Counted from the stretch's first letter, positions 1 to 64,000 are shown. The stretch is 64,000 nt of DNA from a virus (IMGVR_UViG_3300030012_004234:6786-70785); one strand, 5' to 3'. Program-made: numbers and translations. Notes: generated from the sequence alone by a model not told the origin.

Positions 1-113
1 TTTACATTTTTTATCATGAATGAAGGAATGTTATCAATAAGCATAACGAATCTATTTTGAACTTTAGGTTCGAAAGCTTGAAACATTATATCGTTTGCGT
101 CTAGTATTGCCAT
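1..113 (-). CDS. gp19: Tail tube protein (T4 gp19-like), N-terminal part; runs off the window start
   Basis: Not in the ORF track. Manual translation from ATG at 113 gives MAILDANDIMFQAFEPKVQNRFVMLIDNIPSFMIKNV, open to the edge. The FEPK.QNRF motif and the position directly after the sheath gene fit a tail tube. Confidence 0.8.
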   Translation of the reverse strand, partial: MAILDANDIMFQAFEPKVQNRFVMLIDNIPSFMIKNV

Positions 114-126
114 GTTCTTATTTTAT

Positions 127-134
127 TATAAATA
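127..134 (-). promoter_or_regulatory. Putative late-promoter motif TATTTATA upstream of tail tube
   Basis: TATAAATA on + strand, 13 nt upstream of the ATG at 113. The same octamer recurs before many structural genes. Confidence 0.6.
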
Positions 135-147
135 TCTACTTTTCAAA

Positions 148-1884
148 TTAATTATTAAATGATGCTCCAGTAGGCTCTACTACGAAGTCTAATACTATAA
201 ATTCTGCTGTTCTAGCTGGCTGTACAAATATCTGACCTACTAGTTGATTTCTATCAACAACATCAGCAGTATTATTACTATCATCCATTACTACTCTAAA
301 TGCAAATAAACCTTGTCTTTGAATTACTGATTCTAAGTATGGATTTACTTGTGCTAAGAATTTATTTCTTGTCGCTACTGTATTTTGTTCGAATACTAAT
401 GTATTAGCTACATTTCCAATAAACTCTTTGAGAGCGATTAATAATCTTCTTACATTTACTCTATCTAAAGCAGAAGCTTTAGTCTGTAAAGTCTTTTGAC
501 CAAATACTGCAATACCAGTTCCTGGGAATGTAGCAATTGGGTTTACTTTTGATGAATATAAACTATCTCTTTGTGAGCGAGATAATCTTCTTTCTGCTTG
601 AATTACTCCAGTTAGGCCTCCTCTTACTAATCCTGCAGGTGCAAACCAAGGTGCATTAGCACCATCTGTAAATGCATAAACTCCTGGGATAAAAGTAGAA
701 GCTGGACAGAATACGTTTTGTCCTGTTGCTGAAATAGTTTGTAACCAAGGCCAGTAAGATGCTGCATAAGATGAATTTAACGTATCTGCTTGACCAGTTA
801 CATTAGATACTGTAGCACCATATGTATATAAATCTGCTACGTAAATAGCATCTCCTCTTGACTCACATAAATCTATAATTGCATCTACTACTGTTCCGTG
901 ATGCTGATCTAAAATACCTGGGGCTGAGATTACATTAAATTTATAATCATCAGAATTTCCTAGTAATGTAGTAATTTTATCAGTATAACACCCAACTGTT
1001 AAACCTTGTGTATTAGCAGCTATATTACTAAAGTAGTTAGCAGCTACAACATTGGTTCCTGTAGCACCGTGGAATGATCCTGATTCAGCAATTGGTAGTG
1101 ATTTTGTATAAGATACTCCAGCTGCATCTGTATTAACTGTTACTCCATCGGTACTTAAATAATTTAAAGTTTTTAAATTTACAGCTTTTACTCTTACGTA
1201 ATTAGATCTATTAACAAAGTCTCCTGTAGTAGTAACGTTATCTCCAGTGGCAGAAATAGCTTTTACTTGGTCACCAATTACATTAGAGATATAATTTACT
1301 GAGTTTGGATCTAAACTTAAGTTATTAAAAGTTTCTAAAATTACTTTTTGTTTTAAACTATCATCACCTCTTCTTATTGAAAGTGAAAAAGTTCCTAAAG
1401 CTGTATTAATATTTGATATCTCCCATCTTAGGTTATCAAGTGAACCAGTCATTAATGAACTATCGCTATTTTGTTTTCCTGCGTCAGTAGTTCCAGTTGA
1501 ATTATTATAAATAACTCCTTTTCCTAAAGTTTCTAATTCGAAAGGCTGCACACTTAATTTTTCTGAAGCTGAGATGTGAGTAGCAGTTGCTGCTGTATAA
1601 GATCCAGTAACGACTCTTGCTACTAATAAGGTATTTCCTCCTTGAGAGAAGTAATTTTTCGCTGCTATTGAAGTTAAGTATTCTTGTTTTGCTGATCCTG
1701 AATCAAAAGTATCGCCAAAAACTCTTACGTATTCGTTATATGATGTAACGGTAGTAGGAATTTCAACAGGTCCTTTGACAGTTGGTCCAACTATACAAGC
1801 TCCTACTTCAACTGGAGCTGGGGTAATAAAAGAAATGTCATTCTCTCTTTGAAATACACCTGGTGAGATGATTTGTTCTGCCAT
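148..1884 (-). CDS. gp18: Tail sheath protein
   Basis: N-terminal SPGVFQRENDISF; PWFAPAG, VNPI...GQKTLQ..SALDRVNVRRLL, FEQN, MDDSNNT..VDRN and P..TAEFI motifs of myovirus sheath proteins. Confidence 0.97.
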   Translation of the reverse strand: MAEQIISPGVFQRENDISFITPAPVEVGACIVGPTVKGPVEIPTTVTSYNEYVRVFGDTFDSGSAKQEYLTSIAAKNYFSQGGNTLLVARVVTGSYTAATATHISASEKLSVQPFELETLGKGVIYNNSTGTTDAGKQNSDSSLMTGSLDNLRWEISNINTALGTFSLSIRRGDDSLKQKVILETFNNLSLDPNSVNYISNVIGDQVKAISATGDNVTTTGDFVNRSNYVRVKAVNLKTLNYLSTDGVTVNTDAAGVSYTKSLPIAESGSFHGATGTNVVAANYFSNIAANTQGLTVGCYTDKITTLLGNSDDYKFNVISAPGILDQHHGTVVDAIIDLCESRGDAIYVADLYTYGATVSNVTGQADTLNSSYAASYWPWLQTISATGQNVFCPASTFIPGVYAFTDGANAPWFAPAGLVRGGLTGVIQAERRLSRSQRDSLYSSKVNPIATFPGTGIAVFGQKTLQTKASALDRVNVRRLLIALKEFIGNVANTLVFEQNTVATRNKFLAQVNPYLESVIQRQGLFAFRVVMDDSNNTADVVDRNQLVGQIFVQPARTAEFIVLDFVVEPTGASFNN

Positions 1885-1911
1885 GTTTGCTATTGTTAAT
1901 ATTTAGTCTAT

Positions 1912-1976
1912 TATAAATATATGCGTAAAATGTAAACCAGTTTAGAATAAACGGTTCTTAATTACTTATATAAATA
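1912..1976 (-). promoter_or_regulatory. Two putative late-promoter motifs (TATTTATA) upstream of tail sheath
   Basis: TATAAATA on + strand at 1912-1919 and 1969-1976, within a 117-nt intergenic gap. Confidence 0.6.
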
Positions 1977-2001
1977 TCTAAAAATGAACCTAAAAGTATT
2001 A

Positions 2002-2256
2002 TTATTTAGATTTTTTGGGAATATATTCAAGCGTATTAGGATCAACAGTTCCTTCCCCGTAATCATTTATAAGCTTTTGACCTAAATCTTTCTGTAATTT
2101 AGATACATATTCGTAAAGAGCGAAAAGATCTTTCTTTCTCTTTTGTATAGATAGCTCTAAAAGTCCTATATCTGCTACTTCTTTTTCTATATTAGACTGT
2201 TTTTTCAAATAATCTTTTATAGCATCAGTGTAAGTTTTATTTAATTTTATTGCCAT
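2002..2256 (-). CDS. Hypothetical small coiled-coil protein
   Basis: 84-aa ORF, co-oriented, helical heptad character, ends YGEGTVDP...EYIP. Confidence 0.6.
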   Translation of the reverse strand: MAIKLNKTYTDAIKDYLKKQSNIEKEVADIGLLELSIQKRKKDLFALYEYVSKLQKDLGQKLINDYGEGTVDPNTLEYIPKKSK

Positions 2257-2260
2257 AGTA

Positions 2261-2704
2261 TTATACGTAATCCATTATATTATCACTGCATATGCCGATA
2301 TAATCTTTTAATTCCTCTTTTGGTAATTCCGGCATTACAGTTATTGCGTTCTCACATTTTACTCCTGGGTAAGCCCATATGTACCCTTTTGAAGTTAATG
2401 TTAATTTATCATCCTCATGCCAAAAGTAATTTAAGTATACCCCTCCTCTATCGATTTCAACTAATTTATTCATAGCATCTATATTCTTACAGTGTATCCA
2501 TAAGCTTCTATGAATATTTTGAAACCATTCAAAAGGTATAGCATATTGAGGTTCATCATGACCTAAATAGAACTTATTGTTCTTAAACCAAAAATCTACT
2601 TCTACTTGAAAACCAGTTCTTATAGCATTAGTTATATAAGAAGGTTTATTTTCATTAGAAGGGTCTGGTCCGTTTATATTGCCTCTATGTGAGATTAAAA
2701 TCAT
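2261..2704 (-). CDS. GDPD/PI-PLC-like phosphodiesterase domain protein
   Basis: ISHRGN, GFQVEVD, YLGHD, LWIHCKN and GICSD motifs. Confidence 0.75.
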   Translation of the reverse strand: MILISHRGNINGPDPSNENKPSYITNAIRTGFQVEVDFWFKNNKFYLGHDEPQYAIPFEWFQNIHRSLWIHCKNIDAMNKLVEIDRGGVYLNYFWHEDDKLTLTSKGYIWAYPGVKCENAITVMPELPKEELKDYIGICSDNIMDYV

Positions 2705-4077
2705 TTATAATTTTCTAAGTAATTTTTAAGATCTTCGGGTGTACCTAATCCCCACATTTTTTCTATATTAAAAGTCCTAATTATTTTATTATCTTTTATA
2801 GCTTGATTAAAAACTGGGCAAACATAAAATTCATTATTTACTCTAATATCCTCATCTATCATTTCTTCAGCATACTTAACAAAATCTGATCCTTTTTTCC
2901 AATAATAAAATCCTACTGTGGCAATATCGGAAATAGGCTTTTTCTCTGCTACTTCAGTTACTACTCCTTTATCATTAAGTTTAGCAAAACTCCATTTAGG
3001 GTGTGTAGCTTTAAATGTAACTATTCCTCCATCAGAATCAGTTTCATTCATTTTATACAGAAATTCAGTAGAATCCCATTCAACAAATTGATCTGAGTTC
3101 GCAAAGAATAAAGGGCTATCATTATTTATATATTCTTTTGCTAATAATGCAGTACATGCTGCTCCTTCAGTTACTCCTTGAGTTTCTACTATTTTGCATC
3201 CAGGGGTAATTAGATTAAGTAAAGTATCTAAATTATACTTTTCTCTGTGCTCTTTTTGAACTACATAAATATAATTTGCTTTTATGTTTAAATTATCAGT
3301 TACTACTTGTATCATTGGTCTACCTTTAACATCAATTAAAGGTTTAGGAAATGTATATCCAGCTTGTTCAAACCTACTACCTGCTCCAGCCATAGGAATT
3401 AAAACATTTAAGTTTTCATCTCTCCATGCTGGTTTGGATTGCTTTTCTCCTGAGTCAATACTTTTAATTTTATTCATAATATTTTTTGTTGTTACTTCAG
3501 TAGGATTTTTTACTCTAAGAATATAGGACTTACTTCTCGAAGCTGCTAATAGACCGTAAGGTGAATCTTCTATGATTAAAGTTTCTTCAGGTAAGCAGCT
3601 CATCATAGATATTGCTTTCCAATACATTTCAGGATGAGGTTTACCATTTTTTACATCTTCATTAGAAATAATTAAATCAAGGTACTCTATTAATCCTAAT
3701 TTAGATAATACTGTTAAGCAAGTTCGTCTAATAGAATTACTACAGACAGCTAATTTAAAACCGTCGTTATATAAGTTTACTAATGTATCAATTAATTGCT
3801 CGTTAGGTTCTATAGTACTTAACTTACCTAAAGTTAATTGTTGCTTTCTTTCCCAAACCTGTTTATGTATCTCTGATGGTAGTCCTTTTTCTTTAGTAAG
3901 TAAGTCTAGTTTTTGAAAAGTTTTTAAACCATCATACTTATTTAAATGTTCAGACCAATCTATTTTATATCCAGGATTAACTTCACTTAATGCTTCATTT
4001 AAAGCATCAAAATGCATATTCTTAGCTTGAACTAAAACTCCATCTAAGTCAAATATAATTAATTTAATTGAGGCCAT
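2701..4077 (-). CDS. HAD phosphatase + sugar nucleotidyltransferase fusion
   Basis: N-terminal FDLDGVL...KPHPE...IEDS (HAD); C-terminal IPMAGAGSRF..PKPLI, NSDQ, EVAEK, NNEFYVCP, GLGTPEDL. Confidence 0.9.
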   Translation of the reverse strand: MASIKLIIFDLDGVLVQAKNMHFDALNEALSEVNPGYKIDWSEHLNKYDGLKTFQKLDLLTKEKGLPSEIHKQVWERKQQLTLGKLSTIEPNEQLIDTLVNLYNDGFKLAVCSNSIRRTCLTVLSKLGLIEYLDLIISNEDVKNGKPHPEMYWKAISMMSCLPEETLIIEDSPYGLLAASRSKSYILRVKNPTEVTTKNIMNKIKSIDSGEKQSKPAWRDENLNVLIPMAGAGSRFEQAGYTFPKPLIDVKGRPMIQVVTDNLNIKANYIYVVQKEHREKYNLDTLLNLITPGCKIVETQGVTEGAACTALLAKEYINNDSPLFFANSDQFVEWDSTEFLYKMNETDSDGGIVTFKATHPKWSFAKLNDKGVVTEVAEKKPISDIATVGFYYWKKGSDFVKYAEEMIDEDIRVNNEFYVCPVFNQAIKDNKIIRTFNIEKMWGLGTPEDLKNYLENYK

Positions 4078-4834
4078 TTTCTTTTATATAATCAGTTAAA
4101 TAATGTGCCCAAGTAATATGGCTAATATCAGTTGGATGTCCTTCAGTCATATATTTAGTTTCAGCATACAGTTCTTTTACACCAAACAGTTTATCAAGTA
4201 ACTCTAAAAAATGTGCACTTTCTGGATCATTATTAAACCAATATTCTTTTTTTATCAAATCTCTATATCTACTATTCTTGTAATCGAAAGTATCAAAAGC
4301 ATTAAAGAATAAAATATTAGCATTAATAGATTCTAAGTAAGATTGAAGTGTATAAACGTTTAAAATAAAATCATCAATCCACATACTACTCTCAGGAAGT
4401 TCTTCTCGGAAAAACTGATGGGGTCTCCTTTGACTCTTTAAAAATTTATTTTTTTCTTCTTGAAATTCAAATATACTCTGTCGAAGCATAGAACTCCATC
4501 CTACAACTACTAAAAATTTATCAGTACCTAAATTATATATTGGGTTTTTTAAATCTTCTAATACTGCTATAGTCCTTAAAGTTATTCCTCGATTATCGTC
4601 TCCTAATCTACCTGCATTAAAAGTTTTTAATTTTAAATTTTCTCCTACTACTTTAGGCCATACAGGAGAATTATAAAACTTATATAATATTCTTTTACTT
4701 GTTAAACCATGACTACCAAAGTTTCTAGGAATATCGTACCAAGGTAAATCTTTCTCTGCTTGCCAATCAGGAGTCTGGGCGGGACTATCTCCTTGAGTCC
4801 AACTATCTCCGTTACAAACCAAAATCTTCTCCAT
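4064..4834 (-). CDS. SGNH/GDSL-like protein (DUF6071-like)
   Basis: CNGDSWTQG (block I), VVGWS, C-terminal GHPT..SH..WA. Confidence 0.75.
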   Translation of the reverse strand: MEKILVCNGDSWTQGDSPAQTPDWQAEKDLPWYDIPRNFGSHGLTSKRILYKFYNSPVWPKVVGENLKLKTFNAGRLGDDNRGITLRTIAVLEDLKNPIYNLGTDKFLVVVGWSSMLRQSIFEFQEEKNKFLKSQRRPHQFFREELPESSMWIDDFILNVYTLQSYLESINANILFFNAFDTFDYKNSRYRDLIKKEYWFNNDPESAHFLELLDKLFGVKELYAETKYMTEGHPTDISHITWAHYLTDYIKENGLN

Positions 4835-4837
4835 ACT

Positions 4838-4868
4838 TAAATATACGAAAATTAATTAACTTTTCAAA
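4838..4868 (-). promoter_or_regulatory. Bacteroidota-type sigma70-like promoter (TTTG-N19-TATATTTA)
   Basis: Minus strand reads TTTG aaaagttaattaattttcg TATATTTA. This fits the -33 TTTG / -7 TAnnTTTG consensus with one mismatch and lies in one of the few intergenic gaps of the island. Confidence 0.5.
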
Positions 4869-4874
4869 CAATTT

Positions 4875-5708
4875 TTAATTAAATCTACCTCTGTAATACT
4901 TATGATTAAACTCTTGTTGTTCATTAAACTTATTCAATTCATTATACTGAGCGTACTTATGTAATTTACTAAAACGTTTAAGTTCAGAAAGCATATCTGT
5001 TGTTACCGATACTTTTCCATCTCTTGTATCATCTTTTTCAAGTACTGTAAAATGTCTTTCAATAACATCAACTCCTTGAAAAATAGCTAATTTAGTAGTA
5101 AGTAAATTATCTTCATGAGGGTTAGAATGATCACTATATCCTATTTCGTCTAAATTAAAATAAAATTTATAAAAAGGTATGTTTTGTAAATTAGCTTTCT
5201 CTAAAGGAGTAGGATATACGCAAGTACAACCAAGTAAGCAGAAATCTATATTTAATTCTCTTAGATTCTTTATGGTATGTGATATTTCATCTAAAGTTAA
5301 ACTTGATGCAGAAAAGTATAATTTTTTAAAATTAAAATCTTTTAACTTATTACCATAATCGAAAGCAGGAATAGAATAACCTGATAGTTTAAGATTAGTA
5401 TAACCAAGATCATTAAAATATTCAGCATGTTTAGGAGTAAAAATGGTTGTCATAGATTCAACATTATACTCTTTACATTTTTCTATAAAAAATTTTTCAT
5501 CTTCTTTACTTAATTCTAATCCTTTAAGTCTATGATACTCTCCTTCGAAAGGTCTAAAATTTTCATACTCAGATCTGTTAGTTAACGTGTCTGCTTTTAT
5601 AGTTTGAATTTTTAATATACTACTATGCTCTGAAGCTGATTTAATCATTGCTTCAAGAATTTCCATATCACCATTATGATTTTGACAAAGTTCACTTATT
5701 ATTTTCAT
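4875..5708 (-). CDS. neuB: N-acetylneuraminate/nonulosonate synthase family protein (no C-terminal SAF domain)
   Basis: IISELCQNHNGD, KIQT, CVYPTP, IGYSDHS, VIERHFT and DGKVS motifs. Confidence 0.88.
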   Translation of the reverse strand: MKIISELCQNHNGDMEILEAMIKSASEHSSILKIQTIKADTLTNRSEYENFRPFEGEYHRLKGLELSKEDEKFFIEKCKEYNVESMTTIFTPKHAEYFNDLGYTNLKLSGYSIPAFDYGNKLKDFNFKKLYFSASSLTLDEISHTIKNLRELNIDFCLLGCTCVYPTPLEKANLQNIPFYKFYFNLDEIGYSDHSNPHEDNLLTTKLAIFQGVDVIERHFTVLEKDDTRDGKVSVTTDMLSELKRFSKLHKYAQYNELNKFNEQQEFNHKYYRGRFN

Positions 5709-6559
5709 ATCTTATAATCAGGGTATAATTTATTATGTTCTTTAATAATTAATTTAGTTAAATCTTCATTAGCTTGAGGAGAAGGATGGCCTCCACAGAA
5801 CCACTTACCCCATGGTCTAGTAGACTGTCTATTTTGAGTATTTCCAAATTCGCCATATTCTTTATAATGATTTACTCTAACATGATGGTACCAGCAATCC
5901 TCTAATCTAGGTTTTACCTGTTTATGTGCATCTGGGTATTCTATTTTTAAGTCACTGTCTATATTAAATGACATAAAATTTATTTTATCTTTAATTTTTT
6001 TTATACTATCATCCAAAGAATTAAAAACTATATAGTTCTTGTTATATTTTTCAAGTAATGTACATAAAGCTAAAACGTTATTTGATAATTTATTAGCTTC
6101 ATATTCAAAATTAAATAAATACTTTGCTTCTAACTCTCTATATTTTATATAACCTTCCATATCATCATCAGACCCAAAAAATCTATTCATTAATTTTTTT
6201 ATCTGATCCTCGTTATTTAGTTGAAATGTATGAATATCCCATTCTCTTTCAGTAAAATTCGAATAAACCGTTCTTCTGGTAATACCTGATAGACCTATAA
6301 TAACTAAATCTTTTGAATCGGGGTTTTCTAAAACATAGTTAATTATATTATTTATAATACGGTAATTAGAACTACCAGCCAAAGCTAAATTTACTTCCGG
6401 AATAACTAATTTTTTAGCAAGCAACTTTGACATTCTATGATCTCGACCAGTCCATACTACTTCTCTGTTCTTACCAGGAGTAATAATAGCTTCATATATA
6501 TTAGAACCTTCTATAAAACTGCAGCCTGCTGCTACTATATTTTTATACTTCTTTATCAT
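5705..6559 (-). CDS. SGNH/GDSL-like protein
   Basis: AAGCSFIEG, NLALAGSSN, IIGLS, GGHPSPQAN. Confidence 0.75.
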   Translation of the reverse strand: MIKKYKNIVAAGCSFIEGSNIYEAIITPGKNREVVWTGRDHRMSKLLAKKLVIPEVNLALAGSSNYRIINNIINYVLENPDSKDLVIIGLSGITRRTVYSNFTEREWDIHTFQLNNEDQIKKLMNRFFGSDDDMEGYIKYRELEAKYLFNFEYEANKLSNNVLALCTLLEKYNKNYIVFNSLDDSIKKIKDKINFMSFNIDSDLKIEYPDAHKQVKPRLEDCWYHHVRVNHYKEYGEFGNTQNRQSTRPWGKWFCGGHPSPQANEDLTKLIIKEHNKLYPDYKI

Positions 6560-6560
6560 C

Positions 6561-7088
6561 TTATATATGTTCTTTAGGTTGAACTATATGATATTTTTTA
6601 TCTAAAAGTTTATTATAATAATTTACACACCCGTTACGTCCATCTATAAAGTAATGAACTGGTTTATTAGTATGTTCAATTATTTTTTCAATATTGGTAG
6701 TTACGTTAGAAGGACAGTTAGTATCAGTTAAATGTACTCTATAATCTGGTCCGTCTAAGACTACTAACTCTACGTCTTCAATTTCTTCTATATTATGATT
6801 ATAACTTACGTACCCTAACGTCTTATCTTCCATTTTTATATCTACTAATTTAACTACTTCTTTATATTCAGGAAAAACGTTACTAAATTCATTATACCAT
6901 TCTTCCGAATCTTCATATGCTATTAGTCTACCACCGTAATTAAGTTCTTGTAAGCATTCATATAGGTAATAAGTACTTTCACCTGTTCCATATTCTACAA
7001 CTAGCTTAGGTTTGTTTAATTTTATGAAATCAAAAGCTTTTCTATATTTTAAAAAATCGTAGTAATGAGTATGTAATTGATAAATCAT
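6561..7088 (-). CDS. Class I SAM-dependent methyltransferase
   Basis: VVEYGTGEST, LIAYEDS, LVVLDGP. Confidence 0.75.
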   Translation of the reverse strand: MIYQLHTHYYDFLKYRKAFDFIKLNKPKLVVEYGTGESTYYLYECLQELNYGGRLIAYEDSEEWYNEFSNVFPEYKEVVKLVDIKMEDKTLGYVSYNHNIEEIEDVELVVLDGPDYRVHLTDTNCPSNVTTNIEKIIEHTNKPVHYFIDGRNGCVNYYNKLLDKKYHIVQPKEHI

Positions 7089-7906
7089 AATATTTTTTCT
7101 ATAACTCTTTTATATGCTTTTTCTTGAGCACTTATTCCAGTTCCTCCTATATGAGGGGTAATTAATATACGAGGATCAGAGGTGACTTTTAATTCAGTAG
7201 CTTTAGCGGTATACTCTTCTTTTATAACATCTGTTGCATAACCTAAAACTTTACCTTCACTTATTTCATCTAATAAATCATTTTCGTTTATAACTTCTCC
7301 TCTAGATGTATTTACTATAAATATATTTTTTTTAAATTTATTTATGTATTCTTTATTAATAAAGTCTATATTTCTATCTTCTAAATTAATGTTAATACTT
7401 AAAAAATCAGTTTCATCAAAAAAATCATCATCAGTAAATTGATCATCACTTATTCTTATATTTTTAAAAATTGGTTCGCATATATCATATAACATTTTAC
7501 CTAATCTACCGTATCCTAATATTCCTAAAGTTTTTTCTTTTAATTCATCTATTTTACCTACAACTCTAGGAATAGAAAGCATAAGATATAAATTATGTTC
7601 AGCGGTTGAAGTTATACTTTTTAATATTTCGTCATTTTTAATATCTATAACCGGTATTGATTTTATATCTATATGATTAGTTCCAGTAGATGGAGAAATA
7701 ATACCCTTTAGGTTTAACCCTTCTATATGTTTTTCAGATAAGGTATACCTAAGGTAGTTAGGAGCTGCAAATAAATAATCAATTCCTTTGAATATTTTAA
7801 GTTCTTCTTTTTTTACATTTAATAAGTTTAAAGCTTTAAATTTACCTTTAATAAAATTATTAAAATTAGGAAGGTGTTGATATGGGGTTAAAAATCCTAT
7901 AGTCAT
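7085..7906 (-). CDS. D-isomer-specific 2-hydroxyacid dehydrogenase (SerA-like)
   Basis: STGTNHID, TAEH, GILGYGRLG, VNTSRGEVI, ATDV, ITPHIGG. Confidence 0.9.
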   Translation of the reverse strand: MTIGFLTPYQHLPNFNNFIKGKFKALNLLNVKKEELKIFKGIDYLFAAPNYLRYTLSEKHIEGLNLKGIISPSTGTNHIDIKSIPVIDIKNDEILKSITSTAEHNLYLMLSIPRVVGKIDELKEKTLGILGYGRLGKMLYDICEPIFKNIRISDDQFTDDDFFDETDFLSININLEDRNIDFINKEYINKFKKNIFIVNTSRGEVINENDLLDEISEGKVLGYATDVIKEEYTAKATELKVTSDPRILITPHIGGTGISAQEKAYKRVIEKIL

Positions 7907-9267
7907 GTTTTAAAAAAATTATCAGTTAAAATATACTCTTTATAATTTTTACCAGATTTCCAATATTCGTGTTCACAATTTACAATACAAATACTACTAT
8001 CTTTATTTTTACTAATCGTATAAGAACTAGGTATACAAAATAAAAGTTCAAATATATTTCTTTGAAATGTTTTTATATTGGATTTAAATATTATGCATAT
8101 TCCTTTATTATTATTTAACTTTACTATTTTTTTAGTATCATTTATATTATTGCTTTTTATAACTTTAAAATCAAAACCAGTATAATTAGGGTTTTTAGAA
8201 AGCCTAAACAATTCAAGATACTTTTTTAAATATACTATTTCTTCTTTATCAAAATTATTTTTTAGATAATGGTAATTACTCCTAATTGTATCATTATAAT
8301 TTGAAGATTTTTCTAAAGAAAAATTATCTGATAATAAAGTTCTCGTTACTTTTTTAATATTATGTAAAGAAAGAATTTGATTTACTACTTTACGTTCTCC
8401 TTCTTGTATATGCTTTTTTGTTGTTACTTCATTATCAGTATATATATTAAAACTATTATTAAAGAATATTTTACAAAAATTATTCATAGAAATAAAAGTA
8501 TTAGGTAGATAATAAGTACTAGAATGAAGATTGGTTTGAGCTTCTAAAAGAGTACCGTGCTTTATATTATTAGCTTTTAAAATATACGTATCATGCTGTT
8601 CGTGAGATTTCATGCCTTTATCAAAATACGGCATATTAAAATCATATACAATAGGTATTTTTTTATCTTTTTTAGTATGTGAGCTTACACTATAAGAAGT
8701 AGGTTTATAAAAACTTATTAACTGGTCTACAGTGAGTATAGGGGTAATATAATCATAATACTTAAGATCTATAGTTTCCATATTTTTTTTAGAAATATAA
8801 AAAATTGTATTTTTTAAAGGGTCTCTTAAAAATATACTACTCTGTAATCTTGTTTGACCTGGATGAACTATTATACTAAAGTCTTCTAAACATTTTTCAT
8901 TTTCTAAATCTAAAGTTAACTTTTTATTTCTTTTATTTTTTACACTAATATGAACTGGTAGATCAGTATCCATATTGCAGTCTATCATTTCATGTACAAT
9001 ATTCATTCTTTGCCTTAACGTTTTAAGGTAATCGCCATGATAAGTAAATTCAGTTAATCGTTTGTGAAAGGTGTTATAATCTTCAAAAGAACTAAAAAAT
9101 CCATATCTATCATATAGCCATTGCCCGCTTAAACTTGCTATTTTGTTGTCTAAACAACCTCCATCTTGTAGAGCAGCAGTTATAGGAAATCTGTTAATAT
9201 GAAAAATAAAGTTATGTTCGAAAATATAACTAATAATCTCAGAAGACTTATCTGTCAATTTGTACAT
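7903..9267 (-). CDS. Hypothetical protein (possible ParB/Srx-like motif)
   Basis: 454-aa ORF coupled to both neighbours; the only recognisable hint is IVHPGQTRL. Confidence 0.5.
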   Translation of the reverse strand: MYKLTDKSSEIISYIFEHNFIFHINRFPITAALQDGGCLDNKIASLSGQWLYDRYGFFSSFEDYNTFHKRLTEFTYHGDYLKTLRQRMNIVHEMIDCNMDTDLPVHISVKNKRNKKLTLDLENEKCLEDFSIIVHPGQTRLQSSIFLRDPLKNTIFYISKKNMETIDLKYYDYITPILTVDQLISFYKPTSYSVSSHTKKDKKIPIVYDFNMPYFDKGMKSHEQHDTYILKANNIKHGTLLEAQTNLHSSTYYLPNTFISMNNFCKIFFNNSFNIYTDNEVTTKKHIQEGERKVVNQILSLHNIKKVTRTLLSDNFSLEKSSNYNDTIRSNYHYLKNNFDKEEIVYLKKYLELFRLSKNPNYTGFDFKVIKSNNINDTKKIVKLNNNKGICIIFKSNIKTFQRNIFELLFCIPSSYTISKNKDSSICIVNCEHEYWKSGKNYKEYILTDNFFKT

Positions 9268-10282
9268 TCAAAAGATCTTTTATTAAGTTAGTATTTTTTA
9301 ATTCTAAATCGTAATTAAACTTTATATATTTACTATTATCGGAAAAATGATTAATAGTTCGAAATGAAACAAGATTCTTTTTAAATAATCCTTCTATTTC
9401 TTTAGAGTATTTTAGAAAAAACCAAGAAGATGATGTATCAATTATCTCATACCCTTTTTTGTTTAATCTTTCTACTAGTTCATTTTTAGCTAAGAAAGTT
9501 TTTTCAGTATAGCGATTAAAATAAACTATATTATCCAAAATAAATTCGCAGTACTTTGCTGACATTCCAGAAAGTTCATACATAAATCTAAATTTATTAA
9601 ATATATCTATATTACTTTTATTACTTACTATATAACCAACCCTACACCCAGCAGCTCCGTAACCTTTTGAAAAGGTTCTAATGATAGTCAAATTAGTATA
9701 TGTTTTAATTTTTTTGACTAAGCTTTTTTTATTAGTAAGCTCTATATAAGCTTCATCTATTATAACGTGAATTCCTGTATCTAATAATGTTTTAATTTGA
9801 TCGAAAGTATAATAATCACCTAGAGGAGAGTTTGGGTTAGCTAAAATAATAAACTGTGTATCTTCATCGATTTTATCTAATATCCATCTAAAATTTAATC
9901 CTTTATTAGTATATCTTACTTTTTTTACTTTACATTCATATAATTCAGCGTAAACATTATACATTGGAAAGCAGTAATTAGATGTAATAATATTTTTTCC
10001 TTTTAGATCAAAACATTCAAATAGAGTCTTTATGCCTAGATCGGAACCTGGTGTAAATAATAAATTATATCCTTTAACTCCTAAATATTTAGCTAATTTG
10101 CTTCTTAAATTTTTTATATTAGGATAAAAGAATATATCTTTTTGTTTTATGGAAGTAATAAAGTTATTAAATAAACTATCGGGTAAATTTAAATTTCTTT
10201 CATTTTGAGATAATACAACTTTGTATAAATCTTTATTTTCTAATTTATTTTTTCGTACTATGTTATTTAAATGTTTTTTCAT
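9248..10282 (-). CDS. PLP-dependent aminotransferase class I/II (HisC-like)
   Basis: LSQNE, GSDLGI, ANPNSPLG, IIDEAY, RTFSKGYGAAGCRVGY. Confidence 0.9.
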   Translation of the reverse strand: MKKHLNNIVRKNKLENKDLYKVVLSQNERNLNLPDSLFNNFITSIKQKDIFFYPNIKNLRSKLAKYLGVKGYNLLFTPGSDLGIKTLFECFDLKGKNIITSNYCFPMYNVYAELYECKVKKVRYTNKGLNFRWILDKIDEDTQFIILANPNSPLGDYYTFDQIKTLLDTGIHVIIDEAYIELTNKKSLVKKIKTYTNLTIIRTFSKGYGAAGCRVGYIVSNKSNIDIFNKFRFMYELSGMSAKYCEFILDNIVYFNRYTEKTFLAKNELVERLNKKGYEIIDTSSSWFFLKYSKEIEGLFKKNLVSFRTINHFSDNSKYIKFNYDLELKNTNLIKDLLNVQIDR

Positions 10283-11256
10283 TAAATTAACGATTCGCCT
10301 TTTACTTTTTTACCGTCTATTTCAATTATATTTTCTAAAATTAACTCTTCAGCTTGATTATTTAAATTTTCTTTTATACAATTAGCTAATGCCCAATTAC
10401 CGTCTTCATTGTAATGCCAATCATTTACAAAGGTACCATCAGAATGTAGAGTCCATTTGAACTGGTCATCCATATGTTTTTTTCTAAAAGACTGCAATTC
10501 AGTCATATTTAGTATATTAAGTTTATTAAACATAGTTTCAAAACTTAGTTCTTTTATAAGCTCATTATCAAAAGGTACACTATGGTAATCTTTTAAAGAA
10601 AATTTATACTTATCTTCTTGTTTAGTATCTTTTATTTTAAATGATGTAAAAGGAGATTCTATATATCTAATACTAGCTCCTCTAGCTTCTAAATAATTCT
10701 GTAAATAAAATAATTCGTATAACTGCTCTATTTCAGATATTTCAAAATCGAAAAAATTATTTATAAAATTTATTTTAGCTTCATCTGGTCCTACAAATCC
10801 AAATTTGTCTCCTTTAGCACTCTTTGCTATATTACTAACACTTTCTCTTATTTTATTACCTTTATATAGCATTATAGCTTCTTTTCTTACAGGGCTTGGA
10901 ACCTGCATTACAAAAAGATGATTAGTAAGATCTTCTACTCTGTAGCTATAATTTTTGAATGCTCGTATCACAGCTTCTATTCCTAATCCTCCAAAACCAA
11001 AATTATGAAAAACATCTACTCTTAATAATTTTGCTAACATACCGCCCCATGTTAAATTATCACTAATGTACTTTCCTGAAACATAGCTTTTTTTATACTT
11101 TTCTTTTAGTTGATCAGTCGCTACTTCATATACTTCTTCACCATCAATCACCTGAGGTTGCATTATCTTTTTAACATATGCAGTACCTTGAGTATGAGAG
11201 CATCCTCCAGATATAAGTACTTTTTCTTTAGTTCTTGAATATTTAAAATCTTTCAT
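10282..11256 (-). CDS. SGNH/GDSL-like protein
   Basis: SGGCSHTQG, TWG..LA, NFGFGGLG, DWHYNEDGN..LA. Confidence 0.7.
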   Translation of the reverse strand: MKDFKYSRTKEKVLISGGCSHTQGTAYVKKIMQPQVIDGEEVYEVATDQLKEKYKKSYVSGKYISDNLTWGGMLAKLLRVDVFHNFGFGGLGIEAVIRAFKNYSYRVEDLTNHLFVMQVPSPVRKEAIMLYKGNKIRESVSNIAKSAKGDKFGFVGPDEAKINFINNFFDFEISEIEQLYELFYLQNYLEARGASIRYIESPFTSFKIKDTKQEDKYKFSLKDYHSVPFDNELIKELSFETMFNKLNILNMTELQSFRKKHMDDQFKWTLHSDGTFVNDWHYNEDGNWALANCIKENLNNQAEELILENIIEIDGKKVKGESLI

Positions 11257-11257
11257 A

Positions 11258-12181
11258 TTAATTTTTTATTAACGATAACATAGGAACTAATTCTTTATAA
11301 GAACAGTTTTTACAATGAGAAGTAGGTTTATTAGTTAAGCATCCATTTTTTACATTTAAATAATCCTTAGTTTCTCTTATTTCATCTATAGTATTTTCAA
11401 ATAAATTTCCGAATGGTTCAGCACCAGTATTTAAACAGCACATTTTTACATGTCCTTCAACAGTAGTATAAATTCCATTTTTAACCCAAAAACAATCAGG
11501 AAAGTCCCATTCATCTTTTCCTTTGATATTACCTTTCCAGTTTTCTTTTAAATACTGTATATCTTCTTGTCTATACCCTCCAGGCATAGATTTATCTTCA
11601 GACCAATCTTGAGCTATATTTAATCTTAATTCTTCTAGATTATATACATCAACTATTTCTTTTTGAATAATAGGTATATCGTAAACATTATCAGGATTAA
11701 CAACGTAGTTACAGGTTACTCTACAATTATGTCGATTCATATTTTTAAAATCTTCTAAAAATGAAATCAATTTAGGCCATTTAGCTGGAGATCTATCTCT
11801 TTCGTATGATTCTTTATAACCGTCTATACTAAAGTATAACAAATCAATATATTTCATACAGTTTTCAAACTTTTTACCCATTTTACTATTAGGTCTAACT
11901 GGGTATTGACAGTTAGTTGCTACTATCAAAAAAGCATCGGGAAAATATTCTTTGAACGTTTTACAAATTATATCGAATTGAGGGTGTAACATAGGCTCTC
12001 CCATACCCATCAATTTAGCCTCTTGAATTGGGTGATGCTTTAAACCTTCTAACATAGTTCTAAATTTAGAAATAGGCATATGCTGTAATGCTCCTATCAC
12101 CTCGTGTCTATTACAAAAAGAACACTGCAGGTTACAGTAGTTAGTAGTTTCTAAATATGCATATGTTATAGGTTGCGTCAT
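11258..12181 (-). CDS. Radical SAM / SPASM domain protein
   Basis: CNLQCSFC, GMGEPMLHP, SIDG; C-terminal C...G.VKMCC...FGN...CKNC. Confidence 0.92.
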   Translation of the reverse strand: MTQPITYAYLETTNYCNLQCSFCNRHEVIGALQHMPISKFRTMLEGLKHHPIQEAKLMGMGEPMLHPQFDIICKTFKEYFPDAFLIVATNCQYPVRPNSKMGKKFENCMKYIDLLYFSIDGYKESYERDRSPAKWPKLISFLEDFKNMNRHNCRVTCNYVVNPDNVYDIPIIQKEIVDVYNLEELRLNIAQDWSEDKSMPGGYRQEDIQYLKENWKGNIKGKDEWDFPDCFWVKNGIYTTVEGHVKMCCLNTGAEPFGNLFENTIDEIRETKDYLNVKNGCLTNKPTSHCKNCSYKELVPMLSLIKN

Positions 12182-12831
12182 ACTTCTCTTTTTTTATTCT
12201 TATTAAATAAAAATTGGTGAGGTTGTTTATATAGAATATTAGTTAATCCGAATTCTTTTATAATAAAAGCATGAGCATGATGACCTCCATTAGTCCCTTG
12301 CATTTCGTCGCTTTCTTTACTTTTAAAATAATACTTCCAGCCGTTAGCGTAAATATCAAAAGTTACTGATGTTCCTCCAAAGAAGTAATCAGAGTCTAAT
12401 CTGCAAAGTCCTTTTTCGTATCTTATTTTAGAATGTGTATTTATCTCTAAAGGTTCATGATTTTGAGATTTTTCTAATAAATAATTTAATAAAGATTCAA
12501 CTTCAAATAAAATTCCATTTCTAGTCCATAATACGTAATCATATATAAAATTATTTTTAAGCTCATAATCACTTTTTAATTTATTTACTCTATGAATTAA
12601 ATAAAAAGCCCTCTCAGTATTATTTTTAAATTCAGTAATGTTAGGATCCAAAAACTCCTTACCTTTAAAGTTGCCAAAAGGTTTTTTATCTTCAAAATCA
12701 TCCCAGGTACTAGTAAAGTAATCTATATTTAAATTCTCATGATTTAAATTAGCATAAATTTCATTTAAGGTACGAAACGTTCTTGTTTGCCCCCAAAAGC
12801 AAATTGCAATATTTTTCTTATTTATACTCAT
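12178..12831 (-). CDS. Putative GT-A-like glycan biosynthesis protein (paralog of 19153..19929)
   Basis: IAICFWGQTR, DYFTSTWD, YE..NNFIYDYV..TR; same layout as 19153..19929. Confidence 0.6.
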   Translation of the reverse strand: MSINKKNIAICFWGQTRTFRTLNEIYANLNHENLNIDYFTSTWDDFEDKKPFGNFKGKEFLDPNITEFKNNTERAFYLIHRVNKLKSDYELKNNFIYDYVLWTRNGILFEVESLLNYLLEKSQNHEPLEINTHSKIRYEKGLCRLDSDYFFGGTSVTFDIYANGWKYYFKSKESDEMQGTNGGHHAHAFIIKEFGLTNILYKQPHQFLFNKNKKREV

Positions 12832-13549
12832 TCAAATAATTTTGTAACCATTCAGGAGTACCTAATTCATAAACTTTATCAACATGAGTTATAACTATAT
12901 GTTTACCGTCTTTAATCGCATAGTTATAAACTGGTGCAACGTAAAATTCATTATTAACTCTATCATTAGCTTGTATCATCTCTTCTGCATACTTAACAAA
13001 GTCACACCCTCTATTCCAATAATAATATCCAGCAGTCGCATCATCAGATATTTTTTTCTTTTCTGCTACTTCTTCTACGTATCCTTCACTATTAACCTTG
13101 GCATAGCTCCACTCTTCACTTTTACCTATAAAGCAAGGCATACCTCCATCGTGTAAACTTAATCTACTAAATGTATCGTTAGGATCATAATCTATCATTT
13201 GATCTGAGTTAAAACTTAAAAACGGTGTAGTATTATCTATAAACTCTTTAGCAGTTAATAAAGTACATGCTGCTCCTTGAGTAGTTTCATTAAGTCTAAT
13301 TATTTCAATATTGTCATGTCCTATAATTTCATTAAATAAAGTAAAATCATATTTTAAATAATCAGCCTCTTGACATATTATTATAAATTTAAATTTTTTA
13401 TCAAACTCTATATTTAAATTTTCTACAACTCTTTGAATCATAGGTTTACCATTTACATCTATAAACGGTTTAGAATCCGTATAACCTTGTTCTTGAAATC
13501 TAGAACCTTTACCTGCCATAGGTAAAACTATATTAAAAAACTGTTTCAT
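12818..13549 (-). CDS. Sugar nucleotidyltransferase (dTDP-glucose pyrophosphorylase-like)
   Basis: LPMAGKGSRF..KPFIDV, TQGAACT, NSDQ, NNEFYVAPVYN, LGTPE; paralog of the C-terminal half of 2701..4077. Confidence 0.88.
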   Translation of the reverse strand: MKQFFNIVLPMAGKGSRFQEQGYTDSKPFIDVNGKPMIQRVVENLNIEFDKKFKFIIICQEADYLKYDFTLFNEIIGHDNIEIIRLNETTQGAACTLLTAKEFIDNTTPFLSFNSDQMIDYDPNDTFSRLSLHDGGMPCFIGKSEEWSYAKVNSEGYVEEVAEKKKISDDATAGYYYWNRGCDFVKYAEEMIQANDRVNNEFYVAPVYNYAIKDGKHIVITHVDKVYELGTPEWLQNYLNEYK

Positions 13550-13551
13550 AT

Positions 13552-13860
13552 TTAATTTTTAAAAAATTCATCTGGATGAATAGATCTATCGTCTATAAAT
13601 ATATCTGCATCAAAAGGTTTAAAGTATAGATGGTGATATTTGCAGCCCCAAGATTCTAATTGAGCTTCAGTTATAGGTCTATAGTAATTTTCTCCTCTAC
13701 CACTTTTATTTCCTCTAGCTGTATAAAAAATAATAGTATGACCTTGATCGTAAAGGTCATTAATCTGTTTTATCCTATCACGATAAGGAATCCTGGTAAT
13801 AACAGGGCCCTTTTCTATGCATATAGTATCGTCTATATCTATTACGTATTTTTTACTCAT
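13552..13860 (-). CDS. Small cap-less HAD phosphatase (capsule-biosynthesis type)
   Basis: DIDDTIC, FYTARG, KP..D.FIDDRS. Confidence 0.85.
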   Translation of the reverse strand: MSKKYVIDIDDTICIEKGPVITRIPYRDRIKQINDLYDQGHTIIFYTARGNKSGRGENYYRPITEAQLESWGCKYHHLYFKPFDADIFIDDRSIHPDEFFKN

Positions 13861-14518
13861 TATTATATAAAGTCTTAACTAATTCGAAATCTATTTCCGT
13901 ATCAACATCAACCAATTCTTTATCGTCCCAGTCAACAAGATATGGGTACGGTTCATTATATAAATTAGGAAATAATTCCCAATTTTCCAACATATAATTA
14001 CGTTTATACATAACTAATGAATGTGTAGCTTCCCATAAAAAAGGACCTGATGTTGTTGAAAGTCTGTCATTAGGTTTAAAATTAATAGGTATTTTTTTAT
14101 TATCCCAGAAAAAATTACGTTTCTGTTTTACTGTAATAGCACTTTGATGTGTAGTTGATTTGAACCAATCTACTACTCTTTGTAGTTTATCTACATCCAA
14201 AAAAGGCTGGCAAGGATTATAATTAATTATATATTCTGATTCAACAGCATTTAAATGATCGTACATAATACTATGATGACAGTTTCCTGGTGCTACAGCT
14301 TCATAGTCTCTTAACAAAATATCAATCTTACCTGATGCTTTATCTATTAACTCTTTATCATAAGCTGCTAGATACTTTTCTTCTACATTAGTAAGCTTTT
14401 TTACATTTTCTATAGCGATATCTATAAGAGTATTTTTATCTCCTAAATCTCTAAGATGTTTATCAGGACATCTGCTACTTTGTCTCCTAGCATGAATAAT
14501 TACTGCTATACTTTTCAT
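13853..14518 (-). CDS. neuA: Acylneuraminate cytidylyltransferase family protein
   Basis: IHARRQSSRCPDKHLR, NPCQPFL, DVDTEIDFEL; divergent from canonical ARGGSK. Confidence 0.8.
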   Translation of the reverse strand: MKSIAVIIHARRQSSRCPDKHLRDLGDKNTLIDIAIENVKKLTNVEEKYLAAYDKELIDKASGKIDILLRDYEAVAPGNCHHSIMYDHLNAVESEYIINYNPCQPFLDVDKLQRVVDWFKSTTHQSAITVKQKRNFFWDNKKIPINFKPNDRLSTTSGPFLWEATHSLVMYKRNYMLENWELFPNLYNEPYPYLVDWDDKELVDVDTEIDFELVKTLYNNE

Positions 14519-15159
14519 AACTCTAACCAGAATTTAGTTTTCTTGATTCTATTCCAAAAAGGTTTTTCAAAATCTGAATAATGTTCTTTCCACTTTTGTG
14601 TAAAAACTCTATTTAAAATATGATCATCTCCCTTTAAAAAGGGGTATATCATTCTTTTTAAACCATCTTCTTGCCATACATTATATAAAGGTATTTCCAA
14701 ATTGTATCCTAGATAGTTATTAAACTGTACTGATAATTTACTTAAATCAAAAAATTTAATTTTACATCCATTCCATTCATCATTTAATAAAATATTTTCT
14801 ACAAAAAATTTACCTATATAACTTGCATAATAATTTAAATACGGAGTATAACTATCAAAATTTTCCATATGCTTATGCATATAAGATGACGGTTCAGGTT
14901 CTCCTGCTTCTACATACCAGTCACGAAGTCTTTGAATATACTCACTCTTAGCTCTTTCATATGGATCTCTTATAGGAAAATAAACAGTGACGTTAGGATC
15001 TGAGGTTCCTATAAAGCTATCTATTTGATCCCAGTTATTTTCCTCCTCTAACCTTTCCCAACCTTCGTTTCTTATATGTATTTGTTTGATAGCTTGACTT
15101 CCGTTTTTAGCTAATCCAACTATAACATTATTATCTTTTTTTATATATCTGGTGCTCAT
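14515..15159 (-). CDS. Divergent sulfotransferase-family protein
   Basis: AKNGSQAI (5'-PSB-like) and IRDPYERAKS (3'-PB-like). Confidence 0.6.
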   Translation of the reverse strand: MSTRYIKKDNNVIVGLAKNGSQAIKQIHIRNEGWERLEEENNWDQIDSFIGTSDPNVTVYFPIRDPYERAKSEYIQRLRDWYVEAGEPEPSSYMHKHMENFDSYTPYLNYYASYIGKFFVENILLNDEWNGCKIKFFDLSKLSVQFNNYLGYNLEIPLYNVWQEDGLKRMIYPFLKGDDHILNRVFTQKWKEHYSDFEKPFWNRIKKTKFWLEL

Positions 15160-15959
15160 ACTAAACTATAATTTAATTTCTTTTTATCTAAATTTACTTT
15201 CATTTTTAATTTTTTACCTCCAAAAAATTCAGGAGTTAGTACTTCATAATTTTTTTCCTTAGGAACTTGTAAGAAAATAGGTACATCACTTTTAGTCATA
15301 GCCAATAAAACAGCTCTATGAGTTCCTCTTCTTAACATATGGTACATACTATTATAACATATAGGAAATAATAAACCGTTTTTCTTTATCGACATATACT
15401 GTCTTATATCGAAGTCTTGTTTCCATTTAATACAAGTATGGGTTTCATAATAATCTGTATAAGTAGAAGTATCAGGGTAAAGTAGGTCATATTTTTTTTC
15501 TATTTCTTTCCATTCTTCAGTATCCCATCCTACAGTATCTTCTACTTCTTTAATAAATTTTCTTGCTATAGTAACATCTTCATTATCATGCATATTTGTC
15601 ATATACTTATTAATTAATTTGTACGGTATAGTAAGATATAAGAAACTATCCCAATCTTTACCTAACCCTACCATATCCATTGATATAACATCTGCTTTAG
15701 CCATTACCATCTTATCGTCAAAAGGATTTATATTAAAGTACATAGGATCGAAACCATCCCAGTTAGCTCCTTCTTTGATAGTATCTATGTCTGAATTAAT
15801 AGGTCTTTCATTCCACCCAGATTTTTCTTTATTACCTTTTAATTCTTTGTGTACTTCTAAATATAAGTCTACAACTTTTTGATAAGGAATTATATCAAAA
15901 TGCTTCAAAGATTTAAAACTATCTTTCCAGTATTTTACTCCTGTTAATTTAAAATTCAT
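15156..15959 (-). CDS. Hypothetical protein with ParB/Srx-like C-terminal motif
   Basis: SIKKNGLLFPI...RGTHRAVL...DVPI. Confidence 0.5.
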   Translation of the reverse strand: MNFKLTGVKYWKDSFKSLKHFDIIPYQKVVDLYLEVHKELKGNKEKSGWNERPINSDIDTIKEGANWDGFDPMYFNINPFDDKMVMAKADVISMDMVGLGKDWDSFLYLTIPYKLINKYMTNMHDNEDVTIARKFIKEVEDTVGWDTEEWKEIEKKYDLLYPDTSTYTDYYETHTCIKWKQDFDIRQYMSIKKNGLLFPICYNSMYHMLRRGTHRAVLLAMTKSDVPIFLQVPKEKNYEVLTPEFFGGKKLKMKVNLDKKKLNYSLV

Positions 15960-16599
15960 AATTAAATAATTCTATATCATTTTTATATTTTTCAGCAACA
16001 TAATTTTTAGCTTTTTCAGTATATGCCATTTTATAATTTTTTATTTTACTATACTGCGATATATTAGTTATAGGTAAAGGTCTATACGGTATGAATAACT
16101 TGCTGCAAATAACATGCCACGATTGATTTAAATGCTCGTATGTTCCAAAAAAATCTATATACGGTAGTTTATTTATACCATCATTATACTTACCTTTTAA
16201 AAATTCTACTTGAGAAGGTATATGAATAAACTCATCATACCAATTAGCTCTATCTATAGCTGTATCTAGTTTAGGATTAAAATCTTTTGGAATATTTCTA
16301 ACTGATTTATTATAATGTTTTTCAAATTTTTCTTCTAAATTAAAAACAGTACTATCAAAATCTTCTGAGTTTAACCAAGGTCTATATTTGTATTGAGAAA
16401 ATAATCTATCCCAAGGGTTTCTTATAATAGTAAATACAAAATATTCATTTAGTATTTTTTCATCTAAATCATCATGATGTATTTTGAATCCTTCATATAC
16501 TTCATCTTTATTAAACTTCGCATATAGTTCTCTGCCTATAGATGTCCCAGCGCACTTAGGTATATGTAGAAAGATAAATTTTTTATCGTGATTAACCAT
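15949..16599 (-). CDS. Sulfotransferase family 2 protein
   Basis: FIFLHIPKCAGTSI, FTIIRNPWDRLFS, YKNDIELFNYEF. Confidence 0.92.
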   Translation of the reverse strand: MVNHDKKFIFLHIPKCAGTSIGRELYAKFNKDEVYEGFKIHHDDLDEKILNEYFVFTIIRNPWDRLFSQYKYRPWLNSEDFDSTVFNLEEKFEKHYNKSVRNIPKDFNPKLDTAIDRANWYDEFIHIPSQVEFLKGKYNDGINKLPYIDFFGTYEHLNQSWHVICSKLFIPYRPLPITNISQYSKIKNYKMAYTEKAKNYVAEKYKNDIELFNYEF

Positions 16600-17446
16600 T
16601 TAAGTTTAATTTTTTAGTATATAAATCTAAATCTAAAAGGTAATAATTAGACCAATTATTTAAAGAATTATAATGTTTATCTAAATATTCTAAATCTAGA
16701 TCTTGCCAATCATTTACAAGTACTATAGGAAATATTTTAGCAAAATACTCTGTAACTACATTTCTATGGCAAATAGGTATAACTTTCAAATATAGGCATT
16801 CCCACATTCGATGACAGTCGATACCGTTTCCTTCTGGGCTCAAGCAATACTTGTAATTTTTAAGGTCTTTTATATAAGATTTAAAATCAGTATCTTCAGT
16901 CCATTGTAAACCTTTTTCTTTTCCGGCTTTATAACACTGAGGTCTATAATCATCTCTTAATCCTCCATTTATTTTAAAATTAAAAAATATAAATTCAGAC
17001 TTTTCTTTAGGTAGGCTTTTTAGCTCTTCATTAAAAATACCTATATCTCCCCATGGCCAGTTAGAATTAGCTAACCCTATTGGTAAAGGTATAAGTCTTT
17101 CATGTGTAGTGTTTACATTTTGACTATATATTTTTTTTATATTAGGAATATCAAAATACTTTTTATGAGTTTCGTCGAAGCTTTGATCTGAGTTATGTAG
17201 TATAAGATCAAAAGGATTTTTAAACTTACTTAACTTATCATAAAGGTTTATATCTTTTAAAGCAGGTTTATCTTCATTTATAAGACTACTATTACAGTAT
17301 ATAGTATTAGGATTGTTATAATTATCAAAATCGAAAGATTCTATATCGTAAGATAATGCATTTTTACTCTCAAATTCTTTCTGATCTAATTTAGAAAATC
17401 CTGCAGTTGCAAGTTCTTGTATTTTTTCTCCTGTTATAATTTCCAT
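16592..17446 (-). CDS. Exostosin (GT47)-like protein
   Basis: LHNSD, PLPIGLAN, YKYCLSPEGNGIDCHRMWECLYL..IPI. Confidence 0.8.
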   Translation of the reverse strand: MEIITGEKIQELATAGFSKLDQKEFESKNALSYDIESFDFDNYNNPNTIYCNSSLINEDKPALKDINLYDKLSKFKNPFDLILHNSDQSFDETHKKYFDIPNIKKIYSQNVNTTHERLIPLPIGLANSNWPWGDIGIFNEELKSLPKEKSEFIFFNFKINGGLRDDYRPQCYKAGKEKGLQWTEDTDFKSYIKDLKNYKYCLSPEGNGIDCHRMWECLYLKVIPICHRNVVTEYFAKIFPIVLVNDWQDLDLEYLDKHYNSLNNWSNYYLLDLDLYTKKLNLNG

Positions 17447-17451
17447 AGACT

Positions 17452-18222
17452 TTATTGAAACTTTTCATTTTCTTCTTCTAAAAAATTAAATACATTTAAG
17501 TCTAATCCTTCTTCTTCAACTAAGCTTTTCATAGCCTTAGTATCTTTTGGTAAACACATTCCTCCATATCCGTATCCAAAATCTTTATCTACTCTTAAAT
17601 AATGACCTTCTTCTACTGCATGAAATAAGAATGCATCTTTGATTGCATTATAATTACCTCCAAAATGTTTAGCTAATCTATAAAATGAATTAGCAAAGAT
17701 AATTCTCATAGCTTTGTAAGTATTAGAAAAATACTTCATTAATTCAGCTTCTATGATTTTCAGTTTAACTTTATGTGTAGGCAATATACCGTGAGATTCT
17801 ATAACTTTATTATAAACTTCTTCACTATCGGTTCCTACTACTAGTACACTATTATTATATACGAAGTCTTCAAATGCACACCTTTCTCTCAAAAATTCGG
17901 GTACAAAGCAAAAAGTACGGTTAGGGTATTTCTTTATTAACTTATCTGTTGTTCCAGGTTTTACTGTTGATTTGATAGATATTATACCATTATAATCTAA
18001 CCTATCTAAATCTTCTACGACGCTTAATACAGCGGTTATATCACAATGTCCTTTTTTATCAGATGGTGTACCAACACATATATAGATTATTTCAGTATCT
18101 AATACATCTTCAATTTTAGTATCATGTTTTATATCGTGATATTTTACTTGATGGTTTATTTTTTCAAAACCTTGTTTTATAGCAGTTCCAACTACTCCTT
18201 TTCCTATTATTCCTATAACCAT
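17452..18222 (-). CDS. ugd: UDP-glucose/GDP-mannose dehydrogenase family protein (short form)
   Basis: GKGVVG, CVGTP, IKSTVKPG, PEFLRE, AELMKYFSN, GYGGMCLPKD. Confidence 0.92.
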   Translation of the reverse strand: MVIGIIGKGVVGTAIKQGFEKINHQVKYHDIKHDTKIEDVLDTEIIYICVGTPSDKKGHCDITAVLSVVEDLDRLDYNGIISIKSTVKPGTTDKLIKKYPNRTFCFVPEFLRERCAFEDFVYNNSVLVVGTDSEEVYNKVIESHGILPTHKVKLKIIEAELMKYFSNTYKAMRIIFANSFYRLAKHFGGNYNAIKDAFLFHAVEEGHYLRVDKDFGYGYGGMCLPKDTKAMKSLVEEEGLDLNVFNFLEEENEKFQ

Positions 18223-18223
18223 G

Positions 18224-19156
18224 TTATTTATTATTTAAAAAATTTGCAATATTTTTATAACCTTCTTTTTCGAAGTTTAATTTATTATAAATAGTATTAT
18301 CTAAGTTAATAAAAATTTTAGATATATCAAACTCTTTCTGAATATTAATACTTGTTCCAATACCTAATTCTTCTACTCTTTTCGCTAATTCTATTATTTC
18401 TATAGAATCGTTTTCGTCATAAAGCGATACTACCGGTATAAAGTTTTCCACACAATGAGTTAACATTCCTACTCCTGGTCTGATTAAAAATGTGCAATTG
18501 GTATCTTTATTAATATCAGTAGATGTATTATATAATAAATTATTTTTAATTTCTTCTAAAGCCTTTTTGTAAGTATCTATATAGTTTAAACTTGGTTTAC
18601 CTAAAACTACAGTATCACTTTTACCCCAAATATTTTTTTCTTTTTCTATACATCCCCATCCAAATGCTTTTTTATTTTTATATTCTTTGATATTACCTGT
18701 TTCTACGTATTTATTAGTTAATATTAAGGGATTAAATAAATCTAAACACCTGTAATCTAATTCAGATAGTTCATTATCTCCAAATCTGTTCTTAAAAACA
18801 TCAGCCCATAAAAAAGAACCTGATAGAATTATATCGTCTCTATATTTTAGTAACCCTGCAATATTATCGCTAACTACTATATCGTAATCTAAAGTAGTAG
18901 GTCCATATAAATCTATCCATTTTTTATATTGATCAAAGCATATATCGTTATCTTTTAAAGCTTTATCCCATCTTATATTTGAAAACTTATAAAATATAAA
19001 ATTAGCTTTAAAATTAGGTTCAAATTTATCATATTGATACTTTTCACAGTATATAGTTATATCAAAATTTTTAGATAATGACTCACATATTTTCAAAATT
19101 CTGCTAAAATGCCCTAATCCGTTAGAACAGCTATAAAAACTTATCTTTTTTTTCAT
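18224..19156 (-). CDS. GT-B fold glycosyltransferase (GT28/PseG-like)
   Basis: SNGLGHFSR, DIVVSD, IRPGVG...IPVV, VEELGIG. Confidence 0.7.
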   Translation of the reverse strand: MKKKISFYSCSNGLGHFSRILKICESLSKNFDITIYCEKYQYDKFEPNFKANFIFYKFSNIRWDKALKDNDICFDQYKKWIDLYGPTTLDYDIVVSDNIAGLLKYRDDIILSGSFLWADVFKNRFGDNELSELDYRCLDLFNPLILTNKYVETGNIKEYKNKKAFGWGCIEKEKNIWGKSDTVVLGKPSLNYIDTYKKALEEIKNNLLYNTSTDINKDTNCTFLIRPGVGMLTHCVENFIPVVSLYDENDSIEIIELAKRVEELGIGTSINIQKEFDISKIFINLDNTIYNKLNFEKEGYKNIANFLNNK

Positions 19157-19929
19157 TTAGTATACCACTCTCTAAAATATTTTTCCATCTTCATAAAATC
19201 CTTTTCTTCAAATAAATTTAAATCTTCAGGACATCCTAACTTCAATAATACTTCACTCCATCCTAAATCATTAAAAATAGGAGTAATACCATAATCTCTA
19301 AAAAACTCATGCATTAAAACTCCTGGTCCTAAAGTATGTACGTTTTCTTCAGGTTTTCTCATTTTATATTGTCTATAGTGCATTAAATTTATTAAAAGAT
19401 CCATAGTGTAAGAGTTACCTAAAAATACACAATCGTTAAAGTTTTGCATATTAAACTCCATTTCCATATTACCTCCATGAGTAGTATGAAGTACACCGTC
19501 TGGTATCTTATTAGGAAAATTAAAAAACGATTCTGGATTGAAGACTACATCAGGTCTAGATTTTACTACTAGATCATATGTAAAATTATTTTTTATTTCA
19601 TGTTCTCTTTTTAACATTAGAGATTTTACTAAGCTAAAAAATAGTCCTGACCAGTGATCGTTACAGTAAAATTTTTTATTAGGTGTAGGGTCTAATAGAG
19701 CTTTTTGTGTACCAAATAAACTAGCAAACTCTCGAAATTCTTCTACAGTAACATCTCTTTTAGAATAAGGCTTTGTTACTCCTACTCTATCACTACTATA
19801 TGACCAAGTATGAGCAAAATAATCTACTTGTACACTTTCTCTATTTGCAGTAGACCAAAACCATTTTTGATTATTCCAACCTATTTTCCAACCTCTTAGT
19901 TGGCCTGATAAACATACTGCTATTTTCAT
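19153..19929 (-). CDS. Putative GT-A-like glycan biosynthesis protein
   Basis: MKIAVCLSGQLR, VDYFAHTW, YDLVVKSRPDVVF, FND.VFLG. Confidence 0.65.
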   Translation of the reverse strand: MKIAVCLSGQLRGWKIGWNNQKWFWSTANRESVQVDYFAHTWSYSSDRVGVTKPYSKRDVTVEEFREFASLFGTQKALLDPTPNKKFYCNDHWSGLFFSLVKSLMLKREHEIKNNFTYDLVVKSRPDVVFNPESFFNFPNKIPDGVLHTTHGGNMEMEFNMQNFNDCVFLGNSYTMDLLINLMHYRQYKMRKPEENVHTLGPGVLMHEFFRDYGITPIFNDLGWSEVLLKLGCPEDLNLFEEKDFMKMEKYFREWYTK

Positions 19930-20366
19930 ATTATCTTATCTTTAAGGTTATTTTTAAATTGAAATATTTTAACTCTATGTCTTCTTAAATTTGCATATAA
20001 AGTATTATTAGATCTATAGTTAGATACTATAAAAGGTAAATTCCAACTATTACATAAAATAAGAGATTCGTCTACTTTATTTTTATCATGAGGTCCTGCG
20101 TGAGTTACCTTTTCAAAATAAGCACAGTTATCATTTAAATTAAATTTAGATATATCTGAATCAAAAGATCTTAATGCATCTAAAGAGTTAATAATAAAAT
20201 GACCTAGATAAAATTTTTGAGAATGTATTTCTTTTCTTTTTATTTTAGTATAACATTCTTCTAACGTTCCTAGATATATATCAAACGGTACTGTTATGTA
20301 CTCTTGCCAATCAACGTCTATATGTTCTTTACAAATTATAGTGTATCTATGATTAAAAAATTCCAT
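19926..20366 (-). CDS. Hypothetical protein
   Basis: 146-aa ORF translationally coupled to both neighbours. Confidence 0.55.
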   Translation of the reverse strand: MEFFNHRYTIICKEHIDVDWQEYITVPFDIYLGTLEECYTKIKRKEIHSQKFYLGHFIINSLDALRSFDSDISKFNLNDNCAYFEKVTHAGPHDKNKVDESLILCNSWNLPFIVSNYRSNNTLYANLRRHRVKIFQFKNNLKDKII

Positions 20367-21643
20367 TATTTCAAAATTCTATTAATTAAAACTTCTTTTA
20401 TATTATAGTTTTGTATTAGATCTGAGTTATGTTGTATAACATTTTTCATCTCTTTATACATTTCAAATAACTGTTTATTTGAAAGTTTTGATAGATCTTC
20501 CACTACTTTTAAAACTCCATCAAATCTTTTCCACCCTTGTTTAAAAGTATCATAGCTTTCATCCCACCATTTATCAAAAGTCATAAAACCATGGTCTTTT
20601 AATATCTGTAAGTGATTATACGGTCCGAATTGTATAACTGGGTGTCCGCAGTATATTGGATTAAAAGTAGAACTATGTAAATGACAGCACTTATTAACAA
20701 AAGGAAATGCACACATAACTATACTAAATAAACTATTTTTATAGTGTACTGGTTGAAAGGGTAAATCAGCATTAAATTTACCTACTCCTGATCCAGGGGG
20801 TCCGTGATTATCTTTATCAGTTTGGTCTATATCAAATGGACATTTAGTTTTTAAGGAATCAATATTTTCTTTAGTTATTAATTCTTTATATTTTTCAGGA
20901 GGAAAGGTATAATCAGGATACTCAGGAAAGCTTAATAAAAATTTATCATATAAATTATACTTATTTAAGTAAAGCATAAATAAATTTCGTTCAGGTCTAC
21001 CGGTTCTATTTACTTTTAAGAATGGTTTGATGTTGTTAAAATTATTTTCTTTATATTCTATTTCTTCTTCTACATCTACGACCATAGGTAAGTGTCCTAA
21101 TTTTTTTAATCTTTGAACATCCATAACATTATACATAAATGAAATAACATTAATATGTTCTTTAATATGAGGATTACTTTGTAAAAAGATTTTATGCTCT
21201 GTTTCTGCTACTAAACTATTAGTTACGTAGTAAATTTGTGATGCTGGTAAGTTTAATTTATTAGTTGATTGATAAATATTTTTGAAGAAAGAACTAACTT
21301 GGTCTCCTTCCATAGTATTATCAAGTATCAATTTACACCTTTTAAGTTTAATTTGATGTTGAATAACTAAAGGGATTAAATTAAGATGTTTAGCTGCTAA
21401 GGCATTATTATGATGCAAAACTACGCTATACAGGAAAGGTTTATCCCAATCAAAATCTTCTATTTTTATAGTATCGGAATTTAAAAATCTAGGCATATCG
21501 GAATGAGAAAATAAAGGTCTAGTTATTTTATAACCTCTAGGATCAATCTCATTTATTTCCGGAATATCTTTATATAGTTTTAGTATTTCTATATTAGGAT
21601 TATGAAGGCTTACTTGATTAAAATTATCTACTATACTTACCAT
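20366..21643 (-). CDS. Putative glycosyltransferase (GT10/exostosin-like phage family)
   Basis: FL.VNR..RPER, YKNSLFSIV, PI..GHP.I..G...L..LK..GF.TFDKWWDESYD, HN. Confidence 0.6.
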   Translation of the reverse strand: MVSIVDNFNQVSLHNPNIEILKLYKDIPEINEIDPRGYKITRPLFSHSDMPRFLNSDTIKIEDFDWDKPFLYSVVLHHNNALAAKHLNLIPLVIQHQIKLKRCKLILDNTMEGDQVSSFFKNIYQSTNKLNLPASQIYYVTNSLVAETEHKIFLQSNPHIKEHINVISFMYNVMDVQRLKKLGHLPMVVDVEEEIEYKENNFNNIKPFLKVNRTGRPERNLFMLYLNKYNLYDKFLLSFPEYPDYTFPPEKYKELITKENIDSLKTKCPFDIDQTDKDNHGPPGSGVGKFNADLPFQPVHYKNSLFSIVMCAFPFVNKCCHLHSSTFNPIYCGHPVIQFGPYNHLQILKDHGFMTFDKWWDESYDTFKQGWKRFDGVLKVVEDLSKLSNKQLFEMYKEMKNVIQHNSDLIQNYNIKEVLINRILK

Positions 21644-22373
21644 TTATACCAAACCAGTTTAAATTATTTACTATTATATCTTTAATTTGTACGCAGCATT
21701 CTTTTGTAGGATGTGCAGTATCATCTGTGCAGTTCCAGGTTTTATAATTTATATTAATAATATTTTCATTACTTATCTTACTCTTTTTTGGTAGCTGTTG
21801 ATGAAAATTTATTAACTTATAATTATATCTATTTGATTTAAGGTAACTATCCAAAAAAGCTATATCAGCTAAATGAGTCTTATTTTGATTCTTTTTTAAT
21901 TTATCATCATATTTAATAAGCTTTTCATAATAATTAACAAAAGCTGTCAAAATTTCATTCAAACCTTCTTTATTTTGTAATATTTCATCTCTTATTATAT
22001 CTAACTCTTCTATATCAGTTGTATACATAGAAGAAAGTCTTCTCCATGAACTAAATTTTTCTTCAAAATTACTTCTTACCGGTACATGTCCAGTATCAGC
22101 TGGTGTTATGTTTACACTTCCATCTAAGTATTGTATGCTATATCTTGGAGCCCAAGTTAATCCTATTATTACTAAAGTATCTTTAGGATCTAACTCCTGT
22201 AAATGGTAAAAAGTATTATATAGAATGGTTCGAAAAGACTGTCCATTTTTAGCGGTATTAATTAATTTTAACCTGAGCTCTTCAGCTAACAGTTCAGGCC
22301 ATGTATAACCTTCTTCAATTCTGTCTCCTGCGGTAAAACTACAACCGTTAATATATAAATTTTTATATTTCAT
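21624..22373 (-). CDS. SGNH/GDSL-like protein (DUF6071-like)
   Basis: LYINGCSFTAG, TWPELLA, N.AKNG.S, IIGLT, AHPT. Confidence 0.78.
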   Translation of the reverse strand: MKYKNLYINGCSFTAGDRIEEGYTWPELLAEELRLKLINTAKNGQSFRTILYNTFYHLQELDPKDTLVIIGLTWAPRYSIQYLDGSVNITPADTGHVPVRSNFEEKFSSWRRLSSMYTTDIEELDIIRDEILQNKEGLNEILTAFVNYYEKLIKYDDKLKKNQNKTHLADIAFLDSYLKSNRYNYKLINFHQQLPKKSKISNENIININYKTWNCTDDTAHPTKECCVQIKDIIVNNLNWFGINGKYSR

Positions 22374-23205
22374 TTTTCAAAACTGTACTTAATTCTTTTG
22401 CCCATAACTCATGACCTAACTCAGTAGGATGATAATCTATAAGATCGTCTTGATTATATTCAGATAGATTTAATAAAAACTGAATAAACGATTTTTTTGT
22501 AAAGACTTCTTTATGTATTCTTTTGTATTCATCTATAATATTATTTATATCTAATCTTTTTAATGTACTAGCTTCAGAAGATTTTTGATAGTTAGAAATA
22601 TAACTTTCTATTTCTCTTGCATCAAATAGTTGATGTTTATCAGCATTAAATAATTCTTCTTTACTTTCATAAAAAGCATTAAAAAATAAATGACGTATAT
22701 TTAAGGCTTTTAAAAAATTATGAAGAGTAATATTATTTAGACAATGTCTAGTGATAAATTCTTCTTCATGCCAATGATTTAAAGTATATAACTTATAAAA
22801 AGCATTTAAATCATCACTTTTAGATTCCCAATGATCTAATTCAGCTGGGTATAAGCATTCCCATTCTCCAGTATCTTTTTCATTCCATTTATAAAAAAAA
22901 TCTTTTCTTTCAGGTGATGACCATCCTATTATTACAAATATATCTTTTGTATCATATTTATTTTTTAATTCTAAAATATCGTTAATAGTACCTCTTAATA
23001 TTCTATCATTAGATGCTCCTGCTACTGAGTTATTAATTACTTCTGTTTTTAATAACTTTCCTAACTTACCAGGCCATACTCTTGGTAATCTATATTTTTT
23101 ATTTTTTGGATGATTAACGTGTGCATTATTGGTACCAAATAATTTAGGGTCTACTATATCACCTGCTGTCCAGCTATCACCATTTGTATAAATTAATTTA
23201 GCCAT
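22363..23205 (-). CDS. SGNH/GDSL-like protein (DUF6071-like)
   Basis: YTNGDSWTAG, WPGKL, GASNDRI.R, IIGWSSPER, DYHPTELGHELWA. Confidence 0.8.
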   Translation of the reverse strand: MAKLIYTNGDSWTAGDIVDPKLFGTNNAHVNHPKNKKYRLPRVWPGKLGKLLKTEVINNSVAGASNDRILRGTINDILELKNKYDTKDIFVIIGWSSPERKDFFYKWNEKDTGEWECLYPAELDHWESKSDDLNAFYKLYTLNHWHEEEFITRHCLNNITLHNFLKALNIRHLFFNAFYESKEELFNADKHQLFDAREIESYISNYQKSSEASTLKRLDINNIIDEYKRIHKEVFTKKSFIQFLLNLSEYNQDDLIDYHPTELGHELWAKELSTVLKNEI

Positions 23206-23921
23206 TGTTTAGAGAATTTAATTAAATGGTTATTATTATATGAATGATCTTTGACCTTGTAAGGAGATACTTCTTCAAAATTTGAAGTAAACATTATAGT
23301 ATTATTCATGTTCTGGCTTACTTCCTTTACAAATTTATTATAGTCGTTAAAGAATAAATTAATATTATCGGAATCTAAAACTTTTTCTTGTAAATGAAGT
23401 AAATTGATTTCACCTTTAAATATATGTTGGTACTCTGGGGATAACCGATTAGCACATCCAACCCATGTATAGCTATAAGAATAATCTATTACGTCTTTCA
23501 TTTCCGCAGTTTTAGTTTTTCCGTTAACTATCAATTCGATACTATTTTTATTTTTGATAACTACTACGTCTAGTCCTTTTTCTACTTCTTCTACGGAAGG
23601 ATAAAAATCTATAGACTTAACTTCATCTACATCTGGGTTATCAGTTTTTTTCCACCATTCGAAACTAACTTTGAGCAGTATATTGTTTATTTCATCTTTA
23701 CCTGCTGTAAAAAATAAACCTATATGCTTTCCATTTTTACTAAATAGACCTTGAGTAAAGAAAGGTTCTTTTTTCATACCTTCTAAATAGTAGTCTTTAT
23801 CTGGTGTAAATCTCATCATTAATGTAAAGTCGGTAGTTATTACATCATCAGGAGGATTAAAAACTAATTTATTTTTATTTCCTTTTAAAAATAAGTATGT
23901 ATTTTCTTTATTTATTTTCAT
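23193..23921 (-). CDS. Stand-alone LamG/concanavalin-like domain protein
   Basis: DFTLMMRF, ELIVNG, WVGC...FKGEI, KDHSYNNNH; resembles the inserts in the two GT7 genes. Confidence 0.65.
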   Translation of the reverse strand: MKINKENTYLFLKGNKNKLVFNPPDDVITTDFTLMMRFTPDKDYYLEGMKKEPFFTQGLFSKNGKHIGLFFTAGKDEINNILLKVSFEWWKKTDNPDVDEVKSIDFYPSVEEVEKGLDVVVIKNKNSIELIVNGKTKTAEMKDVIDYSYSYTWVGCANRLSPEYQHIFKGEINLLHLQEKVLDSDNINLFFNDYNKFVKEVSQNMNNTIMFTSNFEEVSPYKVKDHSYNNNHLIKFSKQWLN

Positions 23922-25336
23922 CTACTTAAAGTCAAGCAATATTCGTAAAAATCAGCTAATTCAGGAAATGTCTTACAGAAATCTGTTCCTCTTCTTTCAT
24001 CGTGTGCTCTAAAATAATTACCAAAGTTTTTTCTCTGGTTAGTCATATCTTTTCTACTAGTCATCCAGTCGTACGATCTTTTTATTTTTTGTATTTCAAC
24101 ATCTGAAAATCCTATCAATTTATTATCAAATTTAGGAGTACCTAAAAAGTCTGCATGACTTGCACACCTTAAAACTTCTCTATCCCATTTAGAAGGTAAT
24201 ACTTGTAATGTTTGATGAGAAGGGTATCTTAGGTACGATGAATCTAAAAATACTGCTGAGATCCAATATCTATCAGTAGAAGCATATTCGTTTTTTAGTT
24301 GATATACTCCGTCAATAAGTTTATAGTAGGAAGGTACCGATAAAGAATTGAAGGTTGACATAATAGTAATGTTTAACCTAGGACAAGCAGTAAGTAGCTT
24401 ATTCATATTAGTTAACCATCTATCAAAGATTAAACCATTTCTAATATATTCAGCTTGCTCTCCCCATCCATCAACCGATGTAAATATAATAAATTCATTA
24501 ACTCTTTCTTCGTCTTCTATCTTTTTAATTTTTTCTATAAAATTATCTACTAACCTATCTTCTACTCCTAAGTTAGAATTAATTGCTAAATTTAATTTTT
24601 TATTAGGATTAGGATGTTCTATAATATAATCTAATACTTTCCATGTATCTTTTGACATTAAAGGTTCTCCACCAGTAATTCTAAATGTATGTAAATCTCT
24701 ATATAGATCAGGCCACCATTTCCAAAATGCTTCTACATATGGATTATGCTCTCTATGATGAATAGGCATTTTATTATTATCTTGTAAGTATTTTAAATCG
24801 TTAAATTTATCATCTGTAGGATAAGCACCGTATTTTTTAGCTTCTTTTACCCAAGTAGAAGAGAAAGAAGGACCGCAGTATGAACATTTAAAATTACATG
24901 CATTCGAAAATGCTACCTCAACATAACGAGGATTAAAATCTGTTCTCCAACTAGAATTAACTATTTCATCATAATGCGGTTTAGACCAGGATTCATTAGA
25001 TTTGAAAACTCTATCTGAAAATCCAGTAGAATTATCTTCTACGTTCCAACAATAATCACACTCTGCTGGTCTTTTTCCTTCTAACATTTCTCTTCTTTTT
25101 CTTTTCTTAAAAGAGGTATTATGTAATGCTGATGGATTTCTTTTTAATTCACCTATAGGAATATGATGAGTAGACGGGTGGTGACATGAATGTGTCTGTC
25201 CCATTTGTAGGTGCATAGTTACTTGAGTCCATTTAGCTAGACACATACCACATCCTACTTTATCTAACTTCTTCTTAGTATCTAGATAGTCAGGATTGGT
25301 AAACGAAATTTCATGTGCTTTTTTGCTTGAACTCAT
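23918..25336 (-). CDS. Twitch-domain radical SAM protein
   Basis: N-terminal C.AKW...SCH...C.YCW..E, then CNFKCSYC, GGEPL, SVDG, YIRNG. Confidence 0.88.
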   Translation of the reverse strand: MSSSKKAHEISFTNPDYLDTKKKLDKVGCGMCLAKWTQVTMHLQMGQTHSCHHPSTHHIPIGELKRNPSALHNTSFKKRKRREMLEGKRPAECDYCWNVEDNSTGFSDRVFKSNESWSKPHYDEIVNSSWRTDFNPRYVEVAFSNACNFKCSYCGPSFSSTWVKEAKKYGAYPTDDKFNDLKYLQDNNKMPIHHREHNPYVEAFWKWWPDLYRDLHTFRITGGEPLMSKDTWKVLDYIIEHPNPNKKLNLAINSNLGVEDRLVDNFIEKIKKIEDEERVNEFIIFTSVDGWGEQAEYIRNGLIFDRWLTNMNKLLTACPRLNITIMSTFNSLSVPSYYKLIDGVYQLKNEYASTDRYWISAVFLDSSYLRYPSHQTLQVLPSKWDREVLRCASHADFLGTPKFDNKLIGFSDVEIQKIKRSYDWMTSRKDMTNQRKNFGNYFRAHDERRGTDFCKTFPELADFYEYCLTLSR

Positions 25337-26742
25337 AGTTTAATATTAATCATTTTAGCCCAAGGAGTAAGTTTTTCTTCTCCTATAAACTCATATTTTA
25401 CTTGTTTTATACCGTCTTCTTTATAATCTAACTTACCTTGTTGCATTTTAAGAACGTATCTTCTTTCGTTTGCTGCTGTAGTTTCTCCTTTTGCCCATTT
25501 ACCGTCTACTAGACCTTCGTCTTTATGAGGTAAACATCTCATCTTTCCTTCTACTCTATGAGGTAAAATTGAATTAGGTATTTGTATTTCTTCTTGTTTT
25601 TCAATAGTATTTTTTACTCTATGTATATTTTTAGGATCATTAAAATCTAAATCTATAACTAAATCGTCTTCTGGTATTGTATTATGTAAGTTAGCAACTT
25701 CATCTTCAGAAAGTGCTCTATCCCATCCAAACACTTTAGCTATATCTCCTTTAAAGTAAGAACCTGGGTGGTCGTCAGCAAAAGAAGGAGAATGTCCTAA
25801 ATACATTTTATCTGCTTTATACCTCATTAATCTTCCTTCATAATTTAGAGGGGATGGTGTTCCGTATCCTCCTTTCGAGTCAACCTCTGATCCATTAAGG
25901 TATAAGTGGGAATTCCTATCTATATCATCAAATACAGCTGTAACCCAGCTCCATTGGTTATCATATCTCTTAACCCACATGTAGTTATGTCCTTTGAACA
26001 TATTCCAAAACTGCAAAGATAAAGTTCTAGAATTATTAAATGCAAATCCATAATCATATCCAGGTATTCTTAAAATAGGAAACTCTACGTATTTATTTTG
26101 TTTATCACCTATTAAAAATATATTTTGTTTTTCAGGTTGATTATAAGCTCTACACAACATAGATATAGTATGAGATCTATGAGGTATGTTTCTTATACTT
26201 TTATTAAGTGGTATTTCAACTTTAGCAGTTCCATCAAAATGTAAATATTTTTGATTATTAAATGTAGTTAAAAATGTATCGTTAGTATATCCTTCTTTAT
26301 AACATCTCCAGAATAAATCATCGTCCTCCATTCCCCAATCCCAATAGTCATTAGAATATCCATTAGTTTTTTCAACCTGTTCTTTAGAAAATACGACTGC
26401 ACCACCAAAATATTCATGATATTTAAGTTTATAGTCCATTTGCGATATCTTGGTTGCTATGTGTCTAGGATGATTTTCTGGAAAGGAATAATCTGCTCCT
26501 CCGCCTTCTTCGGGTATCATATCAATATCGTGCCATACTATATAATCGCACCCTTCTTCTAAAGCATGTTTTGCAGCTATATTTTTTGTTGCTCCTCTGT
26601 TAAATAATTTATCATCCGTTTGATGACAAAAATACATTTGAAAATCTATATTCCTATTTTTAAGATACTTACCTACTTTAGGAATGAACTCATGCATATG
26701 TAGTTCTCTGTCTCTATACGGTACACAAACTCCTAGCTTCAT
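25333..26742 (-). CDS. GT7 (beta-1,4-galactosyltransferase-like) with inserted LamG-like domain
   Basis: VPYRDR, FNRG, HDIDMIP, YFGG, NGYSN.YWDWGMEDDD; insert with LYLNG..FKGDIA; C-terminal DGI..VKY. Confidence 0.88.
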   Translation of the reverse strand: MKLGVCVPYRDRELHMHEFIPKVGKYLKNRNIDFQMYFCHQTDDKLFNRGATKNIAAKHALEEGCDYIVWHDIDMIPEEGGGADYSFPENHPRHIATKISQMDYKLKYHEYFGGAVVFSKEQVEKTNGYSNDYWDWGMEDDDLFWRCYKEGYTNDTFLTTFNNQKYLHFDGTAKVEIPLNKSIRNIPHRSHTISMLCRAYNQPEKQNIFLIGDKQNKYVEFPILRIPGYDYGFAFNNSRTLSLQFWNMFKGHNYMWVKRYDNQWSWVTAVFDDIDRNSHLYLNGSEVDSKGGYGTPSPLNYEGRLMRYKADKMYLGHSPSFADDHPGSYFKGDIAKVFGWDRALSEDEVANLHNTIPEDDLVIDLDFNDPKNIHRVKNTIEKQEEIQIPNSILPHRVEGKMRCLPHKDEGLVDGKWAKGETTAANERRYVLKMQQGKLDYKEDGIKQVKYEFIGEEKLTPWAKMINIKL

Positions 26743-28127
26743 AACTTCGCTTTTATATAAATAACCCTTTCTTGCTTTTTATATTCAATTTCTTCAAAAG
26801 ATAAGTTAGATAATCCGTCAGCATCCGTATCGTGATTATCTGTAAGTACTTCATTATTATATCTTAATTGATTCCATCTAGTAGATTTAGACTTCCATTT
26901 ACCTTTTATAAATCCATTATTACTATGAGCTAATTTTCTAATAGAACTCGGTCTTCTATAAGGTAAATACTCTAAATGTTTAAATAATCCTCTGCTTTTA
27001 ATAATTTCACAATTAACTATATTTCCTAAATTACCATTTCCTGATAAGTCTATTAAATTGTAGTCTTGTACAAATTTAGTATCATAAAAAGTTTTAAGAA
27101 AATTACTACTTTTATAATTTTTAAAGTTCTGGGTTAAACTAAAACATTTATTATTATGCAAGTCTACTATCTCTCTTTTTGTAAGACATTTATTAAATGT
27201 AGAAAACTCTTTAATATTACCTTTGAAGAAATCTAATTCTCCTTTTTTACCGCCTAAATAAAAATTAGGCTGCTCATTATAATTAAAAAATGTAGTATCT
27301 ATAGTTAAATTATCAATAAGTTTACTATTAATGTATAAACTAACTTTTCTAGATATTTTATTATAAGTAACTGTTAAATCATGTGTTATAGGTTTAGCAG
27401 GTAAAATCTTAGAATACAAATGATGGTAACCTTGTCTGTTATCAAAAAATTCTACTTGATATCTACTAAAAGATGTATAATTTATAGAAAAATCATATTC
27501 AGGTATATTAAATAAAGTAAATTTATCTATATCTTTTCTATGATTATATACCGGAGCTTCTGGTGTAAATTTAATATTAATTGTAAATGACTCGTTAATA
27601 TCTAGAGTATTTTTACATTTAACATACGCGTCTACTCCATTAAACTTTAAATCCGTACGTGGAGGTAAACTATCTGTTTGAGATACCTGAACTAGAGGTA
27701 TATCGTTTTTTATACATCTGTACCTTAAATCATCATCTTCAAACCCCCATCCCCAGTATACATTTGAAAATCCATTTATTCTTTCAAATAGATCAATAGG
27801 GAATAGGGTAATGCCACCGAAATAATGTTCAAAGGGTAAATTATCAGTAGCAAGATGAATAGGAATATCAGAGTAGGAATAGTCTACTTTTTCAGGAAGC
27901 ATATCAACGTCGTGAAAAACTACATAATCACACCGTCTTTTTACAGCTTCTTTGAATCCTATATTAAGTAATTTACCTCTATTGAATTCCTTATCATCAT
28001 ATTGTTCTACAACAATAATATAATATTCGAAATCTCTATTCGATAAATACTTACTTGTATGGTCTATAAACTTTTCTAACTGCTTTTTCCTATTTCTATA
28101 AGGGACTATAACAGCTAATCTGTCCAT
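26739..28127 (-). CDS. GT7 (beta-1,4-galactosyltransferase-like) with inserted LamG-like domain
   Basis: VPYRNR, FNRGKLLNIGF, FHDVDMLP, NGFSN.YWGWGFEDDD; insert LKFNG..SFTI..LYIN..FKGNI..DLSGNGN; C-terminal DGLSNL. Confidence 0.9.
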   Translation of the reverse strand: MDRLAVIVPYRNRKKQLEKFIDHTSKYLSNRDFEYYIIVVEQYDDKEFNRGKLLNIGFKEAVKRRCDYVVFHDVDMLPEKVDYSYSDIPIHLATDNLPFEHYFGGITLFPIDLFERINGFSNVYWGWGFEDDDLRYRCIKNDIPLVQVSQTDSLPPRTDLKFNGVDAYVKCKNTLDINESFTINIKFTPEAPVYNHRKDIDKFTLFNIPEYDFSINYTSFSRYQVEFFDNRQGYHHLYSKILPAKPITHDLTVTYNKISRKVSLYINSKLIDNLTIDTTFFNYNEQPNFYLGGKKGELDFFKGNIKEFSTFNKCLTKREIVDLHNNKCFSLTQNFKNYKSSNFLKTFYDTKFVQDYNLIDLSGNGNLGNIVNCEIIKSRGLFKHLEYLPYRRPSSIRKLAHSNNGFIKGKWKSKSTRWNQLRYNNEVLTDNHDTDADGLSNLSFEEIEYKKQERVIYIKAKL

Positions 28128-28315
28128 TAGTCTTTCTTAACGTACTTTTCGTAGTACTCAGAAAGATACCATTGCGCTCTTTCGCTCCATTCAGCTTTGT
28201 CAATGTCTTCAAACCAAAAAGCTAAAGCATCAACAGAGGCAGCTATTTTTTCGAGAGCTTTTACTTTTCTCTCTTCTAATAATTCAGCGTCGGTCTTTTT
28301 ATCTCTTCCAGCCAT
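28127..28315 (-). CDS. Small hypothetical protein
   Basis: 62-aa ORF filling the gap; stop overlaps the next start. Confidence 0.6.
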   Translation of the reverse strand: MAGRDKKTDAELLEERKVKALEKIAASVDALAFWFEDIDKAEWSERAQWYLSEYYEKYVKKD

Positions 28316-28319
28316 AATT

Positions 28320-29159
28320 TTAAATTTTAATAATTAATTTAGTTAAATAATTCCAATTTGAGTAATCGTTATAATTAATATAAGAAGTTTCTTTCAATTT
28401 TTCAACTAAAAAGTCACTTTTTTTTATATTTATTTTCCAATCACTATTTTTTATAGCATCATACATAGTTTTATATTCTTCTGAATAAGAATAATCTTTA
28501 TTATTATCTGCTACTTGTTTTATTCTATCAATACAAGTACTATCCCATTTAAAATGGTGTACTTGAGTAAAACACTCTTCTACGGGCAACCTCTTAGGAT
28601 GTTCAGTTCCCCAGCTATTTTTGTTATTTTCGAACAAAGCATAATGCTGCCCCGATGTTATTTTTTGATCTCCTTTAGCTAACGTTACTTTGTTAGGACA
28701 TGCTCCAGACATTGGATACCTAAAGAATCCTCCTAAAGGAAATGTTTCGTAAATATTCGTTTCTCTGTCAACTTTTGGGAATATGCCATCTTTACCTATC
28801 CTATCTAAAAAACCTCCGGTAACAAAAGATTTCCCTTGTCTTTCACAGGATTTGACTATATCTTCAATATCAGTAGGGTATGCTTGTAATTCATCGTCGT
28901 CTGATATTATCCACCAATCGTTAGGTTTTTTAGCTCTAACTGTATTGTATATATCGGTTACTCTTTGCCAGTGGTATTTTTTATCAGTAACTACCCAAAA
29001 AGGTTTAATATTTAATTCTTCTATTTCTTCCAATATACCATCAGTAGTATCTTGTCTATATACTACAACATATACTTTATCTACTTTATCCTCATAATGC
29101 TTTAACATATGAGGTAAAAGATGTGTGTTTTGACCTACTACAGTAATTAAATTAAGCAC
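28320..29159 (-). CDS. Glycosyltransferase family 2-like protein
   Basis: LLPHMLKHY, DWWIISDDDE, GQH, VHHFKW. Confidence 0.75.
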   Translation of the reverse strand: MLNLITVVGQNTHLLPHMLKHYEDKVDKVYVVVYRQDTTDGILEEIEELNIKPFWVVTDKKYHWQRVTDIYNTVRAKKPNDWWIISDDDELQAYPTDIEDIVKSCERQGKSFVTGGFLDRIGKDGIFPKVDRETNIYETFPLGGFFRYPMSGACPNKVTLAKGDQKITSGQHYALFENNKNSWGTEHPKRLPVEECFTQVHHFKWDSTCIDRIKQVADNNKDYSYSEEYKTMYDAIKNSDWKINIKKSDFLVEKLKETSYINYNDYSNWNYLTKLIIKI

Positions 29160-29913
29160 GTTGTAATAAAGTTAATCCGGTTGAACTAGGTTTTGATGGA
29201 TGATTACCAGTATTGAAGAAATTAAACTGTTTCCATTCTGAGTTTATTTCTTTGATAAACTTTGGTGGTCCGTCAAAATATTCAAAATATTCTTTTTCAT
29301 CTTCAGTAATAATCAATTCTTTTTGAAATTTTTCATCAGTATCGTGAATCGAAATTATTCCATTAGGTTTTACTATTTTACTATATAGATCAAAATCATT
29401 TTTAACATCTTCGTAAGAATGACCAGCGTCTATATGTAAAAAGTCTATTTTTATATCTTGTTTAACAAAAAAGTTATAATATGCATTCTCTGTTGTATCT
29501 TTTATAAATCTAGGGACGAATTGATATCTAAAAAAACTATCTTTATCATCATAATTTATTTTTCCTCCTACTCCATTTGCAGCGTCTACTAAATAGGTAG
29601 CTCCAATATCTCCATGATTATAGTCTCTATCTCCTTCAAATATACCTTGATCGTATAAATCAATTCTAGCTTGAGTCATAATTCTAGGTATAAATCCTCC
29701 TCCGCTACCTAAGCATACACAAACTTTAGCTCTTAATAATTGAATAATAGAATAAATTAATAACCCGTCTCCTAAATCGTAATCAGAAGCTCCGTGGGTC
29801 CATCTATATTTTACAGGGATAAAAGTTTTAATATCTTTACCTTTAGTATCCTTGATAAATTTTTCGTCGTTGGTAATAAACTGTCTAATAAATTCTTTAT
29901 CTAAAATTCCCAT
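29152..29913 (-). CDS. Class I SAM methyltransferase (Methyltransf_24-like)
   Basis: VCLGSGGG, IDFLHIDAGHSYEDVKNDF, GIISIHD. Confidence 0.88.
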   Translation of the reverse strand: MGILDKEFIRQFITNDEKFIKDTKGKDIKTFIPVKYRWTHGASDYDLGDGLLIYSIIQLLRAKVCVCLGSGGGFIPRIMTQARIDLYDQGIFEGDRDYNHGDIGATYLVDAANGVGGKINYDDKDSFFRYQFVPRFIKDTTENAYYNFFVKQDIKIDFLHIDAGHSYEDVKNDFDLYSKIVKPNGIISIHDTDEKFQKELIITEDEKEYFEYFDGPPKFIKEINSEWKQFNFFNTGNHPSKPSSTGLTLLQRA

Positions 29914-30782
29914 TACTTATTAACTATACTTGATAAATCTAATTTAGGTAAATTTATGCAATTAAGCAAATGATTTATCTCTAAATCGTAGTTTTGATCT
30001 GCTTTATTATCTTTTATCCAAGACTTTAGCGGTCCATAATGTTTTAAAAATATACCTGATTCTTTCAATTTCCATATTCCTTTATCGTTATCTTTTCCCC
30101 ACTCCCATTTTTCACAGTCCCAATCGGTAGAAATTAAAGGTTGATACTCTATATTTTTTTTATCTAATAGATGTTTTAAAACTAATTGCTCAGCAAAAAT
30201 TAAGTATTGAGGATGAGGTACTTCCATATTAGTAAACTCTTCCATAATTTTTAAACTTAATTCTGCATATTCATTAGTAAACTTATAATCAGGTAAATTT
30301 AAAAATGCAACATTGACTGATTCTGTTTGCCATCTTGCTTTATAAGATAATTTTTTTACATATTCATCTAAAGAAGTTGGATAATATCCTTTTCCTACTT
30401 CTAAATTATGTACGTAGACTTTATCTAAATCTAAATATTGTTTTATAGGTCTGTAAATATGAGTATCATTATCCATCAGTATAACATGTTCTTTTACTGA
30501 GGCTAGTACTTGAAGTTTAGAAGAAGCCCAAAAGACGCTTTTATTTATTTTTCTTGGATTAGGAATAGGAAGTATTTTATGCCAAAAATCTAATACTTTT
30601 AATTTATCTAAAGCATCTATAGTAATATCATCTGCATATAATACACAAGTATCTTCTGGATGATTTCTTCTCCAAAGGTTTACTGATGCTAATAATAGTA
30701 ATACGTTAAGCTTACTATTAGTATAGAAATCGAAAGAATTTTGATTATCTTTTATATTTTCTAAAACCCAAATTATTTTCAA
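29913..30782 (-). CDS. Putative nucleotide-diphospho-sugar transferase (DUF6734-like)
   Basis: FWASSKL, ILMDND (DxD), NVAF, IFAEQ, LKHYG. Confidence 0.6.
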   Translation of the reverse strand: MKIIWVLENIKDNQNSFDFYTNSKLNVLLLLASVNLWRRNHPEDTCVLYADDITIDALDKLKVLDFWHKILPIPNPRKINKSVFWASSKLQVLASVKEHVILMDNDTHIYRPIKQYLDLDKVYVHNLEVGKGYYPTSLDEYVKKLSYKARWQTESVNVAFLNLPDYKFTNEYAELSLKIMEEFTNMEVPHPQYLIFAEQLVLKHLLDKKNIEYQPLISTDWDCEKWEWGKDNDKGIWKLKESGIFLKHYGPLKSWIKDNKADQNYDLEINHLLNCINLPKLDLSSIVNK

Positions 30783-30803
30783 AACTTTTTATTTATATTT
30801 TTT

Positions 30804-31517
30804 TTAACAACTACCTGATGCTATTACTACTCCACTTCCGTTAGTTTGAACAAAATCATTACCAGCTACCTGTATAAATCCAGCTGTGACGGTAGATGAT
30901 AAACTATCGTTAGTTCCTATAGTATCTCCAATTACAGGTATAGTTCCTTCAGCATCTCCATTATAGAAGTAAGTAGTACCAACTGAGCTTGAACAAGCAG
31001 CAGCGCTATCACCACCTACAAGACTACCATTAAACGACGGGAACGTAACAGAACCTGTATCGGCATGAGTAGTTGTAAAGTGAGCGTGATAGTTATTATG
31101 ATCTGCTATTGAAGCATCAGTTAATGTAACTGTATTATTAGTACTTATAGATGATCCGCCTCCTCCAGCAGCTGTTCTCCAAGAATCGAAAGTATGAGGA
31201 TAATTAGCTCTAGCATGTAATGTTATTGAAGCTGCTGATATATCTAAATTTTTAACTGTAATAGTAGAAGTAGATGCTGCTACTGAGTACGGGGCATTTA
31301 CTTGACATGTTCCACCATTGCCAGGTACTACGTTACCATAAAATACAGAAGCTCCTTGGAGTATCTGTATACCGAAATCAGCAGGTCCTTGAGATGGATG
31401 GAAGTCACTAAAAGCAGTACTTTGAGAAATATTGCTTGCTCCTTCATCTATCGCATTAGACCAACTTGGAAAAGTTGATGCTGAAATATCGTTAGTACCG
31501 TATATAAATCTTGCCAT
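30804..31517 (-). CDS. Ser/Thr/Gly-rich virion accessory / fibre-associated protein
   Basis: Composition typical of virion beta-rich proteins; YPHTFDSW repeat-domain-like motif; C-terminal AC...NGSGVVI...C domain. Confidence 0.55.
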   Translation of the reverse strand: MARFIYGTNDISASTFPSWSNAIDEGASNISQSTAFSDFHPSQGPADFGIQILQGASVFYGNVVPGNGGTCQVNAPYSVAASTSTITVKNLDISAASITLHARANYPHTFDSWRTAAGGGGSSISTNNTVTLTDASIADHNNYHAHFTTTHADTGSVTFPSFNGSLVGGDSAAACSSSVGTTYFYNGDAEGTIPVIGDTIGTNDSLSSTVTAGFIQVAGNDFVQTNGSGVVIASGSC

Positions 31518-32069
31518 CTATTTTACAGTTTCTATTTTATCTTCTGAAATAAATGTTGTTAAGTATTCGTAAAGTCTTTTATAACAATATTCATATAAAT
31601 TATCGAATGCTTTCAAATCTATTACAGTTTTTTTTTCTTTTTTAGTTCCTTTTAAAACGGTCTTTTGTTTAATTACATCTCTATATTTTATTACTTCATC
31701 TCCGTTTTCATCGAAGCTAACATAAGGTACTTTTTCAGTAACATCCTCTTCTCCATATTCTGGTATGTCTACTTCTCTTTCTTCAGCGACTTGACTCTTT
31801 ATATATTGAGACAATTCTAACTCTTTACCGTCACTACTAGGAGAATCATAATACATTATTTTATTTTGTACTAATCCCTCCATAGGTTTTACTTCTTCTT
31901 CAAGATATACTCTATTATGTCTAATAGCGTGCTCTCGATCTATCCAATACGTAACTTGAAATCCAAGTTGCGCAGTTACTTTGTTGAAAGAAAATCCTTC
32001 AACTCTTACATATAGTTCTTGAGTCGGGCCTTGACTCGTCTCAAGATCAGCGTTTATAATGAAACCCAT
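31518..32069 (-). CDS. Hypothetical protein (possible fibre assembly helper)
   Basis: 183-aa ORF immediately downstream of the S74 chaperone gene. Confidence 0.5.
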   Translation of the reverse strand: MGFIINADLETSQGPTQELYVRVEGFSFNKVTAQLGFQVTYWIDREHAIRHNRVYLEEEVKPMEGLVQNKIMYYDSPSSDGKELELSQYIKSQVAEEREVDIPEYGEEDVTEKVPYVSFDENGDEVIKYRDVIKQKTVLKGTKKEKKTVIDLKAFDNLYEYCYKRLYEYLTTFISEDKIETVK

Positions 32070-32079
32070 ATATTATAAC

Positions 32080-32640
32080 TTATTTATTTTTTAATTCTTC
32101 TATTTCTCCTTTTAACTCTTTTATTGCATTTACTAAAATAGGTACTACTTTAGCATAATCAACTGTAAGATGAGGATCTTCTCCATTCAATCCATCTACT
32201 TCTTTTACTAATTCTGGAACTATTTCCTGTACTTGCTGTGCAATAAATCCTATATCATGTTTTCTGTCAAGTTTTTCTTTCCAGTCAAACTCTTTAGCTT
32301 CTAAATTTAATATATGATCTAATCCATATTTTGTATCAACGATGTTAGTTTTTAACCTTTCATCAGAAGCTACAGTAGATGAATATGCTACAACATCTGC
32401 ATTCGCATGAAATGTACCGCCATCTGTGAATCTAAAATCTTCGACGTTATCGATTGCTACTTTAATCATAGCATCAGTACCGAAATCTATGTATTCGTCA
32501 TTAGCGGCTGCTCCAACCTTAGCTACTCCTAGTAAATTATTTGAATTTGCGTTTAAATCTCCGGTTAGAAGAACAGAACCGGAAACTGAGTTAAGGGATG
32601 CATCGGACCCCGAAACTATTACTTTTTTCCAATTTGGCAT
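32080..32640 (-). CDS. Short tail-fibre protein with intramolecular chaperone (peptidase S74)
   Basis: DVVAYS..SDERLKTNI, FDW, GFIAQQVQEIVPELV, VDYAKVVPILVNAIKEL plus coiled coil. Confidence 0.92.
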   Translation of the reverse strand: MPNWKKVIVSGSDASLNSVSGSVLLTGDLNANSNNLLGVAKVGAAANDEYIDFGTDAMIKVAIDNVEDFRFTDGGTFHANADVVAYSSTVASDERLKTNIVDTKYGLDHILNLEAKEFDWKEKLDRKHDIGFIAQQVQEIVPELVKEVDGLNGEDPHLTVDYAKVVPILVNAIKELKGEIEELKNK

Positions 32641-32651
32641 AATTTTAAGTT

Positions 32652-32702
32652 TTATGGTTGGTTACTACAATAGCCCACTTCCCCTTACGGGGCCAATAAA
32701 GC
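32652..32702 (-). ncRNA. Candidate structured 5' leader RNA
   Basis: GC-rich island in AT-rich intergenic DNA: UUGG CCCC GUAA GGGG AAGUGGGCUAUUGUAGUAA CCAA. Lies between a TATTTATA motif and the ATG and has no U-tract. Confidence 0.45.
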
Positions 32703-32710
32703 TTTACCAT

Positions 32711-32718
32711 TATAAATA
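32711..32718 (-). promoter_or_regulatory. Putative late-promoter motif TATTTATA
   Basis: Intergenic, upstream of the S74 fibre gene. Confidence 0.6.
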
Positions 32719-32778
32719 GCCATTATAATATAATAAAAAAAGCCTAATAAAACTAATTATCCGATAAAAAAAAGATTA

Positions 32779-33930
32779 TTATACGTAAATATAGATATCC
32801 CCGTTATCTATCCTGATATTACCATAGTGATCTGCTTGAGAACCAGTAGCTATATCAGATGATCCAGAAACGACTCCTGCTACGTAGTAATCAGCTGTTG
32901 CTGTAGTCGAAGAAGCTGCAGCGCTACCTACTGCTAATCTACCGTCGTTAGAATTGAAATCTCCATTCCAAAATAAAGCTGAACCAGAATTAGCTGCTCC
33001 TTCTGAGCCTCCAAAGATTATTCCTGATTCATCTGTTGCTGTAGATGATCCTGAGTTGAGAAGAATAAATTTATCTTGTACATTTAAGTTAGATACTTGA
33101 TTTTCTATAGTATCTCCAGTAACAGTTAAGTTTCCTGTGATAGTAGCATTTCCTGTTACTGTTAATAAAGAACCGTCAAAAGTTAAATTAGCTTCACCGT
33201 TCATAGATGAGCTATTTATAGCAGTTAATACTCTATTATTGAGCCCATTATTAATCATTGAAGTACCTACAGTACCATCATCTATTTGAGATCTTAGAGT
33301 TCTACCAACATATTGATAGACGGTCATATAAACATATTGAGTAGCTGAAGGAGCTTGACCACTATTCCAAGTTAATACTCCAGTCTTATAATCGAATACA
33401 TAGTTATCATCAGTTATAGCATCGGTACTTATACCTCCTGCAGTAGCAGAAGTATCTTTAAATACAACAGCTTTATAACCTGTAGTGCTAGCTTCAGCAT
33501 TTCTAGTACTATGAGCTGCTATTATATATTTAGGAGAAACAAAATTAGTCTGTTGATCTGTTTCTATTAGCTGATCTGATGAAACTGAACCTGAAGGAGA
33601 TGCAGGATCAGATGTAGTAAAATAATAAACTTGTCTATTACCGTTACCAGCTGGTTTTAATTTTTTTCTATAATGATATTTTAGAACTTCTACATTAGGT
33701 GCTAAAGTTGGGTTCACTACACTACCAGAAATAATACCACCATCTTGACTTGAACCACTAAAAGCTAATTGGGAACTACCAGTAGGAATAAGACCATCAT
33801 CTGTAAATATTTCACCTGCTCCGAGGTCAAATACATCCGTGAACGCTTCTTGAGCTAAAGTAAGTTCATCAGTTGTAAACCTCCTACCTTGTAATAATCG
33901 TTCTGATCTGTTGCTTGAATTATATGCCAT
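32779..33930 (-). CDS. Tail fibre / virion structural protein
   Basis: FDYKTGVL..Y.YVG, NNRVLTA..NGEANLTFDG, GNLTVTG..LNVQDKFILLN fibre-type motifs. Confidence 0.7.
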   Translation of the reverse strand: MAYNSSNRSERLLQGRRFTTDELTLAQEAFTDVFDLGAGEIFTDDGLIPTGSSQLAFSGSSQDGGIISGSVVNPTLAPNVEVLKYHYRKKLKPAGNGNRQVYYFTTSDPASPSGSVSSDQLIETDQQTNFVSPKYIIAAHSTRNAEASTTGYKAVVFKDTSATAGGISTDAITDDNYVFDYKTGVLTWNSGQAPSATQYVYMTVYQYVGRTLRSQIDDGTVGTSMINNGLNNRVLTAINSSSMNGEANLTFDGSLLTVTGNATITGNLTVTGDTIENQVSNLNVQDKFILLNSGSSTATDESGIIFGGSEGAANSGSALFWNGDFNSNDGRLAVGSAAASSTTATADYYVAGVVSGSSDIATGSQADHYGNIRIDNGDIYIYV

Positions 33931-33945
33931 TTTTATTCCTCTTTA

Positions 33946-36624
33946 TTACGATACCGATACTGTTATTTGTTCTATTGTTTTTACAGGTTTACCAGTATAT
34001 CTAATTAGTAACCAGATTTTATCGTTAGTTCCATTAATTGTCTGTCCTACAGCATTACTTAATCCTAATGTCAATGTTCCTGATGAATTAGTTAATGATG
34101 AAAAGTCTGCTTGTACGTCTACATTAGCATTAAATGGATTTAATTGATTACTAGCTCCTTGATTGTCTAATGCTCCTCCGTATGAGCTATTTCCTTTTAC
34201 AGCATCAAATATTATAGTTCTTGCATCACCACTATTAGCTGGTAATTGATTTTCAAATATTACACCTATAGCTATTTTATTACTAGTAGTAGTATTAAAG
34301 TCTACTAAATCATCTGATGAATTAGGAGATAAGTCTATAGTCAATGTACCTTGGTTAGAACTTGCTCCAGTTTCGAATTCTCTTAAGTACCATTTGTAAT
34401 GAGAAGCACTAAATCCTCCTGTTGGATAAAAATATCCAAATGATGATTCAGGATTTACTAAATATCCTGGTTTTACTTGCAATCCTTTACCGTCTCCTAA
34501 ACTAAGTTTATCTGTACTAGTCCAAGATGTAGTTAAACCAGTAGGTGAAAGTATTACTCTTCTATATGTTTCATTTGTAAATCTTTCGATCAAAGCAGTT
34601 GATGCAGTTCCTCCTCCAAAATATCCCATCGATCCACTAGCTGCAGGTTGACCAAATGTACCGGCAGTATGAATAGCTACTGTGTTAGTTTTTAAAGTAG
34701 ATTGAGATGATGATCTATTTCTACCTTTTATATCTAAAGTGAAATCTGTGTCAATGAATCCATTTTCTCTAAATGTCTGTCCAGTACCACTTAAAGTATA
34801 CGTTGCATCTATATGAAAGTTATCAGTTCTAAAAGGTACTGATGTTGTACTTCTTACTACTCCTCCTGTACTATAAACTGCATTAGCTGTTTGTATAGTT
34901 CCACCTGATGTTGATAATGTATCAACTCCTGAAGTATTACTTACCGTAACATTAGATGGAGTTGGAGAAGTTATACTTACATCTCCTAAAGTAGTTGATG
35001 AAGCATATAAAGGTTCAAATAAACCACTTGCTGTAGAAGTTAATTTATAAGTTCCACCAGTTATATGAGGTACTCCAGATAATGATCCTGAAGTTAAAGT
35101 TAATGCAGTAACAGAGGTAGACCCTGTACTTAAAGTTTGAGACCCTATATTACTTTCTATATTATCTACTGGTGCCCAGAATATAGTTTCACTTGCAGTG
35201 TTTGTATCAAAATCAGCCTGTGATCCTGTTGCTATCCCAATAGTAGTATTAATAGTATACGTACCTGATGAAGATACACTAGTTAAAGATTGTGCAGTCC
35301 AGTTTACTAAGTTTTTAGAAAATACAGTAGCAAACTTACCATCTTGAAATGCTGCTGGTATTACTGCAGGATTTACTGTGTTAATTTTAGCCAACGTTAC
35401 TCCGCCAGAAGTACCGAAAGCAGATTGAGTTAAAATAGTAGCTGATGAAGAAGCTTCTGATTGTTGATCTGATCCTGTATTTGAGAAAGTCCAACTATGT
35501 GAACCACTTACTTTAAAAGCAGATGCTCCACCACTATCTAATCCTCCTAAACCAAATAGTTGAGAATCAGCAGATGAAGATACTGTTGTAGAGCCTCCAG
35601 CTACAGAAGTATAAGAAATCAACGGAGTAGTAGACTTATATATAGTTTTACCTGGAAATAATGTTCCTCCTACTGCGGCAAAACCTTTTGTAATTAAATA
35701 TTCAACATCATCTATATCTTGATCTTGAGGTACATTACCTGCTATCGAGTCAGTTGAACCTAAACTTTTATTTTCGCTAATAGAACCATATGTTTTAGTA
35801 TTAGCAGTTGGATTGGCAGCTGATGAAGAGAGAAGACCTGCTACAAACCTTAAAATTTCACTTACATGAGTTGTGTTATCGAAGTTATCAAAATAACTTC
35901 CATCTAAATTAGTACCCCATTGGTTAGATGTAGGGTAACCATTTTGAATATTATTAGTAAAGATAGCTGTAGAAGATGTAGCAGCTGTATGCACACTTAA
36001 TGAGCCAGTTACACCTAAGCTACCAGTTATTTGAGCTGAACCTGAAAAAGGAAACGTATCTCCACTACTATTTAATGCAAAAGAAGCTGTTACTGCATGA
36101 GAAGCAGAAACTACTGTTCCATCTATACTTGCTGAATTTACGTATGATGCTGTAAATGCATTTGCTACAGCTCCATCTACTTTACCCCCAGGTACATAAG
36201 AAGATGTTACTGCATGAGAAGCAGAAACTGCTATTGATGCTGTAAATGCGTTTGCTACAGTTCCGTCTACGTTACCACCAGCTACATAAGAAGCTGTATC
36301 AGCATTAGATGAAGAAACTTCTTTAACTGTTTCGTGAGAGGCAGAAACTGCATATGAAGCACTTACTATAGTTAGATCAAAAGAGCTACCATCACCTTTA
36401 GTGAATGTAACTACTTGTGTTGAGCCTGAATTAGATGCTGTTGTTATTAAAGATCCTGTATTGCCGCCGCCTCCTGCATTAACAGCTGCTCCGTTTAAAG
36501 TAATAGATCCAGTAATATCTAGTGAACCAGTTAATACTTCTGATCCGCTTACAACTAAAGAACCAGTTAGTACTCTAGCATTAGATAAATCTCCAGATAT
36601 CTGTTTTCTTGAAATAATTGCCAT
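33946..36624 (-). CDS. Large Ser/Thr/Gly-rich virion structural (fibre-like) protein
   Basis: 892 aa; TGS/SGS and A.TAS/SASHA repeats, FPFSGSAQITGSL. Confidence 0.7.
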   Translation of the reverse strand: MAIISRKQISGDLSNARVLTGSLVVSGSEVLTGSLDITGSITLNGAAVNAGGGGNTGSLITTASNSGSTQVVTFTKGDGSSFDLTIVSASYAVSASHETVKEVSSSNADTASYVAGGNVDGTVANAFTASIAVSASHAVTSSYVPGGKVDGAVANAFTASYVNSASIDGTVVSASHAVTASFALNSSGDTFPFSGSAQITGSLGVTGSLSVHTAATSSTAIFTNNIQNGYPTSNQWGTNLDGSYFDNFDNTTHVSEILRFVAGLLSSSAANPTANTKTYGSISENKSLGSTDSIAGNVPQDQDIDDVEYLITKGFAAVGGTLFPGKTIYKSTTPLISYTSVAGGSTTVSSSADSQLFGLGGLDSGGASAFKVSGSHSWTFSNTGSDQQSEASSSATILTQSAFGTSGGVTLAKINTVNPAVIPAAFQDGKFATVFSKNLVNWTAQSLTSVSSSGTYTINTTIGIATGSQADFDTNTASETIFWAPVDNIESNIGSQTLSTGSTSVTALTLTSGSLSGVPHITGGTYKLTSTASGLFEPLYASSTTLGDVSITSPTPSNVTVSNTSGVDTLSTSGGTIQTANAVYSTGGVVRSTTSVPFRTDNFHIDATYTLSGTGQTFRENGFIDTDFTLDIKGRNRSSSQSTLKTNTVAIHTAGTFGQPAASGSMGYFGGGTASTALIERFTNETYRRVILSPTGLTTSWTSTDKLSLGDGKGLQVKPGYLVNPESSFGYFYPTGGFSASHYKWYLREFETGASSNQGTLTIDLSPNSSDDLVDFNTTTSNKIAIGVIFENQLPANSGDARTIIFDAVKGNSSYGGALDNQGASNQLNPFNANVDVQADFSSLTNSSGTLTLGLSNAVGQTINGTNDKIWLLIRYTGKPVKTIEQITVSVS
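36075..36370 (-). repeat. Degenerate coding repeats (SASHAVTAS / VDGTVANAFTAS)
   Basis: e.g. tgttactgcatgagaagcagaaact occurs near 36088 and 36205; gatgctgtaaatgc.tttgctacag occurs twice. Confidence 0.8.
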
Positions 36625-36625
36625 C

Positions 36626-37042
36626 TTACGCTTCTAATTTTCCTGTTATCATATACTCATCACTAGCACTTATAGTATACCCTAATTGCGTTGCATTAAA
36701 AGTAATAACTACATTAGGTCCACTCTGTGCTACGGATGTTACTGCTTCTTTTTCAACAGCTACTCCATTTATAAATATCGTGAAATCATTGATACTTTGA
36801 GTTGGAAACCCAGTTGGTACAGTAGCTAGTGAAGTTGATACAAAAGTTGCTGTTGCAGAACCAGTATTCACTGTTACAGTCTTACTATTGCTTGTGTGAG
36901 CGTTATTAATTACAGAATATGCTTTTTGTTCACTTGTCATAGTTTCTATAGTTTGTTGTACTAATTTACCAGTAGTAGATACGTTATCGTAAAAACGAAC
37001 TGCTAAGGAAGTACTTCTTGTTGCTGAAAATCTTTTAGCCAT
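36626..37042 (-). CDS. Putative structural protein
   Basis: Beta-rich; F.IFING...LGY.I...DE...GK motif; lies in the structural operon. Confidence 0.55.
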   Translation of the reverse strand: MAKRFSATRSTSLAVRFYDNVSTTGKLVQQTIETMTSEQKAYSVINNAHTSNSKTVTVNTGSATATFVSTSLATVPTGFPTQSINDFTIFINGVAVEKEAVTSVAQSGPNVVITFNATQLGYTISASDEYMITGKLEA

Positions 37043-37902
37043 TATAAATCATTTATATTTACTACACTTTCTAATCCAAATATTACTGCTCCTTTGCTAA
37101 AATATTTAAGATTACCTTGTCTTAAAGTATTAATAGTATCAGGTACTATATGTCCCATTAAGTTTATATCAAATTCAGTCTTAACTGTTCTGTCTTGACC
37201 TTTGACTAACTCAGTAACCATGTTAAAATCATTTATCATAGCTCTAAAACTAAATTTATTTGGATCACCCCAGTATGAATCTGATGCATAATTAATACTT
37301 TCTATCATTTTATTCATTTGTTCTATAAATTGTGTAAATATAATACATGAATAAGTGATATTTACATAATCTGGTACTGCTACAGCGTAATATTCGTCTA
37401 CTGGTGTTCTATTATTTAGTATAGAGAATCTATCATATTGATTTTTCTTAGACCACTTCTTTTTAAACACTCCAAAGTTATGAGGATTGTTAGCATCCAT
37501 CTTATTACCTAAGTTTCTATTCTTAGATATAGTATTTCTTTTTATTAGTATGAGAGGTAGTTGTATTTTCCCCTTTTGATCACGGTAAAACCCGTCGCTT
37601 TGCACGGCTTTCCATCTTTCCGGTGAACCGTATAGGACAGGTACGTTCTTTTGGGATCCATTTTGAATAACAAAAGGCTTAATTACATTATTAAAGTAGT
37701 AAAATATAGCTTCGTCTATGTCTCTTAGACCTAAACTAAAAGGTTTTACAGTATCGTCTTTAACTGATCGTTGATTTTCTCTTTTTTTAAGGTTAGTACT
37801 ATCTGGTTTAGAAGCTTTATACCTTTCTACTTCGTAGGGTTTGATAGTATCTACTCTTTTCTGTCTTTGATTCTTAGGATTTATGTTGATATCGTCTGCC
37901 AT
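37042..37902 (-). CDS. gp15: Tail terminator / sheath stabiliser (T4 gp15-like)
   Basis: VPVLYGSPERW, IQLPLI, PDYVNITY..I..QMNKMIE; follows the neck genes. Confidence 0.7.
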   Translation of the reverse strand: MADDININPKNQRQKRVDTIKPYEVERYKASKPDSTNLKKRENQRSVKDDTVKPFSLGLRDIDEAIFYYFNNVIKPFVIQNGSQKNVPVLYGSPERWKAVQSDGFYRDQKGKIQLPLILIKRNTISKNRNLGNKMDANNPHNFGVFKKKWSKKNQYDRFSILNNRTPVDEYYAVAVPDYVNITYSCIIFTQFIEQMNKMIESINYASDSYWGDPNKFSFRAMINDFNMVTELVKGQDRTVKTEFDINLMGHIVPDTINTLRQGNLKYFSKGAVIFGLESVVNINDL

Positions 37903-37905
37903 ATA

Positions 37906-38406
37906 TTATAAATAAGTAGTTCCTTCAAAATCTATACCTGTTGCTTCTTTTCTAGTCATGTGAGCTGTACATATAATAGATAAGCTGCTTCCAAACTTGT
38001 CTCCATACGAAGTTAAATTGTAAGATTTGTTTCTTCCTACAAATAATTGGTTCTCTGTTACGTTATCTACTTCGTAATAATCTTCTTGCCAGTTAATTAT
38101 ATCTCCAGTTTCTGGAATAACAGAAGAATCTTTTAAGTCTTCTCTTAAAAACGCAAATGATACTTCTCTTTCTAGATCTGGTAATGTTAAATCATTAATA
38201 TCTATTACTTGATCACCTCTAGTTATTAAACAATTAAGTTTAGCCGGTACAAAGTAAGTTTTACTTAATGATTCTCCGTATAAATTAGCTACAGTTTGGT
38301 CTAAGTTAATTTTATAGTAAATAACTTCTTGTTCTATTATATCTTTTAATAGCTCTCTGTTAATATTTACTAATAAGTCAAAATCTCTATTACTTCCGAA
38401 TAACAT
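37906..38406 (-). CDS. gp14: Neck / head-closure protein (T4 gp14-like)
   Basis: V.YYK...NLYGE...K, PETGDII.W...YYEV. Confidence 0.75.
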   Translation of the reverse strand: MLFGSNRDFDLLVNINRELLKDIIEQEVIYYKINLDQTVANLYGESLSKTYFVPAKLNCLITRGDQVIDINDLTLPDLEREVSFAFLREDLKDSSVIPETGDIINWQEDYYEVDNVTENQLFVGRNKSYNLTSYGDKFGSSLSIICTAHMTRKEATGIDFEGTTYL

Positions 38407-38708
38407 TACTTATCTTCTATTGTGTTTTCAGCTATTTCTACATCTTTTATAAAACTATACTTATTCATAGCGTTAGTTTTAAAAGCATTAAAAGCTTCTG
38501 TTGCTTCTTTTTGTGAAATTAGCTTTACTTTAAATGTTTCTCTATACTCTCCATCTCCAGAAGCTAGTGTAACAGTAGTTACACCAGGTAATGCTCTTAA
38601 TAATTCAGCTAAATTACCTACTTTTTCACTTCCATCAAAAATTACCTGTACCATACCTTCGTATGTACTGTAATTAATCTCTTCTTTTAATATATCTAAT
38701 AACTTCAT
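38406..38708 (-). CDS. Small protein with leader MKLLDILKE; ferredoxin-like/AsnC-like body
   Basis: LAELLRALPGVTTVT; sits between the gp13-like and gp14-like genes. Confidence 0.55.
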   Translation of the reverse strand: MKLLDILKEEINYSTYEGMVQVIFDGSEKVGNLAELLRALPGVTTVTLASGDGEYRETFKVKLISQKEATEAFNAFKTNAMNKYSFIKDVEIAENTIEDK

Positions 38709-39922
38709 TAACCAACGTATATAGTCATAGGTACTCCACCTAATGCATCATTTAAAAATTTAGTATTATTAGCTTGATTTTCTAACTGACCTGATATAGA
38801 AGCTGTGTTTAGTATCTCTCTAAGTTCGGTTACGTATGCTTCTTTCTCACTTCTTACATCAGCAAGTAGATCTGCCTGGTTTAAAGTAGCTTCTGCACCA
38901 GGAACTGGTACTGTTTGATACTTTCCTCTTACATACGCTAACATTTCTTTAGCTAAACTAGAGGCATATTTAAATATCCACTGTCTACCTATAGAATTTA
39001 TTTCAGAATATATAGGATTATTAGTAGGAACATTAGATATGTTAGTAATTAAGTTACTATCGTTGTTAGAATAGTAAGATCCACCTGATCCTTGTACTCC
39101 TCCTACTAATTCAGCACTAGAAGTTATATTTAAACCGTCATCTACAAATCTTTTTTCGTTTTCGATGTAGTAATCTATCTTTAACGACCCTGATTCCTTA
39201 GGTATAGGGAATATCCTTAGTTGATTATTGTGTACTTCAAAGCTATATGCCGATCTTCTTATCTGATCGTTAAATTCTATAGCTTGAGTCTTTAAAATAT
39301 CAAAAGATGCAGGCATTAATAAGAAATTTACCCCTGGACTAAATGATCCGAAGTCAAAAGCGTCCATAAGTGATTGAATACCTGTACCTGTACCAGCATA
39401 TGGGTCAAAAAACCTTTGTATTGCTGGTGGTGCTTCATAATATATCTTTCTTATCTCTATTCTACTGTTTACTCCTTGAGAAGTTGCCCATTTTTGTAGA
39501 TCATAGTCTTGAATAGAACTAGTTAAGTCAAGCATACCACTATGAAGTGTAGTTTCACCTCCTACCCCGGCTTCCATACCGTATTGTTTAGATACTCTTA
39601 CACTATTCTGTAGTGAAGGTCTAATTAAAGTAGTATTCACTGCTTCTCCTTGTATACCTCCTTGTAATCCACTAAATGATTGAGCTATTTGTTGTTGATA
39701 TACTTCAGTTCCGTAGGTTGTTACAGCTTCTTCAAAGCAAGCAAAGAAAGACCCCGATTGTAGCTCTACATCCATCATAGGAAACCCTAATTTCCTTGCG
39801 CAGAAGTCAGCTACCTTAGGAGCATCCTTTTGAAATTCTAAATCATCATCATAAAATCCGAAAGGTGTCATTTGACCTGCTATAAAGTTAGCAGAACCGT
39901 CATATATTACTATATTTGCCAT
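38708..39922 (-). CDS. gp13: Neck / head-tail adaptor protein (T4 gp13-like)
   Basis: RKLGFPMMDVEL, WIFKYA..LAKEML..VRGKY..VP.PG...TLN..L, PM.IYVG. Confidence 0.85.
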   Translation of the reverse strand: MANIVIYDGSANFIAGQMTPFGFYDDDLEFQKDAPKVADFCARKLGFPMMDVELQSGSFFACFEEAVTTYGTEVYQQQIAQSFSGLQGGIQGEAVNTTLIRPSLQNSVRVSKQYGMEAGVGGETTLHSGMLDLTSSIQDYDLQKWATSQGVNSRIEIRKIYYEAPPAIQRFFDPYAGTGTGIQSLMDAFDFGSFSPGVNFLLMPASFDILKTQAIEFNDQIRRSAYSFEVHNNQLRIFPIPKESGSLKIDYYIENEKRFVDDGLNITSSAELVGGVQGSGGSYYSNNDSNLITNISNVPTNNPIYSEINSIGRQWIFKYASSLAKEMLAYVRGKYQTVPVPGAEATLNQADLLADVRSEKEAYVTELREILNTASISGQLENQANNTKFLNDALGGVPMTIYVG

Positions 39923-39928
39923 ATTTTA

Positions 39929-40357
39929 TTATTTAGATACTAAAAAGTATTCTACTGTTGATACAAGATCTACTGGTTGAGCTTTTACTTTTACAATATT
40001 ATCGAAACTTCCTGTTGCTACGTCTTGAAAGCTACCTGTTAAAAAGGTATTATCAAACATAAAGCTTCCTGATGCTCCTACTACCATATTATAAGTCTCG
40101 TTCGAAGAAGATAATTGTAATATAACAGAACCTGTAGAATGATTAGTAAATCTAAAATATAGTAAACTACTACTAATAAATTGACCAGCTCCTTCTCCTC
40201 CTGAAAAGTCTACTACATCAGTAAATGAACCTGAAGAAATGTTAAAAGTTCTTTCATCATGGAAACTAGCTGAAGGGATATTAACTTCGAAATCAGTTCC
40301 TCTTTCTTTACCTTCTATTTTAACTCTTTCTCTTATATTGTAATTTAAAGTTGCCAT
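39929..40357 (-). CDS. Putative virion (decoration-type) protein
   Basis: All-beta pattern (YFRFTN...VEYFLVS); own TATTTATA motif at 40372-40379; located near the MCP gene. Confidence 0.55.
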   Translation of the reverse strand: MATLNYNIRERVKIEGKERGTDFEVNIPSASFHDERTFNISSGSFTDVVDFSGGEGAGQFISSSLLYFRFTNHSTGSVILQLSSSNETYNMVVGASGSFMFDNTFLTGSFQDVATGSFDNIVKVKAQPVDLVSTVEYFLVSK

Positions 40358-40371
40358 TATATATCTTTTTT

Positions 40372-40379
40372 TATAAATA
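40372..40379 (-). promoter_or_regulatory. Putative late-promoter motif TATTTATA
   Basis: Immediately after a terminator and 14 nt before the ATG at 40357. Confidence 0.6.
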
Positions 40380-40382
40380 GTT

Positions 40383-40408
40383 AAAAAAAAAGAGGCCCGA
40401 AGGCCTCT
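40383..40408 (-). terminator. Rho-independent terminator with C(UUCG)G loop
   Basis: Minus strand AGAGGCC-TTCG-GGCCTCT followed by a T-run. Confidence 0.92.
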
Positions 40409-40419
40409 CTTAGTTATTC

Positions 40420-40656
40420 TTAACCTTTCTTTTTCAGAATGTGGTATAAGACGAAGGCACCTACTAGTCCTAGTAAACCTTCAGCATTCAATCCACCTAA
40501 TATTCCCATGATATTATCTACCACTGAAATAGCAGGCCAGAACGGAATGTTAGCACCTTTGAATAGTACTTCAAGTACAACCCCCAGTGCAATTAAACTT
40601 ACACCGATTTCTGTTAGTTGATTGGCCCAAGAGCCTATCTTCTTTAAAAAATCCAT
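40420..40656 (-). CDS. Small membrane protein
   Basis: 78 aa, two to three hydrophobic segments, basic C-terminus KKKG; monocistronic between two terminators. Confidence 0.75.
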   Translation of the reverse strand: MDFLKKIGSWANQLTEIGVSLIALGVVLEVLFKGANIPFWPAISVVDNIMGILGGLNAEGLLGLVGAFVLYHILKKKG

Positions 40657-40733
40657 ATTTATTGGTTTTTAGTTAGACAAAAGATAACTGTCCGACTTCA
40701 ATTAAGAAAGGAATTCCATGTTAATAAATAGGC

Positions 40734-40760
40734 AAAAAAAAAGCGGCCCAGAAGGACCGC
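40734..40760 (-). terminator. Rho-independent terminator after major capsid gene
   Basis: Minus strand GCGGTCC-TTCT-GGGCCGC followed by T9. Confidence 0.9.
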
Positions 40761-40789
40761 CTTTCTCTTAAAAAATCTATAGATTAATC

Positions 40790-42388
40790 TTATAAATCAT
40801 TCATATCTGAAATAAAGACTTTTCCGTAGAATTCAGGTCTTATCATCTTCTTAGCATATCTAGTCATGATACCTTTTCTTGGAGTGAAGGTCTCAGGATC
40901 GTATACTAGAGGAGTCATAAGTAATGGTATATACGGTGAGTAAACCGCTCCAGTTTCTAAGAATTGTGAACCTCTATATCCCATAAGAATAATATTCTCA
41001 GTCATATAAGGGTTTTTGTAAACTCTGAATCTGTTAGCTAAGCTTCCTACTCTTTGTACACCAAAGTTGAAATCAGCCTGATCTCCGTCTGTATTAGCTG
41101 CATATCCTGGAATAGATTCTAGAATAGTAGCAACGTTTGGAGAACATACTAAGAAGTTCGCACCACCTCTAAGAGTTTTTTGGTGAATCTTATTAGATAC
41201 TTTTTGGATTTTAGTTCCTAAAGTTTGGAACCACTGTCCTTGAGTATTATAAAATCCTGGACTTAAAGTAGCCCAAGCTGTACCATTCCAAACTTTGTTT
41301 GAAACGACAGACCATCTCTCAGTAGTTACTGCGTCATTAATAAGCATGTCTAGGATCTCAAGATCAATCTCCATTGAGATATACTCACTCAATAAAGAAG
41401 TTAACTCAGCCTCAGCGTCGATGCTGTGGTATGCGTTAAGATCTTGAGCGAATTCTGGAGTCCATTGTGCTTTTAGTTTTCTAGTTTTAGCAACAATTGC
41501 TTCACTAGCTAATCTTACGTCGATAGACGGGATTTTAATAGATGTGTCAACAGCAGCAGTTGAATTTGCTTCGAAGTCACCTCTTGCGTTATCATCTGGT
41601 TGTACGTGATATAATACAGTAGAAGCAGGATTCTTAACTGTTAGGTTAGATGCAGTTACAACGAAAGTAACGTCATCACCAGATACAGTAGTTAATTCTG
41701 GGTTACTAGTAATATCTACAGAAGCAGAAAATAATCTAAATGCTCTAACTGCTTTATAATCAGGTCTTGCACCAGCGGCTTTTCCTGACATATCAGCTGT
41801 AACAGTTCTAAATTCTGATACGATTAGATCATCATTGTATCCAATTGAAGAAGAAACAGCAGATCCAGTAGTAATAGTTTCAGTGTGTGAAGCTGAATTT
41901 ACTGTATATCCGAATTGTCCAGCGCCATAAAGACCACCAGAAACTTCCTCATCAACAGACATTTTGTTAGAAGCAGAAGATACATTACCATACAAGTTAT
42001 CACCAGCTGTTCTTCCTCCTACAGAGTCTCCATATTTGAAGTCTAGGTAGAATACAAGTCCTGAAGGTAAATTCATTGGTTGTACAGAAACGAAATCTTG
42101 AGCAACGATTTGAGCAAATACTTTTCTAACTAAAGGTAGAGCTACACCAGCCCAGTTCTCACCAGCTCCAGCAGTGAAAGTAGCAGACCCTCCGTGACCG
42201 GAAGTGTTTGCTTCAGCAACGATTTGTTTAGCTTGGTTTTCTAAGATAACAGCCATGTTATTTTTGACTCTATTATCTTCGATACCTTCTAACAAACCAG
42301 ATGCTTCCCACTTAGAAGCTAATTTTTCAGAATCCTTTAGCATGCTCTTATAAGTATTTGAGCTCTCTAATAGGTTGTTAATTTCCAT
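40790..42388 (-). CDS. gp23: Major capsid protein (T4 gp23-like)
   Basis: VSVQPMNLPSGLVF, AKTRKLKAQWTPEFAQDLNAYHSIDAEAEL, YSPYIPL, FTPRKGIMTRYA; likely propeptide cleavage at IVAE59|A. Confidence 0.98.
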   Translation of the reverse strand: MEINNLLESSNTYKSMLKDSEKLASKWEASGLLEGIEDNRVKNNMAVILENQAKQIVAEANTSGHGGSATFTAGAGENWAGVALPLVRKVFAQIVAQDFVSVQPMNLPSGLVFYLDFKYGDSVGGRTAGDNLYGNVSSASNKMSVDEEVSGGLYGAGQFGYTVNSASHTETITTGSAVSSSIGYNDDLIVSEFRTVTADMSGKAAGARPDYKAVRAFRLFSASVDITSNPELTTVSGDDVTFVVTASNLTVKNPASTVLYHVQPDDNARGDFEANSTAAVDTSIKIPSIDVRLASEAIVAKTRKLKAQWTPEFAQDLNAYHSIDAEAELTSLLSEYISMEIDLEILDMLINDAVTTERWSVVSNKVWNGTAWATLSPGFYNTQGQWFQTLGTKIQKVSNKIHQKTLRGGANFLVCSPNVATILESIPGYAANTDGDQADFNFGVQRVGSLANRFRVYKNPYMTENIILMGYRGSQFLETGAVYSPYIPLLMTPLVYDPETFTPRKGIMTRYAKKMIRPEFYGKVFISDMNDL

Positions 42389-42413
42389 AATTTCTAAAAA
42401 AATTTAAAATTTG

Positions 42414-43619
42414 TTATTTAATAATACCGGCTAATTTTTGCATTCTTCTAACAGTTTCAGAAACTTCATTAATTACTTCTGGTTTACCAGATGCAGTAGT
42501 TCCTGTTGCTTTAGATGCCATGCCTAGTTTAGTCTTAGCTTCTTTGATATTGTTTTTAGTTTCTTTTTTACTAACAACATTATCTGAAACTGTTTCATAA
42601 ACTAATTTAACCTCTTTTACAGTTTCTGCTTTATCAAAAGCAGCTATAATGTTAACCTTTTGACTTTCAGAAAGGTCGTTTGATTTAAAGATTTTGTTAA
42701 CGTAAAGTAATTTTGAATTTAGAATATTTACTTCATTCAATTCACTTTTAAGAGTTTTGATAGTCTCTAAAGCTTGAGCTAGTTCTGATTTGCTTTCTTC
42801 TAATGCTTGTTCTTCAGCATCTCCGATAACACCTTCAGCTTCTTTCTCAACTTCATTGAAATCCTCTTCACCGTCTTTATCTTCGTTAATATTTACGTCT
42901 ACCTTCTGTCTGTGGTTATCAGCATTAGGTTTAGCATTGAACTCGTCTAATTCTTCTTCACTTACTGAAGATTCAAGTTCTCTAATTAACTCATCAAGAT
43001 CGATTTCTTCCTCGTCCTCACCAGGCATGTCCATTGGTTCTTCTACAGCATCAGGCTCATCACCCATACCTTCGATATCACCAGCATCCATATCCATAGC
43101 AGGCTCTTCGTCAGCGCCCATTTCTTGACTAATAATATCTCTAATTAAGTCTTTGAATTGATCTACACTTAAATCAGAAATATCCTCATCACCTTTAGGC
43201 TCGTCTTCAACCTCCGCTTCGTCCTCAGATTCGTCTGAGTCATCCTCCGCTTCGTTTTTTTCATCGTCAGCATGCATTGCTTCGTCTTTATTGTCTCCGT
43301 GAGCTTCCTCCATATCGTCGTCATGTTTAGCTTCTTCTACTTCTTCAAGAGATTCTTCCATGTTATCTTTCTCCTTCTTAGGAGCTTCTTCCATGTTGTC
43401 TTTCTCTTTCTTAGGAGCCTCTTCCATAGTTTCGTCGTCTTTTTTCTTAGGCGCTTCTTCTATTTTAGAATCTTCCATTTCTTGTAGTTTTGCAGCTAAC
43501 ATATCTTTTAAATGTGGAGTTAGAGTTTCTTCTAATGCTTCCTTAGCGTTAGCAATAGCAGCAGCTCTTACAGACTTAGCTTCAGCAATAGCTTGCTTAA
43601 ATAAATCTTTGTTTGCCAT
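42414..43619 (-). CDS. Prohead scaffolding/core protein (gp22 analogue)
   Basis: Highly acidic, coiled-coil, between protease and MCP; LNEVNILNSKLLY, FDKAETVKEVKL, RMQKLAGI; many [LMVI]xE sites. Confidence 0.85.
   Translation of the reverse strand: MANKDLFKQAIAEAKSVRAAAIANAKEALEETLTPHLKDMLAAKLQEMEDSKIEEAPKKKDDETMEEAPKKEKDNMEEAPKKEKDNMEESLEEVEEAKHDDDMEEAHGDNKDEAMHADDEKNEAEDDSDESEDEAEVEDEPKGDEDISDLSVDQFKDLIRDIISQEMGADEEPAMDMDAGDIEGMGDEPDAVEEPMDMPGEDEEEIDLDELIRELESSVSEEELDEFNAKPNADNHRQKVDVNINEDKDGEEDFNEVEKEAEGVIGDAEEQALEESKSELAQALETIKTLKSELNEVNILNSKLLYVNKIFKSNDLSESQKVNIIAAFDKAETVKEVKLVYETVSDNVVSKKETKNNIKEAKTKLGMASKATGTTASGKPEVINEVSETVRRMQKLAGIIK
43353..43460 (-). repeat. 33-36 bp tandem coding repeat (MEEAPKKEKDN) x3 in scaffold
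   Basis: ttcttccatgtt.tctttctc.ttcttaggagc at 43353 and 43386, with a degenerate third unit from 43419. Confidence 0.9.
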
Positions 43620-43644
43620 TTTTAAAAAAAAATTGTTGTGATTG

Positions 43645-43721
43645 TACGATTATTAAGAATCGTAATAGGGATTATAATTTGTTTGATACAATATATAAGA
43701 TTGTATATTCTTATATAAATA
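43645..43721 (-). promoter_or_regulatory. TATTTATA motif plus two 7-bp hairpins in the scaffold/MCP leader
   Basis: TATAAATA at 43714-43721; inverted repeats ATACAAT/ATTGTAT (43686-43706) and TACGATT/AATCGTA (43645-43664). Confidence 0.55.
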
Positions 43722-43741
43722 TATACTTTTTCTGGAAACCG

Positions 43742-43763
43742 TTATGCTCTTAATATATTGTTA
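43742..43763 (-). repeat. Relic duplicate of the prohead protease 3' end (19/22 nt identical to 44336..44357)
   Basis: AAC AAT ATA TTA AGA GCA TAA (NNILRA*) versus AAC GAT ATT TTG AGA GCA TAA (NDILRA*). Confidence 0.85.
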
Positions 43764-44336
43764 CTCGGGAATTCTCCAATCATCAATATCATCACCTCGT
43801 CTTTCGGTTTGAGGAAATAGATAATCTAAATAATTATCCCATTGATCATCATAATCTTCATATCCGCTTTCTTCTTGATAATAACTAGCTATCAATTTAC
43901 CGATATCAGAAGCAGGTTCATTAAAATAATCGGATACATCTTCAGCATCTTCCCAAGTTGCAGCTGCTTTCATAAAACTAACTATTTCTTCATCTTCAAA
44001 ATCATCAAACCCATTTTGTTGTTGCATTATGTCGTATACTTCACCAGCTAGATTTTCATCTTTAACTTCAGGAAATTTTTTCGCAAAATCATCAAAATCA
44101 AGATCACTTGAGTTTTCATCGTCGTCTCCATTCCGTGGACCAGAAAGGTACACCCATTTTCCGTCAGGAAGTTTTGCATGTTTTTGGCCATAGTTACTAT
44201 TATAAAATTCGGTTCCTTCTGGGAATTCGTCTTTGTTTATTTCACTCCATCGTTTAAATTTATCTTCTGAGATTAATTTGCTTTGAGTAGTAAGTTTGTT
44301 TTCTACTAAAAATTTTCTTAAATTAAAGTTTTTCAT
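43761..44336 (-). CDS. Acidic putative internal head (cargo) protein with MKNFNLRKFLVEN leader
   Basis: Leader shared with 44937..45245 and 53337..53618; D/E- and aromatic-rich body. Confidence 0.7.
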   Translation of the reverse strand: MKNFNLRKFLVENKLTTQSKLISEDKFKRWSEINKDEFPEGTEFYNSNYGQKHAKLPDGKWVYLSGPRNGDDDENSSDLDFDDFAKKFPEVKDENLAGEVYDIMQQQNGFDDFEDEEIVSFMKAAATWEDAEDVSDYFNEPASDIGKLIASYYQEESGYEDYDDQWDNYLDYLFPQTERRGDDIDDWRIPE

Positions 44337-44914
44337 TATGCTCTCAAAATATCGTTAATAATATTGTCTAAATTAAAATACTTAGATACTTTACCTTTAC
44401 CTTCATTTAATGATACCGGGTTCATAAATGCACCATGTGTAGATGGATTAGATACAAAGTCCCAGCATACTAGTTCAAAATCAGGCTGTACTTCTAAATG
44501 TCCTTCGTTTGTTTGTTGGACTGATCCGGTACCTCTAGATGATATACCAATAGTATGACCAGCTTTTATAATTTCTTTTACTATATTACCAGCAGGAGTA
44601 TTTAATAGCTCTACCTTACCCATTAAGTCATCACCATCCCAATATAGTTCTTTTACTATGTGAGAAGCGTTTTTTAACGAGACTACGGGCGTTTCAGGAT
44701 GATCTAACTCTCCAAAAGCATTTCCTTTTTTGACGAACTCTTTCACGTATCTTTCCGCTTCTCTCTTAAGAAGATCTTTACTGTATACTCTACCGTTTTG
44801 ATTCTCTGCTGAAGCTCTTTGCATTACTCCTTCAACTTCAAATACACCAGGTTTGGTTTTTGATTCCTTTAAAGTAGGTTTAAAAGGTGTTACGTCTACT
44901 AATAATTGTGCCAT
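44336..44914 (-). CDS. gp21: Prohead protease (T4 gp21-like)
   Basis: NQNGRVYS, GELDHP, SH, TPAG.I, GISSRGTGS, DFVSNPS..GA. Confidence 0.97.
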   Translation of the reverse strand: MAQLLVDVTPFKPTLKESKTKPGVFEVEGVMQRASAENQNGRVYSKDLLKREAERYVKEFVKKGNAFGELDHPETPVVSLKNASHIVKELYWDGDDLMGKVELLNTPAGNIVKEIIKAGHTIGISSRGTGSVQQTNEGHLEVQPDFELVCWDFVSNPSTHGAFMNPVSLNEGKGKVSKYFNLDNIINDILRA

Positions 44915-44936
44915 ATTATTTTTCTTCTTTTTAGTT

Positions 44937-45245
44937 TTAGTATCTCCAGTATTTACTTAAACCGTATCTTTCTAATTTATCATTACCATGTTCAACATCA
45001 TCTGGTAGAATATAATCATCAATTTCCTCAGCAGATGTATTATTATCAAATATAAAAACATCAGCATTACTTATAATAAGGTCTTGTTCTCTATCAGATA
45101 GTAACTCATCGTAAGCTTCGTAATCAGTCATATCATCATCCTGGTAAACGATTGTAAAAGGTTTATCACTTATTTTTTTAGGCGTAAATTCTTCTTTTAA
45201 TAAGCGATTTTCTGCCAAATATTTTCTTAGATTAAAATTTTTCAT
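44937..45245 (-). CDS. Acidic putative internal head (cargo) protein with MKNFNLRKYLAEN leader
   Basis: Shared leader; about a quarter of residues are D/E by manual count. Confidence 0.7.
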   Translation of the reverse strand: MKNFNLRKYLAENRLLKEEFTPKKISDKPFTIVYQDDDMTDYEAYDELLSDREQDLIISNADVFIFDNNTSAEEIDDYILPDDVEHGNDKLERYGLSKYWRY

Positions 45246-45251
45246 TTTATT

Positions 45252-47591
45252 TTATTTGTTCTTTTTTTCGTTAATACCAAAAATATTCTTCTTAGGACCT
45301 TCTTGGGCAATAGGTAATGATCTAACTGGTTTAATGTTAGGTAAATTTAATCCTCCAGTAAAGGCATTTTTCATAACAGGTCTTAAATCTTTTTTAAATG
45401 CGCTTTCGATAGCTGGAGCTAAAAATCCTCCTACTTTTAATCCTTCATCATTTTTTATTTCTCCTAACTTATCGTAAACTTTCTGTATCTTTTCTCTAGT
45501 TCTTTCGTAAAATGATTCTATATCATTTACTACATTTTGAAGATCGATAACGGATTGTTTCATTCCTGCAAAGCTTTCGTAGTCATCTGCTATTTTAGCT
45601 AGTTGATTAGTAGCTGCTTCTTCAATCATATCATCTTTTAAACTTTTTTTGATAATACCTTTGATAGCTTCTTTAAGTTGTACAGATTGTTTTTCTGTGA
45701 TTCTATATTCTTCAACTTCTGCTTCTGGTTCTACTACTTCATCATCTGCTAAATCTTTTAAGAACTCTAATGCTCTTTTTAATTTAGGATTAGCAAATAA
45801 AGCAGGTTGTTCTTTATCGTCTACTTGGTCTACAAACTTTAAAATAGCTTGAGCCATAGTTTTAGGATTTTTAACGTTAGTATTTATTCTAGTTAAAGTA
45901 GCTGAAGGAATTTCTTCTTCATCAACTCTATCGTAATTAGCATCTACAAATAGATCAAAATGAAATACAGGATCTTTTCCGAAATCTCCATCCATGATAT
46001 CATTTTTATGTGTTTTGATATAATCCTTAATAAGAGAATCTATACCGGGTATCTCTCCATACTTTTCTTTTATCTTACCAATATGAGATGCTAATACTTC
46101 TTTTAATACTTTTCTTGTATCAGCAGCACCGCCTGTATAGTTGCTAGGAGAATCAGTTTTAACTTTACCTTTTCTATCGATATTCATTACTTCATCTTTA
46201 CCCATAGCTTTTTTTATAGCTTTATCTTTTGCAGCCATATAATCATCAGAATCTATATCTCCGTCTCCGTCATGATCTTTACCTTTTCCTTCAGAAGCCA
46301 TATAGATAGGTTCGATAGCTTTTGTAATTTCTTGTGCAATTGCTAGTTCTTCATTCTTATCTTCTTCTTGATATTGTTCTTCTAAGTTTTCTGAAATAGA
46401 ATAAATAGCATCTAGCTCAGATGTACCGTCTTGTTCATCCATCAAGGCCTCAGCTTCTGTAAATAATTCGTTAAATACTCCACGTACTACATCTTCATCA
46501 TGACTAGATGATAATTTACTTTCTAAGAATTTTTTAATATCTGGAAATGTTGCTACGTATTTTTGTTTAAAAGGTATACTTTCTTCTTCGTTCTTTTTTC
46601 TTTTGTGACCGTGATGTGAAGATGTAATAACTTCTAATTCGTTTATAGGTATATTTTTTACTGTCTTACTTCCTTCTTTAAAAAATACATCGTAATGAGT
46701 TACTGTTCCATCTTCTAATAAAGTATGCTCTCCTTCTAAACAAATACCATGTCCATATTTTTCATGTAATACATGATTAGCACAATCGTGCTCAATTTCT
46801 TTCTCTTCGTCTTTTTTATCAATAGTTTCCTTAATATAATTAACTAGATTCTTTTTAAACATTTTTAATGCTTTGTTTCCTTCTTCTTCATCTTCATGTT
46901 TAAAAGCATCAATTGCAGTATTGAGGTCTTGATTAGGTGTGTGATAATTTACATCTTCTAATGAGTTATAAATCTTCATCATATGCTCTACCTCTTCTCC
47001 TGATGCTCCTTTACCAGGATCTACTTCCGGAATAGCCATTGCAGCTCTAATCATTCCTCCGTAATCAAAGTTTTCAGAATATTTATCTCCTGGTTGATAT
47101 GCTTCTTTTAAAGTAGCTTTTTTCATTCCGTTGAAAGTATCAACGTTATTTTTCTTACCTACTGGGACCATCTGATCGTTTTTATTTACTTTATCAGATT
47201 CGTTACCAACTAAGTTTATATAATGAGAAGGATTTTTTTCTAAGTTGTCTTTTGCTTTCTTTTCTGCTTTAAAAAAGTCGTCAGCATTAAGAGTCATATG
47301 AGGCATTAATCCAGCTGCTTGCAACTCAATTCTTATTCCTCTATCTAAAGCATCTAATGAATAAGTTAAGGCAGGTCTTTCATCGTATGATTTTGTTTTA
47401 GTAGGTTTTTTTTCAGCCTTAGCTTCAAAAACTAATCCTCTGTTTTTAAGAATTTGTACTGAATCGTCAAATCCATTGAATTGAGATATAAAATCAGGGA
47501 ACTGTTGTCTCATCTGTCTAACAAATTCTCCTTTAGCCATCTTGCCTTCTTGGACGGCTCTAAATTTTTCAGTTGCTGTTTGTTGTCTCAT
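45252..47591 (-). CDS. Modular prohead-core/internal polyprotein-like protein
   Basis: Unrelated segments joined at LKE|A, IKE|T, KNE|E, ASE|G, KDE|V, LKE|V, VDE|E; includes His-rich and DxDxDG modules; TATTTATA at 47595-47602. Confidence 0.65.
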   Translation of the reverse strand: MRQQTATEKFRAVQEGKMAKGEFVRQMRQQFPDFISQFNGFDDSVQILKNRGLVFEAKAEKKPTKTKSYDERPALTYSLDALDRGIRIELQAAGLMPHMTLNADDFFKAEKKAKDNLEKNPSHYINLVGNESDKVNKNDQMVPVGKKNNVDTFNGMKKATLKEAYQPGDKYSENFDYGGMIRAAMAIPEVDPGKGASGEEVEHMMKIYNSLEDVNYHTPNQDLNTAIDAFKHEDEEEGNKALKMFKKNLVNYIKETIDKKDEEKEIEHDCANHVLHEKYGHGICLEGEHTLLEDGTVTHYDVFFKEGSKTVKNIPINELEVITSSHHGHKRKKNEEESIPFKQKYVATFPDIKKFLESKLSSSHDEDVVRGVFNELFTEAEALMDEQDGTSELDAIYSISENLEEQYQEEDKNEELAIAQEITKAIEPIYMASEGKGKDHDGDGDIDSDDYMAAKDKAIKKAMGKDEVMNIDRKGKVKTDSPSNYTGGAADTRKVLKEVLASHIGKIKEKYGEIPGIDSLIKDYIKTHKNDIMDGDFGKDPVFHFDLFVDANYDRVDEEEIPSATLTRINTNVKNPKTMAQAILKFVDQVDDKEQPALFANPKLKRALEFLKDLADDEVVEPEAEVEEYRITEKQSVQLKEAIKGIIKKSLKDDMIEEAATNQLAKIADDYESFAGMKQSVIDLQNVVNDIESFYERTREKIQKVYDKLGEIKNDEGLKVGGFLAPAIESAFKKDLRPVMKNAFTGGLNLPNIKPVRSLPIAQEGPKKNIFGINEKKNK

Positions 47592-47593
47592 GT

Positions 47594-47824
47594 CTATAAA
47601 TAGTCAAATGCTTTAGTATGATATGGCCTATCTGGACGGCTTATTTTTTTGAAACCTAGACTCTTTGAAACTTTAAGAGCTTTTTTTGCTTTACCAAAAG
47701 CGCCCGGTGTTGCATAATTTTCTCCAGCACCAGGAGTAAAAGAAGCAGATCCGCCAGATACGTTTGCTTCTTGCAATTCAGATAGTACTTCTCTTACTAA
47801 TTGAATTACTTGAGACCTTGTCAT
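47594..47824 (-). CDS. Small head-associated protein carrying a copy of the MCP mature N-terminus motif
   Basis: LQE|ANVSGGSASFTPGAGENYA versus MCP VAE|ANTSGHGGSATFTAGAGENWA. Confidence 0.7.
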   Translation of the reverse strand: MTRSQVIQLVREVLSELQEANVSGGSASFTPGAGENYATPGAFGKAKKALKVSKSLGFKKISRPDRPYHTKAFDYL

Positions 47825-48675
47825 AAGTTTTTTAATTCATTAACAAGATCGTAATATTGCATAAGATTAACTAAATGAGTATCATTTACTTTTTCAGTTT
47901 TAGCTAAAGGAGTAATATTTTTTACTACTTCCTGTAGTTTAATCTTAACAACATCATCTTTTACTTTTGCAATTAATTTATTAACTTCTTTTAAAATATT
48001 ATCAAATTCTTTATTTACTAATTTATAAAGTCTACGATTAGAGTTTACTGATGTAATAAATTCTTTAAGAATATTTTTTTGTTCAGGTAATAAATCTTTA
48101 TACTTATCATTAAATTTTTCTAATAAAATTTTAAATGTAAGCATTTTTAAATCTTTGTCGTATTTACTGTAGTCTTCTATTAAACTGTCTTTAACAGCAT
48201 CTTTTTCCTGAGGATTAGAAGTTAGATGTTCTAAAATAGTAAACTTATTATCAACTAAAAATTGAGGGTCTACTAAATTACTATTATTCTGAGCTTCTAA
48301 TAAGCAGTACAGAGCAGCTAGAGGTTTATAAGCTCTAACTTCCATTCCAAAAAACTCTTCTAAATTATAATGTTTTTTAATTTCAGATATAAGCTCATAT
48401 TTTTGAGCTTTTAAAGTTTTTTGATCTAATTTTCTTGAAACTTCAGTAATAGTGGATAAAACAGCTTCTGCTTTACTCTGTATAAGTTTATTATTTTTAA
48501 TAAGGAACTCATATAGTTTATACTCTTTTGCTAAAGTACTTTTATTACTATAGAATTTTTTAAGTATTTCTATAGCTTTTGAGTCTTTATTGTCTAGGGT
48601 ATCTGCTGCTATTTGTTTAACTAACAGTTCAAATATGAGACCAGTATTACGATACTTCGAATGCTTTATCTTCAT
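47821..48675 (-). CDS. Helical head-morphogenesis protein of unknown function, downstream of portal
   Basis: 284 aa, all-helical, MKIKHSKYRNTGLIFELL; TATTTATA at 48692-48699. Confidence 0.6.
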   Translation of the reverse strand: MKIKHSKYRNTGLIFELLVKQIAADTLDNKDSKAIEILKKFYSNKSTLAKEYKLYEFLIKNNKLIQSKAEAVLSTITEVSRKLDQKTLKAQKYELISEIKKHYNLEEFFGMEVRAYKPLAALYCLLEAQNNSNLVDPQFLVDNKFTILEHLTSNPQEKDAVKDSLIEDYSKYDKDLKMLTFKILLEKFNDKYKDLLPEQKNILKEFITSVNSNRRLYKLVNKEFDNILKEVNKLIAKVKDDVVKIKLQEVVKNITPLAKTEKVNDTHLVNLMQYYDLVNELKNL

Positions 48676-48703
48676 TATATACGTTTACTATTATAAATAT
48701 GTA

Positions 48704-50599
48704 TTATTTACCTAAATCCTTGATATTGTCTTCTTTTAGTAACTCGCTATCGTCATCTTTAGATTTTTTGAAAACAATATCTTTCAACATATCTTTATTT
48801 TGTAGATAAACTTTCTCTGTAGAGTTGGTTTCCATAACATTATCATTGTCGGAAGGGTAGCCTCCTTTCATGCCTTGCTGACCTAAAGGATCTCTTCCTC
48901 CCATAGGGTTATCATTAGTGCCATATATAGAAGCTTTTTCTCTTGGTCTTCCTCCTTCAGGACCTGGCTGTCCCCACTCAGGTGTATCTTCATACCCTGT
49001 AGGAACTTCTCCTGGACCTGCTCCTTTTGGTGTAGAAGTAGATCTTCTACCGTACATTGAAGCAAGATCATGAGGTGTACCGTAAGTAGTACCTGATTTA
49101 GCTGGGTCATTACCTTCTCCTTCTATCTGTCCTATTCTAAATAGTCTTTTAGAATCTTCTCTAACTAAATCTCTCATTTCATTATACTTATCTTCTGACA
49201 TATCAAATATGTTTTCGTATATATAATCAGATGAGAATAATTTAGTATCTTTCATTTGATTAGCAAGATCAACTTTTTCTTTTAAGAGAGCTACTTTTTC
49301 TTGTTCAAATATAATAGACGGAGTAGTAAGTTTAATTTCAAAGTTAGTTAAACTTTCACCGGTAAATCCTTGAGAATATAAGTGAACTAATGCTATTTTA
49401 GTTAACTCTGATTCCATAATTCGTTGAACTCTTTCAACTGTTCTAGCGAATCTTATATCTTCAGCAGCTAAAGTTGCTTTTCCTTGTAAATCTCCTTCAT
49501 ATCCGAAGTATGCTTTTGGAATCTTAAGTGCTGCAAACATTTTTTGTTGCAAATATTGTACGTCAGTTACACCATCGTAATCTAATCCTTTAGTAGTTTC
49601 AATTCTTGTAGATGTATCTCCTCCTCTAACAGGCAGATAATAATCCTCCATCATATTCTGTAGATTAAATTTAAGGTTATATTGTCCTTGATCATCTACA
49701 TAAGGAGTTTTTTTCATTTGGTTGATAGTTTTTTGCATAAACTGCTCAACTTCATTAGGAGGTACGTTTCCTACATTAATATAGAACATTCTTTTTTCAG
49801 GAGATCTCATTATTCTATGAATTAACATAGCATCTTCCATCAAAGTAACTTGTTTAAATATTTTTCTTGCAGGCTCTAAATAAGATCTACCGTAAGGTAG
49901 GTAATGAGTATCTGAGATTAATCTAAAATGAGCTATTTCGTAATTATCAAATTCAACTATTTTATCGTTCTTTTTTCTTTTAGGTAAATATTGAGGATTT
50001 TGTGATGATGCTAAACCATCTGGATCTAATTGAAAAATAACTTTAGCAGGATTATCTGGATCTTCTCCTTCTCTCCTTACCATATGGTATACGGTATAAG
50101 GTAAAACGTTATAAACTCCAAATTTTTCTGAGATTTCTAGTTTTAAAAAGAAATCACCGTACTTACACATATTTCTAGTCCATGACCATAAGTTAAATTC
50201 TATATTTAAGACATCATAAAATAAGTTATAAAGTACTCTTTGTATATTTTCGTCCGAAGATTTTATAGCTAATATTTCATTTTGGTCATTTTTTACTGTA
50301 GCTTCGTCAGAAAGTATGTCAAGTGCAGAAGCAATTAATGGATCTGTATCCATAGCTTCATAATCTGAGTATAGTTGAATCCTAAGTGTCTGATAATTTA
50401 AATTAGGATTAAATATATTTTTATTATTATAGATATATAATCTAGTAAATCTATCTATTAAGGAATTCGTCTGGTATCTACCTGTTCGTTGTATAGTATT
50501 GACATCAGCTATTTTGAGCTCATTGCCACCTACATTCCTTACTACAACATCTGAGGAAAATAGTCTTCGTAGTCTACCAAAAAGTGAAGTATCTGCCAT
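48704..50599 (-). CDS. gp20: Portal protein (T4 gp20-like)
   Basis: YEAMD.DP.IASALDI..DEA, MEDAMLIHRIMRSPEKRMFYINVGN, MMEDYYLP.RGG...IET, ALKIPK; TATTTATA at 50617-50624. Confidence 0.97.
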   Translation of the reverse strand: MADTSLFGRLRRLFSSDVVVRNVGGNELKIADVNTIQRTGRYQTNSLIDRFTRLYIYNNKNIFNPNLNYQTLRIQLYSDYEAMDTDPLIASALDILSDEATVKNDQNEILAIKSSDENIQRVLYNLFYDVLNIEFNLWSWTRNMCKYGDFFLKLEISEKFGVYNVLPYTVYHMVRREGEDPDNPAKVIFQLDPDGLASSQNPQYLPKRKKNDKIVEFDNYEIAHFRLISDTHYLPYGRSYLEPARKIFKQVTLMEDAMLIHRIMRSPEKRMFYINVGNVPPNEVEQFMQKTINQMKKTPYVDDQGQYNLKFNLQNMMEDYYLPVRGGDTSTRIETTKGLDYDGVTDVQYLQQKMFAALKIPKAYFGYEGDLQGKATLAAEDIRFARTVERVQRIMESELTKIALVHLYSQGFTGESLTNFEIKLTTPSIIFEQEKVALLKEKVDLANQMKDTKLFSSDYIYENIFDMSEDKYNEMRDLVREDSKRLFRIGQIEGEGNDPAKSGTTYGTPHDLASMYGRRSTSTPKGAGPGEVPTGYEDTPEWGQPGPEGGRPREKASIYGTNDNPMGGRDPLGQQGMKGGYPSDNDNVMETNSTEKVYLQNKDMLKDIVFKKSKDDDSELLKEDNIKDLGK

Positions 50600-50626
50600 T
50601 AAACGTTTAATTTATATATAAATAGT

Positions 50627-52201
50627 CTATTTTAGTAACCAAGTAATATCTTCAGTACCACCTGGCGTCTTTATAAGATAAGGATTTTCTTTCTTATTTC
50701 CAACTGTTTTTATAACAGCTTGGTTTCTAGCATTCAAATTGCTAAAAGAAGATAATTGAGCTCTAGCTAAATCCATGCCCTGTTGCCTCAATCTTAAAGC
50801 AGTATCTCTAACATATAGAGCTGATGCGCAAGACATAATTAAATCGTCATTATATCTGGTTTGAGCTTGAGCTTTTCCGTTTTTCCATATGAAAACACGC
50901 ATTTCTTGTAATAATCTTTTAGATTGAAACGTAACAGACTTTTCTCTAACGTATTCAATCATTTTTGCTATAACTAAAGGTCGTGTTCTCATAGACATAG
51001 TAAAGCCTGGTACTAGTTTATCTCTTTCATACTTATGCATATAAGATTCAACAGTATCTAATTGATTAGTTGGGCTGTAATATAAGTTTCTATACTCTCT
51101 TTCTAAGATCTGTTCTATAGTAGCCCATCCAATATTAGCATTTTCTACTACTAATAAAGCATCATTATACTCAGATGCTATAGCTACGAGTACATTACCG
51201 AAATCTTTAGGTGCTATTTTACCTTTATATTCAGCTACTTGAACACAATTATCTATATCGAATACATGAAATGCAGAGTAGTCAGTAGAATCTCCTCTAG
51301 CTACGTCTGCACACACCATATATGATTTACTGTAATCAGCAGATTCCCAAATCCATAAATTACCATCAACTCCTCTTCTTTCCATAGGTTCTTTTTCATA
51401 AGTTTGTTCATAGTAAGTCATATCTTCAGGTTCAAATACCGTATCTCCAGAAGCAAGAAAGTCACAATCACATTCTTGACCTGCCATTCTTGGACCTAAA
51501 TCTGCATCTTGTTGTTCTCTCCACTTTTGATCTCTCTCAGGATGAACTGTCCATGGTAATCTTATAGGAATAAAACTATTTTCTTTTACTACTGCTTTTT
51601 CCCATGTAAGATGAAACCAGTTACCTACACCATTAGGAGTAGATAAAGCCATACATTGACCACCTGTAGCTAATGTTTGTTGTGCTGCAGTAAACGTTTC
51701 ATCAATATTATCTATAAACGCCGCCTCATCAATTAGAAGTAATGATACTGCTTCTGATCTTGCTGCATCAGTATTAGAAGACTTAGCTGCTATTCTTGAT
51801 CCATTTTTTAATCTTAATGATAATTTATTTTTTTCTACTGAGGGTAGTTTCAACCATTTAGGAAGCTGGTCATACATAAAGATAACTTTAGTAACTAAGT
51901 TTCTAGCTGTAGCTTGAGTAGTTGCTAATGCTAATACGTTTTTATCTTTATGAAATATCATTAACCAGAGAGAATAAGCTGCTGATAATGTAGATATACC
52001 TAGCTGTCTTGACTTTAAAGTAATGACATATTGATTATCTTTGAATACATGAAGTATTTTTTCTTGAAAAGGGTATAAGTTAAAAAGAATCCTACCTCTA
52101 GTAGGGTGCTGAATATAGCAGTACTTTCTCATAAAGTACGCCGGATCTTTAGCGCACTTAAGATACTCTTGTGCGATTATTTTTTTTATATCTTGTGCCA
52201 T
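50627..52201 (-). CDS. gp17: Large terminase subunit (T4 gp17-like)
   Basis: LKSRQLGIST (Walker A), LLIDEAAF (Walker B), STPNG, QE.DC.F, DVARG, NDDLIM; no intein evident. Confidence 0.97.
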   Translation of the reverse strand: MAQDIKKIIAQEYLKCAKDPAYFMRKYCYIQHPTRGRILFNLYPFQEKILHVFKDNQYVITLKSRQLGISTLSAAYSLWLMIFHKDKNVLALATTQATARNLVTKVIFMYDQLPKWLKLPSVEKNKLSLRLKNGSRIAAKSSNTDAARSEAVSLLLIDEAAFIDNIDETFTAAQQTLATGGQCMALSTPNGVGNWFHLTWEKAVVKENSFIPIRLPWTVHPERDQKWREQQDADLGPRMAGQECDCDFLASGDTVFEPEDMTYYEQTYEKEPMERRGVDGNLWIWESADYSKSYMVCADVARGDSTDYSAFHVFDIDNCVQVAEYKGKIAPKDFGNVLVAIASEYNDALLVVENANIGWATIEQILEREYRNLYYSPTNQLDTVESYMHKYERDKLVPGFTMSMRTRPLVIAKMIEYVREKSVTFQSKRLLQEMRVFIWKNGKAQAQTRYNDDLIMSCASALYVRDTALRLRQQGMDLARAQLSSFSNLNARNQAVIKTVGNKKENPYLIKTPGGTEDITWLLK

Positions 52202-52203
52202 AA

Positions 52204-53337
52204 CTATTTAATTTTTTCAAACTTTCCATCTTTCAACAAATATATATTAGAAGAACGGTAAGCTACAGCTTTAGTCATTGCAATAGCTTCATTATTTTGA
52301 ATACCGAACATTGTTCTATCTCCTCTATAAGCTGCTGTGAGGTAAGGAGTATACTCTCCTTTAGGTATATTTGGTGGAAGAAGTACATGTTCTCCAGATA
52401 ATTCATATTTATTATCTCCTATCTTTTCAAACTCTACTTCACCTTGAATGACTATATTTACATTTTCTTTACTATTAGGTTTCCCATATTCAGGTCCAAA
52501 GATCAAAAGTTTAATAAGTTCTTTATCTTTAATTGGAGCAATAAATCTTGTTTTATTGGGAAGTCCTTCTAGGTTATTATCAACCAGAAATTTTTTGAGG
52601 CCGTTATTAAAAGCTACAACTTCTGGATGATCAGCATAAGCGGTGTATCCGCTCCATCTTATAAAGTCAGATGCAGCTGGTCCTTTACTTCCTGCTTTTT
52701 TATGAGAAATAAATACTACAGGGTTACCTTTTTCGTCTAATAAATTAAAATCAGATTTAGGCATTCCTGATTGAGTTTCTGCAGAACCTATTTTGTATGC
52801 TTTTCCGTTGACTACTACGTCAATAGTACCTCCTTCAACATCTATGAGGCTGTTTAATTTTTTTTTAAGAATGTATAGATTCTCATCTTCTACTACTGTT
52901 CCTGATCCTGCTCCTTTACCTCCAAATTCTGGTGTTTTTAAAAGATCATTTAGTGAAACAGAATTGTTTTCAGAATCTATAAAGAAAGGAAAATTATTAA
53001 CTCTACTGCCTGCTATTTTTCTAATACCGTCTAAATCTCTATTTTTAAATAGATCGGCGTATTCTTCTGAGGCAAATTTTAATTTTACTTCACTACCATC
53101 AGTGTTGTAGAAAGAATCATTCGACTGTACCATATCATAAAACTTAACCAATCTAGGAGCCCCTCTTTTAATAAGTTCAGAAAATTTAAGTACTCTATAT
53201 CCCTTATCTAAAACCTCTATTAGGTCTATTCCAAACATAGACTCAAATAACCTTAAATCATCTTCGTTATTAAGGTCAGGATATCCTTTTTTGGTTCTAT
53301 ATGACCATTCTAATATTACTCTATCTATAAGATTCAT
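52204..53337 (-). CDS. PD-(D/E)xK restriction-endonuclease-like protein with N-terminal leader
   Basis: E.E...PKSDF..(10)..FISHK...F.RWSG; leader MNLIDRVILE.WSYR..KGYPD. Confidence 0.6.
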   Translation of the reverse strand: MNLIDRVILEWSYRTKKGYPDLNNEDDLRLFESMFGIDLIEVLDKGYRVLKFSELIKRGAPRLVKFYDMVQSNDSFYNTDGSEVKLKFASEEYADLFKNRDLDGIRKIAGSRVNNFPFFIDSENNSVSLNDLLKTPEFGGKGAGSGTVVEDENLYILKKKLNSLIDVEGGTIDVVVNGKAYKIGSAETQSGMPKSDFNLLDEKGNPVVFISHKKAGSKGPAASDFIRWSGYTAYADHPEVVAFNNGLKKFLVDNNLEGLPNKTRFIAPIKDKELIKLLIFGPEYGKPNSKENVNIVIQGEVEFEKIGDNKYELSGEHVLLPPNIPKGEYTPYLTAAYRGDRTMFGIQNNEAIAMTKAVAYRSSNIYLLKDGKFEKIK

Positions 53338-53618
53338 TAGTCTCTTTTTAGATCTTGTTCTGGCATATCGATATCATCAGGATTTTTTTCAAAGCTTGTA
53401 TTAGTTAAAGTATATTCAACTTTTCTTACATTTTTACCATCTTTGTCTCTGACATATACCTCTACTCCTGCAATTGCTCCTAATTTAATTAGATCATCAA
53501 GTTGATCTCCTGATATTCCTATACCGGTAGGGGCCATTTCTTCATCTAATTTAGATTCATCCATAGTGGCCACTTTATTTTCAATTAAAAATTTTCTAAG
53601 ATCAAAATTATTTTTCAT
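53337..53618 (-). CDS. Small putative internal head protein with MKNNFDLRKFLIEN leader
   Basis: Shared leader followed by MDE/LDE sites. Confidence 0.7.
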   Translation of the reverse strand: MKNNFDLRKFLIENKVATMDESKLDEEMAPTGIGISGDQLDDLIKLGAIAGVEVYVRDKDGKNVRKVEYTLTNTSFEKNPDDIDMPEQDLKRD

Positions 53619-53628
53619 ATCACTATTT

Positions 53629-54771
53629 TTATGCTTCAGGTTCTTCAGCTGGTTCTTCGAAATCTATAGGCTCATCAGTTAAATCTGCTCCTCCTTCTTC
53701 TCCTCCTTCAGGATCAGGTGCATCTAAATCAGTTCCTGCTCCAGTTCCAGCATCAGCTCCAGGAAAATCTCCTCCTCCACCAGTATCAGCAGAATCTACG
53801 TCTGTTCCTGCTTCTCCTGTTTCTCCGCCAGATGCTAATGGTGCTTGTCTATATAATACTTCTAATTTATCTAATGCTTGTTGGTATTCTGAAATTTTAT
53901 TTAAATAGTATCTTTTACCCATTATTTGAGCTTGAAAACCATCTCCTAACCATTTAAGTATATAATCTTGACCGTTTTTCAAATTTACTCTGAATGATGT
54001 AGGTCTAGGAGAAACCCAATCAATACTTTCAACAAATTCTTTGAAATCTTCAGTTTGAAGTTTAACAATAGCATTCTTTAATGTAGGAAATTTATTAAGC
54101 ATTATATCAGTTGAATCTTCTAATACTGTTTCTTTAGATGCTTTTGGATCTGGTTGTTCTTCAGGTTCAGGTTCTTGTTCGTTTACTAAGTCTGATAGGT
54201 TTTCATTAAGTTCGTATCTTAAATAAGCTCCTACAGTATTATTAAGTTTACTACCTTCATTCAGTACTTCTTCCATTGCTCTTCTTATCTTAAATCTTTC
54301 GTACTGTTCAGGGTGATTTTTTCTAAGGTAAGATTGCATCTTTCTAAAGTTAGTCTTTATTAATTCAAAAAGATCTTTAGCTTCTTGATCCGACTTAACA
54401 GAATCTCTACCCATCAAAGTTTTAATATCTTTCAAAATTTTAGCATACCTATTGTAAAGGTTTTCAAAAGACGGCAGTCTTATTATTGCATGTTTATATG
54501 AATTAGTCTCTTTATTATAAGCTGTGGTATAATAATAAGTCTCATATTCTTTATCTACATAATCTCTAGTAGGATCTCCAGGAGCAGGTCTTCCTTTATA
54601 TTCTACATTTTTTTTCAAAGATGTTTTTATATTATTAGGAATATCTTTCCAAAAAATTACTCTTTTGTCCTCTAGTTCATCATCAAGATCAAAACTTTCT
54701 CTATCATCTTGTTCTATTAGAGCCTCTGTGTAAGCTTCTAAAATTATATTTTTAAGATCCTTTTTTTTCAT
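53629..54771 (-). CDS. Two-domain putative head protein with leader and acidic Gly-rich tail
   Basis: MKKKDLKNIILE|A; LNE|G, LNE|N, VNE|Q linker between domains; low-complexity acidic C-terminus. Confidence 0.6.
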   Translation of the reverse strand: MKKKDLKNIILEAYTEALIEQDDRESFDLDDELEDKRVIFWKDIPNNIKTSLKKNVEYKGRPAPGDPTRDYVDKEYETYYYTTAYNKETNSYKHAIIRLPSFENLYNRYAKILKDIKTLMGRDSVKSDQEAKDLFELIKTNFRKMQSYLRKNHPEQYERFKIRRAMEEVLNEGSKLNNTVGAYLRYELNENLSDLVNEQEPEPEEQPDPKASKETVLEDSTDIMLNKFPTLKNAIVKLQTEDFKEFVESIDWVSPRPTSFRVNLKNGQDYILKWLGDGFQAQIMGKRYYLNKISEYQQALDKLEVLYRQAPLASGGETGEAGTDVDSADTGGGGDFPGADAGTGAGTDLDAPDPEGGEEGGADLTDEPIDFEEPAEEPEA

Positions 54772-57700
54772 TTTTTCCTTCTAATGCTAATTTATCAATA
54801 ATAGGTTGTTTTTCTTCTGAATCTAAATAATGGAATGCTTTAGATAAGTAGTCTTTAGACAATATTAATTTACTTTGCCACCAATTAGGAAAATCAACTT
54901 CTCCATCAAATTGATCATACTTAGCTAATTTTTTATATAACTTAGCTGCAAAAGTTGCTGCTTCATATGCTGTGCTTTTAAGCATACCGGGTTCATCATC
55001 TTGATGACCTATATCAGTATCTTCATCAATATTCTTTCTTCTGGGATACTGAGTAGACATATCTTTTAAGTCTCCTATGACTGATTGCATTGCTCTAGCC
55101 ATTCTTGGGAAATCATCGGCAGGTATTTGGATATACTCTCTACCGTAAGTTATCTGCACCATTAATCCTCTTTTACCTCCAAAGAATCTTTTTATTTGTA
55201 GACCACCTTTATCGTATAGTTCAGTACCTTCTTTAAGTTCTTTCTCTTCCATCGGATAATCTTCATCATCTAAATCATCATACCCATAATCTTCCAATCT
55301 ATCTACTTCACTACCTAATGTAGTATCATATCTATTATTTGAGTAAACCATATTGAATACGCCATAGCCGTCCATTCTTGATAATTCATTAGGAAAGTTC
55401 TGTCTAACTATATCTCTAGCTTCTTCTCCAAGCTCTTCTACTCGTCCAACAATATCTTTTAATCTATCTAAAGCTTCATCTTGATCTGCATTTTCTTGAA
55501 CGTTAGGATCTAATTCTTGACCTCTACCTACATTTGCTACAGCTTTTTCTAAAGCAGCTTCTACTTGTTTTTTCTTTTTAGTGAGTGATTTTAAGTGATC
55601 CATTACTGAATGTTTACCTGGTTCAGAACCTCCTTGGTACATATGGTCACCGCCTTTTTCTTTTCTTAGAGCATTAAGCTCTTTCATTTTATCAACTATT
55701 AATTTATGAACTTTTTGTAATTCAGATACTGAGTATTTTCCTTTTGGTAGTTCTTTATCTTCAATTGCTTCGTTGCGGTCATCTCCAAATCCTCTTAACA
55801 TATCTTTTAAAAGTTCAGCTGCTTTTTTGATCATACCTACATCTTGTCCTACTTCACCGGATTGTAGCATTTTTAAAATATTTAAAAGCTTTATCTTTTC
55901 TTCTTTTCCTATATAATATAAGTCACCCTCTTGTAGTGTAAGGGTATCCTCTTCTGATGATCTAATTACAGCTTTAAGTATTTGTTTTAATTTACTAAAT
56001 TCTTCACCAGTTACTGGGTCTTTATCATACCCTAATCTTGCTACAAAGCTTTTTATAAAATCTATATCACCGTCATCTAAGTAAACTAAATCGCCTTCTT
56101 TAACTAATTTATCGAGATACTTAGCCTGTCCTGCATGACCTTTAGAAGATTTTTTTAAGGACTTACTCATATCTTTTAACTTCTTTTTTTCAGCTTTAGA
56201 TAATTCAGCTGATGCTTCTTTCATAGATGATTTCATCCATGTAGCTAGTATTTGTCTAGCTGTATTTCTATCCAAACCGAATTCAGCTCGTAAATAAGGA
56301 ACAGCACCAAACATGTTAGTTACACCTGAATCCCTTAATTTGTTTAAATATTCGAAGTAATATTCTGGATTATCTATTTCTTCTTCGTTATATTGAGTTA
56401 CTGGAGGTACTTTAGATCTTTGTTTATCTTTTGGATCACTTAATCTAGCTCCTTTTTCTCTAGCAGCTTTTGTTAATCTACCTTTAACCAAGTTACCTGA
56501 AGCGGTAAAATAATGACCGGAAGGTGCTCCTTTAGTTTCATTATTTTTTTTAATATTAATAAGTTTTTGGATTTTACTTATTCGATCTTCTTTAACTTCT
56601 ACCTCATTAAATTTAATAGGTATAAAAATTTCAAATGCTCTTATATCTGTACCCTTCTCACCTTTACCTTGACCTACATCTAATCCTTCCTGTTTCATTA
56701 AGAAGTCTTTTACAAATTCTGTTACATATTTAAGAGCAACTTTAGGTTTAGCAGTTCGATTTAAACCGGTTGGTCCATCAATAGCTACGTATAACGTTGT
56801 ACTATCTTCTTTGAAAGCTCCTTTTTGACCAGTAGGGTATATCCTGAATCCTATATTATCTCGAATCTTAGATAGGTCAGACTTGGCAAAAAAGTTATCG
56901 ATTGCTTTTAATATATTATTTACTCCGGCTTTCTGTCTAGGTGAATATTTTTCAAACTCTGTTCCAATTCTATCCATAAAAGCATATCTGTTAAATAAAA
57001 TAGTAGATTTAGGTTCATAAATTTTATCTGCTTTATTTTTGCCAAAACCAAAAAATTCTTTTACTCCCTGACTAGCATCTTTAATCTTTTCTATATGACC
57101 GTCTAAATAATCAACTCTGTCAACTGGTAGACCCATGCTTGAAACTTGGTCTTTAATAGTAGCAGATACGTATTGAGCATCATTTAAAATTTTTGTAGCA
57201 TAAGAAGAATCTTTTAACGCTCTTATTTCCATTTTAAATAATACATCATGTAATTTAGCAAGTCTTATAACTTCTTCTTTATTTAGTTCTCCATAATTAC
57301 CGTCTACAACATCTTGTATAAACGATTTAGCACCAGGACAAATTTTATAGTATTTAGTTTGATAACCATAAACGTTTACGTTATACTTATCAGCAGCATA
57401 TTCTCCTTCTTTTATATTTTTTTTCCTTCTTTCTTTAGCAATCATTGCTTGTATCTTTTTGATTTTGTCTCTTTCAGGATGCTTTTCTAGTCTTTCAGCT
57501 TCTTTAGCATCTTGAAATTCTTTATCAGACATAGTTTCATTTTTAAATCTATCTCCTCTGTTAGCTGGGTTGCCCATAATATTGTTTAGTACGCTTTTTA
57601 ATTCTCTATTTATAACGTCTTGATGTAGTAAAGGCTTTCCATCAGCTTTGATTCCAACCGGAGCTAATTTTTTATCGAAAACTCCTCCTCCATATTCAAA

Positions 57701-58198
57701 TTGATCTAAAAATAGATAACCATCTTCGATTCTAAATTTATACTCTTCCTCAGAGCCTGTGCTAAAAATTATTTCAATACTGAAAGAATCGGGAGTTATA
57801 TTAACAGCTCTTGCGCTTTTGACACCAAGCCCCATTTCATTTTGTACTTTTGCTACAGCTTTTCCTGTAATTTTTGCTACTTTAGCAGTTTCATTTTGAC
57901 CTAAATCACTTACAGCAGACGATTCAGTATCTCCTTCTAATTCATTTTTTAAATCTTCTGGTTCAACTAAATCTACATCTATGCCTTTATCTACTAATTT
58001 TTCTGCTTTATCACTATTCGAGGTTCTTACTCTTCCTTCTTCAGAAAGCATTTTTTTATATGATTCTTTAAGAATATTTAATTTTGCAGTTTTTTCTTTT
58101 AAATCTTGAACGGAAAGATTTTTATAGGACCCGTCTTTGATGCTTTTTAAAGTAAACTCGCATTTAGCCAATCGGGTTTTTATTTCCTCGTAGGTCAT
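54752..58198 (-). CDS. 1148-aa modular polyprotein-like putative internal head protein
   Basis: About 14 compositionally distinct segments joined at x-[KNQD]-E sites; TATTTATA at 58221-58228. Confidence 0.65.
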   Translation of the reverse strand: MTYEEIKTRLAKCEFTLKSIKDGSYKNLSVQDLKEKTAKLNILKESYKKMLSEEGRVRTSNSDKAEKLVDKGIDVDLVEPEDLKNELEGDTESSAVSDLGQNETAKVAKITGKAVAKVQNEMGLGVKSARAVNITPDSFSIEIIFSTGSEEEYKFRIEDGYLFLDQFEYGGGVFDKKLAPVGIKADGKPLLHQDVINRELKSVLNNIMGNPANRGDRFKNETMSDKEFQDAKEAERLEKHPERDKIKKIQAMIAKERRKKNIKEGEYAADKYNVNVYGYQTKYYKICPGAKSFIQDVVDGNYGELNKEEVIRLAKLHDVLFKMEIRALKDSSYATKILNDAQYVSATIKDQVSSMGLPVDRVDYLDGHIEKIKDASQGVKEFFGFGKNKADKIYEPKSTILFNRYAFMDRIGTEFEKYSPRQKAGVNNILKAIDNFFAKSDLSKIRDNIGFRIYPTGQKGAFKEDSTTLYVAIDGPTGLNRTAKPKVALKYVTEFVKDFLMKQEGLDVGQGKGEKGTDIRAFEIFIPIKFNEVEVKEDRISKIQKLINIKKNNETKGAPSGHYFTASGNLVKGRLTKAAREKGARLSDPKDKQRSKVPPVTQYNEEEIDNPEYYFEYLNKLRDSGVTNMFGAVPYLRAEFGLDRNTARQILATWMKSSMKEASAELSKAEKKKLKDMSKSLKKSSKGHAGQAKYLDKLVKEGDLVYLDDGDIDFIKSFVARLGYDKDPVTGEEFSKLKQILKAVIRSSEEDTLTLQEGDLYYIGKEEKIKLLNILKMLQSGEVGQDVGMIKKAAELLKDMLRGFGDDRNEAIEDKELPKGKYSVSELQKVHKLIVDKMKELNALRKEKGGDHMYQGGSEPGKHSVMDHLKSLTKKKKQVEAALEKAVANVGRGQELDPNVQENADQDEALDRLKDIVGRVEELGEEARDIVRQNFPNELSRMDGYGVFNMVYSNNRYDTTLGSEVDRLEDYGYDDLDDEDYPMEEKELKEGTELYDKGGLQIKRFFGGKRGLMVQITYGREYIQIPADDFPRMARAMQSVIGDLKDMSTQYPRRKNIDEDTDIGHQDDEPGMLKSTAYEAATFAAKLYKKLAKYDQFDGEVDFPNWWQSKLILSKDYLSKAFHYLDSEEKQPIIDKLALEGKNEKKGS

Positions 58199-58234
58199 AG
58201 TTTCTTAGTTTATATACGTATATAAATAAATAGA

Positions 58235-58861
58235 TTAGTCTTCCCAAATAACATTTTTAAACTTTTCCGGGGAAAGCCCAAAAAAATCAGTACGCCATTG
58301 AGTCTGGTCAAAGAAATTTAAATCATACCATAGATCCTTCTTTTTCCATAAAATTTTAGCTATATCATCCCAGTCTTTAGATAGAATAAACTGTTCTATT
58401 TCTAGCTTTTTTTCTACAACTGCATTATAGTCAAACGAATCCCATTCATAATGAAAAACTTCAAATACTGCATCTTCTGATACGTAGTCGATGGAGATGT
58501 CTATACCCCACTTAGGCTTCATTTTTACTAATTTATATAACATAGGATTAGTCACAGCAAACTTTTCTAATTGTAGTTTAGCTGTACCATTAAATCCTTT
58601 TCTTTCAAATATGTCTGAGTGATTAATATGAGCTCCTTCTCTTTTGTCCCATACTATCCAATCTTGTCTTAAACAATCTTCATGTCTTCTTTCTATAGGA
58701 TCGTATCCATTAGGAATTAAATAAGCTTGTTCAGCTTTTGTTAAATGGTAACCATTCTGATCAAATAGATCAACGCAATTAGGGTCACGTAAAATATCTA
58801 CCTCTAAGGTAGGTTCTGTATAATACGCTTGTTTAGAAAAAACTGTGTTTGCTATCTTCAT
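58235..58861 (-). CDS. Hypothetical protein
   Basis: 208-aa globular, aromatic-rich ORF (FDQNGY, KPKWGIDISIDY). Confidence 0.6.
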   Translation of the reverse strand: MKIANTVFSKQAYYTEPTLEVDILRDPNCVDLFDQNGYHLTKAEQAYLIPNGYDPIERRHEDCLRQDWIVWDKREGAHINHSDIFERKGFNGTAKLQLEKFAVTNPMLYKLVKMKPKWGIDISIDYVSEDAVFEVFHYEWDSFDYNAVVEKKLEIEQFILSKDWDDIAKILWKKKDLWYDLNFFDQTQWRTDFFGLSPEKFKNVIWED

Positions 58862-59535
58862 TTCTTTTTACCGCTTTTCATATTAGCACACCAGTGGTAC
58901 ATTTTACCTTTTTCACCACCATATTTCTTAGCTTTAGCTCTTAGACTACTTACTGAGCCTTTACAGCTAGCTCCTGCTTTTTTAACTCTTCCAGGTCTGC
59001 TTTTACCTTTCTTTTTGCCGTCCCTAAAATTTTCAGTATTTATATCTTCTTTCTTCATTCTCTGAGTCTTTCTTTTCGAAGCCTCTTTTCTAGAAGTTAT
59101 ATATTTTAAAGCTGCTTTTAATCTTTTTTTCTTTTCAGGGTCTTTAGTTCTGCCGACTGCTGCTCTAACTCTTTGGTGTATAAGGTTAATAACTTGTGAT
59201 TGTCTTGCATGTGATTTATTTTTGAAAGTTTTTTTACTTAATGTATCAACTACATCCTGTCTAGTACTAAACTTTACTTTTACTGTATCAGATGGATCTT
59301 CATCTGTATATAACCTTCTACTAGAACCTTTAGGCTTTTTTCCTGTACCTTTTTTTGGATCGGCTTCATTTATAGCTTCTCTGATTAATTTAGCTAGTTC
59401 ATTTTTATTAGAAAGATAAGCAGCAATTGCCATTTGACGCTTTTTTTTCTTAGACTTACCTTTGAATTGAGGAGCCTTAGATTTAGTGAAATCGTCTACA
59501 TAATCTCCTGCGTCTGATTTTTTAGTTAAAGGCAT
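58858..59535 (-). CDS. Highly basic three-module protein
   Basis: Modules DF..SKAPQFKGKS..RQMAIAAY | DPKKGTGKKPKGS.RRLYTDE | NFRDGK..HWCANMK, separated by KNE/INE/KKE/NTE. Confidence 0.6.
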   Translation of the reverse strand: MPLTKKSDAGDYVDDFTKSKAPQFKGKSKKKKRQMAIAAYLSNKNELAKLIREAINEADPKKGTGKKPKGSSRRLYTDEDPSDTVKVKFSTRQDVVDTLSKKTFKNKSHARQSQVINLIHQRVRAAVGRTKDPEKKKRLKAALKYITSRKEASKRKTQRMKKEDINTENFRDGKKKGKSRPGRVKKAGASCKGSVSSLRAKAKKYGGEKGKMYHWCANMKSGKKK

Positions 59536-59722
59536 TTCTTTTAATTAACTCTCTTTTTATAATATTCTTTTTTCTACTGTATGAATTACTCTCATACATC
59601 TTTTTTAATTCTTCTGTAGATGTATTATGAGGAGTATAATGCTTCCAAGTAAATTTATTAGTCATTCTGCCTCTGGCATCTCTAACATATTCTTTAGTAC
59701 TTGCTTTTAACTTTGCTGGCAT
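59522..59722 (-). CDS. Small basic hypothetical protein
   Basis: The ORF track starts at 59740, but the ATG at 59722 overlaps the upstream stop (TAATG) and is the likelier start (MPAKLK...). Confidence 0.55.
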   Translation of the reverse strand: MPAKLKASTKEYVRDARGRMTNKFTWKHYTPHNTSTEELKKMYESNSYSRKKNIIKRELIKRNAFN

Positions 59723-61302
59723 TATTTTTGTCCTTTCCAAATTTCACCTCTTCTACATCTAACTACTGCTCCAGAAGCATAAGCTGATGGCCAGGTGTCA
59801 TATTTACGTTTAGCAATTCTAGTACATCTGTCGTCTTTTTCCATTATAACTTCTTTACCTTGTGCTTCATGAATTAAACCTGTGATAAGGTTAGCTATAT
59901 CTTCTTTAGTTAATTCTTTTACTGGTTTATAACCGGATCCGTATGGAGCAGATTTACCATCTTGAGGATTAGCAGTTTCTTGCTTTTTACTTTTTTCAGC
60001 TTCTTTTCTTTTTTCGTACTCTTTTTGAGAACTCTGTTTTAACTGGTCTATCTTCTTATAATAGTCTCTAATTTTAGTATAACGGCTTTCACTCATTCCT
60101 TTATCAAATAAATCTATTTCTAGACCTGCTAAATCAAAATCATATTCATCTGCTATAGCAATGACTAATTCCATTGCAGCTTCTCTTGCGCTAATGTCTC
60201 CATCAATCATTAGATCTTCTACTGCATCTTTGATATAATTCATTACACCTCTACCTTCGTTTATTTTTTTATTTTTTTTCATACCTGTTGTTTTAAAATG
60301 ATCAGCGTAATTTTTTTTGGATATCTCCATACCTTTATCTTCATCCATTTCAGATTGACCATAAGGTGAATTAACCCAAGCATCAGGGTCAACATCATTC
60401 ATATTAATATCTGAGTGTGATGCTTTAGCTTCTGATCCAAACAAATGTTTAAGTATCGATAGTGTATTCATTTTATCTACTCCTCCGACACTAAATGAAT
60501 GAGTTTGATCAGTTTTATGTTTAGCAGGGTCAAATGGAAACTTAAAATCATATATTCTTATTCCGCTTTTTTCTTCTCCAGAACTAACATCTCCGATAGG
60601 GACTATTTCCCATTCATGTTGAACTTTATCAGAAGGATTAGATTTTCTTCTTACTACGAAATCACCTTCATCAGCTATTTTTTCAATTTCAGCTTCTAAG
60701 TCTTTAAATTTCATAACTAGACTACCGTGTCTAGAACCTAGTACATATTCATTCATAAGATCTTCGTTATCTTTTACTGAAGAGTCTACTATATCTATAT
60801 CTTCATTTCTTACATAAACCATAGCATCATAAGTCATAGCTCTAGCTTCAGGCCCAGAAATATAAAATATTACATTTCCTGCACCGTCATTATCAACTAT
60901 ATCAACTTTGTGCCCTCCTACGTCATATACATCGTTCTCTAAAGCACTATCTATTACTGCTACAGCTTTTTTATAGTCTCTTCTTTTTACTTTTATATAT
61001 TCTTTATTACCTTCGTTTACCATCACTTCTTTTTTTACTGTTGCTTTTTTAGTATTTTTAACAACTGTCTTTCCTTTAGCACCTGCTTTCTTTTTCTTTC
61101 TTGCTGTAGCTGCTCTTTGATTTTTTGTTAAAGATTGAGCTTTAGCTTTCGGTAAACATCTATCAGGATTTTTTTTATTCTTAGATGTACCACATGGACC
61201 TGCTATATTACCAGAAGAAGAAATACGTACCCATTTTTCTTTTTTAAACCAGTCTCTTAATGACTCTAAAGTTAATTCGTGTATTTGTTTATTAGTAATC
61301 AT
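59722..61302 (-). CDS. Modular polyprotein-like protein with DUF5872-like terminal modules
   Basis: N-terminal LRDWF.KEKWV..PCG..CLPK and C-terminal WPSAYASG..V.CR; internal modules bounded by VNE|G, MNE|Y, MDE|D, INE|G, MSE|S, KQE|T, VKE|L. Confidence 0.65.
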   Translation of the reverse strand: MITNKQIHELTLESLRDWFKKEKWVRISSSGNIAGPCGTSKNKKNPDRCLPKAKAQSLTKNQRAATARKKKKAGAKGKTVVKNTKKATVKKEVMVNEGNKEYIKVKRRDYKKAVAVIDSALENDVYDVGGHKVDIVDNDGAGNVIFYISGPEARAMTYDAMVYVRNEDIDIVDSSVKDNEDLMNEYVLGSRHGSLVMKFKDLEAEIEKIADEGDFVVRRKSNPSDKVQHEWEIVPIGDVSSGEEKSGIRIYDFKFPFDPAKHKTDQTHSFSVGGVDKMNTLSILKHLFGSEAKASHSDINMNDVDPDAWVNSPYGQSEMDEDKGMEISKKNYADHFKTTGMKKNKKINEGRGVMNYIKDAVEDLMIDGDISAREAAMELVIAIADEYDFDLAGLEIDLFDKGMSESRYTKIRDYYKKIDQLKQSSQKEYEKRKEAEKSKKQETANPQDGKSAPYGSGYKPVKELTKEDIANLITGLIHEAQGKEVIMEKDDRCTRIAKRKYDTWPSAYASGAVVRCRRGEIWKGQK

Positions 61303-61658
61303 ATTTTATCACTATGCATCATTATCATTCTAATAATTACAGTTGCTAAAAGTGCAAAAATAATCCATAGAGCTTTATTGACTCCATCTTTCCAGTTTTT
61401 TAAAGATTCTAATTCTTGCATATGAAGTTGAAAATCTTTTTCATTACCTTGCATTTCTTTACGAAATTCAGTATTTTGATTAGTTCTTACTATAACACCG
61501 TCGTCTGGGTTAAGAAGAGTATATTTCAAATCAGACATATCATCTTTCATTTCTTTTACGTCCTCCATCAATGCTTTAAGTTCTCCGTTAGGCATATGTT
61601 TTTTAATATGCGTTAACTCTCTAAGTACTTTTTCTAATATGTCTCTCTGTGTAGCCAT
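61299..61658 (-). CDS. Coiled-coil protein with C-terminal transmembrane helix (XhlA/holin-like architecture)
   Basis: Heptad repeats then ALWIIFALLATVII; TATTTATA at 61671-61678. Confidence 0.6.
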   Translation of the reverse strand: MATQRDILEKVLRELTHIKKHMPNGELKALMEDVKEMKDDMSDLKYTLLNPDDGVIVRTNQNTEFRKEMQGNEKDFQLHMQELESLKNWKDGVNKALWIIFALLATVIIRMIMMHSDKI

Positions 61659-61681
61659 GAATTTCTTTAATATAAATATCT

Positions 61682-62260
61682 TTATAATTGCTTACGGATA
61701 TGTTCAGAGTAACCTTTTAAATCTTTTAGTATTTTTTCTTTAGTATTTTTTGACATTCCTCCCCAATCTTCGACATCTCCTGCTTCAGTTACAAATGATA
61801 ATTGGTCATTAACTGAGTTAGATACCCAGTTTTCAATATCTTCTAAAAAGCTAACTATATTACCGCTAATCATTTTTCTTTCATACTCTTTATATAGTCC
61901 GGCTTTTCTTAATGAAGCTTCCATCTCTACAGTACAAGGATCAAAACAAAACCCATGAATTTTAAACATCTTCTTAGCTAGATGATGTCCCATAGGGCCT
62001 CCACATTTAGGGCAAGATAGAGGAACTCTTAATGCTTTTTTAGCTCCATCAAGTTTAGTTATATTTTGCTTAATACCATTTTTTATAGTCCAAGTTTTTC
62101 CTCCTTCTTCCCAGATTTCTCCTTCTTGATATCTTGACTTATTTTTTTGATAACCAGATTGTATTTTAGTTTTTTTAGTAAAATCTTTATTTACTATATT
62201 TCTAACTCTCTGAATATCACTTTCTTTAAATTCTTTTTTTAAGAGTGATTCATTACTCAT
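61682..62260 (-). CDS. Zinc-finger-containing hypothetical protein
   Basis: EGEIWEE.GKTWTIKNG, CPKC...CFDPC. Confidence 0.65.
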   Translation of the reverse strand: MSNESLLKKEFKESDIQRVRNIVNKDFTKKTKIQSGYQKNKSRYQEGEIWEEGGKTWTIKNGIKQNITKLDGAKKALRVPLSCPKCGGPMGHHLAKKMFKIHGFCFDPCTVEMEASLRKAGLYKEYERKMISGNIVSFLEDIENWVSNSVNDQLSFVTEAGDVEDWGGMSKNTKEKILKDLKGYSEHIRKQL

Positions 62261-62798
62261 AACCTAATTCTTTTAATTTTTCTATAACGTGATCAACATT
62301 TCCATTTTTACACCTAATTGCTATACCTCCTTTAGATGCCCATTCATTTATATTAGATTTTTTGTCATCTATTAATATACTATTTTCGTTTGAATACCTC
62401 TGTTTATCAGCTGAATATGCAAAAATAGTTTTAGGTTTAGGCTGTAAATTATTTCTTACCCAAAGGTTTTTACCAAGCCTAGACGTATCGTTTCTCGAAG
62501 GAGAAGTTAAAAGATGAGGTTTGTATGGTTTTATAAAATCCCATAATCTTTTTCCTTCAGGCATCCAATCCATACCTACCCAAAACCTTACACCTATTTT
62601 AAAATCTATAAGATGCCAAAACTGTTCTAACCCGTATTGCTTTTCATAAGCTTGAGGACCAGTCCCAGTAAAATGTTCAAACCTTGATTCAAAATCAGTC
62701 AATACTCCATCCATATCACAATATATTTGATAAGGGGGTAACTCTTTTTGTTCCGGAATTGGATATGCTTCTAATAATTTTACTATACTATTCTCCAT
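62253..62798 (-). CDS. HAD-family 5'(3')-nucleotidase-like protein
   Basis: IYCDMDGVLTDF, LTSP, GK..WV, ILIDD, W...GG; leader MENSIVKLLE|A. Confidence 0.85.
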   Translation of the reverse strand: MENSIVKLLEAYPIPEQKELPPYQIYCDMDGVLTDFESRFEHFTGTGPQAYEKQYGLEQFWHLIDFKIGVRFWVGMDWMPEGKRLWDFIKPYKPHLLTSPSRNDTSRLGKNLWVRNNLQPKPKTIFAYSADKQRYSNENSILIDDKKSNINEWASKGGIAIRCKNGNVDHVIEKLKELGYE

Positions 62799-64000
62799 AC
62801 GGTATATTTAATTCAGGTGCTCTTTTTTTCCAAATATCTTTTATAAGTTCTTGCTCTTTAGGAGTTAGCTTTAACTTATCAACTAAGTAGTTATCAATAA
62901 CTTTTTCTAAAGGCTGTCTTGATTTTTTAGCTTGTAAGTATAATCCTTCTAAATTAGCATCTATTTCTTTTTCTAATTTATAATAACCAGGGCCTGGTGA
63001 TTTACTAAGTTTAGCTCTTCTCATACTATCAGATGCTTTTTCTTTACCTTTTTTGACATTAGGTCCTGATTGCATTAGATGAGTTATTTCGTGGCGTATT
63101 ATATTTCTTAACTCCATAGCTATAGTAGACCATCTTTCAGGTAACTCATTTTTATTGATAGCAAACTTAACTACTACTTCAGGTCTTTGTGGATAAGCTG
63201 TTCCTCCTTCTACTGATTTTATGTTGTAATCAAAAATAGCTTGAGCTCTATATTTAAAATCTAAATGAGGGTAGTCAAACTCTTTACCGGGTCCTACTTC
63301 AACTGCAAAGTATCCTTTCCTTTGCTTTTCATCGTGATCTCCTTTCCATGCATTTAAAGTAAATCCGGCAAGTTTAGTTACTAAGCTATCATACTTACCT
63401 TCATTAAGATTACTATTTTCATTTTTTATTCTATCTTCCCAGTTTCTAAAAGTTAAATTACCTTTAGTATATGCTTCTTTTTCTAATTCTAATAATTCAT
63501 CCGATTCATTAGTATTAGTAGTACTTATATTTCCTAACCTTCCTTCAACGTTCTGTATGTGGTGAATCATTTCATGAGTAAACGATCTCATAATGTCTTT
63601 AGGGTGCCTACCTTCTACATATATTACCATTTCTTTTAAATCAGGATTATAGTAAGCGGTTCTACCAAAAAAGTCTGCTGCTTCTTTTATATCTCTTTTT
63701 ACTTTAATATCAGGTAAAGGAAGAATATTCATTTTTTGATCCATCATATATTCAAGTATAGAAGCCATATATGGAGTAAAATCAAAATTAGAATTAGATG
63801 TTTCATCTTTCAATGATACTTTTATATGGTCAGTTTTAAATTCAACATCAACATATTCATCTCCTATTTGATTTTTTATTCTATTGTATAAAGTAATTAA
63901 ATGAGCTCTTTCTGAAGATTTCATAACCGATCTAGGAGCTATTGCAGCCATTCCATGACCTTCTTCTATCTCTTCAGTAAAGAGGTTTTCAATAGTATCT
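62788..64000 (-). CDS. Tandem zincin (HExxH) domain protein; 5' end lies beyond the window
   Basis: HEMIHHIQ...E.EAY and HEITHLMQ...EIDA. The frame stays open upstream of 63951 to the edge (DTIENLFTEEIEEGHG-MAAIAP). Confidence 0.75.
   Translation of the reverse strand, partial: DTIENLFTEEIEEGHGMAAIAPRSVMKSSERAHLITLYNRIKNQIGDEYVDVEFKTDHIKVSLKDETSNSNFDFTPYMASILEYMMDQKMNILPLPDIKVKRDIKEAADFFGRTAYYNPDLKEMVIYVEGRHPKDIMRSFTHEMIHHIQNVEGRLGNISTTNTNESDELLELEKEAYTKGNLTFRNWEDRIKNENSNLNEGKYDSLVTKLAGFTLNAWKGDHDEKQRKGYFAVEVGPGKEFDYPHLDFKYRAQAIFDYNIKSVEGGTAYPQRPEVVVKFAINKNELPERWSTIAMELRNIIRHEITHLMQSGPNVKKGKEKASDSMRRAKLSKSPGPGYYKLEKEIDANLEGLYLQAKKSRQPLEKVIDNYLVDKLKLTPKEQELIKDIWKKRAPELNIPYGE

What the first reader, a model, noticed from the sequence alone, without database searches (positions are those of the whole stretch)
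54752..58198. 1148-aa bead-on-a-string polyprotein of about 14 small modules
Seen: segments of roughly 20-160 aa with abruptly different character are delimited by FKNE|T, NIKE|G, GVKE|F, EVKE|D, KNNE|T, QYNE|E, SMKE|A, LVKE|G, TLQE|G, DRNE|A, NVQE|N, ELKE|G and NIDE|D. At least two resemble small proteins I recall as stand-alone phage genes: YFEYLNKLRDSGVTNMFGAVPYL..EF (~56216-56383, DUF5049-like) and TEL...IKRFFGGKRGLMVQIT..YIQI (~55022-55228). Inference: an array that captures small genes in frame between conserved N- and C-terminal anchors, with protease sites as linkers.
Basis: partly seen in the sequence, partly recalled or inferred. Interest (0 to 1): 0.85.

Follow-up and report, generated by a model that had tools for sequence, protein, structure and literature searches.

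The report
Protease-jointed phage head cargo polyprotein
A 1148-residue late gene of an uncultured marine T4-like phage is a chain of about a dozen small unknown protein modules that related phages reorder, drop and swap at joints matching the cutting motif of the phage's own head protease, so it is probably loaded into the capsid and cut into many small proteins, though no cut has been measured.

Summary
The ORF is real but lies on the minus strand (54752-58198, 1148 aa). All 13 listed sites exist. The total count of hydrophobic-x-Glu motifs is at background; what is far above chance is where they sit. In 258 homologues the P0001 modules occur in permuted orders behind one invariant N-terminal domain. 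Of 359 unique junction 10-mers, 225 have Glu at P1 and L/I/V/M/F at P3, against 2.5% per position. AlphaFold confidence falls below 50 at 11 of 13 sites. The phage encodes a T4 gp21-type S77 protease, and its capsid protein aligns Glu59 with T4's cleavage residue Glu65. Module 606-661 is a free-standing 49-99 aa ORF in 60 of 80 viral loci and embedded in 20. Module 991-1059 was embedded in 9 of 9. There is no conserved C-terminal anchor. Best reading: a capsid-loaded cargo polyprotein processed by the head protease, a new variant of T4 internal-protein targeting. Cleavage and packaging are inferred, not shown. This scan has noted the same kind of protein before on other DNA. My literature searches found no description.

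The parts
54752..58198 (-). 1148-aa polyprotein ORF (P0001), 130 kDa, stop codon included
57536..58198 (-). Module 1 (res 1-221): invariant N-terminal anchor. It has a helical hairpin, then a helix plus five-stranded sheet domain. It starts MTYEEI. Conserved L43-K44-E45 motif.
   Evidence: Found in 208/260 proteins and always first. E45 is invariant in 100 sequences. pLDDT about 90 for res 101-160. T4 IPII/IPIII start MKTYQEFIAE.
57407..57535 (-). Module 2 (res 222-264), basic helical, 5 kDa
   Evidence: 62 targets. 29/36 start contexts have hydrophobic-x-E nearby.
57056..57406 (-). Module 3 (res 265-381), confidently folded helical domain
   Evidence: 106 targets. pLDDT 91-97. HSP ends cluster at 376-387.
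56588..57055 (-). Module 4 (res 382-537), rare alpha/beta module
   Evidence: 5 targets. Both borders are V/I-x-E in 3/3 contexts.
56537..56587 (-). Segment 5 (res 538-554), 17-aa basic spacer, probably linker rather than module
   Evidence: pLDDT < 50 across 534-564
56384..56536 (-). Module 6 (res 555-605), basic, starts TKGA, ends VTQYNE
   Evidence: 58 targets. Start contexts: E at P1 in 17/17.
56216..56383 (-). Module 7 (res 606-661), LRDSGVTNMFGA domain that also exists as a free-standing small gene
   Evidence: Weak DUF5049 hit.
56096..56215 (-). Module 8 (res 662-701), basic helical, ends DKLVKE
   Evidence: 107 targets. End contexts: 25/36 E, 31/36 hydrophobic P3. Start contexts 39/49.
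55928..56095 (-). Module 9 (res 702-757), acidic
   Evidence: 12 targets. Borders 3/3.
55769..55927 (-). Module 10 (res 758-810)
   Evidence: 35 targets. Start contexts 15/15.
55493..55768 (-). Module 11 (res 811-902), helical hairpin, ends DPNVxE
   Evidence: 183 targets. End contexts 50/54 E, 53/54 hydrophobic P3. pLDDT 80-90.
55229..55492 (-). Module 12 (res 903-990), very acidic (net -17)
   Evidence: 160 targets. Start contexts 89/90. Charge.
55022..55228 (-). Module 13 (res 991-1059), small beta plus helix module starting GTEL
   Evidence: 123 targets. Start contexts 58/58 E, 56/58 hydrophobic P3. Embedded in 9/9 viral loci.
54755..55021 (-). Module 14 (res 1060-1148), DLDVGHQDDEP...EVDFPNWWQ module. 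It is last here but mid-protein in most homologues.
   Evidence: 196 targets. At least 583 IMG/VR loci. In the best 80 loci, 64 complete ORFs of 400-1243 aa and none stand-alone. Also in Flavobacterium phage immuto gene 191.
53629..54771 (-). Downstream 380-aa gene (P0003). It has its own leader MKKKDLKNIILE|A and overlaps the polyprotein by 20 nt across an A8 run. It is fused in frame to the polyprotein homologue in phage immuto.
44336..44914 (-). Head maturation protease, Peptidase_S77 (T4 gp21 family): the proposed processing enzyme
   Evidence: Pfam E 7.3e-33. phrog_207. 34% identity to T4 gp21, E 4e-29.
40790..42388 (-). Major capsid protein (Gp23 family). Its I-V-A-E59|A aligns with the T4 gp23 maturation site L-T-E65|A.
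42414..43619 (-). 401-aa ORF between protease and capsid gene with 24 hydrophobic-x-E motifs (6.0 per 100 aa): scaffold-like, used here as a contrast

Best explanation
P0001 is a capsid-cargo polyprotein of a T4-like marine phage, probably one that infects Flavobacteriia.

Shown:
- It is a late-module gene in a conserved slot upstream of the large terminase.
- It consists of one invariant N-terminal domain followed by about 12 small modules of 4-18 kDa.
- Related phages permute, delete and exchange these modules, also with other multi-module genes of the same phage.
- Most joints carry hydrophobic-x-Glu, the recognition rule of T4 gp21-type head proteases.
- The phage encodes such a protease.
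- Its capsid protein keeps that motif at the position of T4's known maturation cut.

Inferred:
- The N-terminal domain takes the chain into the prohead core. Its first residues, MTY(Q/E)EI, recall the T4 capsid targeting sequence MKTYQEFIAE.
- The activated S77 protease cuts after the junction Glu residues and frees roughly 10-14 small proteins inside the head.
- These stay with the DNA and enter the host at infection, like T4 IPI-III and Alt.

Evolution: the motif-bearing joints let modules be added or moved without harming their neighbours. At least one module (606-661) is shared with free-standing small genes of other phages.
For: Context:
- All genes are on one strand, in the order polyprotein, 380-aa gene, 93 aa, 377 aa, TerL, T4-type portal, S77 protease, Gp23 capsid protein.
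- In 80 related viral loci the order o119-o526-o225-o208-[polyprotein]-P0003-like-TerL recurs. TerL is present in 61, the P0003-like gene in 64 and module 1 in 61.

Modularity:
- Permuted architectures such as 14-13-11-12-08, 14-12-11-13-08 and 10-13-11-12.
- HSP ends pile up at the sites.
- pTM is 0.33, and 11/13 sites lie in segments with pLDDT < 50, binomial p 1.3e-4.

Motif:
- Over 359 unique junction 10-mers, P1 is Glu in 252, P3 is LIVMF in 253, and both hold in 225. Background is 2.47% per position.
- With register tolerance, 331/470 contexts have the motif against 18.8% at random positions.

Protease and rule:
- gp21 cuts after L/I-X-E, and the CTS concept (PMC9026906, passages read).
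- Window protease: Pfam S77, E 7e-33, 34% identical to gp21.
- Capsid protein E59 aligns with T4 E65.

Other cargo-like genes in the window:
- Three small ORFs share the leader MKNFNLRKFLxE|N.
- Modules found in P0001 homologues also sit in the window's 779-aa, 526-aa and 225-aa ORFs, with E from 1e-12 to 1e-86.

Not a degraded scaffold: motif density is 1.7 per 100 aa, against 6.0 in the scaffold-like ORF.

Module 7:
- 60 of 80 viral loci hold it as a complete 49-99 aa ORF, for example among small same-strand ORFs of a complete 170-kb T4-like genome.
- 20 loci hold it embedded behind at least four different leaders, flanked by hydrophobic-x-E|GV upstream and SENxxE downstream.
Against: - No cleavage, packaging or ejection has been measured for this protein or any homologue. 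The only cultured carrier found is Flavobacterium phage immuto (4 records), and I found no virion proteome for it (listing only).
- P0001 has no canonical 10-residue leader ending in hydrophobic-x-E. Its first conserved motif is at E45.
- Four of the 13 sites in P0001 itself lack an aliphatic P3 (221, 554, 810; Tyr at 605). Junctions before modules 11 and 14 carry the motif in only 16/37 and 46/134 contexts.
- The overall motif count is at background.
- No module has a known fold or function. Pfam and PHROGs gave nothing above threshold. PDB by sequence gave none. Foldseek and VIA-align gave nothing above noise. So 'effector' is by analogy only.
- Mean pLDDT is only 64, so some low-confidence stretches may reflect a thin or mis-registered alignment of shuffled rows rather than true linkers.
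Confidence: 0.65

Rival explanations
1. Prohead core or scaffold-like assembly protein. The chain is built into the core, chopped by the protease and its pieces leave the head before DNA packaging, as for T4 gp22, gp67 and gp68. On this reading the modules have no role after maturation.
For: T4 core proteins are cut into several fragments by gp21 and mostly expelled (PMC9026906, passage read). The gene lies in the head and packaging block. The invariant N-terminal domain could be an assembly element. Many segments are helical.
Against: Motifs sit at joints and are not spread throughout: 1.7 per 100 aa against 6.0 in the scaffold-like 401-aa ORF next to the capsid gene. Modules are conserved at 70-95% identity while being reordered. 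This argues that each is selected as a unit. Module content is hypervariable, which is unexpected for a size-determining core. Module 7 is also a free-standing gene far from the head genes in other T4-like genomes.
Confidence: 0.15
2. An uncleaved multi-domain virion or late protein. Its flexible linkers happen to favour hydrophobic-x-Glu, and the chain works whole, for example as a decoration, tether or DNA-condensing protein.
For: No cleavage data exist. Lys, Glu and Asp are abundant (12.6%, 9.0%, 8.4%), so K/N/D-E dipeptides are common. Several junctions lack the motif.
Against: P1 Glu together with hydrophobic P3 occurs in 63% of 359 unique junctions against 2.5% background. It is kept when the upstream neighbour changes (58/58 and 56/58 before module 13). 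This is the specificity of the protease family the phage encodes. Order-independence of modules argues against a structure that needs a fixed arrangement.
Confidence: 0.1
3. A polyvalent protein in the sense of Iyer et al. 2017: delivered to the host as one chain and processed there, or by a peptidase domain of its own, rather than by the head protease.
For: It has many domains in one polypeptide and is phage-borne in a late-gene context, which fits the general theme (PMC5512222, abstract and passages read). A weak BFVD row names a 'large polyvalent protein associated domain' protein (E 1.3e-2).
Against: No zincin-like peptidase or any other catalogued conflict domain was detected in P0001. 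None of the 120 listed homologues has a precomputed Pfam domain. The joints match the head protease's rule instead.
Confidence: 0.07

Closest known systems
Phage T4 internal proteins IPI, IPII, IPIII and Alt: capsid targeting sequence plus gp21 processing
   Same: The phage is T4-like, with a gp20-type portal, Gp23 capsid protein and S77 protease. Cut-type motifs are hydrophobic-x-Glu. Small, diverse, fast-evolving cargo sits behind a conserved targeting element. The family N-terminus MTYQEI... resembles MKTYQEFIAE, read from NC_000866.
   Different: T4 has one small protein per gene and a 10-residue leader cut once. Here about a dozen modules share a single 1148-aa chain behind a 221-aa anchor domain, with internal cut-type joints and permuted module order. 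Packaging and ejection are proven for T4 and unproven here.
Polyvalent proteins of phages and conjugative elements (Iyer, Burroughs, Anand, de Souza, Aravind 2017, PMC5512222)
   Same: There are 2-15 domains in one polypeptide. The proposal is packaging and delivery with the DNA, followed by processing into separate units (passages read).
   Different: Those proteins carry recognisable enzymatic or anti-restriction domains and usually their own metallopeptidase. P0001 has only small uncharacterised modules and no peptidase, and its joints fit the head maturation protease.
Multiply cleaved head and ejection proteins of giant phages (phiKZ, 201phi2-1, SPN3US)
   Same: A gp21-related protease cuts after Glu in a three-residue motif. 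Long propeptides are cut at several sites, and many ejection proteins are packaged (PMC10052503 and PMC9026906, passages read).
   Different: There the motif has a small residue at P3 as I recall it; the passage I saw was cut before that residue. Cleavage removes N-terminal propeptides from one mature protein. No permuted chains of independent modules are described in the passages I read.
Pfam DUF5049 (for module 606-661 only)
   Same: It has the same size (57-position profile against a 56-aa module) and is the only Pfam family hit. The hit covers the LRDSGVTNMFGA core.
   Different: The score is 14.5 bits against a cut-off of 28.7. Only 1 of 28 relatives reaches E 7.7e-4. At best it is a distant relative.

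Membership tests
T4-type capsid-targeted, gp21-processed head cargo | Phage encodes a gp21-family (Peptidase_S77) head maturation protease | tested here: met
   window 44336-44914: Pfam PF03420, E 7.3e-33; 34% identity to T4 gp21
T4-type capsid-targeted, gp21-processed head cargo | Processing sites of form L/I-X-E followed by the mature protein | tested here: met
   Tested as a sequence motif only. 225/359 unique junctions have Glu at P1 and LIVMF at P3. 9/13 sites in P0001 fit. Actual cutting was not measured.
T4-type capsid-targeted, gp21-processed head cargo | Short N-terminal capsid targeting sequence ending in a cleavage site | tested here: inconclusive
   MTYEEIKTRLAKCE resembles T4 MKTYQEFIAE but has no hydrophobic-x-E at residues 8-10. 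The first conserved motif is L43-K44-E45.
T4-type capsid-targeted, gp21-processed head cargo | Protein present in proheads or virions and ejected into the host | not testable with these tools
   No proteome of a carrier phage was found.
T4-type capsid-targeted, gp21-processed head cargo | One small mature protein per gene | tested here: not met
   14 segments in one 1148-aa ORF
Polyvalent proteins (Iyer et al. 2017) | Many domains in one phage polypeptide, in a virion or late-gene context | tested here: met
Polyvalent proteins (Iyer et al. 2017) | Catalogued conflict domains and/or an own processing peptidase (MPTase) | tested here: not met
   No Pfam family at or above its cut-off in P0001 or its modules. 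'-' for all 120 listed homologues.
T4 scaffold/core proteins (gp22, gp67, gp68) | Cleavage motifs spread densely along the chain; gene between portal/protease and capsid gene | tested here: not met
   1.7 motifs per 100 aa against 6.0 in ORF 42414-43619. The gene lies upstream of the terminase.
Pfam DUF5049 (module 606-661) | Score at or above the Pfam gathering cut-off | tested here: not met
   14.5 bits against 28.7. 1 of 28 relatives at E 7.7e-4.

The most novel reading that the evidence does not exclude
Marine T4-like phages keep a hypervariable 'cargo slot'. One invariant head-targeting domain carries an interchangeable string of mini-proteins drawn from a pool of a hundred or more module families. 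The head protease frees them inside the capsid, and they are injected as a ready-made kit for host takeover or anti-defence. The same modules move between several carrier genes and free-standing early genes. A phage can therefore switch a function between 'expressed after entry' and 'delivered with the DNA'.
Probability: 0.35. Interest if true: 0.85.

Novelty: new variant of a known kind. Interest (0 to 1): 0.7.

Why it matters
If the chain is packed and cut as proposed, one gene loads a dozen different small proteins into each virion. The joint motif then makes the cargo set freely re-combinable. That would extend the T4 internal-protein paradigm from single genes to polyproteins.

The family is large. 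2285 cluster representatives match at E <= 0.001, and at least 583 IMG/VR loci carry one module. It would therefore give many unannotated marine phage proteins a role.

It would also point to a big, untapped pool of candidate early-acting phage mini-proteins. A cultured relative, Flavobacterium phage immuto, makes the hypothesis directly testable.

Tried and rejected
Function of modules:
- Pfam and PHROGs on the whole protein and on 10 modules gave nothing at or above threshold.
- The PDB sequence searches gave nothing: 4 rows at E 0.48-0.94 for the module-7 profile and none for P0001.
- Foldseek against PDB had a best E of 0.1.
- BFVD gave only an uncharacterised Caudovirales protein at E 1.5e-7.
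- A second AlphaFold model of residues 1-381 (pLDDT 75) searched with VIA-align over 48,161 chains gave only generic helical-hairpin matches at Z <= 7.7, within that tool's stated noise. The beta domain was barely tested.
- The ESM Atlas look-up for module 14 gave viral hypothetical clusters of 68-119 aa at score 0.93, a lead only. For residues 96-381 it gave no usable hit.

Programmed frameshift joining the polyprotein to the 380-aa gene: considered because the genes overlap by 20 nt across an A8 run and phage immuto has them fused. The same arrangement recurs in two independent contigs, so it is not a sequencing error. But the downstream gene has its own ATG and leader, a more distant relative has cleanly separate genes, and only 3 of 259 proteins are fused (a fourth, weak row was not counted). 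I treat them as separate genes.

Origin of module 7: the tree of 58 distinct copies over 46 columns is unresolved. The embedded label needs 7 changes, but a single origin is not excluded. No direction of capture is claimed. 22 identical rows were collapsed beforehand.

Size of the module pool:
- A tile-graph clustering collapsed into one component and was discarded.
- A rough shortest-seed decomposition of the 576 stretches not covered by P0001 modules gave 246 segment families, 107 of them recurrent. It probably over-splits, so treat it as an order of magnitude.

Biases:
- The homologue sets were chosen by similarity to P0001, so module frequencies are biased.
- The module-13 search used a single sequence and reaches only close relatives. 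One further locus (L091) matched only a fragment at its end and was dropped from the count.
- The module-14 loci are the best 80 of at least 583.

Literature: searches listed no paper describing such polyproteins. The library lacks most subscription journals. The domain lists of PMC5512222 and the cleavage tables of the SPN3US papers may bear on whether some modules were catalogued.

Complex prediction, sequencing-run look-ups and RNA tools were not used.

Full report
**What is there**

The finding's coordinates hold a single ORF on the minus strand: 54752..58198, ATG start, 1148 aa, 130 kDa, pI 6.6. All genes of the window run on that strand and the window is 30% G+C. The window is most of a 70,785-base virus record.

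The protein has 103 Glu and 20 [LIVM]-x-E motifs, or 1.7 per 100 aa. That is the same as ordinary ORFs of the window. So the mere presence of such motifs is not above chance. Everything depends on where they lie.

**Context**

The ORF sits in the head and packaging block of a T4-like phage. Downstream, in order:
- a 380-aa gene that overlaps it by 20 nt
- ORFs of 93 and 377 aa
- the large terminase
- a T4 gp20-type portal (Pfam E 6e-72)
- ORFs of 284, 779 and 102 aa
- a Peptidase_S77 head maturation protease (Pfam E 7e-33; 34% identical to T4 gp21)
- ORFs of 191 and 401 aa
- a Gp23-family capsid protein (E 3e-81)

The capsid protein's I-V-A-E59|A aligns with T4 gp23's L-T-E65|A. A review states that T4 removes a 65-residue propeptide from gp23 and that gp21 cuts after L/I-X-E (PMC9026906, passages read).

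The only cultured relatives found were four records of Flavobacterium phage immuto. Its 842-aa gene 191 combines a module-1-like start, two copies of module 14 mid-protein, and the C-terminal part of the window's 380-aa gene.

**Family and modularity**

- A word-indexed search gave 212 homologues of 631-2009 aa. None of the 120 listed carries a precomputed Pfam domain.
- An exhaustive HMMER search gave 2285 cluster representatives at E <= 0.001.
- BLAST of P0001 against the first 120 homologues shows coverage that is complete for residues 1-200, falls to about 5 for 400-500, and rises again beyond 820. HSP ends pile up at 376-387, 553/554, 606-609, 664, 701-709, 806-814, 896-905, 984-990 and 1059/1060.
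- I made HMMs of the 13 segments of 25 aa or more and searched 260 fetched proteins. Module 1 is in 208, module 14 in 196, module 11 in 183, module 12 in 160 and module 13 in 123. At the other end, module 4 is in 5 and module 7 in 3.
- Module 1 is always first. The others appear in permuted orders such as 14-13-11-12-08, 14-12-11-13-08, 10-13-11-12 and 12-11-10-13, interspersed with stretches that P0001 lacks.
- Module 14, last in P0001, is mid-protein in most homologues. There is therefore an N-terminal anchor but no C-terminal one.
- A rough decomposition of the 576 uncovered stretches gave 246 segment families, 107 of them recurrent. This is an order-of-magnitude figure.

**The joints**

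In homologues the residues just before a module are kept as hydrophobic-x-Glu whatever module precedes. The table counts unique contexts in exact register.

| Junction | E at P1 | LIVMF at P3 |
|---|---|---|
| before module 13 | 58/58 | 56/58 |
| before module 10 | 15/15 | 15/15 |
| before module 6 | 17/17 | 12/17 |
| end of module 11 | 50/54 | 53/54 |
| end of module 8 | 25/36 | 31/36 |

- Pooled over 359 unique junction 10-mers (P0001 excluded), P1 is Glu in 252, P3 is LIVMF in 253, and both hold in 225. Background is 2.47% per position.
- Allowing a few residues of register slip, 331 of 470 contexts have the motif, against 18.8% of random positions. Junctions before modules 11 (16/37) and 14 (46/134) are the weak ones.
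- In P0001 itself, sites 221, 554 and 810 have K, N and R at P3, and site 605 has Tyr.

**Structure**

AlphaFold2 on the whole chain with a 100-row alignment gave mean pLDDT 64 and pTM 0.33. Confident blocks are 101-210, 270-378, 820-890 and 905-975, separated by stretches below pLDDT 50.

Eleven of the 13 sites lie inside such stretches. These stretches cover 32% of the chain, giving binomial p 1.3e-4. Site 701 is two residues from one, and site 661 is inside a helix. This fits independent beads, with the caveat that the alignment of shuffled rows is imperfect.

No fold match rose above noise, and there was no PDB relative by sequence.

**Stand-alone counterparts**

*Module 7 (606-661):*
- It has 52 small homologues of 50-97 aa at 49-81% identity. 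They align end to end and share an invariant LRDSGVTNMFG core.
- In 80 viral loci the domain is a complete ORF of 49-99 aa in 60, in ORFs of 191-265 aa in 8, and in ORFs of 421-1160 aa in 12.
- Embedded copies are flanked by hydrophobic-x-E|GV and SENxxE. They sit behind at least four different N-terminal leaders.
- Three T4-like records of 127-171 kb, each with an S77 protease, hold only the free-standing copy. Two of them are 100% complete and one 72% by CheckV's estimate. In one it lies among small same-strand ORFs far from the head genes.
- The Pfam DUF5049 label is weak: 14.5 bits against 28.7, and 1 of 28 relatives.

*Module 13* was embedded in 9 of 9 usable loci.

*Module 14* was embedded in all 64 complete ORFs among the best 80 of at least 583 loci.

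**Module traffic within the phage**

- Modules that occur in P0001 homologues but not in P0001 itself are found in other window ORFs. These are the 779-aa ORF (E 1e-43), the 526-aa ORF (E up to 1e-86) and the start of the 225-aa ORF (E about 1e-14).
- Three small ORFs share the leader MKNFNLRKFLxE|N. I tested this after an earlier first-reader note pointed to it.
- The 401-aa ORF next to the capsid gene has 6.0 motifs per 100 aa, as expected of a scaffold that is degraded. This contrasts with P0001.

**Synteny**

In the 80 module-14 loci the order o119-o526-o225-o208-[polyprotein]-P0003-like-(o377)-TerL recurs. The polyprotein therefore occupies a conserved slot with variable content.

**Interpretation**

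The best-supported reading is a capsid-cargo polyprotein:
- targeted through its invariant N-terminal domain
- cut at the joints by the S77 protease
- its pieces kept in the head and delivered with the DNA

The family N-terminus MTYQEIKDRLSKCE resembles the T4 IPII/IPIII leader MKTYQEFIAE, read from NC_000866. The match is short, and no canonical cut motif follows it. The first conserved motif is L-K-E45, with E45 invariant in 100 rows.

Shown: modularity, junction motif, protease gene and synteny. Inferred: targeting, cutting and delivery.

Rivals:
- a degraded core protein
- an uncut multi-domain protein
- a classical polyvalent protein

**Comparison and novelty**

The system works like T4 internal proteins (CTS plus gp21) and like the polyvalent proteins of Iyer et al. 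2017 (PMC5512222, passages read). It differs from T4 in packing many modules into one gene. It differs from polyvalent proteins in having no catalogued domains, no peptidase of its own, and joints that fit the head protease.

Five literature searches listed no description of such chains.

Earlier follow-ups in this scan reached the same reading for related proteins on other DNA. I did not use their conclusions as evidence. Their remark that virion proteomes of relatives support packaging could not be checked for this family.

Noticed in passing
window 54752-54771 (minus strand): The polyprotein stop and the start of the 380-aa gene overlap by 20 nt across GGAAAAAATGAAAAAAAAGG (an A6 and an A8 run). 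The downstream frame is +1. The same sequence recurs in two independent viral contigs, and phage immuto has the two parts fused in frame. Slippage could make a fusion product, but separate translation is the simpler reading.
   Followed up: partly
window 53337-53618, 44937-45245, 43761-44336 (minus strand): Three small ORFs (93, 102 and 191 aa) with unrelated bodies share the leader MKNFNLRKFLxE|N. It looks like a T4-style capsid targeting sequence ending in a protease-type site.
   Followed up: partly
window 45252-47591, 59722-61302, 58858-59535 (minus strand): The 779-aa, 526-aa and 225-aa ORFs contain modules that in other phages sit inside homologues of the 1148-aa protein (E 1e-12 to 1e-86). 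Several carrier genes therefore draw on one module pool. A second polyprotein family, starting MKTIQEKYNAILE|G, carries module 14 in 9 of 64 complete ORFs.
   Followed up: partly
window 42414-43619 (minus strand): The 401-aa ORF between protease and capsid gene has 24 hydrophobic-x-Glu motifs (6.0 per 100 aa), the densest in the window. It is probably the gp22-like scaffold. It has no Pfam or PHROG hit.
   Followed up: no
window 40790-42388, residues 62-118 of the capsid protein: The N-terminal arm of the mature capsid protein weakly matches segments inside two polyprotein-family proteins: P0233 at E 2e-4 and P0177 at E 1.4e-3.
   Followed up: no
window 62253-62798, 59722-61302, 52204-53337, 38406-38708 (minus strand): Several other late ORFs begin with a short peptide ending in hydrophobic-x-Glu within the first 8-13 residues (MENSIVKLLE, MITNKQIHELTLE, MNLIDRVILE, MKLLDILKE). 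They may be further head-targeted proteins, or this may be chance in a Glu-rich proteome.
   Followed up: no
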